Source of the DNA: Candidatus Woesearchaeota archaeon
GTDB taxonomy: Archaea; Nanobdellota; Nanobdellia; Woesearchaeales; JBJKQO01
Assembly: GCA_046705145.1 (NCBI GenBank)
Contig: JBJKQO010000054.1
Coordinates: 8,199 to 72,198, forward strand
Length of the DNA stretch: 64,000 nucleotides
Direction of reading: 5' to 3'
Shown here: piece after piece, positions 1 through 64,000 of the stretch
How the letters are laid out: each line of letters begins with the position of its first letter
Numbering within the stretch: position 1 is the stretch's first letter
Translations under genes and position numbers: made by a program
Notes under the pieces: generated by a model
What the model was told of the DNA's origin: nothing
Seen by the model: the letters and a program-made list of their open reading frames with translations, nothing else
Databases searched by the model: none

Positions 1-9496: not shown

Positions 9497-10777
9497 TTAT
9501 TTTATTATCCCAAACCCGATCAGTCTCCATCTGTTTCCAAGCCTTCTTGATATGGTGACTCTTGAGCTTTTCTCAGCGCAGACAGGTATCTTCAGGTTGC
9601 ATTCAAACTCGCTTTTTCCAAGCTTCGTGACTACGCCTACTGTCGCAGCTGAATTGACGTTAAGCATGAGGGGCTCTCCCATCTTTATTGCGTCAACTAA
9701 CAGCCCGTCTTTTGATCCTACCATCCTTTCAAGGAGGTGGGTCTCAAGCTTCAGGCTGTGAAGTACTGGAGGAAGCTTTCCTGGAATCCCTACTACTGAT
9801 CCTGTCAGCTTGTCAGACTTGACTACAGAAGGGTCAAGCGTTGTCATCACTGCTATCGATCCTCCCGGGCCTACCTGCTCAACATTTTTGCTGCCTGTCA
9901 TGACGCTTGTGATCTTGCTTTTTATAGGGTACCATACTTTCTTGTTCTGCTCTTCGACGCTGTATCCCGGCCTTATCTCTATCTCATCCCCTACTTTCAG
10001 GATGCCCTGCTTAAGCGATCCTCCTAGGACTCCAGCGACCATGTCGTTTATCTCTGTGCCTGGCTTGTTTATGTCAAAGCTTCTTGCGACAAACATCATC
10101 GGGTCTTTTGACATATCCCTTGATGGTGTAGGTATCGCTTCATTTATGGTCTCGATAAGAAGGTCTATGTTAGCTCCGTGCCTTGCTGATATCGGGACTA
10201 TCGGCGCGTCTTCAAACGGTGTTCCTTTGAGGAATGCTTTTATCGCCTCATAGTTCTTTACTGCCCTCTCTTTTGATACAAGGTCTATCTTATTCTGGAC
10301 TATGACGACGTGCTTGACCCCTATTATCTCAAGGGCCATCAGGTGCTCTCTTGTCTGTGGCTGAGGGCATTCCTCGTTTGCTGCGACAAGAAGCAGCGCT
10401 CCGTCCATTATCGTAGCTCCTGCAAGCATGGTTGCCATCAGGCTTTCGTGGCCTGGCGCATCGACAAAACTGACTTTTCTCACTGGCTCTGAAGCCTCGT
10501 TGCATTCTGGACACTTGTCAAGGACTGTGTACTTGTTGCATTTAGGGCATCTCCTGAACACTGCATCAGCATATCCTAGCCTTATGGTTATGCCTCTTTT
10601 AAGCTCTTCAGAATGCGTGTCTGTCCATTTTCCTGAAAGCTTTTCAGTAAGCGTGGTCTTGCCGTGGTCTACATGGCCTACCAGGCCTATGTTTATCTCA
10701 GGCTGGCTGTCTTTGCCTATCTCCCCTTTTTTAGGAGGTTTAGCCTTGCTTTCGGTTTTTGGTTCTTTTTTAGCCAT
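9497..10777 (-). CDS. eif2g: Translation initiation factor 2 gamma subunit (aIF2-gamma)
   Basis: GHVDHGKT, RGITI, DAPGHE and NKID motifs, Zn knuckle CPKC...CPEC, C-terminal RWRLIG. Confidence 0.98.
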   Translation of the reverse strand: MAKKEPKTESKAKPPKKGEIGKDSQPEINIGLVGHVDHGKTTLTEKLSGKWTDTHSEELKRGITIRLGYADAVFRRCPKCNKYTVLDKCPECNEASEPVRKVSFVDAPGHESLMATMLAGATIMDGALLLVAANEECPQPQTREHLMALEIIGVKHVVIVQNKIDLVSKERAVKNYEAIKAFLKGTPFEDAPIVPISARHGANIDLLIETINEAIPTPSRDMSKDPMMFVARSFDINKPGTEINDMVAGVLGGSLKQGILKVGDEIEIRPGYSVEEQNKKVWYPIKSKITSVMTGSKNVEQVGPGGSIAVMTTLDPSVVKSDKLTGSVVGIPGKLPPVLHSLKLETHLLERMVGSKDGLLVDAIKMGEPLMLNVNSAATVGVVTKLGKSEFECNLKIPVCAEKSSRVTISRRLGNRWRLIGFGIIK

Positions 10778-10878
10778 CTCTAGTTAGAATTGCCCCTTTA
10801 TTTATAAAGGTTTGGGGAATGCTGTTTGAAACCACATGTTTAAATAAATAGCTAGATTCCCGTTTATTTGTATCAAAG

Positions 10879-11871
10879 ATGGGGATATTTACTAAGGTCA
10901 ACGAGAGAATTGTTCTGCCTCTTGAAGTACTTTATGGTCTGACACCTGCAATAATCAAAGAGGGCGTAAGGGAAGGAAAGTTACCAAATCTAGACTTGTG
11001 TTATGCAAGTATAACCCATCTAGATAATACCCTGCTGATTTGGGATGGTTTTTTGCCAGCAGAAGATGTCCGGCTGATAGAGACTCCAAGAACCCTTGTC
11101 TTGGGAGATGAAACAAAAAAGCTTAGAAGTTTAGAGAAAAAAAAGGCAAAAACAGATCCGAAATATAAGCTGCTTCCGATATCAAGGCTGGAAGGATTGG
11201 TAGAAGATGATGGCGGCCTTGATGTTCTTCTAAGCAGGACGCATATAGCAGAACTTAAGGTGACAAGGCAGATTGAAGATCTTCTTATTGGGCAACAATC
11301 AAACCCTATAAGCTTTACTACACTGCAGGTCCTTATATCTCATGACCCTAAAAATAATGATCGGTTCTGTTATCATGTGCCTTATGTGATAAGAGGTGCT
11401 AGATCAGACTATTCCGGAGCGTTAGCTGTTTTAGGAGCAGGATTTGACCATCCCGAACTTAAGTTGGAGATAGGAAGAGAGAGAAACCTGGCAGAGGTTG
11501 TGGCAAGACGATGCGGAGCTGAGACAGCATACCCGCAAAGCTGCGGTATAGACTTAAGATGTATACCCCGAGAGGCTATACGACTTATGGGGGTGGTATA
11601 TGGGAACAAAGAGCCTACAATGGTCCTTCTTGTCCCGGTCATAGCGCCTAATGTGAGAGTCATTGATAAAGATAGTGAAAACCTGACCCTGGCCCCTTTT
11701 GACGCAAAAGCTATATATGACATTATCTCAAGTGGGCTTATAGTTGAAGGAAAAGGTATAGTGCCACTTATCACTACTCATCCTTATGCTGCGCTGGCGC
11801 TAGCACTTAGGAAATATAGCCAGATCAAGGCTCATCTTGATGCTGTGGCAAGACAGTATCTAAGCAAGTGA
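10879..11871 (+). CDS. Hypothetical protein, possibly a degenerate Nudix-like fold
   Basis: 330-aa ORF. VIRG..S...G..A..G.G followed by LAEVVARRCGAET loosely resembles a Nudix box; the fold call is weak. Confidence 0.6.
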   Translation: MGIFTKVNERIVLPLEVLYGLTPAIIKEGVREGKLPNLDLCYASITHLDNTLLIWDGFLPAEDVRLIETPRTLVLGDETKKLRSLEKKKAKTDPKYKLLPISRLEGLVEDDGGLDVLLSRTHIAELKVTRQIEDLLIGQQSNPISFTTLQVLISHDPKNNDRFCYHVPYVIRGARSDYSGALAVLGAGFDHPELKLEIGRERNLAEVVARRCGAETAYPQSCGIDLRCIPREAIRLMGVVYGNKEPTMVLLVPVIAPNVRVIDKDSENLTLAPFDAKAIYDIISSGLIVEGKGIVPLITTHPYAALALALRKYSQIKAHLDAVARQYLSK

Positions 11872-11983
11872 TTTATCCCTGTTTTTCAGTTAGGTTTTTA
11901 TATGATTTTCGATTATTTACTGACAAATCATAATAGTTTGTGGTTTCTAAGAAAAGAGGGGAAAACCTGAAAAAAATAAGATT

Positions 11984-13621
11984 TTGAACAAGATGGTAAT
12001 CTACCTCACTTCATACGATGCGCCGAAGTCAGATCCTAATAGGGTCAACTCCCTCTCTGAAAGAGTATATATGATGTGGGGGGATGCAGGAAAGCAAAGA
12101 GAGCTCGAGCGTTTTCTTGCTGAGCCCCATAATGTGAGAGTGTTTTCACGTAGACCCTCACAGTTCGGTTTTTCAGACGATCCTAATGAAGAACTCGGCT
12201 TAAAACTGATGGACAGACTAAGCCTAGACGATAAGGTACAGATCGCTAATGAAGAAGTAACAAAAGATGAGATCACTGAGTTCATGAAGTTCGTCCATCT
12301 TTATGGGAGGGTTAGCCATTGGCACCATACCAGAAAGAGCGGGGGGCAGTATGACAGCCACCCTATAGAAGCCATGCTTAATCTTGCTAAGCAGGACGTA
12401 AGCTATAAGTCGCTTGCTGCTATGAGGCTTCATGATGTGGTAGAAGAGAGGGTAAAAAATGAGATAAAAAGCAAGGATCCTAATAAGGAGATGAAGACTG
12501 CTGCAATATACTATTCTATCGGACTTGAAATTTATAACTTTGTAAAAAATAATGATAAGATAACCAATAAGGGACATTTCTACGAAAGCATAAATATCAT
12601 TATGAGGATAGTGGCGAACTTATCCCATATTGGAGAGAAGACTTATTTCAGATACCTTCAGGAGCAGATAGTCTACGATGATCCTGAAAGCTCAAAGAAG
12701 AATACTGTCTGGGCTATGGATCCAAAAAGCATAGAAAATTTCCTTGGTATTTTCAATGGAGTGGATAAAAATTCAGCCCTTGTTGACGGATATATAAGAG
12801 ATGTGCACAACCTTAGATTTAGTGATGAAAAGAAGCATGAAGATGCTATAAAAAGAAGGACTCTCATGTGCAAGCTAAGCGACATAACAGTAAACATCAA
12901 TGACATGAAGCCAAGATATGAGACAAGAAGCAAAGGTATGCCTTCTTATTTCAGGCTTTGGAGCATATTTAAGGGGCTTGTGATAAGCGAAGCTGTTGGA
13001 GATCACATAAGAAGGCTTGGGTCTCAGGGAGTTTATGAACCAAGGATAAGGAGGATGTATGAGGAGTTCAGGGCTCTTTCTTTAGAGGAGCTAAGCAAAG
13101 ATATTGCTCACTTAAATAGAACTTTTTCTCCAAGGTTGAGGAGATACATGTCTTTTGTTGATCATTGCTTAAACCATTATGATGAGAGTAATTTATGGGT
13201 CTTGACTAAGGCAAATCCTAAGTTTAGGATAAGAAATACATATTCCAACTATAAGAGAATTATTAAAGCCAAAAAAAGAGGGGAGAAATCCAATTTATAT
13301 GTTGGAGACTTAATCTACGGCAATCCAATTGATGGAACATTGTTTACTTTTGTCAGGATGATGGTAGAAGGGAAAAAAGAGCTAAAAAGGTACAAGAAAA
13401 AAGATATTTATCTGGCAGCAGTAGTGCTCCATAAGTTGATAGAAACGATTGATTATAATTTCAGCATAATGGACAGGTCAACTCAGATTGAAGGGCTTCA
13501 ACTTGATACCCTTGCGGGAAATTATGAAGAACTTAAAAAAGTTATGATGTCAAGTCATGACTCTTACTCTAAATTTTGGAAAAGATTGATAAAAAGTCTA
13601 AGAATGCCTTCAAGATCCTAA
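11984..13621 (+). CDS. RelA/SpoT (Mesh1)-type HD-domain protein
   Basis: HHTRKSGGQYDSHP, LHDVVEE and KLSDITVN match the HD_4 hydrolase motif order. Confidence 0.7.
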   Translation: MNKMVIYLTSYDAPKSDPNRVNSLSERVYMMWGDAGKQRELERFLAEPHNVRVFSRRPSQFGFSDDPNEELGLKLMDRLSLDDKVQIANEEVTKDEITEFMKFVHLYGRVSHWHHTRKSGGQYDSHPIEAMLNLAKQDVSYKSLAAMRLHDVVEERVKNEIKSKDPNKEMKTAAIYYSIGLEIYNFVKNNDKITNKGHFYESINIIMRIVANLSHIGEKTYFRYLQEQIVYDDPESSKKNTVWAMDPKSIENFLGIFNGVDKNSALVDGYIRDVHNLRFSDEKKHEDAIKRRTLMCKLSDITVNINDMKPRYETRSKGMPSYFRLWSIFKGLVISEAVGDHIRRLGSQGVYEPRIRRMYEEFRALSLEELSKDIAHLNRTFSPRLRRYMSFVDHCLNHYDESNLWVLTKANPKFRIRNTYSNYKRIIKAKKRGEKSNLYVGDLIYGNPIDGTLFTFVRMMVEGKKELKRYKKKDIYLAAVVLHKLIETIDYNFSIMDRSTQIEGLQLDTLAGNYEELKKVMMSSHDSYSKFWKRLIKSLRMPSRS

Positions 13622-14937
13622 CCCCTGATAACCCCAAGCACCTCGTCTCTTTTCTTTTCCATCATGTCTTTTGTCTTTGCCTCGAGGTTAAGCCTTAGGA
13701 GGGGTTCTGTGTTTGATGCCCTGACGTTGAACCACCAGTCTGAGAACGCTACGTAAAGCCCGTCCAGGTGAGATACTTCTCCGTGCCCGTACTTTTCTTC
13801 AAGTTTTTTTAGGATTGTTTTTATGTCCTGCACCTTTGAGTTTATCTCTCCTGAATGGAAGTACTTGTGAAGCGGCCTCACTATCTCGGAAAGCGACCTG
13901 TTCTCATCTGTGACAAGCTTCATCATGAGAAGTGATGAGATTATCGAGCTTTCTGTGAAAAAGCTGTCTTTATAATAATAGTGGCCTGAAAGCTCTCCTG
14001 CGAAAGCTGCGTCGTTCTCGCGCATCTGAAGCTTTATCGGAGCATGCCCTACCCTGCACATCATGGGCTTTCCGCCTTTTTTCTCTATCCTTTCTTTTAT
14101 CGTCCAGGTCGATCTCAGGTCATAGAGCACTACAGATCCTGGGTGCTGTTCAAGTACCATCGATCCGAGAAGGGCTGTTATGAAATCGTTTGGTATTATC
14201 TCTCCTTTTTCGTCTACAAAAGAGCACCTGTCGCAGTCTCCGTCGATCGCGATGCCAAAGTCTGCCTTTTCCTCGATGACCTTTTTCTGGAGGTCTTTTA
14301 GCGTCTCGTACTTGAGTGGATTTGCCTCATGGTTGGGAAATGATCCGTCAAGCTCTGGGAAAAGGTGTATGTATCTCAGGTTAGGTATCTTCTCAAAGAT
14401 TTTTGGGAATGTGTATCCCCCCATTGCGTTTGCAGTGTCAATGACTATCTTAAGCGGCTTTATTGGCCTCAGGAACTTCAGGTTATGCGCGATGAAGTCT
14501 TTCATGACGTCTTTTTTGGATATATTTCCTTTCTTTGAAGGATCTGAAAAATTGTTTTTCAGGACCATCTGTTCTATTTCTTTTATCCCTGTGTCTCCGC
14601 TTATTGGGATCGCATTCTCCCTGCAAAGCTTAAATCCGTTGTACTGCGCAGGATTGTGTGATGCTGTTATGACTATTGCTGCATCATGGCCTTGGGCAGC
14701 AAAATAGACCATCGGTGTTGATGCAAGCCCTATGTCGATCACGTCTGCTCCCTGGTCTGTTATGCCCCTTGAAAGCTCCCTCAGGATTATCACCGAGGAT
14801 GGCCTCATGTCGTGGCCTATGACCACGTTTTTGCATCTGAGAAATGTCACAAGCGCCCTTCCTACCTTGTACGCTGTCTCTTCACTCAGTTCAGAAGGAT
14901 ATACTCCTCTTATGTCATATGCCTTAAATATTCCCAA
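13618..14937 (-). CDS. Phosphomannomutase/phosphoglucomutase
   Basis: FKAYDIRG, TASHNP, DGDCDR, GELSGH and RASNTEP motifs. Confidence 0.96.
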   Translation of the reverse strand: MGIFKAYDIRGVYPSELSEETAYKVGRALVTFLRCKNVVIGHDMRPSSVIILRELSRGITDQGADVIDIGLASTPMVYFAAQGHDAAIVITASHNPAQYNGFKLCRENAIPISGDTGIKEIEQMVLKNNFSDPSKKGNISKKDVMKDFIAHNLKFLRPIKPLKIVIDTANAMGGYTFPKIFEKIPNLRYIHLFPELDGSFPNHEANPLKYETLKDLQKKVIEEKADFGIAIDGDCDRCSFVDEKGEIIPNDFITALLGSMVLEQHPGSVVLYDLRSTWTIKERIEKKGGKPMMCRVGHAPIKLQMRENDAAFAGELSGHYYYKDSFFTESSIISSLLMMKLVTDENRSLSEIVRPLHKYFHSGEINSKVQDIKTILKKLEEKYGHGEVSHLDGLYVAFSDWWFNVRASNTEPLLRLNLEAKTKDMMEKKRDEVLGVIRG

Positions 14938-14947
14938 AAGTCATCAC

Positions 14948-15340
14948 CTACTTTTCCCATTCATATCCTTTCTTGGGTCTTCCGTACTTATCTTCTATCC
15001 TTACCACGTCTTCAACTTCAGGCGTTGAGACCTCAAATACTGATGCCTCTTCAAGCGCGTGCATCCTGTGGATCGTTCCTGGAGGGATTTCTACTATCAT
15101 CCCTGGAAGAAGCTCAAATGTCCTTTCGTCAAGGGTCACTTCTATCCTTCCCTTGTTCACGAACCAGGTCTCGTGTTTTACTTCGTGGTATTGCAAAGAG
15201 AACATCTCACCTTTGTTTATCTCAAGGATCTTGAAGCAGTAGTGCTTGTTGAGGTTGAGCCAGCGCTCCCTACCCCATGGTTTTTCATATACTTTTTCGT
15301 TAAGGATGTTTTTTAGTGGATTTACTTTATGTCCTTCCAT
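14948..15340 (-). CDS. Cupin protein (mannose-6-phosphate isomerase type II C-terminal-like)
   Basis: EKPWG, SLQYH..KHETW, HR and EVST..VEDVVRIEDKYGR motifs. Confidence 0.88.
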   Translation of the reverse strand: MEGHKVNPLKNILNEKVYEKPWGRERWLNLNKHYCFKILEINKGEMFSLQYHEVKHETWFVNKGRIEVTLDERTFELLPGMIVEIPPGTIHRMHALEEASVFEVSTPEVEDVVRIEDKYGRPKKGYEWEK

Positions 15341-16158
15341 TCTTTTATTGCCTTCTCATATCTTTCTATGTTTCCTGTGTCAAACCATTGTCCTGAAAAG
15401 GGGTATCCAAAGAGCTTTCCTTCTTCTGCAAGCTTGGGGAATATGTCTTTTTCTATCGAGACCTTGCCTTCTGGTATCAGCTCTATAAGCTCTGGCTCTA
15501 TTATGTAGAATCCTGAATTTATCAGGTTCGAGGGCGCTTCTTTTGGTTTTGGCTTCTCGACAAACTCAAGTATCCTCGAACCTGACAGCTTTGCCACTCC
15601 GTACTGGCTCGGGTCAGAGACTGTCGTGAGCGCTATCGTGACAGTTGCGTTATTCTGCTTGTGAAACTGGAACATCTCGTCGATGTCTATATTCTTAAGC
15701 TCGTCTCCGTTTGACAGTATGAACGTCTCGTTTAGTATGTCTTTTCCAAGGCGCAGGCATCCTGCTGTGCCAAGCGGCTCGTCCTCCTCGATATAAGACA
15801 TCCTCACTCCGAACCTTGTGCCGTCCTGGAAGTGTGCTTTTATCTTCTCTTTCATGTGCCCGACAGACATCACGATATCTTTTACTTCGTGCCTCTTAAA
15901 AAGGTCAAGAAGGTGTTCTGTGAGAGTCCTGTCATGTATAGGTATAAGCGCTTTTGGGATCTCATATGTGAGGGGCTTAAGCCTTGTGCCTCTGCCTCCT
16001 GCAAGTATGACTGCTTTTTTTGGTACGTTTGTCCCAAGTGCTTTCATAAGAAGAAGCTCGACAGCGTGGCTTCTGTTCTTTACCTTGTGTCCGTCTATTA
16101 TTGAGTCTATCTTTGACAGAAGGTTAGTGTCAAGTGTCAGTGTTGCTCTTTCTTTCAT
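15322..16158 (-). CDS. Sugar-phosphate nucleotidyltransferase with N-terminal ribbon-helix-helix domain
   Basis: LAGGRGTRL..K, EPLGTAG, NGD, EFVEKP and WFDTG; the N-terminal TLTLD..LL..ID....NRSHAVE pattern is RHH-like. Confidence 0.9.
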   Translation of the reverse strand: MKERATLTLDTNLLSKIDSIIDGHKVKNRSHAVELLLMKALGTNVPKKAVILAGGRGTRLKPLTYEIPKALIPIHDRTLTEHLLDLFKRHEVKDIVMSVGHMKEKIKAHFQDGTRFGVRMSYIEEDEPLGTAGCLRLGKDILNETFILSNGDELKNIDIDEMFQFHKQNNATVTIALTTVSDPSQYGVAKLSGSRILEFVEKPKPKEAPSNLINSGFYIIEPELIELIPEGKVSIEKDIFPKLAEEGKLFGYPFSGQWFDTGNIERYEKAIKEWKDIK

Positions 16159-16182
16159 GGTATTTCCCCCCGAAGATAGGAT

Positions 16183-16288
16183 TCATCATAATGACTTAAT
16201 ATATATAAATCTTTTGGTTTTGGTATGATAAAGTATGATATTCACAAAATTTAAATATTAGCTCATACATTATATGATATTATCATAC
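16183..16288. promoter_or_regulatory. Promoter region with repeated (G)TATGATA boxes (putative operator)
   Basis: GTATGATA at 16223-16230 and 16233-16240; inverted pair TATGATA-T-TATCATA at 16273-16287; TATA-like run at about 16197-16210. Confidence 0.5.
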
Positions 16289-16294
16289 TAATTA

Positions 16295-16339
16295 TTGCGG
16301 AGGTCGGGAGGGGCCTACCCTCTGGCTCCGCAATTTTTT
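16295..16339 (+). other. GC-rich stem-loop followed by a T-run
   Basis: TTGCGGAG...CTCCGCAA outer stem with an imperfect inner stem, then 6 T, in an AT-rich intergenic region. Confidence 0.5.
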
Positions 16340-16352
16340 ATAAAAAGGTGAA

Positions 16353-16427
16353 ATGAGTATGGAAGAAGAGCCAAAAACCACAACTGTAGACCTTGATAAG
16401 GTTCTTGAGAAAGTCTTAGGCCTGTGA
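16353..16427 (+). CDS. Small 24-aa protein (MSMEEEPKTTTVDLDKVLEKVLGL)
   Basis: AGGTGA RBS as at other genes in the window; fits in the intergenic gap; too short for the ORF track. Confidence 0.45.
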   Translation: MSMEEEPKTTTVDLDKVLEKVLGL

Positions 16428-16442
16428 TCAAAAAAGCGTGGC

Positions 16443-17693
16443 TTATTCGGCCCGCAGGTCATACCTAGTCACATCAGACACGACTATCTTGACCCATTCC
16501 CCTATGTTTTTCCTGCCAGAGATTATGACAGGCTTATAGGCATAGTTTCTTCCAACACTGGTGTTGTCCTTGCTATGCTCATCAACAAGCACCTCGCCTG
16601 TCCACTTCACCCACTTCTTGTTGTTCTCGTAAGCGATCCAGTCAAAAACAGAAGAAATGATCTTGATCCTCTCTTTTATCTCAACAAACGAGACTTGTTC
16701 CATTTCAGCTGCATCAGTGCCTTTTCTTTTCCAGTATCGTGAGATATTAAGCACGTCTGGTTTTGTCTCTTTGATCAGCCTTAAGGTGTCGTTAAACTCC
16801 TCATCAGACTCTGTGGGAAACCCGACTATTATGTCTGTTGCGACAGTCATGTCAGGTATCTCATGTTTTATATCCTTGATTATAGAGACGTAGTCTTTTG
16901 AGGAGTATCTCCTTCTCATAAGCTTCAGCACCCTGTCGTTTCCTGACTGGACGGGGATGTGGATGAACTTGAATATCTTTTCATCCCTGAAGGAACTAAG
17001 AAGGTCTGGTAATATTTTTTTCAGATGATTAGGGTTCATCATGCCGACCCTTATCCTGAAGTTTCCAGGTATCTTGACAAGCTGGTTCAGCAGGCTTGGC
17101 AGGTCTGTTCCTATGTCTGCGCCGTAGCAGCCTGTGTCCTGTGCAGTAAGCCATATCTCTTTTGCTCCATGTGTGACTGCCCTTTGGACTGACTCAGCGA
17201 TCTTTTCAGGCTTGTAAGAAACAAGGTCCCCTCTTGCTTTTTTCACGATACAATAAGAGCAGCTTCCAAAGCATCCTGATGATATTGGCACTATCTCAAT
17301 CATAGGGCTTTTCCTTTTTTTCGGAAGTGAAAGCCTGTCGATATCATCATCTGCTATAAGTGAGACTATGTTGCCGTTTATCGTCTCCTCAACTACTTCT
17401 ACGATGTTCTGGATCTGCTTCGGGCCTATCATCGACACTCCAGCAAGCCTTTCAGGCGATATTTTTGGGACGCATCCAGCGACTACGACCATCTTGTCCC
17501 TGACAGACTCGAGATATGAGAAGAATTTCTCTTCAGAAGGCTGCTTGACTGCGCAGCTGTTGATTATTATAAGGTCTGCCTTTTCTTCAGATTCTACTAT
17601 CTTAAAGCCTGCCTTGAGAAGCACCCCTTCTATTGCCTCTGAATCAGCCTGGTTTAGGGCGCAGCCGTAAGTTTTTATGTAAATCTTCACCAT
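16443..17693 (-). CDS. mtaB: tRNA t6A37 methylthiotransferase (archaeal MiaB-like/MtaB-type radical SAM)
   Basis: UPF0004 N-terminus (TYGC..N..D, NSCAVK, AGC), CxxxCxxC (GCFGSCSYC), DIIVGFP and TRAM domain. ATG at 17693 (ORF track start 17702). Confidence 0.92.
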   Translation of the reverse strand: MVKIYIKTYGCALNQADSEAIEGVLLKAGFKIVESEEKADLIIINSCAVKQPSEEKFFSYLESVRDKMVVVAGCVPKISPERLAGVSMIGPKQIQNIVEVVEETINGNIVSLIADDDIDRLSLPKKRKSPMIEIVPISSGCFGSCSYCIVKKARGDLVSYKPEKIAESVQRAVTHGAKEIWLTAQDTGCYGADIGTDLPSLLNQLVKIPGNFRIRVGMMNPNHLKKILPDLLSSFRDEKIFKFIHIPVQSGNDRVLKLMRRRYSSKDYVSIIKDIKHEIPDMTVATDIIVGFPTESDEEFNDTLRLIKETKPDVLNISRYWKRKGTDAAEMEQVSFVEIKERIKIISSVFDWIAYENNKKWVKWTGEVLVDEHSKDNTSVGRNYAYKPVIISGRKNIGEWVKIVVSDVTRYDLRAE

Positions 17694-17729
17694 GAATATC
17701 AAGAAATAGGGCTTGGTTAAATAAGTTTT

Positions 17730-18260
17730 CTACGCCAGCTCAAAAACTTTTATCTTCTCATAGACTGGTCCTATCTTTGTGAGCGTGCTTTTCATCAGGT
17801 AGAAATTCTTGCACTTGACTGTCTTTTCCTCGGTCCGTATCATCGAGATGGACTGCGAGAAGAGCTTCTTATCTTCAAGCGACCGTATCCTTGTTAGGGT
17901 GATGTGGGGGACAAATCCTGCCTCCTTCTTAAATCCTAGGTCATAAAGTTTCTCGTCTATATCCTTGTGCAGCTTTTGTATCATGTCTCCTTCAGAGGAC
18001 GCACCTATCCAGACTACCCTGACATAATCCGGGTTGGGAAATGCGCCTATTCCTCCTGTGTTTATGGAGAATTTTGGAAACTTGAGCTGCTCAAGGCTTG
18101 ATATTAGGCCCTTTATCTTGGATTCTTCTATCTCTCCAAGGAACTTAAGGGTTATGTGAAAAGAATCTGTGGATTTGGATTTAGCACCTTTTATGTTCTG
18201 CTGGATATCCTTAAAATAATGCCTAAGCTCGTCAAGATCCAACGCTATAAAGAGTCTCAT
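17730..18260 (-). CDS. thpR: RNA 2',3'-cyclic phosphodiesterase (2H family)
   Basis: MRLFIAL start, two HxT motifs (HITLKF, PHITL), YLMKSTLT. Confidence 0.93.
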   Translation of the reverse strand: MRLFIALDLDELRHYFKDIQQNIKGAKSKSTDSFHITLKFLGEIEESKIKGLISSLEQLKFPKFSINTGGIGAFPNPDYVRVVWIGASSEGDMIQKLHKDIDEKLYDLGFKKEAGFVPHITLTRIRSLEDKKLFSQSISMIRTEEKTVKCKNFYLMKSTLTKIGPVYEKIKVFELA

Positions 18261-18394
18261 GTCGTTATGAATGAATAAATACAACTATTTATTTGTTTCT
18301 AAATACGGAATAATTCCGGAAAAGAGTGTTTAATCTTTAGAATAAAGTTCCATTAAATTTATAAAAGGGACACCAGTTCTCAAAAGACACAAAA

Positions 18395-18919
18395 ATGAGA
18401 AAAAGAAAAGCGGTGTTTCTCGACAGGGATGGCACGATAAACAAGGATAAGGGATACACTTACAAGATCGAAGATTTCAAGTTTATAGACGGTTCTGTGT
18501 CAGCTATCCGCATGCTTAACGAAGCAGGGTTCAAGGTTATCGTGATAACTGGGCAATCAGGCATCGGAAGGGGCTATTATACTGTTTATGACATGCAGAG
18601 GGTGCATGATCACATGCTTCTTGAGCTCAATAAGAACGGAGCAAGGGTTGACAAGATATATTTCTGCCATCATGCTCCTGAAGATAACTGCCTTTGCAGG
18701 AAGCCTAGTCCTGCGATGATAATCAAGGCTATGAAAGATTTCAGGCTTGATCCTAATAACTGCTTCATGGTAGGCGACAAGGATGAGGATGTGAAAGCAG
18801 GAAAAGCTGCAGGATGCAAGTCCATACTTGTCCAGACCGGAAGAGACAAGAAAAGCGAGCATGCTGATTTTGTCTTTAAGGATCTTCTTAGCGCTGTCAG
18901 GGACGGGATACTCTTATGA
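18395..18919 (+). CDS. gmhB: D-glycero-D-manno-heptose-1,7-bisphosphate phosphatase (HAD family)
   Basis: FLDRDGTIN, TGQSGIGRG, C-H..C.CRKP and MVGD..ED motifs. Confidence 0.88.
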   Translation: MRKRKAVFLDRDGTINKDKGYTYKIEDFKFIDGSVSAIRMLNEAGFKVIVITGQSGIGRGYYTVYDMQRVHDHMLLELNKNGARVDKIYFCHHAPEDNCLCRKPSPAMIIKAMKDFRLDPNNCFMVGDKDEDVKAGKAAGCKSILVQTGRDKKSEHADFVFKDLLSAVRDGILL

Positions 18920-18981
18920 CAGATTTGAGTGTGAGGATTTTCTTCCATAAATATTATAAACCCGGATGAGATTTAGCTGTC

Positions 18982-19461
18982 ATGGAAAGCAAAATGGTCG
19001 AAAGAAAAGACATTGCAGGACTTGCAGAAACATTAAGGAAGCAGGGGAAAAAGATTGTGACTACAAACGGCAGCTTTGACGTGATGCATGCAGGCCACAT
19101 GAGGTATCTTCAGAAGGCAAAGGAACAGGGTGATGTGCTTATAGTCGGGCTTAACAGCGACTCATCTATAAAGCAGAACAAGGGTGAGAACAGGCCTATA
19201 ATCCCCCAGGACCAGCGCGCGTTTATGCTTTCATCAATAGGGTTTGTCGATTATGTGGTTATATTTGAAGAGACTGACCCTAGGGCTCTTCTTTCAGAGA
19301 TCAAGCCTGACGTGCATGTAAACGGGGCTGAATATGGAGGAAAGTGCATCGAAGCTGAGACTGTAAAAAAGAACGGTGGCAGGCTTGTCCTTATCGAAAG
19401 AAGCGACGACCTGTCAACTACGGAGATAGTCAAGAGGATACTTAAAGTATATAAGGAATGA
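18982..19461 (+). CDS. RfaE/HldE domain II-like nucleotidyltransferase
   Basis: TNGSFDVMHAGH, GLNSDSS, KG..RP and STTEI motifs. Confidence 0.88.
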   Translation: MESKMVERKDIAGLAETLRKQGKKIVTTNGSFDVMHAGHMRYLQKAKEQGDVLIVGLNSDSSIKQNKGENRPIIPQDQRAFMLSSIGFVDYVVIFEETDPRALLSEIKPDVHVNGAEYGGKCIEAETVKKNGGRLVLIERSDDLSTTEIVKRILKVYKE

Positions 19462-19485
19462 ATTCTCATATTGTCTTATTTTGGA

Positions 19486-19560
19486 GGGCTTGCAGCTCAC
19501 CTTTCGAGCGCTGCTCTCGCACAGCAGAGGCGTCTCGGGCTTCAATTCCCGCCAAGTCCA
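19486..19560 (+). pseudogene. Degenerate tRNA-Ala(CGC)-like sequence
   Basis: Acceptor GGGCTTG/CAAGTCC with G3:U70 and A73; D-stem GCTC/GAGC; anticodon arm CTGCT-CTCGCAC-AGCAG. C at position 8, no D-loop GG, 8-nt T-loop and a T-stem mismatch. Confidence 0.75.
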
Positions 19561-19578
19561 TGATAAACCTAGGATAAA

Positions 19579-19620
19579 TTAACTACTTCTAAGTAGTTAA
19601 AAACCGAAAGGTTTATATAG
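19579..19620 (+). promoter_or_regulatory. Perfect palindrome plus BRE/TATA promoter
   Basis: TTAACTACTT-CT-AAGTAGTTAA (19579-19600), then GAAAGG-TTTATATA about 24 nt before ATG 19643. Confidence 0.65.
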
Positions 19621-19642
19621 TAGTTGTATGTTTGTTTTTAGT

Positions 19643-20122
19643 ATGGCAGAAGAAACTCTAGAAACAATCACCGAATCAGAAAAACCTGCAGTATTCCTAT
19701 TAGAAGATAATCCCAAAATTGCAGAAATAACAAGAGAGATTCTTGAAGGACATGGGTATCAAGTAGTTACCTGTTCGGATTATAAAAGTGCACATGAACA
19801 TCTTCTAAAAGGTCAAAATGGAGACAGGAATTTCCATGATTATGTGGCCTTCGTTTTAGATCATAACTTAACCCAAGATAGAAAAGAATCTGAAATTGAT
19901 CCTGATATGGTTTCTGGATCAGCTTTAGCTGCTTTTCTTTCAATATTAGGTGTAAAATCACAAAAGATAATTATCTATTCAGGAAGCTTGAATGGGAATA
20001 TAAGCTATTTAGCAAAAGAGTTAGGAATAAGATGCCTCCAAAAGCCAGCTAGCATGGAAGTGCTTGTAAAGGAAGTCAGATTATGCCACACAGAGGATAC
20101 GCCTGCTAAGCCCTATAACTAA
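19643..20122 (+). CDS. Stand-alone response regulator receiver (REC) domain protein
   Basis: LLEDN, phospho-acceptor VLDH, IYSG and QKP. Start placed at 19643 from the TATA spacing (ORF track 19628). Confidence 0.85.
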   Translation: MAEETLETITESEKPAVFLLEDNPKIAEITREILEGHGYQVVTCSDYKSAHEHLLKGQNGDRNFHDYVAFVLDHNLTQDRKESEIDPDMVSGSALAAFLSILGVKSQKIIIYSGSLNGNISYLAKELGIRCLQKPASMEVLVKEVRLCHTEDTPAKPYN

Positions 20123-20161
20123 ACCCAAAATAATATATACTTCATTTTCTTTGAGGGGTTT

Positions 20162-20446
20162 ATGGCTCAGGAAATGCTCAACTACGTGCTTTTCACTTAT
20201 AGGATAGATCATCTTGCGCAGAAGGACAAGGTGCTTTTCTATTATGCGCTTAAGGGGAGGGATGGCAAGGGGGGCATGCTTGCAAAGCCTGATGTCGTGC
20301 AGCTTGAGAGAGGGACTATACTTGTGCCTTTTTGCCTGGCAAAGGAGTTCGGGCAGTTCTTTGACTTCTGGAAGTGCAACTTCGACTCCAAGGACATGAA
20401 GGTGGATAAGTCTGAATTAAGGCAGTTCGCACACGATGCTCCTTAG
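20162..20446 (+). CDS. Small hypothetical protein
   Basis: 94-aa ORF with typical codon usage; the pattern loosely suggests a ferredoxin-like (Cas2/VapD-like) fold, unverified. Confidence 0.65.
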   Translation: MAQEMLNYVLFTYRIDHLAQKDKVLFYYALKGRDGKGGMLAKPDVVQLERGTILVPFCLAKEFGQFFDFWKCNFDSKDMKVDKSELRQFAHDAP

Positions 20447-21874
20447 CATGTGCTTCTTTACCTTCAGGTCATAGTACTTTCCTGTCTGAAGCCTTCCGTC
20501 CACTCCTACGATCAGGGGGTATGTTCCGATCTGCCTTCCGAAAGTGTGGTTGCCGTCGTATATCTCCATCCTGACATCTTTAAGCATTGTCCCTTCAGGA
20601 AGTATCTTTTTTAGCATCTGAAAGTCTATCTCTTCCCTTATCTTCTTCCGAAAAGAGAAATAATGCTTCTTGTTCTTGGATATGAACTTAGTCCCTGCTT
20701 CCTCGAAAAGCTTTGTCCCTGGAAATGGCACTACCTGCCTTATGTTTATCCTTCTCAGAAGAATGTTCTCATCAAGCATCTGCTTTAGAGCAAGATAGTT
20801 TTCCTCAAGCGTGCCTTTTGTCTCACCTATCAGGCCAAGTATCAGGTTTATCCCTGGAAGGAACCTTGGCATGCCGTTTTCTCCTCTTGCTGAACCGTAC
20901 TGGTTTATTATCTTCGCTGCCTTAAAGACAAGCTCAGGAGTGCAGTTGAGGTTGTTCTTTTTGGCTACTTCCTTGTCAAATGTTTCAGCGCCAAACGCTG
21001 CCACATTCCCCGGGGTGCAGTAGGTCACTATCGCTTTTGTTATCCTGTTGTCCTTGTCAGCTATGACATTTACTGGGTTGACATTGTCGATATGGAGGGT
21101 GGAAGGCGAGCAGCTGTCGCTTATCGCCTTTACCATCTCTGCTGCCTTCGGATGCGAGTAATAACAGCTTTGTTTTCCAAGACGAAAATGCCTTGCTCCT
21201 ATCTTGGAGAAAGCCAAAGCCTCAGAAAGTATGTCTTTTGCATCCCTGTATTCTGTCTTGTTTTTCAATGGTTCTGTGCAGAAGCTGCATCCTGTCTTCC
21301 TGCTGCAGCCTTTTCCTGTCTCAAGCTCAATAACCCTGATGTCAGGTATCTGGCTGAGTATGCCTGCGCCCCTGATGGCATAGGAGGCGATCTCGCTGTA
21401 GCTAAAATCATAATCTTTTACCTCATCAAAGAAGTCAGTTGTCTTTTCTATCTGCTTGCCGCCGTGAAGCTGGGTGCCGTAGACTGCAGGTCCTGTAAGG
21501 GTTATCTTAGCCTTTGTCTTAAGCGCCTTAAGAAGCCTTTCCACCTCACCAAGTGTCCCTGGGATCGCAGAGAGGTATTTTCCAGGCGTGTGGACCCCAA
21601 GCACTATTATTATCTCATCTGATGACCCTAAGATCTTTTTTGCGTTGCTGAAGTTCTTTGTCAGGTTATAGACAGAGATGTCTGTCTTCATGCTCTTTTT
21701 GACCTCTTTTGGAGCTATGCTGCCGTGCTTCACGCAAAGCCGAAGGTCATCGACTGTGAGGTAATAAGGCATGTCTTTTAGGCTTCCTGCGATATACCTC
21801 GGATACGTGCCCAGATAAGGCGGGACGCCAAGCCCTGCAGGCTCATCAGTATAGCAGTCAAGTATGGTTATCAT
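20417..21874 (-). CDS. Archaeal radical SAM protein with TRAM-like C-terminus
   Basis: DEPAGLGVPPY N-terminal motif, CxxxxxCxxC (GCSRKTGCSFC), NIRQV and GRQIGTYP. ATG at 21874. Confidence 0.85.
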   Translation of the reverse strand: MITILDCYTDEPAGLGVPPYLGTYPRYIAGSLKDMPYYLTVDDLRLCVKHGSIAPKEVKKSMKTDISVYNLTKNFSNAKKILGSSDEIIIVLGVHTPGKYLSAIPGTLGEVERLLKALKTKAKITLTGPAVYGTQLHGGKQIEKTTDFFDEVKDYDFSYSEIASYAIRGAGILSQIPDIRVIELETGKGCSRKTGCSFCTEPLKNKTEYRDAKDILSEALAFSKIGARHFRLGKQSCYYSHPKAAEMVKAISDSCSPSTLHIDNVNPVNVIADKDNRITKAIVTYCTPGNVAAFGAETFDKEVAKKNNLNCTPELVFKAAKIINQYGSARGENGMPRFLPGINLILGLIGETKGTLEENYLALKQMLDENILLRRINIRQVVPFPGTKLFEEAGTKFISKNKKHYFSFRKKIREEIDFQMLKKILPEGTMLKDVRMEIYDGNHTFGRQIGTYPLIVGVDGRLQTGKYYDLKVKKHMLRSIVCELP

Positions 21875-21937
21875 AATAAATACTGTATAATCCAAATATA
21901 TTTAAATAATTATGTCATATTCAGGTATAGAAGGGGG

Positions 21938-22339
21938 ATGAAAAAAGAGATAACTGTCAGGACTTCAGGCCGCCAGCACATAGTTGAGATAAGCGGCAAG
22001 GTGAGGGAGATAGTGAGATCGTCAGGTGTAAGAAGCGGGATCTGTATCGTGTACACCCCTCACTCGACAGCAGCGGTCCTGATAAACGAGAACTATGATC
22101 CCGATGTCATGCTTGACATAATAGAATCATTAAGCACCCTTGTGCCTCACGGAAAGTGGAGGCATGACAGGGTCGATAACAACTCAGATGCCCACATAAA
22201 ATCATCGATAATCGGCCCAAGCGAGACCCTGATAATAGAAGAAGGGGAGATACTGCTTGGGCAGTGGCAGGATATCTGCCTTGCAGACTTTGACGGCCCA
22301 AAGACAAGAAAAATAATAGTAAAGATCATACAAGGCTAA
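21938..22339 (+). CDS. YjbQ family protein (UPF0047)
   Basis: PHSTAAVLINEN.DPDV, N.DAHIKS and LGQWQ.I...DFDGP motifs. Confidence 0.93.
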   Translation: MKKEITVRTSGRQHIVEISGKVREIVRSSGVRSGICIVYTPHSTAAVLINENYDPDVMLDIIESLSTLVPHGKWRHDRVDNNSDAHIKSSIIGPSETLIIEEGEILLGQWQDICLADFDGPKTRKIIVKIIQG

Positions 22340-22356
22340 AAAAAGGTGAAACCAAG

Positions 22357-22827
22357 ATGCAGTGCGACATGTGCGGACAGGAGCTTGAGGTGTTGTTTCT
22401 TACAGAGATCGAAGGCACAAAACTTAACGTGTGCAAGAACTGCTCAAGATACGGCAAGATCATAAAGAGCGTTTCTGAAAGGGTTGAGCAGGAAAAGAAG
22501 AAGTTTGCTGAGAAGTTCACGAAGCCCAGCCAGCCTGAGCTGATAGAATATATAGTGCCTGACTACTCAAGGAGGGTCAGGGCAGCGCGTGAGAAGCTTG
22601 GCATGATGCAGGAGGCGTTCGCAAAGAAGATCAGCGAGAAGGAGTCGCTTCTGAACAAGATAGAGAGAGGGAGCATGGAACCCTCGATCCCTCTTGCAAA
22701 AAAGCTTGAGAAGATACTTGGCATAAAGCTTATCGATGTCTACGAATCAGGAGAGGAGAAGCCAAAAGCAAGGGGCGCTTCAGAAGGGCTTACAATAGGG
22801 GATATTATTAAGGTCAGGAAATCTTAA
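22357..22827 (+). CDS. mbf1: Archaeal multiprotein bridging factor 1 (TIGR00270 family)
   Basis: Zn ribbon CDMCG...VCKNC, HTH, C-terminal LTIGDII. Confidence 0.95.
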   Translation: MQCDMCGQELEVLFLTEIEGTKLNVCKNCSRYGKIIKSVSERVEQEKKKFAEKFTKPSQPELIEYIVPDYSRRVRAAREKLGMMQEAFAKKISEKESLLNKIERGSMEPSIPLAKKLEKILGIKLIDVYESGEEKPKARGASEGLTIGDIIKVRKS

Positions 22828-24205
22828 AATCATCAAAATATGCTCCCCCTCCTAATACTCCTTTTAGGACTTCTTTTTCGCGGGGAAGGTAAAAAAGCTG
22901 CCTTATCCTGTGGCCGTGAAATCCGCCTCTTGGTGTGAGATGTATCCTCCCATCTGTCTCTGCAATCAAGTCATGCTGTTTTAGGTCAAAAAGCAGCTTT
23001 CCGTATTGCACTTCTGGCTCCTCTCCAAAAATCCTTAAGTATTCAGCTCTGCTTACACCTTCAAAGAAGAACAGTCCCATCACAAAGCGCCTTGCCTTAA
23101 GTTCTTCGGGAGTTAGGATCTTGCCTCGATCAATCGGAAGAACTCCTTTTGATACGTCTTCAAAATATTTGTTCAGGTTACGATGATTAAATAAAGATAT
23201 GCCTTGTATATAACTGTAAGAGGCAAGGCCTATCCCAAGAAGGTTGCAGTGGTCTCTCCATTTGCGTTTCTGGTGTATCTGGTCAAATCCTGGCTTGACA
23301 AATGCGCCTTCTTCAATAGGGGTATAGCCTGACCCGACAAACATGTTCCAGGCCATCAGGTGCATCTGAAGTGTTTTATCCGGATAAGGAACCTGGTGAC
23401 GCAGATCCCAAAAAGGAGTGCCTTGCTTTATGCGAAGCTGATGTATGGTGATGGATTCGGGGGATAACGCCAATGTTTGCTCTAATGTCGATTCCCATTG
23501 CCTCATGGTCTGGGTCGGAAGACCGTAGATCAGGTCCATATTTATGATTTTGATTCCAGCTTCTCTGCAGTTTTCAACCGCTATTTTTGCTTGTTCAGAA
23601 CTGTGTGTGCGGTTGCAAAGATTGAGAAGGATATCATCAAAAGATTGTACTCCTATACTTATCCGATCTGCTCCGCAACTGAGGATCTCCTCTATCTTTG
23701 ACTTGCCAATAGTCCCTATCAGATCGATTGGGTTAGCTTCAACAGTAAACTCATCATAAGTTTGGTTACTTGCAGGACGAAATATTTTTTCTGTTAGAGG
23801 GAGAAGTAATGATCTAAGATCAAATCCTAAAAGGGAAGGAGTACCTCCTCCAACATACATTGTCTCTAATGGGATAGGAATAACCTTCCCTCCTGGGTTA
23901 AGTGTTCTGCTCCACATCATGGCTTCAGCCAGGACAGCTTGAGTATACTTTTTCAATAATTCGCGATTGTGATCTGATGTGCGGGTATAGTGACAGAAGC
24001 CGCAACTGTCTGCACAAAAAGGGATTTGGATGTAACCCTGCAGCCCTCCAACTGGTGCTGCTATCCTCCCAATAATAATTCCTCCAAACATTTCAGGCAA
24101 CCAGATTGGAGGGGGATAATTAAAGATATAATCATGATTCCATGGACTGGTTTCCCTCATATATCTTGTGCGTACATCATCTGAAGTTAGGTGTTTTGTG
24201 AACAT
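22814..24205 (-). CDS. HemN/HemW-like radical SAM protein
   Basis: YIQIPFCADSCGFC, YVGGGTPS, RISIGVQSF, DLIYGLP and GIGLAS. Start likely ATG 24205 (ORF track 24307). Confidence 0.85.
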   Translation of the reverse strand: MFTKHLTSDDVRTRYMRETSPWNHDYIFNYPPPIWLPEMFGGIIIGRIAAPVGGLQGYIQIPFCADSCGFCHYTRTSDHNRELLKKYTQAVLAEAMMWSRTLNPGGKVIPIPLETMYVGGGTPSLLGFDLRSLLLPLTEKIFRPASNQTYDEFTVEANPIDLIGTIGKSKIEEILSCGADRISIGVQSFDDILLNLCNRTHSSEQAKIAVENCREAGIKIINMDLIYGLPTQTMRQWESTLEQTLALSPESITIHQLRIKQGTPFWDLRHQVPYPDKTLQMHLMAWNMFVGSGYTPIEEGAFVKPGFDQIHQKRKWRDHCNLLGIGLASYSYIQGISLFNHRNLNKYFEDVSKGVLPIDRGKILTPEELKARRFVMGLFFFEGVSRAEYLRIFGEEPEVQYGKLLFDLKQHDLIAETDGRIHLTPRGGFHGHRIRQLFYLPREKEVLKGVLGGGAYFDDFKIS

Positions 24206-24307
24206 TTTATTACTTTTGTGGAATAACCGGATCAAATTTAAAATAATGTCATCATAAATATTATGACAATAACAAAATTTATAAGCTTGGAGTGATTCTT
24301 CTGGCAT

Positions 24308-25057
24308 ATGGAAAGCGAACTGGAAAGGATAGGCCTCACGAAAAACGAGAGCAAGGTATACCTTGCGCTTCTAGAGCTGGGATTATCCTCTGCAAAACCG
24401 ATAATCGAGAAGGTAAACATGCACAGGCAGCAGGTATATGATGCGCTTGACTCGCTTATGGAAAAAGGCCTTGTGTCATATGTGGTCCAGGCGAACAGGA
24501 AGCATTTTCGGGCAGAAGATCCTGGCGAGTTCCTGCAGTATTTCAACTCCAGAAAAGAAGAGATCGAAAGACAGGAAAAAGAGTTCAGGCAGATGCTTCC
24601 AAGGCTTGAGGCTGCAAGAGAAGAAGGCAAGGAAGAGCATGAAGCGACGATATTTAAAGGTTACAAGGGGATCAAGTCATTGCTTGATGATATGCTCAAG
24701 GAAAAAGGTGAGATCTTGACGATCGGCGCTTCTGACACAAAAGCAGAATCATTCCAGTATAACCTTAAGTTCAACCTTCCGATATTTCACAAGGTCAGGG
24801 AAGAGAAAAAGATACATTACAGGATCCTGTTCAGCGAGGAGATGAAGGGCCGTGCGAAAGAGCTCGGCGGGCTTAGGTATACTCAAGTAAGGACGCTTCC
24901 AAAAGCGTTCACTTCAAACTCGTCCACAAACATCTATGGGAACAATACCTCTATAATCATCTGGGGCAAAGAGCCTTTTGGCATACTCATCAGGAGCAAG
25001 GACATAGCGGAAGCGCAGAGGAAGCACTTTGAGATGCTGTGGAAGATCGGGAAATGA
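24308..25057 (+). CDS. TrmB family transcriptional regulator
   Basis: GLTKNESKVYLALL wHTH, Y..L..L.EKGLV, effector-binding C-terminus. Confidence 0.92.
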   Translation: MESELERIGLTKNESKVYLALLELGLSSAKPIIEKVNMHRQQVYDALDSLMEKGLVSYVVQANRKHFRAEDPGEFLQYFNSRKEEIERQEKEFRQMLPRLEAAREEGKEEHEATIFKGYKGIKSLLDDMLKEKGEILTIGASDTKAESFQYNLKFNLPIFHKVREEKKIHYRILFSEEMKGRAKELGGLRYTQVRTLPKAFTSNSSTNIYGNNTSIIIWGKEPFGILIRSKDIAEAQRKHFEMLWKIGK

Positions 25058-25120
25058 TAAACCCCCACATAGTAGTCACTAAAAGAAAAGTTTAAAAAAG
25101 AATTTCTACCCCTTTCACTT

Positions 25121-25735
25121 ATGCCAAAACAAGCAGCACTTGAAGATACTTTGGATTATCCTCATGTAGTCAAGCTTCCAGGGCTTAACATATCTAGAAA
25201 AATCATCAGAATCTTCCCAAATACTAATCCAGGATATCCTCTGGGCTGGAAAGAAGTTGATTCGGCCACACCTTGTGCAGATTCGCTCATTGTAGCAGGA
25301 GATCTAGCAGAAAGGATGCTGGAATTTTTGGATGTTGGTATTTTAGGGGCAGCTGAGAGTTCAGCATATCTAGAAGGGTCTAACTGCCATGGGGCTGCAT
25401 TGTACGTAACTGGGGTGGCTGACGAAATAATATGGGTAAATGCTAGAATGATCCATCCATTTTACCAACATAAAAATGGAAAATTAAGATACTATGACCA
25501 GTCCCCCCCTGTTATAGTACATTTTATGACTAGAGGATTTGATATCAAGAAGGGTCCAAGTTTTGATGGATACGCCCACCATAGTGCTGTCATTTTAGGG
25601 CAAATAAATGGAGAAGCTGTTTGTTTTGAAAAAGATAGTGAATCACCTGCAAGAATCATGTTTCTAAGAAATGTAGAAAAAGAATGGATGAGAAGATACG
25701 GGATCGAAGACCTCTTTTTTGTTAAGCCATGCTAA
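25121..25735 (+). CDS. Hypothetical protein, possible papain-like Cys-His fold
   Basis: SNCHG...HHSAVILG...FEK spacing; own BRE/TATA at about 25081-25099. Confidence 0.65.
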   Translation: MPKQAALEDTLDYPHVVKLPGLNISRKIIRIFPNTNPGYPLGWKEVDSATPCADSLIVAGDLAERMLEFLDVGILGAAESSAYLEGSNCHGAALYVTGVADEIIWVNARMIHPFYQHKNGKLRYYDQSPPVIVHFMTRGFDIKKGPSFDGYAHHSAVILGQINGEAVCFEKDSESPARIMFLRNVEKEWMRRYGIEDLFFVKPC

Positions 25736-25765
25736 TGATTATGAGAATTGGTAGCTGAATACTAT

Positions 25766-26629
25766 TCAAAAATAAACAACCCAGCCCATGGCAAGAAGGT
25801 AGAGTGCAGTATTGACCACAAATAAGCTGTTTCTGAATATCCCCAAAGGATAAGCCCCTATACTGCTGTCTTTTTTAGCTGATCTTAGGTATTCCCAGAC
25901 CCCTAAGATGACAAAAACTGACGTGAAGACTATCTCTTTTTTCTGGATGCTAAAAAGCGAGAAGCTTATGTAGCTCAGTATGACAAGAGCGGATGATATA
26001 TGCATTCCGGCAAGGGTGCTTTTCTCGGTGTAGTATCTAAGTGATATCCTATGCGAAGATGCTTTTCCCTTAAGCGTCCTCAGCTCTGAGTTCCTTTTTG
26101 CGAATCCAAGGAGCATGGCAAGGAAGAAAGGGCAAAGCACAAGCCAGGGTGAGATCCATACTGATATAGCAAGCGCTCCTGCAACCGCCCTTATCACGAA
26201 GTTGATGGAGATTACTGAGACGTCCATCACAGGTATGTTTTTCAATACTAGCGAGTACAGCAGAGATAAGAGGAAATATGCTGCTGTCGCGAGGAACAAT
26301 CCTTTGGATACAGAAAAGGAAAGGAAGAGGGATATCACAAGAAGTATGAACGACAGTACAAGTGCCTGGTGAGGCATGATCTTTCCTGAGGCGATGGGCC
26401 TGTTTTTCTTTTTTGGGTCGAGCTTATCGTTTTTCCTGTCTATTATGTCATTTATCAGGTATCCTGAAGAGGAGATTAGGCAGAACACTGCAAATGCGCA
26501 AGACGAGTAGAAGAGCATGCTCTTATCAAGAAGGTTTCCTGAGAAGATGATCGCAAGGAACAATACGAGGTTCTTGTACCATTGCTGGGGCCTCATAAGC
26601 GATATGTAATCCTTGATCATTTTTTCCAC
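25766..26629 (-). CDS. UbiA-family prenyltransferase, decaprenyl-phosphate phosphoribosyltransferase-like
   Basis: MRPQQWYKN, YLINDIID...D..DP.KK.RPIASG, YS..LK and KR..EL motifs. Confidence 0.9.
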   Translation of the reverse strand: MEKMIKDYISLMRPQQWYKNLVLFLAIIFSGNLLDKSMLFYSSCAFAVFCLISSSGYLINDIIDRKNDKLDPKKKNRPIASGKIMPHQALVLSFILLVISLFLSFSVSKGLFLATAAYFLLSLLYSLVLKNIPVMDVSVISINFVIRAVAGALAISVWISPWLVLCPFFLAMLLGFAKRNSELRTLKGKASSHRISLRYYTEKSTLAGMHISSALVILSYISFSLFSIQKKEIVFTSVFVILGVWEYLRSAKKDSSIGAYPLGIFRNSLFVVNTALYLLAMGWVVYF

Positions 26630-26633
26630 TCAT

Positions 26634-26772
26634 TTGAATCAGTAGAAAAAGTCCTACTTCGCTGACAATGTCAGTATACTTGCGTATACAAGCCTTGTCA
26701 GCTCCGTCGGGCCATGCCATGAATGTCCTAAGGACATTAATGGCATTCATGGCACCGACGTACTTTTTCTAC
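26634..26772. mobile_element. Modular MITE-like palindromic element, copy 2
   Basis: Inverted repeat AGTAGAAAAAGT/ACTTTTTCTACT; 13-bp exact direct repeat TTTTTCCACTCAT (26621-26633/26773-26785); blocks A 26647-26666, B 26697-26716, C 26748-26768. Confidence 0.85.
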
Positions 26773-28193
26773 TTTTTCCACTCATAAATATAGTAAAAGC
26801 ACCCTCTCTGGGAGCTATTGTAGACAAGATTAAAATCCTGGCTGATATATGAGATCAATCCTTCTTCTGCCTGCTCGCAGGAAAGGTCATCCAGCGGGCA
26901 TATCAGGCCTCCTGCGCAGTTGTCAAGGAAAACGTACTGGACATTGCCCTTGTTCTGCTGTATGTAAGAAGTAAACCTAAGCGCTACTTCGCTGTTAAAG
27001 ACAGAGTAATAAAGCGGGATGAGCCTTGCGTCAGTGTACACTCCAGGATATGGGCTTGCTGCTATGACCTCGCCGCTCACTTCTTTTCCGAGCAGGAACC
27101 TGTTGTAAGCATGAGAGAGCGGCTCAGGGCTTGAAAGCTCATTATTGATGTAATATGCCATCGATGTTGCAAGCGATATGAGAGAGATCATGACAACAGC
27201 CTTTGAAAAGTGCCTGTTCTTTACAGATAATGATACGCCGTAAGCTGCTGTCATCGCAGCAAAAGGAAGGAACATTATCATGTACCTGTAATCCCTGCAG
27301 TGCATCTGCGAGAAATATATGAGCGGAAGCAGGAAGGATAGCATAATAACTGCCTTTTTCCTGCCAATCTTCCTAAAGTTTCTGGCAGAGAAATAAATCG
27401 CAGGAACCGCCATCAGGTAGAACACGTTCTCCCTAAGGAGGTAGTATGCGTAAAAGTACCATGGCTTGTAGAACAGGACGTTGCAGCCCATCACTTTTTT
27501 TATGACATATGATGCGTCTATGAGCGGACCGAAAAAAGAGCCGTGAAAAATATTGTTAAAAATAAGGTAAGGCAGGATTGAGGCTGCTGCTCCAAGAACA
27601 AGGTATGATGCGCTTAAAACATGATCCTTAGTGAGTTTCCTCTTCTCGATAAGGCTAAGAAGAAAATAAAAAGCGATGAGGACGAAGAATATCCCTGATG
27701 TGAACTTTGTCACAAAAGCAAGTCCCATGAAAAGCCCTGAAAGAAAGTTCTTTTCCTTGAAAAGGAAGTAGAACGAGATCAGCACGAACACCAAGGAAGG
27801 TATCTCCGTGTAGATCCTAAATCCCATGAAGAAAAATATCGATGAGAATGACACAAGTATCGAGGATATGATGGCCGTCTTCTTGTCAAAGACCTTCTCT
27901 GCGATGATATATGTCAGGAAGACTGCTGCAAGCGAGAACAAGATCTCAAAAAGCCTTCCAAAAAACAATATCGGAAGCCCCATCTTCCATACTGCTCCAA
28001 GAAGGATAGGCACTATCACCGGCCTTATCGGCTCCATTAGTCCTGATGCTCCTCCTGAAAAAAGGTATTTTCCTATGTCCACGTAGACTGCTGAGTCCCA
28101 CCACACAAGGTGGAAATCAAAGAATAATATCAGCCTGATAGCTGCTGAGATGATGAGTATCAGCAGCAGCGGATTTTTTGTTATCTTGTTCAT
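26769..28193 (-). CDS. GT-C fold glycosyltransferase (GT39/PMT/ArnT-like)
   Basis: WWDSAVY loop, EPIRP, many TM helices, YTEIP, AFVTKF and RY motifs. Confidence 0.85.
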   Translation of the reverse strand: MNKITKNPLLLILIISAAIRLILFFDFHLVWWDSAVYVDIGKYLFSGGASGLMEPIRPVIVPILLGAVWKMGLPILFFGRLFEILFSLAAVFLTYIIAEKVFDKKTAIISSILVSFSSIFFFMGFRIYTEIPSLVFVLISFYFLFKEKNFLSGLFMGLAFVTKFTSGIFFVLIAFYFLLSLIEKRKLTKDHVLSASYLVLGAAASILPYLIFNNIFHGSFFGPLIDASYVIKKVMGCNVLFYKPWYFYAYYLLRENVFYLMAVPAIYFSARNFRKIGRKKAVIMLSFLLPLIYFSQMHCRDYRYMIMFLPFAAMTAAYGVSLSVKNRHFSKAVVMISLISLATSMAYYINNELSSPEPLSHAYNRFLLGKEVSGEVIAASPYPGVYTDARLIPLYYSVFNSEVALRFTSYIQQNKGNVQYVFLDNCAGGLICPLDDLSCEQAEEGLISYISQDFNLVYNSSQRGCFYYIYEWKK

Positions 28194-28203
28194 CTTGATC
28201 TTA

Positions 28204-30321
28204 TTACTCGAACACAGGGTTTATGTCGCCAAAGGTTGTCTGGTTAGGGAACTCCCTGAAGAGGAGATATCCGTATGGGTAAGGCATCGAATGGAGAAGT
28301 ATGACCCTGTTGTTCTTGTCTTCCATAAGCCAGGGTTTTAGTTCCTCATAATCTGTCTTGGAATATATCCTTGCTGCTATCACGTGCGCCCCGACATCCC
28401 TTGCTTCTCTTACAAGCCCCTTGTCGCGGTCGTCAGTCACATCATGTTCTATGATGTCAAGGCTTACTGCTGAGATCCTGTCCAGATCGTCAATATATCT
28501 TTTTGGGGTGTCATAGTACTGTTGGATATCAGGCGAACCTCTTGATTCGACTACTATCTTTTCAGTTATGCCTATCCTTACTGGCTGGTCTCCCAGTATG
28601 ATGTTTCCGTCTTCAAGCTTTATTGGCGCGCTTCCTATCACCGGAAGCCCTGATCCCATAAGGTCAGGGACAAACCTGTCAGTGAAGCATACTACCTTTA
28701 TCCCTTTCTCCGCAAGATATCTTGCAGCTTTTACTTTTCCGGGCGTGTCGCAGCATCCTACGACAACTGTTGCGTTATACCTGACTGCCTGTTCTACAAG
28801 CATGTTCACTCCGTGCGTGTCGACGACCATGGCAAGGTCCTTTCTTAGGAACCTTGTGGTAGGATAGCTTATCTTGTCAGGAGGAACTTCAAACCTGAAG
28901 ATTCCGTTCTCATCAGGAGCGTACCACTTTCCTGATATCTCTGCGACAAGCGTACCTGAAGCTACTGCTCTCTTGAGCCCTATGTTGCTTATCTCTTTTA
29001 TCCTTGCTCCTTCATGCCATCCCAGGTCATATCTCAGCTCGTCTTGCGGGAGGAAGAATCTTTCAGAGAACACGCTGAGAAGCTCGTCGCCATATGGTGA
29101 CTGGGAAAGCTGCACTGACAGCCAGTCTCTTGTGACCCTGTCAGCCTGTGAGACCAGCATGTCTGAGCTTGTTATTGTGATTGATGAGCTTCCGATGATG
29201 ATGTCTGAGCCGTATCTTAGCTGCTGCTCTGGTTCTTTTTCATCCGAAAGGTCATATTCAGGAACTATCTGTTCTCCGTAAGCAAGTTTCCTGTCAATTT
29301 CGGCCCTAAAATCATCTCCGATCTCTTTCCATATCTCTGAAGCTTTAAGGTAATATTTTTTTTGGTTGTAGTTGCAGCCAAGGGAAGCTATAGTCTCGTA
29401 TGCCATGGCTTTTTCCTCTTTTGATCCTGATGTTTTCTTGTATTGGTCTACTGATGAGCATATGACGAGCGTGTTGTTTGTCATCCTGCCAAGGGCAAGC
29501 ATGACATCTCCCTTTGCAAATGGTGTTATGTCTTTTGCTGAAAGCTCTGTCAGCTCAAGAAAGAACCTGTCCTTGTCTATGCCGCTTTGTGATAGCACTG
29601 AGTGGAAATCCACTTCTGATGGGACGTTCGTGTCTGCTTTAAGTTCTGAAAGGTTCCTCAGAGCTGAAGGGCCAAGGACGATTATTAGTGCTGCCATGAA
29701 CGCTCCGACAACATATTTCATGTAGTTCTCCTTCTTAAGCAATAGCAGGAGTGTGATGATCATGGTAGAAAGAAGCGCTCCAAGGGTGTTGCATATCAGG
29801 TCCCATGCGGTGTTGTTGTATTCCCCAAAATCTCCTGTGCCGTAGAAGAGCACGCCTTCTCCTGGGCCAAGTGTTGAGTAACCTACAAATTCCACTATCT
29901 CCAGCAGCCCGCCAAGCCCTACCGTGAATATGACTGCAAAAAGTATGACTTTCAGGTAGATCGGCTTTTTCTTCGGTTCCAGTGAGATGAAGTAGTAGAA
30001 CAGCATGAGCCCTAGGACAAATCCTGCAGTGAAATGCATTATCTTATCAAAGGGTATGCCTAGATAGACTCCTCCATAAAGCTTGAGGTGGTGCATGGTC
30101 AGTGCCAGGACTCCAAGAGCAAGGGAGTGAAGCTTTAGGTTTATCTTGTTCCTGAACCTGTATACAAATATTGCGAATGCTGCTGAGAAGAACCTGTCAA
30201 AGACAAACTCTGTGTTCTTGGTAAATACTGCCAGGACTCCCCAGATTAAGAAGAACACGGCTGTAATTATCGTGACTGCTTTTATTATCTTCTCTTCTTT
30301 ATTGCCCTTCATCAGCACCAT
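28204..30321 (-). CDS. Membrane protein with an N-terminal multi-TM domain and a large soluble domain of unknown function
   Basis: 705-aa ORF; DKIMHF...LEIVEF...NTAWDLICN resembles DUF2238/VanZ-like membrane motifs. Confidence 0.75.
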   Translation of the reverse strand: MVLMKGNKEEKIIKAVTIITAVFFLIWGVLAVFTKNTEFVFDRFFSAAFAIFVYRFRNKINLKLHSLALGVLALTMHHLKLYGGVYLGIPFDKIMHFTAGFVLGLMLFYYFISLEPKKKPIYLKVILFAVIFTVGLGGLLEIVEFVGYSTLGPGEGVLFYGTGDFGEYNNTAWDLICNTLGALLSTMIITLLLLLKKENYMKYVVGAFMAALIIVLGPSALRNLSELKADTNVPSEVDFHSVLSQSGIDKDRFFLELTELSAKDITPFAKGDVMLALGRMTNNTLVICSSVDQYKKTSGSKEEKAMAYETIASLGCNYNQKKYYLKASEIWKEIGDDFRAEIDRKLAYGEQIVPEYDLSDEKEPEQQLRYGSDIIIGSSSITITSSDMLVSQADRVTRDWLSVQLSQSPYGDELLSVFSERFFLPQDELRYDLGWHEGARIKEISNIGLKRAVASGTLVAEISGKWYAPDENGIFRFEVPPDKISYPTTRFLRKDLAMVVDTHGVNMLVEQAVRYNATVVVGCCDTPGKVKAARYLAEKGIKVVCFTDRFVPDLMGSGLPVIGSAPIKLEDGNIILGDQPVRIGITEKIVVESRGSPDIQQYYDTPKRYIDDLDRISAVSLDIIEHDVTDDRDKGLVREARDVGAHVIAARIYSKTDYEELKPWLMEDKNNRVILLHSMPYPYGYLLFREFPNQTTFGDINPVFE

Positions 30322-30958
30322 CTAATAGTTTTATGATCGCATTCTTGTCAAGATATCCGTAATATGTCTCTCCGTTTATCACAAGGACTGGAAGGACCCT
30401 GTTTTTTACGAAAAGCTCTTTTAATGTGTCAACTACCATGTTGTCCTGGTCTATGTCAAAAGTGTATACTCTTACTGAGGGATCTTCTTTGCGAAGATAT
30501 GTGAGGGCGTATCCCTGCTCCTCACATCTTGGGCAGTCTCCCTGGTTTGAGTAAAAATAGACTATGAGGTTGAGGTCTCTGCCGCATTCTTCTTTTGTCT
30601 TCTGGAGGAACAGGAGGTGTCTTGCCTCAAGTATGTAATAATAGTTCTTGAGCCTGATAACTGTCGGGTCATCTGATCCCATCCTCTCTTCCATGAAGCT
30701 AAGCTTTGATCCCAGGCTGTATAGCTCTTCTGAAAGTGTTGCTGAATCAAGTACCTCGCACGGATTTTGTGAAAGGAGCTGGTACTGCACTTCCATGGAA
30801 AGCGTGTCTATCCGAAGCGACTGCTCCAGGTCTGTCAGTGTGTCCATCTTTGCGCTTGATATCTCATATCCTACTATGAGGCCTATTATGAAGATAAGTG
30901 TGGTCAGCGCGAATACTGTGAGGTATTTTGTCTTTTTTATCTTTTTTCTCTGGTCCAT
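30299..30958 (-). CDS. Membrane-anchored protein with C-terminal thioredoxin-like CxxC domain
   Basis: N-terminal TM helix; YFYS...CPRC and PVLVING. Confidence 0.8.
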   Translation of the reverse strand: MDQRKKIKKTKYLTVFALTTLIFIIGLIVGYEISSAKMDTLTDLEQSLRIDTLSMEVQYQLLSQNPCEVLDSATLSEELYSLGSKLSFMEERMGSDDPTVIRLKNYYYILEARHLLFLQKTKEECGRDLNLIVYFYSNQGDCPRCEEQGYALTYLRKEDPSVRVYTFDIDQDNMVVDTLKELFVKNRVLPVLVINGETYYGYLDKNAIIKLLDGADEGQ

Positions 30959-30959
30959 C

Positions 30960-32213
30960 TTACTTGTAGGTCTGAGCAGACCTTGCCCCCCATGATACTT
31001 TCTTTCCTAAAAATGTGTATATCCCTGCAAAAAGCCACCAGAATCCGAAAAGGGCCCAGTAGACTATAAGATAAAGGAAATAGAAGAACCTGATCTTTGT
31101 CTTCTCTTTTGAGAGCCTCTTGGCTATGACCACTATCCCTATTCCCAGGAAGAGGGAACATAACGAAAGGACTGTGAGCGAGTTAAAGCCCATGTAGAAC
31201 GTGTCAAAGCTCATGTTCTGGAAAAGCCTCCAGAACTCAAAATTGATCGATGCAAGGTTCTGGTAGTTTTGTATTATTGTCCTTGTGACTATTTTATATG
31301 AAGTATAAAATAGTGTAATTAGGACTAGCAGCACAGAGAAGAATGATGCTGGAAGGACGAAAAGCCCGAGGTTCCCGTGTTTGGGATGGAACAAGCCCCT
31401 GTAGTTCATGACGTTTTCAGTGAACCCTATGTACCATCTTAGTCTTTGCTTGAGAAGCGGCTTGAACTTTTTAGGTGATACTGTGAAGACGCTTGCTGAT
31501 ACTGAGTTTTCTATTATGTAATTTTTTTCCTGGATCCTTAACGCTATCTCTATGTCTTCTGTGAGGTTGTGCTCGTCGTATCCCCCATACTTGTCAAAAA
31601 AGCTCTTCCTGTATATTGTGAGGGGCCCAGGAGTCACGTGTATGCTTCCAAGGAACGCGAAGACTTTCCTGAGGAATATCCCTATCAGGTATTCTACGTA
31701 CTGTATCCTTTGGAGCGTGTTTTTCGGGTCGTGCACCTTGAGTGAGGGAGTTACGGCCATGACATTCTTGTCTTCGAAATAGCCTACCATCTCCTTTAGT
31801 GCCTGGCTTGATGCGAACGAGTCTGCGTCAAGAGCTGCGAAAAGATCTGAATCAGAACTACGAAGCGCAAAGTTAAGCGCTGAGGCCTTGCCTCCGTTTT
31901 CCTTCCTGAATACCTTGACCCCGAATCTTTCGAAGTTCTTTGATATCTCATATGTCCTATCTTTGCTTCCGTCATCTACGACCATTATCGTCAACTTGTC
32001 TTTTGGATAATCCAGGTCGACAAGCGACTTAAGTGTCTTGGCGATAGTCTTCTGCTCATTGTATGCTGGAACGACAACCGTAACTGTCGGGTACGCTCTT
32101 GGCCTGGGAGACGCTATCTTGTCCTTGTTCTCAAAAAGCGTAAGAAGGAAGAATATAGCTGTGAATAGGCCAAAGTAGGAAATCACATACATCAATATCG
32201 CTCCGAACTCCAT
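30960..32213 (-). CDS. GT2 family processive-type glycosyltransferase (PgaC/CesA-like)
   Basis: VPAYNE, DDGSKD, GKASALN, DADS, TED and QRLRW motifs with flanking TM helices. Confidence 0.93.
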   Translation of the reverse strand: MEFGAILMYVISYFGLFTAIFFLLTLFENKDKIASPRPRAYPTVTVVVPAYNEQKTIAKTLKSLVDLDYPKDKLTIMVVDDGSKDRTYEISKNFERFGVKVFRKENGGKASALNFALRSSDSDLFAALDADSFASSQALKEMVGYFEDKNVMAVTPSLKVHDPKNTLQRIQYVEYLIGIFLRKVFAFLGSIHVTPGPLTIYRKSFFDKYGGYDEHNLTEDIEIALRIQEKNYIIENSVSASVFTVSPKKFKPLLKQRLRWYIGFTENVMNYRGLFHPKHGNLGLFVLPASFFSVLLVLITLFYTSYKIVTRTIIQNYQNLASINFEFWRLFQNMSFDTFYMGFNSLTVLSLCSLFLGIGIVVIAKRLSKEKTKIRFFYFLYLIVYWALFGFWWLFAGIYTFLGKKVSWGARSAQTYK

Positions 32214-32260
32214 TTTACCTGCCTATCACCTCCTTGTTTTCAAAGGGTTAATCATAGTTT

Positions 32261-33664
32261 TTAAATCTTACTGTTCAGGCTTACTTCCCATATCTCCACT
32301 CCTCCTTCAGAATACACTTTTCTGAAGGTTTCGCGGTTTAGGAAAAGGAACAAAAGCCCCTGTTCATCCTTGTTCCAGACAAGCCCTTGCCTCATCTTAT
32401 CGTTGATCCAGACATACTTTATCCTGTTCTTTTGCATCAGGCCTGCTGTCGTCTCAAGGTCTCTTGACTGCAGCATGGTCTGGCTCTCTATGAACCTTAT
32501 GTCGTTTTTGGTGTTCATGTCGATGAAAGGATGTCTCTGCGAGTAATACTCTACCCAGAAACCGTATTCTCTTGCGGTGAGGACTATGTCATCTGGTGTT
32601 GAGTGTGATTTGAGCCACTTGAAGCTCTGCACATATTCCGTCACTGGATCTTCTTTTGACAGCTGTTTTACCATTGATATTGTGGGGAAGATCAGGCCGC
32701 ACACTACAAGTATGACAGACAGGCCTTTTATCGTCTGAAGATCCCATCTTATGCTAAACAGCTTTACAAATCCCGATCCTGCAAATATGCAGAATACTAT
32801 GTTAAGGTAAGCGTTCGCTTCGCGGCTGAAAAACGAGATCACTATGATACCTAAAAGGATCAGCAGAAGGTGAAGCATCTCTTTTTTTCCTGCGCGCCAA
32901 AGCATTGCTGCTCCAAAAAATGCAAGCATTATCATGAATAGGCTTATTCCGAGAGGGGATCCAAGCTCAGACAGGTAGTTGACAGATACTGCCACTATCC
33001 CCTTGTCAAGTATGGATGAAGCTATGAAGGTGCTGTAGCTTTTTGATATGAGGAGTGAAGCTATAAGGAACGCTAATACGAGTATGGTCTTTTTTGACCT
33101 GTTCCTGAAGTATGAAGCGTATGCTGCAAGCAGTAAAGCTGCTGCCAAAAAATGCACAAGCCCAAAGAAGGGTATCATCACAAAAAATGGTATCGAAAGG
33201 AAAAAAAGCTTGTTTTCTTTGCCGATAAAGTATGCTCCTGCCAGGAAGATTGCTATGACTGCTGAAGCTGGCCTTGCGAAGATGAACTATACAAGAAAAG
33301 CAGGTGTGATAGCAAGTATGAAAGATGATATGAAACTCTCATTTTTGGGAAGTCCTGCTTCTTGGAGGATGAGGAAGAACAATATTATGCTTATGACTCC
33401 AAAAGCGATGGGTATCACTATAGCTGCCAGGTCCAAAGGAAGGTAAGAATATGCTAGGATGTACGGAAAGAATCCGTATTCTCCAGATTCGCCTGCCCTT
33501 ATCTTCTGCGCCGATATTATGTTGTAATAGGTATCGTCGCCTATCACAGGGTACTGCTCTGAAGCAGAACGTATAAGGTATGGTGAACAAAGTATCACCA
33601 GGGCTGTCAGGGCTAAAGCAAAGAAGAAGAATTTCTCTGTCCAGTTAATCTCTTTGTATCTCAT
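32261..33664 (-). pseudogene. GT-C/AglB-like membrane protein gene interrupted by an in-frame TAG (33287-33289)
   Basis: ORFs 33287..33664 and 32261..33181 are in the same frame; the sequence between them reads ...ITPAFLV*FIFARPASAVIAIFL... with no other stop. Confidence 0.75.
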
Positions 33665-33665
33665 C

Positions 33666-35192
33666 TTATCCTGATTTGCTTAGCTCACATATCTTCTTGT
33701 ATATCCTTTGCTGGTCATCATATACCAGGGTGAAACAGTTCTGGTCTGTTAGGTAGCTTACGTCTGTGATATTGTAGTATGACATCCCTCTTCCTGACAG
33801 GTATATGTAGTTTACGCCGTATTTCTCAAGCACCTCAAGGGCCTTTGTCTCAAACCTTATGGTGTACGCTGTCCTTATGTCATCAAACCTCTGGTCGACA
33901 TCGCTTTGGTACAGAAAGTTTGAGTCCATCACGTTTTTCCTTTTTGCTTCAAATGCCAGCACGTTTCCTTCAAAAGGTGAAGCGAGAACAACCGAAGATT
34001 GTGGGGAGTTTTCGCTTAAGAAAGCCATAGCCTTTATCTCGCTCTGGCGAAAAGCCCCAGTGTTAAGCCTGTCAGAAAATATGAGTGAAGGGAACAATGA
34101 TGTCAGGACAAGAAGTGCCATTATTATGATTACGAACATGGCCTCTACCTTGACATATCTTATCTTTCTCACGTAGGATATGGAATCCCTGAGAAACTGT
34201 GATGATAATATGGTCAGGAAGAACCCTGTGAAGATAAGGGCGGTCTCAAACTGCACCATCTTGAGAAACATGAGGATTATGACTGACAGGGAAAGCATGG
34301 CAAAAAGGTATATGTGCTTCCTTTTCTCTACAAGTGTGTACTTGAATATCGTGTACATCCCAAACACGAAAGGGATAAGCCCTATAAGGGCGAACGCCTC
34401 TGCTATGTTTATGCTTGTAAAATATGAATCTGCTATCTTAAGCGGGATGTTGTTCCATAAGGCAAGCGGGCCGTGGAGGAGAAATGCTTTCTTGTAAAGC
34501 ACAAGCTGGGACCATATTATGAAAAAGAATGTGAAGAGTACTGTCTCTAGTTCTGCCTTGCGGTAGTCTGCCTTTTCAGCCCTTACCAGTATGACATAGA
34601 ACAACAGGCCTGCTCCGACAAGGGCAATGCTTGAATGTGTGAGAGATAGGGCGGCAAGCGAGGCGAGGTAGTAGTAGACGTATTTCACGTGTTTTTTTAT
34701 CATCATGAAAGAATATATCATGAACAATGATAAAGGCACTGCAAGCGAGAATGGCGAGACAGTATTTATGGTCTCCTTCATGTATACAGGGATGAATGTT
34801 GCGCCAAATGAGGTTATCAGCGCCACGTTAGTGTTCTTGGTCATCTCCCTTGCTATAAGAAATGTAATGAAGACTACTGTCGAAGCGAGTATGTTTGGTA
34901 TGATCTTTCCGACAAGCTCAATCTTCATGAAAGCTCCAAATGTCGCAAGCACGTAATAAAAAAGCGGGGGGAACATGTGAAACCTTCCGCCATAGCTAAG
35001 CGGATCATTGAAAAGTGGAAGGCCTGTCTGCAATATGCTTTCCACCTGCCTAAGGCCAAAATATGCAGAATCTACAGCGAAGTTAGGCGTCTTGAACGCT
35101 ACTATCAGCCTTACAGCTATGCTGAACAGGAATATCATTGGAAGTATCCAGTAATGGGGATTCTTCGGCTTGAGTTTCTTAAGTGAAGCCAT
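33666..35192 (-). CDS. GT-C/AglB-like polytopic membrane protein
   Basis: DSAYF loop, multiple TM helices, C-terminal periplasmic-type domain ending Y.V.YIY; paralogous layout to the adjacent gene. Confidence 0.78.
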   Translation of the reverse strand: MASLKKLKPKNPHYWILPMIFLFSIAVRLIVAFKTPNFAVDSAYFGLRQVESILQTGLPLFNDPLSYGGRFHMFPPLFYYVLATFGAFMKIELVGKIIPNILASTVVFITFLIAREMTKNTNVALITSFGATFIPVYMKETINTVSPFSLAVPLSLFMIYSFMMIKKHVKYVYYYLASLAALSLTHSSIALVGAGLLFYVILVRAEKADYRKAELETVLFTFFFIIWSQLVLYKKAFLLHGPLALWNNIPLKIADSYFTSINIAEAFALIGLIPFVFGMYTIFKYTLVEKRKHIYLFAMLSLSVIILMFLKMVQFETALIFTGFFLTILSSQFLRDSISYVRKIRYVKVEAMFVIIIMALLVLTSLFPSLIFSDRLNTGAFRQSEIKAMAFLSENSPQSSVVLASPFEGNVLAFEAKRKNVMDSNFLYQSDVDQRFDDIRTAYTIRFETKALEVLEKYGVNYIYLSGRGMSYYNITDVSYLTDQNCFTLVYDDQQRIYKKICELSKSG

Positions 35193-35393
35193 CTATTGCA
35201 GCACAATGCATGGAAGGTATATAAAAGTTTAGGGTTTGGAGGTGTTTGAGGTATCGATCCGGAAGACATAACATGGATGATTTTTGTAAAGTAATATATC
35301 CATTTTAAAAAAGATATCTGTCCAATGAATAGACACTACTCTTAAGTAAAAATTAAAGAAAGGTTTATAAAAAGCGACTAACCTCTCATCTGG

Positions 35394-36608
35394 ATGGAGA
35401 AGAAAGCGAATCTTGCTGAAATCCTTTCAGAATATGAAAAAAAGTATCCTGGACTTACTATTTTTCATCATGATCTTTTTTTTCATGTCAATAATCCAGG
35501 TGAGACAAGGATTGAGCCCGCTAGAAAGATCGAGGATCTTTTTCTGTTAAGTAGGGATATCGCTTCATGTGATGAAGATCCAAGATTGGTCAGATTGTAT
35601 CTTGATAAGGTCGACGAGGTGGCTATCAAGACAGCGATGATACAAATCAGGGGTACTAGGGGGTTTAGTCAGCTTGGGCATTACCTATATATTGAACGAT
35701 ATGTCGAAGAAAATCCTGGGTTCATAAGTACGATAAGGCAGGCTGCCCTGGGTATCCTTGCAGATGCAAGAAGGTTTCCCAAGCAGGAGAGGTATATCGG
35801 TGCTGAAGTCATCGCTGATGCCTTTGGCGCTGCTTTTACAGAACTAGGCATCCAAGACCATGTCCAGATCAATATAACAGCTGGCAACTCGATGTGCATG
35901 GACCAAGATGGAACTCTCAATATAGGTCAGGAACTGATGAAGTCAGAGCTTGAGCTTGTCAAGTCTATCTCTCATGAAACACTGCATGCTATGCCTATCG
36001 TCAACAGCAGGGATCAGAGTAGGTTAATACTCCCACTTTCACGTTTTGGCCTGCCAAATTATGAATCAAGCATAGAAGGATTCACAGATCATGCTGAAGG
36101 ATTGACGTTTGAAGAGCTAAAAAACGCAGGGCACATCGATGATTCTCAGGTAGATGCCATCTTAGGACTGAATCTGAGGAAGATGGCAGCTTATGTTATC
36201 GCAATATTAGATTATGCTGATGGAATGACCAGGAAAGAGCTTTATGACGTTCTAAAAAGAAACGTCTTGAGAAAGGGTAATAAAGATGATGAAAAAATCG
36301 CAAGGGAAGTTGCCATGCGAGTAAAAAGGGCAAGTGATGATCCTGATAATGGTGTTCTCGGATGTTTCCCAAAAGATATCATCTATCTTGCTGGAAGGAT
36401 TAGGGTTAAAGAATATCTAAAAGGAAAACCTATCCCTGAAGCAGTGATGGTGGCTGATATGGATGTAAATCATATTCCTATGATGGAAAGCCTTATCACG
36501 GAAAATATTGTGAAGCCTCCACTATATAAGCACAGGCCTGTCTTAGATATAATGGTCGAGATCCTCCAGGGTAAGTACAGAAGAGATGTGCAGGATCATC
36601 ACAGATAG
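35394..36608 (+). CDS. DUF1704/MATCAP-like zinc metallopeptidase
   Basis: HETLH (HExxH), downstream EG motif and KDIIYLAG. Confidence 0.75.
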   Translation: MEKKANLAEILSEYEKKYPGLTIFHHDLFFHVNNPGETRIEPARKIEDLFLLSRDIASCDEDPRLVRLYLDKVDEVAIKTAMIQIRGTRGFSQLGHYLYIERYVEENPGFISTIRQAALGILADARRFPKQERYIGAEVIADAFGAAFTELGIQDHVQINITAGNSMCMDQDGTLNIGQELMKSELELVKSISHETLHAMPIVNSRDQSRLILPLSRFGLPNYESSIEGFTDHAEGLTFEELKNAGHIDDSQVDAILGLNLRKMAAYVIAILDYADGMTRKELYDVLKRNVLRKGNKDDEKIAREVAMRVKRASDDPDNGVLGCFPKDIIYLAGRIRVKEYLKGKPIPEAVMVADMDVNHIPMMESLITENIVKPPLYKHRPVLDIMVEILQGKYRRDVQDHHR

Positions 36609-36672
36609 GCAAACAGGTTTTGCTGATGTTCAAACGCATAAATATAAATATTGAGGATGGTTTTCTGGATGC

Positions 36673-37350
36673 ATGGGGTCGGAAAGGATCAGCACGGGAT
36701 GCTCTGTGCTTGATGAGTTCTTGGAAGGAGGATATGAGACTGACATAATCACTACTGTATACGGTCCTGGTGGGAGCGGGAAGACAAACCTTTGCATGAT
36801 CGCTGCGATATCAATGATCAAGTCAGGAAAGAAGATAATCTATATAGATACTGAAGGAGGGTTCTCTGTCGAGAGGCTTAAGCAGGTCGATCCGGACTAT
36901 GAGAACACTGTCAAGGGCATGCTTTTTCTTAAGCCGACGTCTTTTGCAGGCCAGAAGAAGGCTTTTGAGAAGCTAAAAGAGATAGTGGACGAAAGGATCG
37001 GGCTGATAATAGTTGACACGATAGCTAACCTTTATAGGGTCGAGCTTGCAAAAAAGGAGGAGAAGTTTCAGGCAAACCGCGAGCTTGGGCTGCACATGTC
37101 TTATCTTTCGGAGATAGCGCGAAAGAAGAAGATCCCTATCCTTGTTACAAGCCAGGTCTATCAGAGCTTTGATGATGGTTCTGTCCGCGTGGTAGGTGGT
37201 GATGTGCTGAAGTACGGAAGCAAGTGCCTTATAGAGATCCAGCAGGGACATAATGGAAAGCGCAAGGCGATACTTATCAAGCACCGCTCGATCGCAGAAA
37301 AAAAAGAGGTCCTGTTCAGGATAGCTGAAACAGGTATCGAAAGGGCTTGA
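36673..37350 (+). CDS. radB: DNA repair and recombination protein RadB
   Basis: YGPGGSGKTN, YIDTEGGFS.ERL and the RadB basic patch KHRS. Confidence 0.96.
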   Translation: MGSERISTGCSVLDEFLEGGYETDIITTVYGPGGSGKTNLCMIAAISMIKSGKKIIYIDTEGGFSVERLKQVDPDYENTVKGMLFLKPTSFAGQKKAFEKLKEIVDERIGLIIVDTIANLYRVELAKKEEKFQANRELGLHMSYLSEIARKKKIPILVTSQVYQSFDDGSVRVVGGDVLKYGSKCLIEIQQGHNGKRKAILIKHRSIAEKKEVLFRIAETGIERA

Positions 37351-37355
37351 AAATC

Positions 37356-37958
37356 TTACTCCTCAGCGAAATCTTCAAGTGAGTAATCTTTCAGTTCTTC
37401 TCCATCTTTTAGGATCCCTCTTGACTTGAGGTATTCCCTTGCAAGAACGTAAAATATGAGCCCCAGGCTTTTCTTTCCTTTGTTGTTGCATGGAAGGACA
37501 AGATCTATGTTGTTTGCGTTGTTGTTCGTGTCGCATAGCGCGATAACAGGCACTCCTATCAGAAGCGCGTCCTTTATCGCGTTCCTGTCTGGCCATGCGT
37601 CAGTCACGATTATAAGCTTTGGTTCCATGTAGCTCTTAAGGTTAGGGTTTGTCAGGATCCCTGGAGGGTACCTTCCTGCATAGACGTTTGCTCCTGTGAC
37701 CTTTCCGAAAAGCTTAAGTGGTTTCCATCCGTTCTCCCTTCTTGAGACTATGAGTATCTCTTCTGGCTGGTACTGGGAGATGAAGTTTGCTGCTGTCTTT
37801 AGCCTTTCATCTATCTTCTGGAGGTTAAGGACTGAAAGCCCGTCACTTCTCGTCTTGTAGATGAAGTTTTCCATGTATTTTGTCCTAAACTTTGTCCCTA
37901 TGTGGATCCCTGCCTTCAGGTAAGTGTCCTGAGGTACTAGCAATGATTCTTCTGCCAT
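37356..37958 (-). CDS. rps2: 30S ribosomal protein S2 (archaeal uS2)
   Basis: YLKAGIHIGT, GRYPPGILTN, IALCDTNN and PCNNKG. AGGTGA RBS before ATG 37958. Confidence 0.98.
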   Translation of the reverse strand: MAEESLLVPQDTYLKAGIHIGTKFRTKYMENFIYKTRSDGLSVLNLQKIDERLKTAANFISQYQPEEILIVSRRENGWKPLKLFGKVTGANVYAGRYPPGILTNPNLKSYMEPKLIIVTDAWPDRNAIKDALLIGVPVIALCDTNNNANNIDLVLPCNNKGKKSLGLIFYVLAREYLKSRGILKDGEELKDYSLEDFAEE

Positions 37959-38165
37959 ATCATTCACCTTTAGTTCATGTTATTTATGATGTCTGTGTTT
38001 TTTATCGCCTCACACAGCTCTTGCGCGCGACCTAGCTGGTCATGCGCTTTAGGCGCTATAGGCTAGGAACCAAGTTTCATTTAAAAAGGTTTTGGTTTTA
38101 GAAAAAAGATGAAGTTTTTTTGCCACACCCCAAATTATAAAAGATAAAACTTATCCTTACAGGAC

Positions 38166-39365
38166 ATGGGTAGAACTTATAGAGGGTGGGAGAGAAAAGA
38201 TCTGATGGGACTTTTATTTTTGAAAGAAATTAGGGACTTATCCTTCCTGAGAAGTGTGATCCAGACCATTATAATGTGGGACTATGGCATACAAGAGACT
38301 GGACAAAATGCTTGGCCACTCAAAAAAAGATTAAGAAGAAGGTTGTTTTACGCCTCGCTCAGACACGAGATAAGGGATGCTTTGAGAGAACACTTAAGGA
38401 TTTCTGGCCTGATTGGTATGGACTATCAGGATACAATAGAAAAAAAGCTGGATGTTGTTTCAGATCAGGAGATATTTAAGTGCGCACGCTTTATCTCAAA
38501 AAGAGCAGAAAAGTATAACCACCAATTGTTCTATGAGTCAGCAATAGCAGCTTATCGTAAAGCGCTTTTGGTACATGATGGATTTGCAAACGCAGTAAAC
38601 CAATTGACAAGTCTAAGGCCAAGTCTTGAGTTAAGGGTTAATGAAGGGTTTATACCTTTCAAAAAATTAAGATTTTTTTTGGGTGCTGCTAATGCAGAAC
38701 AAATCTTAAATAACCTACCTTACGATCACGCCCAGGCCATGAGGTGTAATGGATGTGTAACCATAGAGTCTATCCAAGAGCTAAATGAGTCATTGCGTTC
38801 ATTTGACATAGAAAGAGATAGACTTCATAATATGATCGTAAATTATGCCAAAAAACATTTGGGAAAAGACCGTCTGGATGTGGGGATGGATATACTATTC
38901 AATGATGATGCTATAATCTATGTTGGGGGGCCTGATAACAACAGGCTTGTGTTCAGTATAGGGGCTTTATTCACAGATTCTTTACGGTATGAATTTGTGA
39001 GAGAGTATGGGAAAAGTACAAGATTATATGATAGGGATGAAATTGATAAGGATTGCGCACAAAAGTTAGATGCAGAAAGAACAAAAATGAGCGAAATAAA
39101 ACACAAAATAGAATACAAAAGCTTTTTTGGGGAGCGAAGAACAGAAGAACAAGATAATTCTGTTCTTGAAGATATGAAGGCAAGATATCCTGAATATGTG
39201 CATGAAATTATCGACTACGGGACTTCCTCTATGCATAGACACCTTGTATTGACCAAGATGATTGTGTTTGATCTAGACAAGATCAAGAATATGAATCCTG
39301 ACCCTCAACAAAAGCTTGAGGAAATAAAAAGGTATTTTTTATCCTGTTTTCCTAAAACAGAGTGA
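38166..39365 (+). CDS. Hypothetical protein
   Basis: 399-aa ORF, AT-richer than its neighbours; no motif recognised. Confidence 0.7.
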   Translation: MGRTYRGWERKDLMGLLFLKEIRDLSFLRSVIQTIIMWDYGIQETGQNAWPLKKRLRRRLFYASLRHEIRDALREHLRISGLIGMDYQDTIEKKLDVVSDQEIFKCARFISKRAEKYNHQLFYESAIAAYRKALLVHDGFANAVNQLTSLRPSLELRVNEGFIPFKKLRFFLGAANAEQILNNLPYDHAQAMRCNGCVTIESIQELNESLRSFDIERDRLHNMIVNYAKKHLGKDRLDVGMDILFNDDAIIYVGGPDNNRLVFSIGALFTDSLRYEFVREYGKSTRLYDRDEIDKDCAQKLDAERTKMSEIKHKIEYKSFFGERRTEEQDNSVLEDMKARYPEYVHEIIDYGTSSMHRHLVLTKMIVFDLDKIKNMNPDPQQKLEEIKRYFLSCFPKTE

Positions 39366-39453
39366 TCCAGCCTCATGTTGGTCATCAGAGTAGCCTATTT
39401 ACGGAAGCCTTATTATCAATACTTTTTTATAATAGCTTTCATGAGATACGCTT

Positions 39454-39945
39454 ATGATCAAGGTAAGAAAGGCCAAAACTTCTGATGTCCCTATGCTTGT
39501 AAAACTCTGGGTCGAATTCATGAAAGATCATGACGGGATAGTCATAAGGGCAGATCCCAGGCTTAAGGAATACAAGGGCATGAAGAGAAATGCTCCTCTT
39601 ATCTATAAGAAGTTTATCTCAAAGCATATCAGCTCAAGAAGCGCTTCTGTATTCATAGCTGAAGTAGAAGGAGATGTTGCAGGATACGTCCTTGTCTACG
39701 TACAAAAGGAGATACCTATCTTCACGCTGAAGAGGTATGGTTACATAAGCAACCTTTATGTGAAGCCTCAGTTCCGTTCGATGAAGGTAAGTTCTGCTCT
39801 TGTCTCTGAAGCTATGTGCTGGTTCAAGAAAAAAGGGCTCAGGTACGCCTCGCTTAAGATGTATCCTGCAAACAGGCATGCCCACATGATCTACACGAAG
39901 TGGGGCTTCTTCGACTATCACCTGGAGATGAGAAGGAAAGTATAA
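39454..39945 (+). CDS. GNAT family N-acetyltransferase
   Basis: LYVKPQFR..(G)..L motif A and N..A...Y.K.GF. Confidence 0.9.
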   Translation: MIKVRKAKTSDVPMLVKLWVEFMKDHDGIVIRADPRLKEYKGMKRNAPLIYKKFISKHISSRSASVFIAEVEGDVAGYVLVYVQKEIPIFTLKRYGYISNLYVKPQFRSMKVSSALVSEAMCWFKKKGLRYASLKMYPANRHAHMIYTKWGFFDYHLEMRRKV

Positions 39946-39950
39946 AAAAA

Positions 39951-40250
39951 TTAAAAGTCTCTTGCTGCACTAGGGCATAAATCTAAAAGATAATCGGTTG
40001 GCCCTTTTCTTGCTCCCTCTGCACCATATCCTACTCCCCCTGTTAGGGCTATTACTTTTGCTTTAACATCATCAAGCCTTGCCTTTGCGTCAGGACCAGG
40101 ATGGCGTTGATGTTGGACTTCAGCAAACTCAACGGATCTAACAAGATCTCCCACATTAGTATCTCTTACAACTGGTTTTATCTCAACTACAGTTACTTCT
40201 CCTGCTATTCTAACCACCCTTATTGTTTGTGTATGATTCCCTCTTGTCAC
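39951..40250 (-). CDS. Hypothetical small protein
   Basis: 99-aa GTG-start ORF filling the intergenic gap, with a TATA-like sequence upstream. Confidence 0.45.
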   Translation of the reverse strand: MTRGNHTQTIRVVRIAGEVTVVEIKPVVRDTNVGDLVRSVEFAEVQHQRHPGPDAKARLDDVKAKVIALTGGVGYGAEGARKGPTDYLLDLCPSAARDF

Positions 40251-40367
40251 TAGGGAATTTATAAAGGATATAAAAACTTATCTCTCTGAAAAGAGGATGA
40301 CTCACGCGACCCCCCACCAATACTTTTATATATCAAATTGTTTTTGGACTGGTAAAGGGGGTTTTGT

Positions 40368-42062
40368 ATGGGTAAAAAAAGGTTCTTTTCAGACAGGTAT
40401 AATCTGGCGCTGATAGGCTTTATTGTACTCTTCTTCCTTTTTATGAACCTGAACAACCATCAGGAGATGCTTTTTGACGAGGCTGTGAGGGCTACCCAGG
40501 GAGCTTTTTTTCATGATCTTTTCAAGACCTGGCTTTCGGGGGATTTAATGTCCCTATCAAATTTCTTTGATGCTTACGCAGAGAGGTATTCCATAGGATG
40601 GGGTGTCTTATATCCTCCGCCTGCGCATGGGATATTACAAGGTATATTATTCCTGTTCTTCGGGGTGAAGGCTTGGTATGCCAAGCTTGCGACAGAGCTG
40701 TTCATGGTGTTTGGCATAGTGATGATATATCTTATCTCAAAAAATGTTTTCAAGAGCAAGATGATGGGACTTGCATCGGCGATGTTCATCTCGCTTTCTC
40801 CGTTCATATTTGAGTTTTCAAGGATCGGCATGCATGAGGCAGCGATAATGTCCATGACTGCAGGATGGTTCTATTTCTTCTTTTATCATCAGGGAAAGAA
40901 GTTCATCATAAAGCTTGGCAGGATCAAGCTTCCTTTAAGGACAAGCGTGATATGGGCAGGATTATGCATGACTGTTGCCACGCTCATGAAATATCCTACG
41001 ATAATCTACATGATATGTTTTGGGGTCATATACTCGATATTCCTCGTCATCAAGAAGAAGAAAGAGGTAAAGGTCGAAAACTATGAGGATATTTTTAAGA
41101 TACTTAAGCAGTCAGGAGTATACACCCTTATCTTAGAGTTCATCATCATAGGCATCATATTCCTCATGCTTGGTGGGTGGTGGCTCAAGTTCTCATTGTT
41201 TGACCATGGGATGTTTGGCAGGGTCATGCTTGAAGGTATGGAAAGGGAGGTGTGGCAGCAGCTCGGGTGGAAATATCCTGTAAATGCGCTTACCAAGCCT
41301 TTTGCAGCGCTGCTTGAGATAATGGCTGTGAACTCGTGGGTGTGGTTGCTTTGTCTGGTCCCTTTCATCTACAGGATATTTTGGAAAAAAGACGGATTTC
41401 TCAAGGAAAACGCTAACCTCTGGATGTTTATCTTGGGAGTCTATGTGTTTTACACTTTTGGGATGAGCCATCATGAGATTAGGTATGCCATACAGTTCTT
41501 TCCTATGATTGGCATCCTCGCTGTCAAGGGTATGCAGGATATTGCAGGGATAATATACAAGAAAAAAGAGATGATCATAACACTTTTGATAATAGCATTA
41601 TCCATAGGCTTTTTCGCGTATAAGGACTATGGGACTACAAAGTATTATCTTGATACGTACGGAGCAGAGGAGAATGCCGTGCCAAACTACATCCTGTCAA
41701 AGCCAGACCCTAAGATAATAATAAACGTGAAGGGGTATGGTGCAAGGACCGTGAATTATTATTATTCTCCTGAGCTTTATGTCTTCAAGTTCATGGCCCA
41801 AAAAGGTGTTTCAGACCCAAACAAGATAATGCATTCTTACCAGTACATCTATTGGGATCAGCTTGAGCAAGATGACCAGTACAAGGCGTTTTCGCAGCAG
41901 ATAGCGCAGCAGGCAGGCCAGGTGCCCGTATACATATTCATGTTTGAGGGAGAACCTGACAATAAGGTAGGGAAACTCGGAAGCGAGCTTGTCAATGATG
42001 GGTTTAAGGAAACTTCAGTAAAGTATTTTAAGATATACGAAAAGCTTCCTGTGCAGGGTTGA
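40368..42062 (+). CDS. GT-C fold glycosyltransferase (GT39-like)
   Basis: FDEA loop, YPPP, MHE, LMKYP and EIRY motifs; polytopic. Confidence 0.85.
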   Translation: MGKKRFFSDRYNLALIGFIVLFFLFMNLNNHQEMLFDEAVRATQGAFFHDLFKTWLSGDLMSLSNFFDAYAERYSIGWGVLYPPPAHGILQGILFLFFGVKAWYAKLATELFMVFGIVMIYLISKNVFKSKMMGLASAMFISLSPFIFEFSRIGMHEAAIMSMTAGWFYFFFYHQGKKFIIKLGRIKLPLRTSVIWAGLCMTVATLMKYPTIIYMICFGVIYSIFLVIKKKKEVKVENYEDIFKILKQSGVYTLILEFIIIGIIFLMLGGWWLKFSLFDHGMFGRVMLEGMEREVWQQLGWKYPVNALTKPFAALLEIMAVNSWVWLLCLVPFIYRIFWKKDGFLKENANLWMFILGVYVFYTFGMSHHEIRYAIQFFPMIGILAVKGMQDIAGIIYKKKEMIITLLIIALSIGFFAYKDYGTTKYYLDTYGAEENAVPNYILSKPDPKIIINVKGYGARTVNYYYSPELYVFKFMAQKGVSDPNKIMHSYQYIYWDQLEQDDQYKAFSQQIAQQAGQVPVYIFMFEGEPDNKVGKLGSELVNDGFKETSVKYFKIYEKLPVQG

Positions 42063-42781
42063 AAAAGATGAAGAAACTTAAGATTGACGTTGTGATCCCG
42101 GTGTATAACAATGCTCATGAGCTTGAGGCAAGCATAGACAAGCTGCACGGGTTCCTGTCAAAGAGCTGCATGCATGACTGGAAGATAATAATTGCGAACA
42201 ACGCCTCAAAAGATAATACTCTTGCGCTTGCAAAAGAGCTTTCAAAAAAGTATGACCGCGTCGGATACACCCATACTGACATCCAGGGAAGGGGTAATGC
42301 TCTTTCTGAGACCTGGCTTTCTTCTGGTGCTGACATCCACACTTACATGGATGTTGACCTTAGCACCAATCTTGAGTCTTTTGAAAGGCTGATCGATCCT
42401 ATAATAGAGGGGAAAGCTGATATCACGACCGGCTCAAGGTATGTGCCAAGATCCAGGATAAAAAGGGTTCCTACAAGGTATGTCCTTTCAAAGGCGTATA
42501 ACACTATGACAAGGGTGTATCTTAGGGCGAAGTTCAAGGATGCACAGTGCGGGTTCAAGGCTATGAGCGATTCCTCTGCAAAAGCGATTCTGCCTAAAGT
42601 TAAGGATGGGTTCTGGTTCTGGGACACAGAGATGATGTATATCGCTCAGAAGCTGGGCTTTCGGGTAAAAGAAGTGCCGATAAAGTGGGTGGAGGACCCT
42701 GATTCCGGAGTGAAGATAGTGAAGACAGTCACAAGCTTCCTTAAGAAGCTGCATGAGCTTAAGAAGAGGAAGATAAGGTAA
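42059..42781 (+). CDS. GT2 dolichyl-phosphate glycosyltransferase-like
   Basis: VIPVYN, NASKD, GRG, DVD, GSRY, DAQCGFK and FWDTE motifs. ATG likely 42068. Confidence 0.9.
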   Translation: MKKMKKLKIDVVIPVYNNAHELEASIDKLHGFLSKSCMHDWKIIIANNASKDNTLALAKELSKKYDRVGYTHTDIQGRGNALSETWLSSGADIHTYMDVDLSTNLESFERLIDPIIEGKADITTGSRYVPRSRIKRVPTRYVLSKAYNTMTRVYLRAKFKDAQCGFKAMSDSSAKAILPKVKDGFWFWDTEMMYIAQKLGFRVKEVPIKWVEDPDSGVKIVKTVTSFLKKLHELKKRKIR

Positions 42782-42817
42782 GTAAGATATTTAAAGCATA
42801 AAATAATCCTGTTTCTT

Positions 42818-44224
42818 ATGAGATTGCTGCTTATATCTGCACCGACTGTGATGAGCTACAAGGCAAAGGTCACTTCTACGCAGTATCCTATCAATCTTGG
42901 AGGGATCGCCTCATTCCTTAAGAAGAACGGCCATGAGGTGAGGCTTATCGACTTTAATGTTGACTCTTTCTCAAAAGAGAAGTTTCATAGGTCAATAAGT
43001 GTGTGGATGCCTGATGCGATAGGCATAAGCTCGATGACGCCGGCGATAAAGTACGCAGGGATCATCGCAACTGGAGCAAAAGAGTCATTTCCTGATATCC
43101 CTGTGCTTATAGGCGGGGTGCACTGCTCTGCGATACCGAAACAGACACTTAAGGAGTTCCCCCAGTTTGACATAGTTGTCATGGGAGAAGGTGAGGAGAC
43201 CATCCTTGAGGTGATGGAAAGGCTTTCAGGAAAGGAAAAGCTTTCGGGTATAAAAGGGACTGCGTGGAGGAAGGGAAAACAGGTTATGGTTGAGGAAAGA
43301 AGGCCTCTTATACATGATCTTGACTCGCTTCCTTTTCCTGACAGGACTCTTGTCAGCATGAAAAAATATGAGAACTCGCATGCTTCAAGGGGGTTCTCAA
43401 GAAAGTTTCTGAACATCGCTGAGATAATGACTTCAAGAGGGTGCCCTAACCAGTGCATATTCTGCGCAGGCCATATTAATTACGGCTTTAAGGTGAGGTT
43501 TAGGTCTATCGACAATATCATGGCAGAGATAGTTGAGTGCAAGGAAAAGCTTGGGGTGAACCATGTGAGCGTCGAGGATGACACGTTCACCCTTAACAAG
43601 AAACTTGTGTTTGAGTTCTGCGAGAGGATAAAGAAGCTTGGGATCACCTGGAACTGCAATACCCGTGTCAACACTGTCAGTCCTGAGATGCTTAAGGCCA
43701 TGGTAGGGTCCGGATGCCTTAAGATAAGCTTCGGTGTGGAGTCAGGCAGCCAGCGTATGCTGGACCTGATGAAAAAGGGGATCACTGTAGAGCAGGTGAG
43801 GCAGGCTTTTTCATGGGCTCGCGAGGCAGGGCTTAAGTATGGTGAAGGCACGTTCATGATAGGCGCGCATCCTGACGAGACTATGGAAGATGTCAGGATG
43901 ACTGCTGGCCTTATGAAAGAGATATCTCCTGATTTCCTTTCAGTCGCAATACTCAACCCTTATCCTGGGACAGAGGTCTATGATATTATGAGGTCTAAAG
44001 GGTATATCGAGCATTTTGACTGGGAGAAGTTCATAATATACGGAAGCGTGCCTCCCTGGAGGACGAAAAACTTCACGTCACAGGAGCTTTTCGAGCTGCA
44101 GAAGAAGCTTCTTAAAGATTATTACCTGAGGCCAAGGACCATGCTCAGGATACTTAGCAAGATAAGAAGCTACAACGAGTTCATGTACTGGCTCGAGATA
44201 GGCATGGGTTTCCTGAGAGGATGA
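42818..44224 (+). CDS. Cobalamin-binding radical SAM protein (class B methyltransferase-like)
   Basis: N-terminal B12-binding domain (GGVH.S), SRGCPNQCIFC, DDTF, GVESGS and FMIG.P.ET. Confidence 0.92.
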   Translation: MRLLLISAPTVMSYKAKVTSTQYPINLGGIASFLKKNGHEVRLIDFNVDSFSKEKFHRSISVWMPDAIGISSMTPAIKYAGIIATGAKESFPDIPVLIGGVHCSAIPKQTLKEFPQFDIVVMGEGEETILEVMERLSGKEKLSGIKGTAWRKGKQVMVEERRPLIHDLDSLPFPDRTLVSMKKYENSHASRGFSRKFLNIAEIMTSRGCPNQCIFCAGHINYGFKVRFRSIDNIMAEIVECKEKLGVNHVSVEDDTFTLNKKLVFEFCERIKKLGITWNCNTRVNTVSPEMLKAMVGSGCLKISFGVESGSQRMLDLMKKGITVEQVRQAFSWAREAGLKYGEGTFMIGAHPDETMEDVRMTAGLMKEISPDFLSVAILNPYPGTEVYDIMRSKGYIEHFDWEKFIIYGSVPPWRTKNFTSQELFELQKKLLKDYYLRPRTMLRILSKIRSYNEFMYWLEIGMGFLRG

Positions 44225-44286
44225 GATAGGATAATTTTTAACTTGATTAGGAAATATTTATTAAATAGAAAATATTCCTGAAGAAC

Positions 44287-45126
44287 ATGGCAAGGAGAAG
44301 AAATAAAGGCTCTAAAAATGGCCCTAAAGGAAGGGATAGTACTCCAACTACAGATAGGTTTAGACCTCGTTTTAATAGACCTGAACAAGTTTGTACCAAT
44401 GTAGACCCTTCTAAACTTAAAGAGAACCTAGAGGGGTTTGAAGCTTATCGCCAAGCTGTTCTTAGTATAATCCAATATGCCAGGTCTAATCAAGAAGGGA
44501 TAGATTCCTTATTCGGGTTTCTTGATGATGAATTAAATGGACTCTCGGGGCGTCTTGAAGGACCTGAAGATAAGCGTGAAAAAATAAGAGGATTAATGCA
44601 AAATTGCGGGTATGAAGATAAGGCTAAGATGACCTCCAAAAGCGAGGGAGTGATGACAAAATATCTAGAAGGATTCACTGAGTTTGCACAGACTTTGCTT
44701 AGTTACAGGTCGCCTGAGACAGATTCAAGACTATACGGAACAATAGTTGATGAAATAGCAAAAGAAGCAAAAGAATTCCAAGGAAGCTTCCTTGAAAGGG
44801 CATTAGCTGCTTTAAGAGATGATAATATTAAAAAAGTAATTAATAATTTCAGTAGATCAGAAGAGCCAACCGAAGGAGATGGGACGCAACCCCTCGTAAG
44901 ATATTCTGAAGATCATATCGTAACAAATATAATCAAAAAAGTATTTTACCTTGTCAAGACAGGAGAGGTTTATCATGCCAGTACTTATTTTATAGGAATG
45001 ACTGGGATTTCTGATCCAAATGAGCTTCTTAAAATGATGGATGATGATTCAATTCCAGAAGACCCTGTTGAAAAAGCTCGGTTTTTTCGAGATCCTCGAG
45101 GTACTCCTGGTCATGTTGATTGGTGA
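44287..45126 (+). CDS. Hypothetical helical protein
   Basis: 279-aa ORF, AT-richer; no motif recognised. Confidence 0.7.
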   Translation: MARRRNKGSKNGPKGRDSTPTTDRFRPRFNRPEQVCTNVDPSKLKENLEGFEAYRQAVLSIIQYARSNQEGIDSLFGFLDDELNGLSGRLEGPEDKREKIRGLMQNCGYEDKAKMTSKSEGVMTKYLEGFTEFAQTLLSYRSPETDSRLYGTIVDEIAKEAKEFQGSFLERALAALRDDNIKKVINNFSRSEEPTEGDGTQPLVRYSEDHIVTNIIKKVFYLVKTGEVYHASTYFIGMTGISDPNELLKMMDDDSIPEDPVEKARFFRDPRGTPGHVDW

Positions 45127-45285
45127 AAACAACTGTAAATTAAACACGATAAAATGTTATAAAAACCTTGACAAAAGAAGATTCACTCCAAAGTCGCTAT
45201 CATCTATGGATTCTATTAAGTTAACCTTATAAAAGAAAAAGGGTTTCTTCCTGTTAAAAAGGTGATTTCTGTAAGGTATTACAAG

Positions 45286-46281
45286 ATGAGTGAGTTAGAA
45301 CAAACACTAGAAAGTATGAAGGGGCTCATACTAGAGCTAGGAGATATAGTGCTTGAATGGCCCGATGTTTTTGCTAGAGGGTGGAATCTTCCGCTGGAAG
45401 GGGAGAAGCTTGAGGAAGCTAGGACTTATGTTGATCTATCTTTTTTAGAGAGAATAAGTATAACTAAAAATGGATTATTGCGTATTCCTACAGAATATCC
45501 CACTAGCCTAACTGATGATGTTTCTTTGGCAGTAAGGATCAACAGGCATGATCTTGGGAATATTAATAACAAATTTTTACTACAAGCAGTTGTTTTTCCT
45601 TCAAGGTTAAAGAAAGAAAAGCCAATAAGTGACGATGAACTCACAGATTTCTATACCTATATGACCCTATCAAGAATATTCTTATCAACGATGGCTTATG
45701 TTGCTTCAGGAGGAAACGAGAAATATTTAGTCAATGTACCTCTTAATCAAGTTGGTTATTTACTTGAGAAAATGTCAAAAGAAGGTAATAAAAAGAAATA
45801 TTTTGGATTCTCAAGTTCGATCAGAGGAAATATTATTTCAGCAGAGTTTGTTGCACTGCACCAGTTCTTGAAGAATGCTTTGCAACAGACAGATAAGATA
45901 GAACCAGTAGAAGAGGCATTGGTAACAGATTATGTTCCTAGCCCCCAAGTAAGGATATATGATGATAAAGATGAGGGTTATAGGATATTAAGCGTGCAGG
46001 ACAGCGGTGGAGGAGTTCCTAAAGAGATAATCCCTTACATATTCTTAGGGCGGACAACAAAAGAAGAAGGTACAGGTTTGGGCCTCACTCTTGCAAGAAG
46101 GATTGCAGAATTGTCGGGGGGTTATGTAGGGGTTGAAACTAGAGGAAAAGACAGAAAAATATGGGATTATAGTACTGCTACAGGATTTGTAGGCGATGTA
46201 AAATATGAGGGAAACGATAAACCCCCCATACCTAAAACAGGCTCCATCTTCTACATAGCTATCCCTTTAAAAAATATATAG
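45286..46281 (+). CDS. Soluble histidine kinase (HATPase_c)
   Basis: H-box-like RHDLGN, N-box FLKNA, G1 QDSGGG, G2 GTGLGL. ATG at 45286 (ORF track 45262). Confidence 0.8.
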   Translation: MSELEQTLESMKGLILELGDIVLEWPDVFARGWNLPLEGEKLEEARTYVDLSFLERISITKNGLLRIPTEYPTSLTDDVSLAVRINRHDLGNINNKFLLQAVVFPSRLKKEKPISDDELTDFYTYMTLSRIFLSTMAYVASGGNEKYLVNVPLNQVGYLLEKMSKEGNKKKYFGFSSSIRGNIISAEFVALHQFLKNALQQTDKIEPVEEALVTDYVPSPQVRIYDDKDEGYRILSVQDSGGGVPKEIIPYIFLGRTTKEEGTGLGLTLARRIAELSGGYVGVETRGKDRKIWDYSTATGFVGDVKYEGNDKPPIPKTGSIFYIAIPLKNI

Positions 46282-46404
46282 GCTAGTTGTCTCAAGTTTC
46301 TGGTGTGGAGCGCTGACACATATCCCTACTGAACCTACGATTAAAAACGAAAGGTTTAAATAGTCTAATTCTTTACTACTATATAAGGGTGAATTAGTTA
46401 TCAG

Positions 46405-47415
46405 TTGATGGATGGTTGTGGTAAAATGATCTTACAACAAGCCAGTACGGACACTTTACAACGGGATCCGCTAGAGGAAATCATTAGAGCTATCTTTCTT
46501 AATTCATTAGAACTTCCAAAGCCTATGGAAAGCGGATGGGCAGTCCCGTTATTGAACGAGGAGCTGGAACAAGCCAAAAGCCTTATAGATCACACATTCT
46601 ATGGTTCTCTAATAGAGATCCTCACCTTAGCAAAACAAGAAAGAGAATTGTTAGGAAAGGAATACAAACCTGATGATGTGACTCTTGCAGCCAGGCTAAA
46701 TGGCCATGATATGATCGGAAACCTGAAAATCCTGACAGCGGCAACTGAATCGTATTTAGAAAACGAAGTGGATAACCCCGACCTGATTGTGAATGGAATA
46801 TTTCTGAAAACTGCGCTTCTGCAAGTCCATAGTTATGCCAGGCATTATCTCGTGAAACAAGGAACTCCTGATTTCAGGTTGGACATACCTCCAGAATTGT
46901 TAAAAGACCTTCTTGCAGCTCAGTCATCAACTCATAAAGGAGTCTGTATAACTGATCCTGACCCTCTGCCTACACATGCAATGGCGTTTGCAGTGATCAG
47001 TCAATTCGTAAAGAACGCTTACTCCCATAATCCAGGAGCAGAAGTAGGTATCGAATTTGAAAGAAGAGGAAGGTATCGTATCATAAAAGTGACTGACAAC
47101 GGAAAAGGGATAAACGTGGCAAGAGAGGAGATCCAGAAAATATTTGGCACATATAGCAGCAATGGCGGAGGGTTTGGGCTGCAATTTAGCAAAAGAGTTG
47201 CTGAACTTATGGGAGGCCATATTGAATTAGTAACAACCTGCCCACAAGGAAATACTTATGCTTACACGACCGGAAAAAAAGTCTATGATAGGCTAATATC
47301 AGGTCATACAAAAGGAAGTGTATTTGTTCTTGTGTATCCTGACACATCATACCTTTCTGTTCTTGGTCCAGTAGGGCCAGCAAAACCAGATATGCCTAAA
47401 ATACTGACCCACTGA
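46405..47415 (+). CDS. Soluble histidine kinase (HATPase_c), paralog of the upstream gene
   Basis: GHDMIGN, FVKNA, TDNGKGI and GGFGL motifs. Confidence 0.8.
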   Translation: MMDGCGKMILQQASTDTLQRDPLEEIIRAIFLNSLELPKPMESGWAVPLLNEELEQAKSLIDHTFYGSLIEILTLAKQERELLGKEYKPDDVTLAARLNGHDMIGNLKILTAATESYLENEVDNPDLIVNGIFLKTALLQVHSYARHYLVKQGTPDFRLDIPPELLKDLLAAQSSTHKGVCITDPDPLPTHAMAFAVISQFVKNAYSHNPGAEVGIEFERRGRYRIIKVTDNGKGINVAREEIQKIFGTYSSNGGGFGLQFSKRVAELMGGHIELVTTCPQGNTYAYTTGKKVYDRLISGHTKGSVFVLVYPDTSYLSVLGPVGPAKPDMPKILTH

Positions 47416-47472
47416 TCAAAATCCTCTAAAGTAACGATATTTTTATAAACCTAAAAATAACCCTGAAAGGAT

Positions 47473-48477
47473 ATGGCAGTCAACCTAAAAAACGCTTATT
47501 CAGGCAAGAGAGTCCTGATAACAGGAGGCCTGGGACTTATCGGAAGCACTATAGCGAACAAGCTTGTGAGCTACGGCGCAAAAGTGACCATCCTTGATGC
47601 AATGCTTCCTCTTTACGGAGGAAACATGTACAATGTCAAGGAGATAAGAAACAAGATCCAGGTGCATGTCGCTGACATCCGTGATGAGGGAGCGATCAAT
47701 TACGCAGTAAGGAATAAGGACATAATCTTTAACCTTGCAGGCCAGGTTAGCTACGTTGACAGCCAGACAGACCCCCTTCTTGATCTTGACATAAACTGCC
47801 GCGGCCACATAATCGTCCTTGAGGCTATAAGGAAGTTTAACCCTGATGCAAAGGTTCTTTTCTCAGGTTCGAGGATGCAGTTTGGAAAGCTGGATTATAA
47901 TCCTGTCGATGAGAAGCATCCGCAGGACCCATTGTCAATATATGGGGTGCACAAGCTTACAGGAGAAAAATATTACATCGCTTATAACCGGCATTACGGT
48001 ATCAAGACTGTCTGTTTCAGGATCGCTAATCCTTACGGCCCAAGAAGCCAGGTCAAGCACTCAAAGTATTCTATGGTCAACTGGTTTATCAGGATGGCGA
48101 TGGAAGGGAAGACCATCAAGGTGTTTGGTGACGGTGAGCAGACTCGTGACTACATCTATGTTGAAGACATCGCTGACGGGTTCATCCTTGCAGGAGTCAA
48201 CAAGAAAGCTGATGGTGAAAGATTTAACATAGGATCAGGCGTCCCGACAAAGTTTATCGACATGGTAAACACTGTTGTCAAGACTGTCGGCAAGGGAAAC
48301 TTTGAGAAGGTCCCATGGCCGAAGAACTATGAGAACGTCGAGACTGGAGGCTATGTCACGGACATAACCAAGATGAAAGAGGTGCTTTCCTGGAAGCCCA
48401 AGGTAGGGATGAAGGAAGGCATCAAGAAGACCTATGATTATTACAAGAAGAACTGGAAGTATTACTGGAAGGGATGA
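47473..48477 (+). CDS. NAD-dependent nucleotide-sugar epimerase/dehydratase
   Basis: TGGLGLIG, YGVHK (YxxxK), NPYGP and RDYIYVED motifs. Confidence 0.94.
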   Translation: MAVNLKNAYSGKRVLITGGLGLIGSTIANKLVSYGAKVTILDAMLPLYGGNMYNVKEIRNKIQVHVADIRDEGAINYAVRNKDIIFNLAGQVSYVDSQTDPLLDLDINCRGHIIVLEAIRKFNPDAKVLFSGSRMQFGKLDYNPVDEKHPQDPLSIYGVHKLTGEKYYIAYNRHYGIKTVCFRIANPYGPRSQVKHSKYSMVNWFIRMAMEGKTIKVFGDGEQTRDYIYVEDIADGFILAGVNKKADGERFNIGSGVPTKFIDMVNTVVKTVGKGNFEKVPWPKNYENVETGGYVTDITKMKEVLSWKPKVGMKEGIKKTYDYYKKNWKYYWKG

Positions 48478-48478
48478 A

Positions 48479-48817
48479 TCACTTTTTCTTGATACGGCTC
48501 ATCAAAAAAGCTGCGCCGATGGATAACACTATGATTATCAGGATTGATATCGTTATCGATCCGATCAGCATCCCGAGAAGGTAGGTTATGCTTGGGACAA
48601 CCCCTACTCCTGCCAGGAAGGAGAACAGTATTGTCTCTCCTTTTTCAAGGCCGCATCTTCTCAGGACTAGGTAGGAAGGAAGCATGAACACTATCGCCAT
48701 GGCCAGGAAGAACCTTATCCCTTCAAGCCTGAAAAGTACTGCTCCTAGTATGACTATCAAAACAAGAGGTATAAGCAAAAGCTTCAGTTCTTCCTTTGTC
48801 TCTTGATCAATCTTCAA
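48479..48817 (-). CDS. Hypothetical membrane protein
   Basis: 112 aa, about 4 TM helices; overlaps the upstream gene end. Confidence 0.75.
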   Translation of the reverse strand: MKIDQETKEELKLLLIPLVLIVILGAVLFRLEGIRFFLAMAIVFMLPSYLVLRRCGLEKGETILFSFLAGVGVVPSITYLLGMLIGSITISILIIIVLSIGAAFLMSRIKKK

Positions 48818-50381
48818 TCTTATACACCCTCAGCGAATCTGTATTGTAGACAAGGCTGTACTTGTCTTTTGAAAGGTTTTTTTCCCAGGAAAGCAGGCCC
48901 TGGGCTATGTCCGACCTTTGCGAAGCGATTATGTCGTTATAATCTACGAGCAGGTAGTTTGCCTGTGACGCATTTGGGTGCGTGTCACCCAAAAGCTGGT
49001 AATCATAAACAGGATAGTCAAAAGCAAGAAATCCCATGAATTTTTTCTTTGCTGGGACAAGTGTTCCTGCTATCCTAAGGTATGAGTTTTCAGGCGTGTT
49101 CTGGGTTAGCCATACTGTCGCGTCATACTCTGAACCGGTTATCCTTGATGCTCCTGAATAAGCATACTTCATGTTCTCATATGCTAAAGGAGCGCTCATG
49201 GTGATGACTGCTATCATGAATGCTGCTGCAAGGCCGTACCTGAAAAAGGTCTTTTTCTGTTCTGAAAGCTTGAAAAATGATACTATCCCAAGAAGGCCTA
49301 TTGTCATGAGAGGTATGAAAAGGTGCGCTTCTCCTGCAAGAAACCGGTGTATCCTTCCTGTGAATCCTATTATGCCAAGATGGTAGCATAGGTAGATCGT
49401 GACAAGCCATGAGAGCATTAGGAAATCGCGGCGCTTCCTGTTGAGCGCAAGCGATAATACCCCTAAAAGCAATAGTGGCAGAGTCCATATTCCGAAAGTG
49501 TAGGAGTATGAAAAAAAGTCATTTGGCACAGACCCATTTGCTATGCTTGCCGGAGGGTACCACCTGAATAAAGATGAGAGGGACATCTTGTCTGCGTTTC
49601 CTTTCGATACGTCTGTGTTTTTTGCGTAAAGGAGAGGAAACTGCAGGAACGGTGCGAGGAGAAGTACGAAGACAAGTGCGGCAACTGCTGCTGTCTTCCA
49701 GTTGAAAGGAAGTTTTTTCTCCTTGAATGATATCACTGCAGTGAACAGGATTATGGCAAGAAGCGAGACTCCGAATGTTTGCGGGTGGAAGAAGAACTGT
49801 GTCGCTGCAAGTATCACTGTCATGATAAGATATGTCTTTTTCTCTTTCTTGTCCATCACAGATTCGACATAAGAATAATAAGAGTATAGTATCGCAGGGA
49901 TCATTACAAATGCTGCCTTTTCAGGCCAAAGCGCCCAAAGGAATGTCTGGTAGTCCCTCACTGAAAATATCAGCGCAAATGACGATATGAAAGCAGGAAG
50001 AAAGCCGTATAGCTTCCTTATCAGCAGATAGCTTGAGAACACGAACATCATGGACATCACTGTGACAAAAAGGTAAAACCCAAGTATCCTTGAGCCTGAT
50101 GTTCTTTGGGCTATCGCAGCGTCAAGATGGAACTGCGGCGAATACCACAGCTTACCGTTGGCAAGCGAGCCGTACATGTAGCTTATGTAAGGCGGAAGAA
50201 GATACATCGGCATGTTTGTCTTGGCCATATAATCCGAGATCGTGAAGTGAGCAGGAGCATCTACATCTCCAAAAGGCATCTGGCTCTGCTGCATGGGAAG
50301 GGTCCAGAAGAAGAGCGCTATCATCACAAGCGCAAGCACGAACCACTTCTCGTTCTTCCCCGGCAAAGAAAACCTGACCAT
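48807..50381 (-). CDS. GT-C/AglB-like polytopic membrane protein
   Basis: GDVDAPAH loop, multiple TM helices, C-terminal soluble domain. Confidence 0.75.
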   Translation of the reverse strand: MVRFSLPGKNEKWFVLALVMIALFFWTLPMQQSQMPFGDVDAPAHFTISDYMAKTNMPMYLLPPYISYMYGSLANGKLWYSPQFHLDAAIAQRTSGSRILGFYLFVTVMSMMFVFSSYLLIRKLYGFLPAFISSFALIFSVRDYQTFLWALWPEKAAFVMIPAILYSYYSYVESVMDKKEKKTYLIMTVILAATQFFFHPQTFGVSLLAIILFTAVISFKEKKLPFNWKTAAVAALVFVLLLAPFLQFPLLYAKNTDVSKGNADKMSLSSLFRWYPPASIANGSVPNDFFSYSYTFGIWTLPLLLLGVLSLALNRKRRDFLMLSWLVTIYLCYHLGIIGFTGRIHRFLAGEAHLFIPLMTIGLLGIVSFFKLSEQKKTFFRYGLAAAFMIAVITMSAPLAYENMKYAYSGASRITGSEYDATVWLTQNTPENSYLRIAGTLVPAKKKFMGFLAFDYPVYDYQLLGDTHPNASQANYLLVDYNDIIASQRSDIAQGLLSWEKNLSKDKYSLVYNTDSLRVYKIED

Positions 50382-50426
50382 AAGTTCCCCAAAACAAGGA
50401 TAGTATTAAAAGGTTATGGAAAAGGA

Positions 50427-50662
50427 GGCTTTTGTCCAAAAAGTCCTACTTCGCTGACTTCACGCGGAAAATATGTTTCCGCTGGGTCACACAAAGCTTC
50501 GCTTTGGTGACTAACCCTATACTTGATGTATATGAACATAGTCAGCTCCGTCGGGCCATGTGTTTGGCAAAGCCAAACGCCAGCAAATCTATTTGCGCTG
50601 CCTTGATTTGCATTCGCAAATCAACGCAAAACAAGGCACCGACGAACTTTTTGGACAAAGCC
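50427..50662. mobile_element. Modular MITE-like palindromic element, copy 3
   Basis: Inverted repeat GGCTTT(T)GTCCAAAAAGT; flanks GGAAAAGGA/TGAAAAGTA (7/9); blocks A 50439-50458, B 50541-50560, C 50635-50652. Confidence 0.82.
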
Positions 50663-50711
50663 TGAAAAGTATCACAGTTCCCAAACGTTTTTATAATCCT
50701 TCCATTCTTTT

Positions 50712-51569
50712 GTGTGTATGAAACTCAATCCGTTCATGTCTGTGATAATAGGAGCTACTATTGGCGGCTTGGGCGGCGTGTTCATAAAGATGTTGGGGCT
50801 GCCTGCGACGACAATCACTTTCTTCAGGCTGGCTGTTCCTGTCTTGCTGCTGTCCTTATACCTTAGCTGGAAGAAGACAAAGATCTTCAGGGGAGATTAC
50901 AAGATAATGCTTTTTGCATCCTTGCTCAATGCAGCCAGGATGTTCCTGTACATAATTGCGTACTTGTACACGACGATCGCAAACGCGGTGATCCTTCTTT
51001 TCACTTATCCTATATTTGCGACAATATTTGGCATTTTCATACTTAAGGAAAAGGTCACGAAAAAAAATATCATTTTGCTTGCCCTTGCTTTCTCTGGCAT
51101 CATCTTCATGTATCTTAACAAGGAGATAAGCATGCAGAACAAGGATTTCATAGGCATGGCAGCTATGCTTGTTTCAGCTATCCTTGTCGCACTGATGTTT
51201 GTCATACTTAAGAAAGGGCGGGAGACCTATTCAAAAGCAGAGACCATATTTTTTCAGAATCTGGTTGGAGCGGTGATCTTTCTTCCGTTCATCTTCATCA
51301 ACAGGCCATTGCCTTCTCCTGCACAGATAAGCGTGGGTTTCAGCTATGGGCTGGTTGTGGGGCTTGTCGGGTTCATATTCCTGTTTTACGCGCTTAAGAG
51401 GATGAAGATGGCTGAGTATTCCCTGTTTGCGTATTGGGAGATAGTAGCTGCGATAGTGTTCAGCATAATATTCTTTAAGGAAATCATCACCTGGAACATG
51501 ATAGTTGGAGGAGCCCTTATAATCGTGCCTGGACTGCTGCTTAAGATAAGTGAGGAAAGGAAGAAGTGA
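50712..51569 (+). CDS. DMT/EamA family transporter
   Basis: Two EamA repeats, about 10 TM helices. ATG likely 50718. Confidence 0.92.
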   Translation: MCMKLNPFMSVIIGATIGGLGGVFIKMLGLPATTITFFRLAVPVLLLSLYLSWKKTKIFRGDYKIMLFASLLNAARMFLYIIAYLYTTIANAVILLFTYPIFATIFGIFILKEKVTKKNIILLALAFSGIIFMYLNKEISMQNKDFIGMAAMLVSAILVALMFVILKKGRETYSKAETIFFQNLVGAVIFLPFIFINRPLPSPAQISVGFSYGLVVGLVGFIFLFYALKRMKMAEYSLFAYWEIVAAIVFSIIFFKEIITWNMIVGGALIIVPGLLLKISEERKK

Positions 51570-51586
51570 GTCCGTCTTCTTAAAGA

Positions 51587-51785
51587 GGCTTTTGTCCAAA
51601 AAGTGCGTCGGTGCCGTGTATGCCATAGTATGCCTGAAGGGCATACATGGCATGGCCCGACGTAGCTGACAGGGCTTGTATACGCAAGTATACTCACAAG
51701 TTTGTCTCACAAACTTTTGAGTCCGCCAAACCCTAGTTTGGCGACACTGACATTGTCAGCGAAGTAGGACTTTTTGGGCAAAGCA
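51587..51785. mobile_element. Modular MITE-like palindromic element, copy 4
   Basis: Inverted repeat GCTTTTGTCCAAAAAGT/ACTTTTTGGGCAAAGC; flanks TCTTAAAGA/TCTGAAAGA (8/9); blocks C' about 51599-51615, B' 51651-51670, A' 51755-51774. Confidence 0.85.
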
Positions 51786-51830
51786 TCTGAAAGAAATAGG
51801 TTTATATAATATTGTTCTTCTTTTCATGTC

Positions 51831-52274
51831 ATGGCAGACAATTCACTGGATAGATATTCCAAACCTATAAGACAGGAGGACACAAGGCTTTCGACTGTGT
51901 TCTGGCTCAATCCGAGGGACTCAAAGAAAGGCAGGCTTTTCATCCCCCTGTTTGATGAGAGGTACCCTCTTAAGTTTCGCGCAAGGTTTGTTTATGTATC
52001 AAAATTTCTTGAAAAGGATAATGCTGCAGGAAACCATTACCATAAGAAGAAAGAGGAAGTGCTTGTCCCACTACAGGGGAAGTTTGATTTTTTCCTAGAA
52101 GACATAAACACAAAAGAGAAAGAAGTGTTCTCTCTTGGCTCGGATGATAACAAGGCAGTATACATCAGGACTGGAGTGTCCCACAAGATAGTCTCAAAGG
52201 ATAAGACAGGGATACTTATCGTTCTTGCATCAAGCCCCAGCAGCACGGATGACGAGATAGAATATGATTTGTGA
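51831..52274 (+). CDS. WxcM/FdtA-like cupin (nucleotide-sugar isomerase family)
   Basis: GNHYH..K.E.L..LQG and G..H cupin motifs. Confidence 0.75.
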   Translation: MADNSLDRYSKPIRQEDTRLSTVFWLNPRDSKKGRLFIPLFDERYPLKFRARFVYVSKFLEKDNAAGNHYHKKKEEVLVPLQGKFDFFLEDINTKEKEVFSLGSDDNKAVYIRTGVSHKIVSKDKTGILIVLASSPSSTDDEIEYDL

Positions 52275-52294
52275 TATTCTTACTATATTATGAC

Positions 52295-52453
52295 ACTGTT
52301 GAAAGTCTCGCTTGCGCTCGGGTAGCATCGTGCTCGCTTGTGATTCTTTATCATTCTAGGCTGACTTCCCCGTAAGGGACGCCCCCCACGTCAGCCTGAA
52401 TACTAAATCAAAAAGAAGCTCGCAAAATTGATCCTACCTTCACTTTCAACAGT
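52295..52453. repeat. Intergenic hairpin element with terminal inverted repeats
   Basis: ACTGTTGAAAGT/ACTTTCAACAGT (52295-52306/52442-52453); internal AGGCTGAC/GTCAGCCT stem; GC core 19/23 identical to 54692-54714 in the opposite orientation. Confidence 0.7.
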
Positions 52454-52516
52454 ACCTGCCATATTACGATAATTTTATAAACAAAGTAAATTTTAGGTGA
52501 CTCCAGAGGGGTAATT

Positions 52517-54637
52517 ATGGTTGGAAAAAAAGACGTGTTTGATATAGTTAATCAGTCTTCTGAGAAGGTCTATCTTGACACCTTAAAAAGGCTTGACACT
52601 GCAGTAAAGGCATATGGAGAGGAAAAAGAGCTTTCTTTTCCGCAGACCGAGTTTGAGCTTCCGGTGGTTTTCTGCCTTTACAAGGAGAAGATAAACAAGC
52701 TAGGGCAGCTTGTTACAGAGCTCAAGAAAAGGGGGTTTAAGAAAGGCGCAGAAGAAGATGCTGACACGCTTATCTTTAACAGCCTTACTGCGGCTATCTG
52801 CATCGAGATAGAGAAGGCGCTTGAGCTTCTTGAAGGGAAAAAGGATGATAACACATCCGGATTTATCCACGATGTCACGTTAAGGGAGCTTGGCGTGCAT
52901 CTTGTCGATGAGACCATAACCGGGATAGGCATACTTATCGGTAAGGCAAAGGATCCTTCTGCTGTGAATGAGCAGCTGGTAGAGATGCAGGAAAACGGCA
53001 TACTCACGCTTGTCTGCGGAGAACTGGCAGGTCAGCTGAAAGACACGGCAAAGATAGGCATGCAATACAGGACGATCATCCTAGGAGAGGATGAGGCTTC
53101 TATCATATTTGCTGTCAACCTTGCGCTAAGGGCTGCTCTTACTTTCGGAGACAAGAAGAGGGGGCAGGCGCAGGATATCGTGAGTTATGTGAATGCAAGG
53201 ATAAAGGCTTTCATAATAGCTGTTGGCCTTCCAAAAGAGACAACTCTCAGCCTTGCAGGCGCGGCACTTGCTCTTGGCATCCCTATAATTTCAGACCAGA
53301 ATCTTCCTCAGATAGACGGGCTTCTTTATCCTGTTAAGACAGATGAGCTTGTGAAAAAGGCATTTGAGCTAAAGAAGATCAAGACCCGTGCTAAAAAGAT
53401 CGACCTGCCTATAAGGTACGGCTTCATATACACTGGAGAAAGGATAAGGAAAGGCGAGTACCAGATGGAAGGCGGTGGGACAAAGTCACCTGGGTTCCTT
53501 CTTGTAAAAAAAGCTGGCCTTGATGAGATAAAAGATCATGATATCACTGTCATAGGGAAGGATATTGATGGGATTGAGGAAGGAGGGGTTCTCCCTCTTG
53601 GTTTTTACATACAGCTTGCCGGAGAGAAGATGCTTGAGGATTTCGAGTCGATAATCGAAGGCAAGATGGAGGATTTCATAAACCAGGGTGAGGGTGTCTG
53701 GCAGGTTGGGAAGAGGACTTTCACCTGGACCAGGATAAGTAAGGAGGCTTTCAAGAAAGGATTTAGGCTCAGGCACCTTGGGGAGATCATCTATTCGAAC
53801 CTTCATGAGGAGTACGGGCAGATAGTAGACAAGGTTTCTATTAAGATCGTGACTGATGAGTCAAAGGTTAATGAGCTTTTAACTGAGGCAAGATCAAAAT
53901 ATGAGAAAAGGGACAAGAGGATGAAAGGCATGACTGATGAGAGCGTTGATACTTTTTATACCTGCCTCTTGTGCCAGAGCTTTGCGCAGGACCATGTCTG
54001 CATCGTGTCTCCTGAAAGGGTAGGGCTTTGCGGTGCTGTAAGCTGGCTTGATGCAAAGACCGGAAACCAGATAAGCCCAAGCGGAGGGAACCAGCCTATA
54101 AGATTAGGTAATCAGACTGATGATGACAAGAGGGTCGGGCACTGGAACGAGATAGACAGGGCGATCGAAAGGGATTCTCATGGCGTGTTAAAAAGGGTGA
54201 ACATGTACAGCATCATGGAAGATCCTATGACAAGCTGCGGCTGTTTTGAGTGCATCGCAGCGATCCTTCCTGAGGCAAACGGCATCATTCTTGTCAACCG
54301 CGAGTTTGAAGGCATGACTCCGACAGGCATGAAGTTCACGACGCTTGCAGGGACTATAAGCGGAGGCCATCAGGTGCCAGGGTTTATGGGTGTCAGCAGG
54401 GCTTATGTCTCAAGCAAAAAGTTCATCCTCACAGAAGGCGGCATGAAAAGGGTGGTCTGGATGACAAGCGCGCTGAAGAAGTACCTTTCGGGGAAGATCG
54501 AGTCAAAAGAAAGCGAGATAGACCCTGCACTTATTGACATGATCGCTGATGAGAACTCCGCATCCACCCCCGAGCAGGTGATAGAGTACATAACTAAGAA
54601 GGACCATCCTGTGCTGAAGATGTCAAGCTTGATTTAA
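52517..54637 (+). CDS. acsB: Acetyl-CoA synthase (ACS), bacterial-type AcsB with N-terminal domain
   Basis: A-cluster ligand motifs CLLCQSFA..HVC...PER.GLCG and PMTSCGCFE; 706 aa with an N-terminal FPQTEFELP domain. Confidence 0.95.
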   Translation: MVGKKDVFDIVNQSSEKVYLDTLKRLDTAVKAYGEEKELSFPQTEFELPVVFCLYKEKINKLGQLVTELKKRGFKKGAEEDADTLIFNSLTAAICIEIEKALELLEGKKDDNTSGFIHDVTLRELGVHLVDETITGIGILIGKAKDPSAVNEQLVEMQENGILTLVCGELAGQLKDTAKIGMQYRTIILGEDEASIIFAVNLALRAALTFGDKKRGQAQDIVSYVNARIKAFIIAVGLPKETTLSLAGAALALGIPIISDQNLPQIDGLLYPVKTDELVKKAFELKKIKTRAKKIDLPIRYGFIYTGERIRKGEYQMEGGGTKSPGFLLVKKAGLDEIKDHDITVIGKDIDGIEEGGVLPLGFYIQLAGEKMLEDFESIIEGKMEDFINQGEGVWQVGKRTFTWTRISKEAFKKGFRLRHLGEIIYSNLHEEYGQIVDKVSIKIVTDESKVNELLTEARSKYEKRDKRMKGMTDESVDTFYTCLLCQSFAQDHVCIVSPERVGLCGAVSWLDAKTGNQISPSGGNQPIRLGNQTDDDKRVGHWNEIDRAIERDSHGVLKRVNMYSIMEDPMTSCGCFECIAAILPEANGIILVNREFEGMTPTGMKFTTLAGTISGGHQVPGFMGVSRAYVSSKKFILTEGGMKRVVWMTSALKKYLSGKIESKESEIDPALIDMIADENSASTPEQVIEYITKKDHPVLKMSSLI

Positions 54638-54763
54638 TGCTTTAGTGTCCTAAGGTGAAAATCCTTGCGCTAGTATATCAAGCGCGTAGACGGGGGTCGC
54701 CCCCTACGGGGAGGCCGCGCCTTCACAATCCAATCAAGGATTTTCAAGACACTAAAGCATTAA
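54634..54763. mobile_element. MITE-like long inverted-repeat element between acsB and acsD
   Basis: Perfect 16-bp IR TTAATGCTTTAGTGTC (54634-54649/54748-54763), second IR TGAAAATCCTTG/CAAGGATTTTCA, GC-rich core hairpin. Confidence 0.75.
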
Positions 54764-54790
54764 TCCTAAAAACAAATATCACAGATCAAA

Positions 54791-55660
54791 ATGCAGTTTC
54801 CAAAAGAGAGTTATCCGGGGAAGATAAGGGAGATAGATGCAGGAGGAAAAAGCATAGGTGGAGAAGCTGCTTTTCCGTTTCTTGACTTTGATGGGAAGAC
54901 AAGCAGGCCGCTTCTTGGCCTTGAGGTCTTCATAACCCCTCCTGAAAACGAGCTGTCGATAAGGGAATGGGGGCCTGTCTCTTCAGATTGTGCTGCCTGG
55001 GCGAAGGCTGCAGCAGAAAAAGCTGACATCATCTGTCTTGTAGTGAAAGAGGGTGATGATGAAGGGAAAGTCATTGCTGCATTGAAAGGTGTTCTTTCTT
55101 CTGTCAGTGTTCCTGTGATGGTCTCTTTTCCTGAGACTGAAAATTCTGTCTCGCTTATGCAGGCCTGCGCAAAGGAAGCGTCTGGGATGAAGAGAAGGAT
55201 AATGATCGCGATGGCAAAAGAGGAGAATTACAAGAAGGTCGGAGCACTGAGTCTCGTGTATAATCATGTCATAATTGCGCAGACACCCATGGATGTGAAC
55301 CTCATGAAGCAGCTTAACATACTTCTTTCTGAGATGGGCGTGAAAAAAGAGAACATAGTTATGGATCCTCTTTCAGCGGGCCTCGGCTACGGCCTTGAGT
55401 ACACTTACTCAACGATCGAAAGGCTGAAGATCGACGCGCTGAAAGGAGATGACGGGGTGGCGCAGCCTATCATCGCTTACGCATCAAAAGCATGGGATGC
55501 GAGGGAAACTTTTGATGAGAGCAAGGAAGTCGGAGACATAAGCAGGAGAGGCAAGGATTGGGAGGCAGCAACAGCTTTAAGCTTTCTTTGCGCCGGAGCA
55601 AACATCATAATGATCAGGAATCCTGAAGTGTTGGAGAGAGTAAGATGCCATCTGCAATAG
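54791..55660 (+). CDS. acsD: Corrinoid iron-sulfur protein small subunit (AcsD/CdhD)
   Basis: IGGE.AFPF, A..P.D.NL.KQLN, MDP...LGYGLEY.Y and AW...E motifs. Confidence 0.94.
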   Translation: MQFPKESYPGKIREIDAGGKSIGGEAAFPFLDFDGKTSRPLLGLEVFITPPENELSIREWGPVSSDCAAWAKAAAEKADIICLVVKEGDDEGKVIAALKGVLSSVSVPVMVSFPETENSVSLMQACAKEASGMKRRIMIAMAKEENYKKVGALSLVYNHVIIAQTPMDVNLMKQLNILLSEMGVKKENIVMDPLSAGLGYGLEYTYSTIERLKIDALKGDDGVAQPIIAYASKAWDARETFDESKEVGDISRRGKDWEAATALSFLCAGANIIMIRNPEVLERVRCHLQ

Positions 55661-56934
55661 AGATATACAAGGAGCTTCCTAAGACCAACTGCAAGGAGTG
55701 CGGCTATCAGACCTGCTTAGCTTTTGCGATGGCTCTTTCGCAGCAAAAAGAAAGCATAAGCAAATGCCCTTATGTGAAAGAAGATGTCAAGCAGAAGCTT
55801 CTTGATTCTACAAGGCCTCCGATAAGAGAGGTGATTTTCGGAAACTTAAAGCTTGGAAACGAGACTGTGATGTTTCGGCATGAGAACAAGTTCGTAAACA
55901 GGACAGCGATAGGCATCCTTATCTCAGGGGTGATGGAAGAAAAAGAGATAGAGAGAAGGATAAAGATCCTGGAAAGCTTTGATTATGAGAGGGTAGGGGA
56001 GCAGATAAGGCTTGATTTTGCTGCAGTTGAAGCAGATGATGAGAACGTGCTCAAGACGCTTTTGGATAAGGTAAGCAGGATCAAGAACATGCCTGTAATG
56101 ATAATATCAGACGCCAATACTCTTGAGAGGACAGCAGATGTCTGGCAACCTAAAAGGCCTGTCTTAAGGTTCAAGGATGGTGATCTTGGCAGGGCTTGCG
56201 AGCTCGCCAAAAAGACTGGCGCCTTGCTTGTGGTCGGGGCGCAGGAGATAGATGATCTTCTTTCTTCTTGTGAAAAGGCTCAGTCTGCAGGGGTGAAGGA
56301 CATACTGCTTGAGGTTGTCTCAAGCACGACAGGCGACCTTGTCAGGAAGCACACTATCATCAGGAGGCTTGCTGTCAAGGATAAGGATATAAAAGCAGGA
56401 TATCCTATGGTCAGTTTTCCGAAGAGCTTTGAAGAGGCTTGTATCAGCATGATAAAATATTCTTCGGCTATCGTGCTTGACAAGTTTGAGGATCAGCAGC
56501 TTTATCCTCTGGTCACGTTAAGGCAAAACATATTCACTGATCCAAAGCGGCCGCTTCAGATAGACCCTGGAGTGTATGAGATAAACAATGCGAAGGAAGG
56601 AGCCTTGCTTCTCACCACAAACTTTTCGCTCACTTACTTCACTGTCTCAAGCGACTGCGAGTCTGCAAGCGTTCCGTGCAGGCTGCTTGTTGTCGACACT
56701 GAAGGCCAGTCTGTGCTGACTGCTTTTGCTTCAGACAAGATAAATGCTGAAAAGATCGCCAAGTTCATCAAGGAAAAAGATATCGAGCACGTGGCAAATA
56801 CCAAGACCCTTGTGATACCTGGTTTCTTGGCGCACCTGAAGGGAGATCTGGAAGAAAAGAGCGGCTTTAAGGTGATTGTCGGGCCAAAGAACTCATCTGA
56901 CATCAAGAAGTTCCTAAACGAGATGAAAAAATGA
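55645..56934 (+). CDS. acsC: Corrinoid iron-sulfur protein large subunit (AcsC/CdhE)
   Basis: IYKELPKTNCKECG..TCLAFA...CPY [4Fe-4S] motif, ETV.FRH, TTNFSLTYF and SVLTA. Confidence 0.96.
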   Translation: MPSAIEIYKELPKTNCKECGYQTCLAFAMALSQQKESISKCPYVKEDVKQKLLDSTRPPIREVIFGNLKLGNETVMFRHENKFVNRTAIGILISGVMEEKEIERRIKILESFDYERVGEQIRLDFAAVEADDENVLKTLLDKVSRIKNMPVMIISDANTLERTADVWQPKRPVLRFKDGDLGRACELAKKTGALLVVGAQEIDDLLSSCEKAQSAGVKDILLEVVSSTTGDLVRKHTIIRRLAVKDKDIKAGYPMVSFPKSFEEACISMIKYSSAIVLDKFEDQQLYPLVTLRQNIFTDPKRPLQIDPGVYEINNAKEGALLLTTNFSLTYFTVSSDCESASVPCRLLVVDTEGQSVLTAFASDKINAEKIAKFIKEKDIEHVANTKTLVIPGFLAHLKGDLEEKSGFKVIVGPKNSSDIKKFLNEMKK

Positions 56935-56973
56935 TGCTTTAGTGTCACAATTCATATTTACCCAAATAAAAAA

Positions 56974-58521
56974 ATGGCAAAGATAATATTCATAGTCGGA
57001 AAAGAGGAAAAAGAAGCACAATCAAAGGAAGGTGAAAGCCTTCTTGACATCGCAACAAGGGTTGGAATCAAGATAAATGCGCAGTGCGGAGGAAAAGGCA
57101 TATGTGGCAAGTGCACTGTAAGGATAGACGGCAGGATGGTCCTTGCATGCACGACATTTCCTGAAAATGATGTAACGGCCTATGTTCCAGAAACGCAAGG
57201 GAAGATACTTGGCGCACAAAAGAAGTCTCCTGAAAAGATAGATCCTATAGGAAAAGGTATTGGGCTTGCTGTTGATATAGGCACTACAACTGTTGTCGCT
57301 GCTCTTGTTGATATGGACAAAGGAGCTGTCATCGACAGCGCATCCGACTACAACAGGCAGATCAATCTTGGTGCAGATGTGCTTTCGCGGATGCTTCACG
57401 CAAAAAAAGTTGGCGGGCTTGATAAGTTAAGAGATCTTGTTGTCGCAACGATCAATGACCTTATTTCGGCGCTTCTTGATAAGAACAGCCAAGTATCAAA
57501 GGATGATATCAGGACTGCTGTGATAACAGGAAACACTATAATGACTTACCTTTTCTTCGGAAAAGATCCGAGTTCTATCAGGACTGAAGCAGTTGTCGAG
57601 ACATCTTTTGATGAGGTAAGCGGAAAACAAAGCATGCTTGGCATAAGTGATGATGCGAGGGTCATATGCTTTGATGCCATATCAGGTTATGTTGGGGGAG
57701 ATATTGTCGCAGATATAATATGCACGGGCCTTGACAGTGAAGAGAAGAACACTTTGCTTATAGATGTCGGGACAAACGGGGAAGTGGTGCTTGGGAACAG
57801 GGAATGGATGATGTGTGCAAGCAGTTCTGCCGGGCCTTCATTTGAAGGTGGTGAGGTAAAGTGCGGGATGCGGGCTACAGGCGGGGCCATAGACTCTGTG
57901 AGGGTGAAAAGCGAGACAGAAGTAACGTATACCACGATAGATGGAGGCGAGGCTTTGGGGATCTGCGGGACAGGGCTAATAGACCTTATTGCAGAGCTGT
58001 TTGATAAAGGCATGATAGACAGGAGCGGAAACTTTGATGCCGCAAAGCTAAAGGTTAACAATTTGCATCTGGGGCAGGGGTATGACAGCCAGGACCCTAG
58101 GTTTTACTTGACAAAAGATGTGTTCATATCAGAGAGGGATATCAAGAACATAATAAGGAGCAAGGCTGCGATATTCGCTTCCCAGGCAATCCTTCTTGAG
58201 AACAGCAACCTGAAATTTGATGATGTTGACAGGCTTGTAATCGCAGGAGGATTTGGCAACTTCCTTGATATTGACCACACAATAAGGATAGGGATGTTTC
58301 CGAACATCACAAGGGACAAGGTGGTCTTTGCAGGAAACACTGCTATAAGCGGTGCTGTGTTCCTGCTGCTTGACAAGGCAAATCTTGAGAGGATGAAAAG
58401 GATCTCAAAAAGCGCAACATACATAGACCTGAACAGCGATACAGGATTCATGAAGCAGTACACTGCTGCGATGTTTCTGCCGCATACTGACACAGATATG
58501 TTTGATGTGAAAAACCAATAG
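56974..58521 (+). CDS. acsV: Corrinoid reductive activator (RACE/AcsV, ASKHA domain, DUF4445)
   Basis: N-terminal 2Fe-2S CGGKGICGKC...LAC; DIGTTT, G.DVLSR, GGDI, DVGTNGE, GICGTG and AGGFG. Confidence 0.93.
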   Translation: MAKIIFIVGKEEKEAQSKEGESLLDIATRVGIKINAQCGGKGICGKCTVRIDGRMVLACTTFPENDVTAYVPETQGKILGAQKKSPEKIDPIGKGIGLAVDIGTTTVVAALVDMDKGAVIDSASDYNRQINLGADVLSRMLHAKKVGGLDKLRDLVVATINDLISALLDKNSQVSKDDIRTAVITGNTIMTYLFFGKDPSSIRTEAVVETSFDEVSGKQSMLGISDDARVICFDAISGYVGGDIVADIICTGLDSEEKNTLLIDVGTNGEVVLGNREWMMCASSSAGPSFEGGEVKCGMRATGGAIDSVRVKSETEVTYTTIDGGEALGICGTGLIDLIAELFDKGMIDRSGNFDAAKLKVNNLHLGQGYDSQDPRFYLTKDVFISERDIKNIIRSKAAIFASQAILLENSNLKFDDVDRLVIAGGFGNFLDIDHTIRIGMFPNITRDKVVFAGNTAISGAVFLLLDKANLERMKRISKSATYIDLNSDTGFMKQYTAAMFLPHTDTDMFDVKNQ

Positions 58522-58541
58522 ATCAAAGAAGGTAACAAAAA

Positions 58542-59588
58542 ATGAAATCAAAACTAGGATACTGCAAGACTTTTCCGATAGGGTCATTTCCGCAGGGTAC
58601 AGCAGCAGAGGCTATGAAGCTTTGCATGGAATCATTTGACATACCGTGCTGGCCGCAGCTTCCAAAGCTTGGCTTCAATGAGAACATGTATGCCCAGTTC
58701 AATGAGGGGATCAGCCCGCTTGTGTTAAAGGACGATAAGATATACGCTGACACTACAGACGATGAAAGGATAGCAGAGCAGGTAGACAAGATACTTAATG
58801 ACTTCATGCAGGGAGAAACTAAAGACTATGCGATATCAGAGGAGTTCTCAAAGGGACTGTATCATTTTTTTGGAGAAAAAGATGCGCTTTCAAAAAGAGA
58901 GTTCATAAAAGGGCAGATCACAGGCCCGATAAGCTTCTGTCTTCAGGTGACAGACCAGGACAAGAAGCCTATACTTTACGACGAGCTTCTGTTTGAAGGT
59001 GTTACGCAGGCTCTTGCGCTAAAGGCGCAGTGGATGCTTGATGAGATGAAGAAGATCAACAAGAACGTGATAATCGCTGCAGATGAGCCTTTCCTTTCAA
59101 GCTTCGGATCAGCGTATATCAGCCTGACAAAAGAGCAGGTGATAGAAAGCGCTAATACTGTCTTTGGAAGGCTGGACTGTATCAGGTCCATGCACTGCTG
59201 CGCGAATACCAACTGGAGCATCCCTATGCAGACAGATGTTGACATAATATGCTTTGACGCTTATGAATATGCGAAGAATCTTCTGCTTTATCCCCAGGAG
59301 CTAAAAAAGTTTATTGATGACGGAAAGTTCCTTGGCTGGGGGATAGTGCCAAGCAGCAATGATCTTATCGCAAAAGAGGATGCACAGAGCCTGTTCAAAA
59401 GATTCAACGGGCTTGTGAAAGAATTTGCAGCAAAAGGCATAGACCAAGACAAGATGCTGAGGCAGTCTGTGCTGACTCCAAGCTGCGGCGTGGGATCACT
59501 GACAGAAGAAGCAAGCATCAAGGTGTGCAGGATGATCAAGGAGCTATCAAAAAAGATAAGAAATGAATACTCTCTTGAAGGTGATTAG
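58542..59588 (+). CDS. Core (single-barrel) methionine synthase, MesB/MesC-like
   Basis: IGSFP, WPQLP, KGQITGP, DEP, HCC Zn motif, FDAY, WGIVP and TPSCG; 348 aa, lacking the folate-binding N-terminal barrel of full MetE. Confidence 0.88.
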   Translation: MKSKLGYCKTFPIGSFPQGTAAEAMKLCMESFDIPCWPQLPKLGFNENMYAQFNEGISPLVLKDDKIYADTTDDERIAEQVDKILNDFMQGETKDYAISEEFSKGLYHFFGEKDALSKREFIKGQITGPISFCLQVTDQDKKPILYDELLFEGVTQALALKAQWMLDEMKKINKNVIIAADEPFLSSFGSAYISLTKEQVIESANTVFGRLDCIRSMHCCANTNWSIPMQTDVDIICFDAYEYAKNLLLYPQELKKFIDDGKFLGWGIVPSSNDLIAKEDAQSLFKRFNGLVKEFAAKGIDQDKMLRQSVLTPSCGVGSLTEEASIKVCRMIKELSKKIRNEYSLEGD

Positions 59589-59589
59589 A

Positions 59590-60321
59590 TTGGCAAAGAT
59601 AATATCAATAACCGGAAAAGGGGGCACTGGCAAGAGCACGATATCTGCTCTTCTTGCAATCACACTTTCAAAAAAAGGCAGGGTACTTGTCGTCGATGCT
59701 GACCCAAACTCAAATGTGAACGAGCTTTTGGGCCTGCCTGTCAAGGCGACAGTCGGTGGAGTGAGGGAAAGCGCGCTAAAAGAGCAGGGTATCACAAAGC
59801 AGGAATATATCAGGTTCCACATAGAGGATGCGATAAGCGAAGGGGATAATATAGACCTTATCGTGATGGGAAGGCCTGAAGGAAGGGGCTGCTACTGCTT
59901 TGCAAATTCCATGATAAGGGACTATACTGACACGATAATGAATGATTATGATTTTGTGATAATAGACAACGAAGCGGGGCTGGAGCATCTTAGCAGGAGG
60001 ACTACTGTCAGGTCTGATTTCGTGCTTATAGTGAGCGACTCGTTTCGTGCGACTGAATGCGCAGCAAGGATAATAGACCTTGCAAAAGAGGTGGAGATAG
60101 ATGTCGGAAAGGTTTTCCTGATACTAAACAAAGCAGCAAAGCAGGCTTCTGAAAAGACAGAAAATCTGATAAAAGAAAAAGGCATAGAAGTGATAGCAAG
60201 GATACCTTCTGATCCAAGGATAACAGAAGCTGACGAGAACTCAGTCCCTCTAAGCAAGATAGGAAAGGAATCAGACATGGTCAGGGCTGTTGAAGGTATT
60301 GTTGAGAGGATGGTCGGTTAG
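59590..60321 (+). CDS. cooC: CooC/AcsF nickel-insertion ATPase
   Basis: GKGGTGKS, DADPNSN, GCYC and DNEAGLEHLSR. TTG start at 59590 after a GGTGA RBS (ORF track 59563). Confidence 0.93.
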   Translation: MAKIISITGKGGTGKSTISALLAITLSKKGRVLVVDADPNSNVNELLGLPVKATVGGVRESALKEQGITKQEYIRFHIEDAISEGDNIDLIVMGRPEGRGCYCFANSMIRDYTDTIMNDYDFVIIDNEAGLEHLSRRTTVRSDFVLIVSDSFRATECAARIIDLAKEVEIDVGKVFLILNKAAKQASEKTENLIKEKGIEVIARIPSDPRITEADENSVPLSKIGKESDMVRAVEGIVERMVG

Positions 60322-60338
60322 GTAAAGAAGTAATATCC

Positions 60339-62372
60339 TCACTCATCCCCTTTTCCCGCAGTCTTTCTTTTGAACCTTTTGGAGGTGAGCCTGTGGAAGA
60401 ATGGGTACACTGCCTTGAACAGGTCTGTCTGGCTGACCACTCCCACCATCTTCTTTCCCTGTACTACGACGATGTGCCTGTATTTTTTCTGGAGCATCTC
60501 GTCGCCGGCGTCAAGGATGCTGATGTCAGATGATATCGTAAAGACAGGCCTGCTCATAAGCTTTCCTATGGGTGTAGAGACAAGCTTTTCTGGCGCGCTT
60601 ACAAGGCAGTGAAGGAAATCCTTCTCTGTGAATATGCCTATCGGTTCTCCTGACTTGACAACAACAATGCTGCTTATGCCTGATTCTCTCATAAGAGACA
60701 GGGCTTCCTCTATCGGCGTGTTTTCTTCTGCCTTGACGACTGTCCTTTTCATGACAGAATTCAGGGAAGGTATAGATTCAGGTTTTACTCCTTTTGACAG
60801 ATTGATGCTAAGCATGTGGTCAAAGACATGGGTCTGGGTAAGTATGCCGTCTATATCTCCATGGTTCAAGATGGGTATCTTCCTCACTTTCCCTGATTTC
60901 ATAAGCCGCGCTGCCTCGTATACTGCAGCGTCGACTTCCACAATTAGAGGTGATTCGTCCATGACATCTGCAACTTTTAGTTTCCTGTACTTGCTCGTGT
61001 CATCTATCTTTCTTAGGATCGTTTTTTCTGAAAGCGTGCCTTTTATCTTTCCTGCTTCAAGGACGCATGCGTAATTGAAGTCCTGGTCATCCATAACAGG
61101 AAGTATCTCTGAAAGCAGCGCTTCAGGGGATGTGGCAGGCACTTCTTCTGACATTATTTCCTGTACAGGTGAAAGAAGCGCGCGTTCGATCTTTTTTTCA
61201 GTATCCTTTGTTCCAAGATATTCCATGGTCTTGCCAAAAGCGAAAAGCGCCCCTATGAGGAGAGATATTATAGCGACAGGAATCCCTACGATCCATATCA
61301 GTTTCCTTAGTGATATCCTCTTGTAAAACGCTTCCTTGTAGGTTAAGGATCCCTGCTTTTGCTGCTCTGAGGATGATGTTATGTTCTCGGGCGTGTTATT
61401 TTCTTTTTGTCCAAGAAGGTCTTCGTTTCCTGATGTGAAATTTCCTGAGCAGTTTGAGCAGTTTCCATCAACTTTTTTCAGGTTTATGTTTGATACGTTT
61501 CCTATCCCAGAATTTAGTTGGTCTGGGTCTCCTGCACCCTGAGATGCTCCTGCGCCTGATTGGTTGCTTGTGCTTTTTGGATTAGTTGTGGTTTCTTTTT
61601 TCTTGTTTGGGTCTGGCTTCAGGTATTTTAGCCACTTGTCAACTATCCCTTTGGCTGATGAGTTGCCTCCATCATCACCTTCTGCTTCCCTGCTGTCATG
61701 ATCAGATCCTAAAGATCTCTCTGAAGGACCTGATGAATCTCCTTCGCCTGAAGACGTGTCTGATGATTCCTGCTGCTGCGAGCCTGATGATCCTCCAGCG
61801 GCGCCTGTTCCTGAAGATGATCCTGCAGAGCTTCCCCCGGAATCATCCCCTCCAGACCCTCCCTCGCCAAAATCTGATCCTCCACCACCCGGTGGTCCTG
61901 TACCTTTTGATGGGCCTATGCCTATTTTTGAAAGCCAGTCAATAAGTTTTGAGTTGAAGCTGCTAAACACCCCTCCTGATACCTGGATGACGAGATTTCT
62001 TGATGCCTGGACTGTCCTTCCTGGAGAAGCGTCGATGATGACTGAATCAAAATCTGCTACTTTCAGCTCTATCGGCGACCCTTCCGGAGCCATTATGGTG
62101 CCCTGGTTGAAAAAGTAGTATCCTTCAAGGGTCTGGTCGCCTAATGAGTCTGCCTGGCTTTTTGTCAGTGTAAAGGCTGTGCTTGTATGCTCGCTTCCTT
62201 CCCCATCAACCCATCTTGCTGTCACTGCAAAGCTGGGCTTGGGGTTTGAGTCCTGGTCCACTACCTTTCCGTAAACTGTAGTGGGAGGTTGTGGTGGCTG
62301 GGCTAATACCAGCAAAGGTATGATAAGGATACAGATAAGTGATAAGAAAGAAAATCTTAGGTTCATTATCAC
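60339..62372 (-). CDS. Single-pass membrane protein with exported N-terminal domain, Gly/Ser linker and cytoplasmic tandem CBS domains
   Basis: Signal peptide; G/S-rich tract; TM helix LIWIVGIPVAIISLLIGALFAFG; four CBS repeats (e.g. GTLSEK.I, GILTQT.V, GIFTEKDF, GVVSQTDL). Confidence 0.85.
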   Translation of the reverse strand: MIMNLRFSFLSLICILIIPLLVLAQPPQPPTTVYGKVVDQDSNPKPSFAVTARWVDGEGSEHTSTAFTLTKSQADSLGDQTLEGYYFFNQGTIMAPEGSPIELKVADFDSVIIDASPGRTVQASRNLVIQVSGGVFSSFNSKLIDWLSKIGIGPSKGTGPPGGGGSDFGEGGSGGDDSGGSSAGSSSGTGAAGGSSGSQQQESSDTSSGEGDSSGPSERSLGSDHDSREAEGDDGGNSSAKGIVDKWLKYLKPDPNKKKETTTNPKSTSNQSGAGASQGAGDPDQLNSGIGNVSNINLKKVDGNCSNCSGNFTSGNEDLLGQKENNTPENITSSSEQQKQGSLTYKEAFYKRISLRKLIWIVGIPVAIISLLIGALFAFGKTMEYLGTKDTEKKIERALLSPVQEIMSEEVPATSPEALLSEILPVMDDQDFNYACVLEAGKIKGTLSEKTILRKIDDTSKYRKLKVADVMDESPLIVEVDAAVYEAARLMKSGKVRKIPILNHGDIDGILTQTHVFDHMLSINLSKGVKPESIPSLNSVMKRTVVKAEENTPIEEALSLMRESGISSIVVVKSGEPIGIFTEKDFLHCLVSAPEKLVSTPIGKLMSRPVFTISSDISILDAGDEMLQKKYRHIVVVQGKKMVGVVSQTDLFKAVYPFFHRLTSKRFKRKTAGKGDE

Positions 62373-64000
62373 GGCCTCCAGAGGACATCTGTCTTTACGT
62401 CAATAAGGTATCCTGTTCCTGGCTTCGCATCGTTGAGGGTGTTTGGCTGGAAGGCTGGAGGTATGGGGCTGTAAGTGTTCCACTTCTCAAGATCTGTGTT
62501 GTATGAATATATGCTGTAGTAATATCCGTCTATCGAAGAGAAAGCGGATGATATATTAACATCAGAATCTGAATATGGAAGCCCAATGAAGTTCCAGCCT
62601 GAGACCAGGTTTCTCGTGAAGTTGACTGGCCTGTATCCTGTTATCTCCAGAGTATCATCAGATATCATGTCTATCCAATAGCTTTTTCCGACGCTTAGCT
62701 GGAGCAGGCTGTTAGGGCTGTCAAAAACTGTCCTCTGGGGGTTAAAGACCTCCCAGCTGCCTGATTCTGAGTTGTAGTAGTATATCCTCCTGTAGTTTCC
62801 TGAAACTGATGCCAGGACTGTCTCAGTCGACTGGTCTTCAAGTATCAAAGGTATTGATATGAGGTTCCAGCCAAAAACAAGGTCTATGCTGAAGTCTACC
62901 GGAAGCGTTACGTTTATCAGCTGCGTCACCTTAGGGTTTCCTGTTCCCCTCATGCCTGAGGTATCATTGACCCTGAAGTTATAGGTGTATGTTGTCCTCT
63001 CATAATTTTCAGGGTCCCATTCATAGTAGCATGTTCCGTTCTGTGCTTCTTCCTCAAACATGTTCACTACATTTGTTCTGGTCCATTCAGTGTCGCATAT
63101 CCCGTCTTTTGACAAGCATACTTCGCAGCTCTGATCAAGGCCTGATCCTGTCTCGATCAATGAGGCAAAAAGCACGACTTTTCCGATTATCTTGTCTCCT
63201 ACGTCGCTGACATATACTTTTGGCGGCAGGTTGTCAGTTACGTTTATCCTTTTTGCCGGACCTACATAGTACTGCTCGTTTCCTGATGTGTCTATGGCTG
63301 TGACAGCATAGTAATATGAGGATCCTATCTCAACTCCTGGATCATCATAAGATATTCCTGTTGTGTTTGCTATAGGGATCATTCTGCTTACATCATAGAA
63401 ATATGATCCTGACCTGTATATCTTATAGTAGCTGACATCAGAAGCGTTTGTCTGACCCCATGATACGACCACCTTTAGCTCGTCTTCTGCCTGCACAAGT
63501 GATGTTATCTTGACCTGAGGAGGAGGGGTTGTGTCTGGGCAGTTTCCACAGTCATATGGACATGTTTCGCAGCTTTCATCATCATCACATATGCTATTAC
63601 CACAGGATGCTGTGCAGTTTCCGCAATCGATGCTGCAGCTGCTGCAGTTCTCATCTCCATTGCATGATCCATCACCGCAAAACTGTTGGTCTGAACCGCA
63701 GTCAGAAAAGCAGCTTGTGAAGTTTTCATATCCGTTACAGATACTGTCACCGCAATAGAAAGGCGCCTGTGTGCCGTTGTTTATGCAGTATATGTGGCTG
63801 TAGTTTCCGCAGACAGTAGTGTGTCTCCACTCAACCCAATCATCATTGTTAAAGTAGGCGACGCCCGTAGTGCCATAAGTGGAGCTTGTGTTGGTGAACC
63901 AGTTCCAGCACGTGTTCGCAACAGAGCCGTTAGAGCTTGTTCCTGTCCAGACATAAAGGTTTGCTCCCAAAAGTTGATACCCATACTCGTTCCTGTTGAT
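62369..64000 (-). CDS. Large Cys-rich secreted/surface protein, 3' part (start lies beyond the window)
   Basis: Frame is open to 64000; three CG(D/N)xxCxxxExCxxCxxDC repeats, an Fn3-like domain and two GWN(L/F)I repeats. Confidence 0.85.
   Translation of the reverse strand: MNRNEYGYQLLGANLYVWTGTSSNGSVANTCWNWFTNTSSTYGTTGVAYFNNDDWVEWRHTTVCGNYSHIYCINNGTQAPFYCGDSICNGYENFTSCFSDCGSDQQFCGDGSCNGDENCSSCSIDCGNCTASCGNSICDDDESCETCPYDCGNCPDTTPPPQVKITSLVQAEDELKVVVSWGQTNASDVSYYKIYRSGSYFYDVSRMIPIANTTGISYDDPGVEIGSSYYYAVTAIDTSGNEQYYVGPAKRINVTDNLPPKVYVSDVGDKIIGKVVLFASLIETGSGLDQSCEVCLSKDGICDTEWTRTNVVNMFEEEAQNGTCYYEWDPENYERTTYTYNFRVNDTSGMRGTGNPKVTQLINVTLPVDFSIDLVFGWNLISIPLILEDQSTETVLASVSGNYRRIYYYNSESGSWEVFNPQRTVFDSPNSLLQLSVGKSYWIDMISDDTLEITGYRPVNFTRNLVSGWNFIGLPYSDSDVNISSAFSSIDGYYYSIYSYNTDLEKWNTYSPIPPAFQPNTLNDAKPGTGYLIDVKTDVLWRP

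What the first reader, a model, noticed from the sequence alone, without database searches (positions are those of the whole stretch)
52517..60321. CODH-less, AcsE-less acetyl-CoA synthase operon wired to a core methionine synthase in a DPANN-like archaeon
Seen: a contiguous same-strand run acsB-acsD-acsC-acsV-mes-cooC, with the six A-cluster Cys, the CFeSP Fe-S Cys and the Mes Zn ligands present. No CODH, AcsE, MetF or folate/H4MPT genes occur in the window. Established: ACS is reversible. Dehalococcoides uses an incomplete Wood-Ljungdahl pathway to split acetyl-CoA for methionine methyl groups and releases CO. MesB/MesC-type synthases use methyl-corrinoids rather than folate and are proposed to draw on CFeSP. 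Inference: a minimal folate-free route, acetyl-CoA to methyl-CFeSP plus CO, then homocysteine to methionine, with AcsV reactivating the corrinoid and CooC loading Ni. This is unexpected in a lineage with reduced biosynthesis, and CO export could feed a host or partner. I cannot verify whether it has been reported in DPANN.
Basis: partly seen in the sequence, partly recalled or inferred. Interest (0 to 1): 0.9.

Follow-up and report, generated by a model that had tools for sequence, protein, structure and literature searches.

The report
CODH-less acetyl-CoA-to-methionine operon, DPANN archaeon
A tiny-genome (Woesearchaeota-like) archaeon carries a six-gene operon, of bacterial type, that most likely splits acetyl-CoA to get the methyl group for re-making methionine; the chemistry is already proposed for Dehalococcoides, and what seems new is the host lineage and the compact operon.

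Summary
Window 52517-60321 (+) encodes acsB, acsD, acsC, a RACo/AcsV activator, a MesB-type core methionine synthase and a CooC/AcsF-type ATPase, tightly packed. All predicted metal ligands are present. No CODH, AcsE, MetF, MetH or folate gene lies anywhere in the 64 kb. The contig is archaeal: its eIF2-gamma is about 70% identical to Woesearchaeota/Nanoarchaeota proteins only.

The "mes" gene has no Pfam, NCBIfam or PDB sequence hit. Its model folds as a MetE barrel, it keeps the HCDC zinc site of MesB, and it is about 40% identical to Dehalococcoidia "methionine synthase".

The same CODH-less cassette recurs in at least five other metagenomic lineages. One sits next to archaeal ribosomal genes and has RACo fused to MesB. 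Two are flanked by SAM synthetase and SAH hydrolase. A related cassette in an NCBI "archaeon" MAG still carries cooS.

I found no report of it in DPANN. Absence of CODH from the whole genome, and the fate of CO, remain untested.

Verdict: a real feature, a new member of a known kind, of moderate interest.

The parts
52517..54637 (+). acsB: bacterial-type acetyl-CoA synthase/decarbonylase (706 aa) that keeps the N-terminal domain
   Evidence: NF040764 at 818 bits (cut-off 800); PF18537, PF03598 and PF19436. A-cluster Cys C483, C486, C495, C505 and C574-G-C576. Best database hits are 48% identical or less. Groups with L004 and P0244/L173 at 88% NJ bootstrap.
54791..55660 (+). acsD: small subunit of the corrinoid iron-sulfur protein (289 aa)
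   Evidence: PF03599 CdhD at 105 bits. NF003376 at 246 bits, below its cut-off of 280. Overlaps acsC by 16 nt.
55645..56934 (+). acsC: large subunit of the corrinoid iron-sulfur protein (429 aa)
   Evidence: NF003195 at 453 bits (cut-off 306); PF04060 and PF03599. [4Fe-4S] Cys C16, C19, C24, C41.
56974..58521 (+). acsV/RACo: ATP-dependent reductive activator of the corrinoid protein (515 aa)
   Evidence: PF00111, PF17651 and PF14574. The NF040756 AcsV model is matched only over positions 210-631 (446 bits, cut-off 800). [2Fe-2S] Cys C38, C44, C47, C59.
58542..59588 (+). mesB-type core methionine synthase (348 aa; corrinoid-dependent, no folate domain)
   Evidence: No Pfam, NCBIfam or PDB sequence hit. 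1729 homologues; those that carry a source name are mostly called 'methionine synthase', chiefly from Dehalococcoidia/Chloroflexota, at about 40% identity. H218/C220/D239/C315, S15 and D181 match MesB residues 214/216/235/311, 15 and 177. AF2 pLDDT 91. The top 20 Foldseek matches are all cobalamin-independent methionine synthases or MetE-family chains, including MesD 3RPD.
59563..60321 (+). cooC/acsF-type nickel-insertion ATPase (252 aa)
   Evidence: MinD/ParA-family P-loop (PF01656, PF13614). GKGGTGKS and C110-x-C112. Always follows mesB in the related cassettes. Overlaps mesB by 26 nt.
52275..52516 (+). Upstream non-coding leader and promoter region of the operon
   Evidence: Read directly. 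It holds a roughly 170-nt element bounded by ACTGTTGAAAGT...ACTTTCAACAGT, then a TTTATAA box and a GGTGA before the ATG. No Rfam match at E <= 1.
51587..51775 (.). Copy of a genome-specific structured intergenic repeat, 0.8 kb upstream of acsB (used as evidence for contig integrity)
   Evidence: Same family at 8400-8524, 26646-26767 and 50427-50663. Logan contigs of SRR31309759 break inside these repeats.
9497..10777 (-). eIF2-gamma: host marker that places the contig in Woesearchaeota/Nanoarchaeota (DPANN)
   Evidence: PF00009 and PF09173. All named best hits are Woesearchaeota or Nanoarchaeota archaeon, at about 67-73% identity.

Best explanation
This is a self-contained operon of bacterial type that supplies methyl groups to the methionine/SAM cycle of a Woesearchaeota-like DPANN archaeon.

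Proposed steps:
1. AcsB, with its Ni-Ni-[4Fe-4S] A-cluster loaded by the CooC/AcsF-type ATPase, runs in the cleavage direction: acetyl-CoA + Co(I)-CFeSP -> CH3-Co(III)-CFeSP + CO + CoA.
2. The MesB-type core methionine synthase activates homocysteine on its Zn site (His218, Cys220, Asp239, Cys315) and takes the methyl group directly from CH3-CFeSP (AcsC/AcsD). This gives methionine and Co(I).
3. RACo/AcsV re-reduces any Co(II) that forms, using ATP.
4. No CODH, AcsE, MetF or pterin carrier is needed, and CO leaves as a by-product.
5. Homocysteine most likely comes from SAH recycling, so the net effect is to move the acetyl methyl group into SAM-dependent methylation.

Shown here: gene identities, ligands, operon compactness, archaeal host, recurrence of the cassette, and its linkage to MAT and AHCY in relatives.

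Inferred: the direction of the ACS reaction, direct CFeSP-to-MesB transfer, CO release, and absence of CODH from the rest of the genome.
For: - Six tightly packed or overlapping genes with complete ligand sets.
- The MesB call rests on four lines. The HCDC zinc site and the Ser15/Asp181 homocysteine contacts sit at the positions Price et al. give for DET0516. The AF2 model has pLDDT 91 and its best structural matches are MetE and MesD. phmmer gives 263-268 bits to Dehalococcoidaceae homologues. Homologues are named methionine synthase.
- No CODH, AcsE, MetF or MetH in 64 kb.
- The same CODH-less order (acsB-)acsD-acsC-acsV-mesB-cooC occurs in L004, L170, L002/L089, L174/L175 and L173, and in part in L087, L090 and L172.
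- L002 and L174 bracket the cassette with archaeal-type SAM synthetase and SAH hydrolase, plus a kinase.
- L173 carries acsV and mesB as one 855-aa reading frame.
- In Chloroflexota, mesB is commonly followed by AHCY and sometimes MAT, as reported for cbdbA476/477/481.
- Published support comes from D. mccartyi. Its methionine methyl derives from acetate C2, it lacks MetF, AcsE and CODH, and core-MetE uses methylcobalamin.
- A B12-binding radical SAM gene in the window (42818-44224) suggests corrinoid is available.
Against: - Only one contig is visible, so a monofunctional cooS, or acsE/metF, could lie elsewhere in the genome.
- AcsB keeps the N-terminal domain that docks onto CODH in canonical enzymes.
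- Close bacterial relatives (L005, L036, L041, L045, L058) and the NCBI '[archaeon]' MAG L169 have cooS beside mesB-cooC.
- No MAT, AHCY or homocysteine-supply gene is in this window.
- Direct CFeSP-to-MesB methyl transfer has never been shown biochemically, even in Dehalococcoides.
- No expression data could be obtained.
Confidence: 0.6

Rival explanations
1. This is an ordinary, or nearly ordinary, carbonyl branch. A CODH (cooS or cdhA), and perhaps a methyl branch, is encoded elsewhere in the genome. AcsB/CFeSP then works with CODH to make or oxidise acetyl-CoA, and MesB merely taps the methyl-CFeSP pool, as in acetogens and sulfate reducers that carry MesB.
For: AcsB retains its N-terminal CODH-docking domain. 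Related cassettes carry cooS next to cooC (L005, L036, L041, L045, L058, L169). Most MesB organisms have a full Wood-Ljungdahl pathway. The rest of the genome cannot be seen.
Against: cooS is missing from every one of six independent cassette lineages of this type, although cooC is kept. Wood-Ljungdahl genes are reported lost in DPANN cluster 2 (PMC13473441). Comparative Woesearchaeota genomics does not mention the pathway. The flanks in relatives are methyl-cycle genes, not C1 or energy genes.
Confidence: 0.2
2. The module runs in the reverse direction. The MetE-like enzyme strips a methyl group from a methyl-thioether (methionine, methanethiol or DMS-type compounds) onto CFeSP. ACS then condenses it with environmental or host-derived CO and CoA to make acetyl-CoA.
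For: ACS and corrinoid methyl transfers are reversible in principle. A CODH-less ACS could use exogenous CO. Zn-thiolate methyltransferases for methylthiols exist in methanogens (my own knowledge).
Against: The homocysteine-binding Ser and Asp and the MesB zinc site are conserved. Linkage to MAT and AHCY points to methionine formation. Demethylating methionine to Co(I) is energetically unfavourable (established chemistry, my own knowledge).
Confidence: 0.07
3. Assembly or binning artefact. The cassette is a bacterial fragment wrongly joined to an archaeal contig.
For: All six proteins are of bacterial type. GC is slightly higher (0.46-0.48 against about 0.43) and tetranucleotide correlation with the rest is 0.90, against 0.93-0.96 for most windows of the contig, though the first 8 kb gives only 0.85. 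Logan contigs of the same run break between 50.5 and 53.7 kb, and the stretch 51,703-53,673, which includes the join to acsB, was not recovered in any independent contig I could look up.
Against: The breaks fall inside a repeat family that also lies 1 kb from eIF2-gamma and at 26.7 kb, so both sides carry the same genome-specific repeat. An independent contig (L173) has the closest AcsB directly beside archaeal Rpb7/RpoE, Spt4, S24e, S27ae, L10(P0) and L1. L004 carries an archaeal TIGR01177-type methyltransferase. The Logan contig L001 confirms the join from the cassette into the downstream CBS-domain gene.
Confidence: 0.04
4. Recently acquired, non-functional or decaying horizontal cargo.
For: Bacterial origin. 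Mobile-looking repeats lie upstream. L173 has a frameshifted acsB.
Against: In the window all six ORFs are intact with every ligand present. The cassette is conserved across lineages that are only 40-50% identical, which implies long purifying selection.
Confidence: 0.04

Closest known systems
Dehalococcoides mccartyi incomplete Wood-Ljungdahl pathway plus core-MetE/MesB (cbdbA481/DET0516): Zhuang 2014 as cited in PMC7005905; Deobald 2020, PMC7005905; Price 2021, PMC7857596
   Same: AcsB, AcsCD and a MesB-type synthase without CODH, AcsE or MetF. The proposed flow is acetyl-CoA -> CH3-CoFeSP + CO -> methionine. The HCDC zinc site is the same. About 40% identity and 263-268 bits to Dehalococcoidaceae homologues.
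   Different: The host is a DPANN archaeon, not a Chloroflexota bacterium. All parts, including the RACo activator and the Ni-insertion ATPase, sit in one six-gene operon. In D. mccartyi, mesB lies with MAT and AHCY, and in the Chloroflexota loci examined here no acs genes lie within 10 kb of mesB. Genome-wide absence of CODH is shown for Dehalococcoides but not here.
CODH-containing mesB cassette acsD-acsC-acsV-mesB-cooC-cooS-acsB (L169, NCBI GCA_043823195.1, labelled '[archaeon]'), and the bacterial mesB-cooC-cooS(-acsB) loci L005, L036, L041, L045, L058
   Same: Homologous proteins (37-46% identity) in the same local order acsD-acsC-acsV-mesB-cooC. The AcsB of L169 falls in the same loose group as the window's AcsB.
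   Different: These loci keep cooS between cooC and acsB. In the window cooS is absent and acsB leads the operon. L169 is embedded in Met/Thr biosynthesis genes and also has MetH.
mesB-acsC-acsD operons of some methanogens (Price 2021, Fig 3B)
   Same: MesB is encoded next to the two CFeSP subunits in an archaeon, which implies direct methyl hand-over.
   Different: Methanogens have a full archaeal CODH/ACS (Cdh) and an H4MPT methyl branch (my own knowledge). Here AcsB is the bacterial 700-aa type, and the operon brings its own AcsB, RACo and CooC but no CODH.
Canonical acetogen acs operon (Moorella/Carboxydothermus type: acsA/cooS, acsB, acsC, acsD, acsE, cooC/acsF, acsV/RACo); my own knowledge
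   Same: The same AcsB, AcsC, AcsD, RACo and CooC families, with the same cofactor ligands.
   Different: It lacks acsA/cooS, and it has a MesB methyl acceptor where the methyl-THF:CFeSP methyltransferase AcsE would be. The predicted direction is cleavage, not synthesis.

Membership tests
MesB core methionine synthase (Price 2021; core-MetE of Deobald 2020) | Single catalytic domain of about 390 aa or less, with no folate-binding Meth_synt_1 domain | tested here: met
   348 aa; no Meth_synt_1 or Meth_synt_2 hit and no other domain.
MesB core methionine synthase (Price 2021; core-MetE of Deobald 2020) | MetE-like (beta/alpha)8 catalytic fold | tested here: met
   AF2 pLDDT 91, pTM 0.90. The top 20 Foldseek PDB matches are all cobalamin-independent methionine synthases or MetE-family chains: MetE entries (best TMq 0.64, 4l6h), MesD 3rpd, and the putative 1ypx and 2nq5.
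MesB core methionine synthase (Price 2021; core-MetE of Deobald 2020) | Zinc ligands His-Cys-Asp-Cys (214, 216, 235, 311 in DET0516) | tested here: met
   H218, C220, D239, C315. The first three are invariant in 171 homologues and the last is present in 168 of 171.
MesB core methionine synthase (Price 2021; core-MetE of Deobald 2020) | Homocysteine-binding Ser15 and Asp177 equivalents | tested here: met
   IGS15FPQ and D181-E-P; D181 is invariant in 171 sequences.
MesB core methionine synthase (Price 2021; core-MetE of Deobald 2020) | At least 173 bits by phmmer to DET0516 | tested here: inconclusive
As a proxy, the window protein scores 263-268 bits against four 'uncultured Dehalococcoidaceae' homologues.
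MesB core methionine synthase (Price 2021; core-MetE of Deobald 2020) | Genome also encodes AcsC and AcsD | tested here: met
   Both lie in the same operon.
MesB core methionine synthase (Price 2021; core-MetE of Deobald 2020) | Methylcorrinoid:homocysteine methyltransferase activity | not testable with these tools
   Needs an enzyme assay.
Bacterial-type acetyl-CoA synthase AcsB | Full-length match above the curated cut-off, and the six A-cluster Cys | tested here: met
   NF040764 at 818 bits (cut-off 800) and NF007078 at 809.5 (cut-off 809). C483, C486, C495, C505, C574, C576.
Corrinoid iron-sulfur protein AcsC/AcsD | Large subunit with an N-terminal 4-Cys [4Fe-4S] domain and a CdhD-like TIM barrel; small subunit CdhD-like | tested here: met
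   AcsC: NF003195 at 453 bits (cut-off 306) with 4 Cys. AcsD passes Pfam PF03599 but falls below the NCBIfam subfamily cut-offs (246 against 280).
RACo/AcsV reductive activator | N-terminal [2Fe-2S] ferredoxin, middle domain and ASKHA ATPase domain | tested here: met
   PF00111, PF17651 and PF14574 with 4 Cys. It is shorter than the AcsV model: NF040756 is matched from position 210 on, at 446 bits, below the cut-off of 800.
CooC/AcsF nickel-insertion ATPase | MinD-type deviant P-loop plus a Cys-x-Cys metal motif | tested here: met
   GKGGTGKS and C110-Y-C112. No CooC- or AcsF-specific model matched; there were only generic MinD/ParA hits.
Dehalococcoides-type incomplete Wood-Ljungdahl pathway | Genome-wide absence of CODH, AcsE and MetF | not testable with these tools
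   Absent from the operon and from the 64-kb window. The rest of the genome could not be reached: the GTDB scan did not recover this genome and no sequencing runs are served.
DPANN (Woesearchaeota / GTDB Nanoarchaeota) host | Informational genes closest to that lineage, on the same contig | tested here: met
   All named best hits of eIF2-gamma are Woesearchaeota or Nanoarchaeota. This is one marker only; no ribosomal-protein tree was made.

The most novel reading that the evidence does not exclude
A horizontally acquired, CODH-less 'methyl-supply module' (AcsB, CFeSP, RACo, MesB, AcsF) is the only source of methyl groups for the SAM cycle in a group of small-genome archaea that have no folate or H4MPT C1 metabolism. 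These cells burn acetyl-CoA for methyl groups and must excrete CO, which a host or neighbour oxidises. That would be a new metabolic dependency, or currency, in DPANN symbioses.
Probability: 0.3. Interest if true: 0.7.

Novelty: new member of a known kind. Interest (0 to 1): 0.55.

Why it matters
DPANN cluster 2 archaea are thought to have lost the Wood-Ljungdahl genes and most biosynthesis (PMC13473441). It is unclear how they keep SAM-dependent methylation running without a C1 carrier. A compact operon of bacterial type that turns acetyl-CoA into the methionine methyl group would give a concrete, testable answer.

It would extend the Dehalococcoides 'incomplete Wood-Ljungdahl' solution across domains. 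It would predict dependence on Ni and corrinoid, and CO release, in these symbionts.

The cassette also offers a minimal six-protein system for testing the long-standing but unproven direct transfer from CFeSP to MesB. The natural RACo-MesB fusion and the MAT/AHCY-flanked versions add support for that link.

Tried and rejected
- Sequence searches of the Mes-like protein found nothing usable. Pfam gave nothing even at E <= 10, NCBIfam gave nothing, and PDB searches by phmmer and by a 16-sequence profile returned only chance-level hits. The family call therefore rests on homologues, ligands and the fold.
The 80 best GTDB loci were all bacterial, at 44% identity or less. This is not proof that GTDB archaea lack the cassette: the NCBI MAG behind L172 was missed.
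- The listing of cluster members gave no organism names for the closest homologues.
- The taxonomy of L002, L174 and L170 could not be settled. The archaeal-type SAM synthetase is not diagnostic because Chloroflexota have it too.
- One close MesB homologue, L005, is bacterial (EF-G) and has cooS.
- A tree of MesB alone does not support a CODH-less clade (19.5% bootstrap). AcsB gives 88% only for window + L004 + P0244, and 47% for the wider group.
- No public run could be listed, so there is no read-level check of the 50-54 kb join and no expression data.
- Rfam found no riboswitch or other RNA upstream of acsB. The promoter and terminator scans were uninformative.
- I considered reading the AcsB N-terminal domain as degenerate. 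It is retained, with only small deletions in some relatives, so I dropped that argument.
- Literature searches for DPANN or Woesearchaeota together with ACS, acsB, CFeSP, MesB or methionine synthase found no report of this cassette.

Full report
**1. The observation**

ORF listing shows six same-strand ORFs at exactly the stated coordinates. The spacings are +153, -16, +39, +20 and -26 nt, so this is an operon-like block.

Pfam and NCBIfam identify five of the six:
- A bacterial-type AcsB of 706 aa: NF040764 at 818 bits against a cut-off of 800, with the N-terminal PF18537 domain.
- AcsD: PF03599.
- AcsC: NF003195 at 453 bits against a cut-off of 306, with an N-terminal Fe-S domain.
- A RACo/AcsV activator: Fer2, Raco_middle and RACo_C_ter.
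- A MinD/ParA-family ATPase.

Reading the translations confirms the ligands:
- AcsB: C483/C486/C495/C505 and C574-G-C576.
- AcsC: C16/C19/C24/C41.
- RACo: C38/C44/C47/C59.
- ATPase: GKGGTGKS and C110-x-C112.

**2. The 'mes' gene**

The fifth ORF (58542-59588) gave no hit in Pfam (even at E <= 10), in NCBIfam, or in the PDB by sequence or by profile.

- It has 1729 homologues. Where a source gives a name it is mostly 'methionine synthase', chiefly from Dehalococcoidia or Chloroflexota, at about 40% identity. The closest relatives are only 43-46% identical.
- Price et al. (PMC7857596) define MesB by the D. mccartyi enzyme DET0516. Its zinc ligands are 214/216/235/311 (His-Cys-Asp-Cys) and its homocysteine contacts are 15/69/177.
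- The window protein has H218, C220, D239, C315, S15 (IGSFPQ) and D181 (DEP). H218, C220, D239 and D181 are invariant in 171 aligned homologues, and C315 is present in 168.
- An AlphaFold model has pLDDT 91 and pTM 0.90. Its top 20 PDB matches are all cobalamin-independent methionine synthases or MetE-family chains: MetE structures, MesD 3RPD, and two putative entries.
- phmmer scores against four Dehalococcoidaceae homologues are 263-268 bits. That is above the 173-bit criterion of Price et al., though only by proxy, because DET0516 itself was not at hand.

I accept it as a MesB-type core methionine synthase.

**3. The host and the integrity of the contig**

The window carries these archaeal markers:
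- eIF2-gamma (9497-10777, minus strand).
- A RadB-like recombinase and TrmB.
- Ribosomal protein S2.
- Two long tRNAs of 90 and 96 nt, probably intron-bearing.

Every named best hit of eIF2-gamma is 'Candidatus Woesearchaeota archaeon' or 'Nanoarchaeota archaeon', at about 67-73% identity. 'DPANN-like' is therefore supported, on one marker.

The cassette has slightly higher GC, and its tetranucleotide correlation with the rest of the window is 0.90. Most other 8-kb windows give 0.93-0.96, though the first 8 kb gives 0.85. This fits an old horizontal acquisition.

Logan contigs of run SRR31309759 reproduce 44657-50465, 50563-51702 and 53674-62024 at 100% identity. The breaks at 50.5 and 51.7 kb fall inside a structured repeat with copies at 50427-50663 and 51587-51775. 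The same repeat occurs at 8400-8524, 1 kb from eIF2-gamma, and at 26646-26767. Both sides of the breaks therefore carry the same genome-specific repeat. The stretch 51,703-53,673, which includes the join to acsB, was not recovered in an independent contig.

Independent contigs support an archaeal home for the cassette. L173 places the AcsB that groups most closely with the window's directly after archaeal Rpb7/RpoE, Spt4, S24e, S27ae, L10(P0) and L1 (88% NJ bootstrap for window + L004 + P0244/L173). L004 carries an archaeal TIGR01177-type methyltransferase. I rate a chimeric join as unlikely, at about 4%.

**4. What is absent**

Pfam scans of essentially all non-overlapping ORFs of 150 aa or more found no CODH, AcsE (Pterin_bind), MetF, MetH, MetE, folate or H4MPT gene in the 64 kb. 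tblastn with two CooS sequences and a MetH fragment gave nothing better than E = 0.2. There is also no MAT or AHCY in the window.

The rest of the genome could not be examined. No sequencing runs are served.

**5. Comparative context**

This is the new evidence.

*The cassette recurs without CODH.* The order acsB-acsD-acsC-acsV-mesB-cooC, at 35-58% protein identity to the window, is found in these loci:
- L004 (Logan SRR22388028).
- L170/L088 (ENA and JGI).
- L002/L089 and L174/L175, which have an AcsB-AcsD fusion.
- L173.
- In part in L087, L090 and L172.

*Two lineages link it to the methyl cycle.* In L002 and L174 the cassette is bracketed by an archaeal-type SAM synthetase upstream. Downstream lie a kinase and S-adenosylhomocysteine hydrolase, and in L174 that hydrolase is itself fused to a kinase domain. 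This is a complete methyl-cycle neighbourhood.

*One lineage fuses two of the genes.* In L173, acsV and mesB form one 855-aa reading frame. This fusion ties MesB to the CFeSP maintenance machinery, although a sequencing error cannot be excluded.

*Relatives that keep CODH.* Several bacterial loci carry mesB-cooC-cooS(-acsB): L005 (which has EF-G), L036, L041, L045 and L058. L169, from an NCBI MAG labelled '[archaeon]', carries acsD-acsC-acsV-mesB-cooC-cooS-acsB among Met/Thr biosynthesis genes and MetH. The CODH-less form therefore looks like a derivative of a cooS-containing cassette. It kept the Ni-insertion ATPase, presumably for the A-cluster.

*Chloroflexota.* Here mesB usually sits with AHCY and sometimes MAT, as Deobald et al. 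describe for cbdbA476/477/481.

*Limits of the phylogenies.* These results are modest. MesB alone does not resolve a CODH-less clade (19.5% bootstrap). The wider AcsB group that includes L002, L170 and L169 has 47%.

**6. Mechanism**

The best-supported reading is the pathway proposed for Dehalococcoides:
1. AcsB cleaves acetyl-CoA, methylating Co(I)-CFeSP and releasing CO and CoA.
2. MesB transfers the methyl group to zinc-activated homocysteine.
3. RACo re-reduces adventitious Co(II), using ATP.
4. The CooC/AcsF-type ATPase matures the Ni site. The AcsF comparison is from my own knowledge.

The MAT and AHCY flanks in relatives suggest that homocysteine comes from SAH. The module would then feed SAM-dependent methylation rather than de novo methionine synthesis.

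Shown: parts, ligands, operon structure, host, recurrence and context. Inferred: reaction direction, direct CFeSP-to-MesB transfer (unproven even in Dehalococcoides), CO release, and genome-wide lack of CODH. Confidence is 0.6.

Rivals:
- A CODH elsewhere, making this an ordinary carbonyl branch (0.2). AcsB keeps its CODH-docking N-terminal domain.
- Reverse operation from methyl-thioethers plus external CO (0.07).
- Assembly artefact (0.04).
- Decaying cargo (0.04). Against this, all ORFs and ligands are intact.

**7. Comparison with what is known, and novelty**

The MesB-CoFeSP link, mesB next to acsCD in methanogens, and the CODH-, AcsE- and MetF-less pathway of Dehalococcoides are all published (PMC7857596, PMC7005905). 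The mechanism is therefore not new.

What I could not find in the literature library is any report of ACS, CFeSP or MesB in Woesearchaeota or other cluster 2 DPANN. A 2026 reconstruction states that Wood-Ljungdahl genes are absent from most modern DPANN except Altiarchaeota and SpSt-1190 (PMC13473441).

The all-in-one six-gene CODH-less operon, the AcsB-AcsD and RACo-MesB fusions, and the MAT-cassette-AHCY arrangement also appear undescribed.

I file it as a new member of a known kind, in an unexpected lineage and acquired from bacteria, with interest 0.55.

Noticed in passing
window 8400-8524, 26646-26767, 50427-50663, 51587-51775: A family of structured intergenic repeats (about 125-240 nt). 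The ends (AAAAAGT...ACTTTTT) and the junction strings (CCTACTTCGCTGAC, GTCAGCTCCGTCGGGCCATG, CATGGCACCGACG) are conserved, while the hairpins between them vary. RNAalifold on the 4 copies finds 35 pairs, 7 of them with compensatory changes. There is no Rfam match. The element could be MITE-like or an unknown structured RNA. Two copies in opposite orientation flank the EamA transporter gene, and short-read (Logan) contigs break inside them.
   Followed up: partly
window about 52300-52470: A second element, bounded by a 12-nt inverted repeat (ACTGTTGAAAGT / ACTTTCAACAGT) with GC-rich internal hairpins, lies in the leader just upstream of acsB. It has no Rfam hit. It could be a mobile-element scar or a regulatory RNA.
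   Followed up: partly
L173:9620-12187 (JGI 3300038380, Ga0434945_004639): acsV (RACo) and mesB are read as a single 855-aa ORF. In the same contig acsB is split by a frameshift (621 + 104 aa). The cassette sits directly after archaeal rpoE, spt4, S24e, S27ae, L10 and L1.
   Followed up: partly
L002:2840-13954 and L174:7171-19098: The CODH-less cassette, here with AcsB fused to AcsD (936-938 aa), is bracketed by archaeal-type SAM synthetase and SAH hydrolase. In L002 a PfkB kinase lies between them. In L174 there is an APH-like kinase and a P-loop-kinase-AHCY fusion (631 aa). The taxonomy of these contigs is unresolved.
   Followed up: partly
L169 (NCBI GCA_043823195.1, JBDRAZ010000017.1): A MAG labelled '[archaeon]' carries acsD-acsC-acsV-mesB-cooC-cooS-acsB. 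It is embedded between metH and homoserine dehydrogenase on one side and asd, thrB, thrC and serA on the other. This is a CODH-containing version of the cassette inside an amino-acid biosynthesis island.
   Followed up: partly
window 9021-9494 (+): An ORF with a clear lipoprotein signal peptidase II (Peptidase_A8, E = 4e-33) domain. As far as I know this is a typically bacterial function, so it is unexpected on a Woesearchaeota-like contig.
   Followed up: no
window 1262-7384 (+): A giant 2040-aa protein with an S8 subtilase domain, an I9 inhibitor domain and FG-GAP repeats. It is probably a cell-surface protease or adhesin.
   Followed up: no
window 265-354, 421-453 and 1045-1140: Two long tRNA genes (90 and 96 nt), probably intron-bearing. 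ARAGORN and Rfam each find a different one. A 33-nt, 91%-identical partial duplicate of the tRNA-Phe region lies 121 nt away.
   Followed up: no
window 60339-62372 (-) and 62369-63970 (-): Downstream and convergent to the operon is a 677-aa protein. It has a signal or TM segment, a long Gly/Ser/Asp-rich low-complexity region, a second TM segment and four CBS domains. It is followed by a Cys-rich 533-aa protein with no family match.
   Followed up: no
window 16443-17702, 20417-21895, 22814-24307, 42818-44224: Four radical-SAM enzymes in 64 kb, one of them with a B12-binding domain. This fits an organism that uses SAM heavily and has access to corrinoids.
   Followed up: no
loci L008-L164 (Chloroflexota mesB loci): In many Chloroflexota genomes mesB is followed within a few kb by AHCY, and in some also by an archaeal-type SAM synthetase or a PfkB kinase. 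This extends the cbdbA476/477/481 arrangement noted by Deobald et al.
   Followed up: partly
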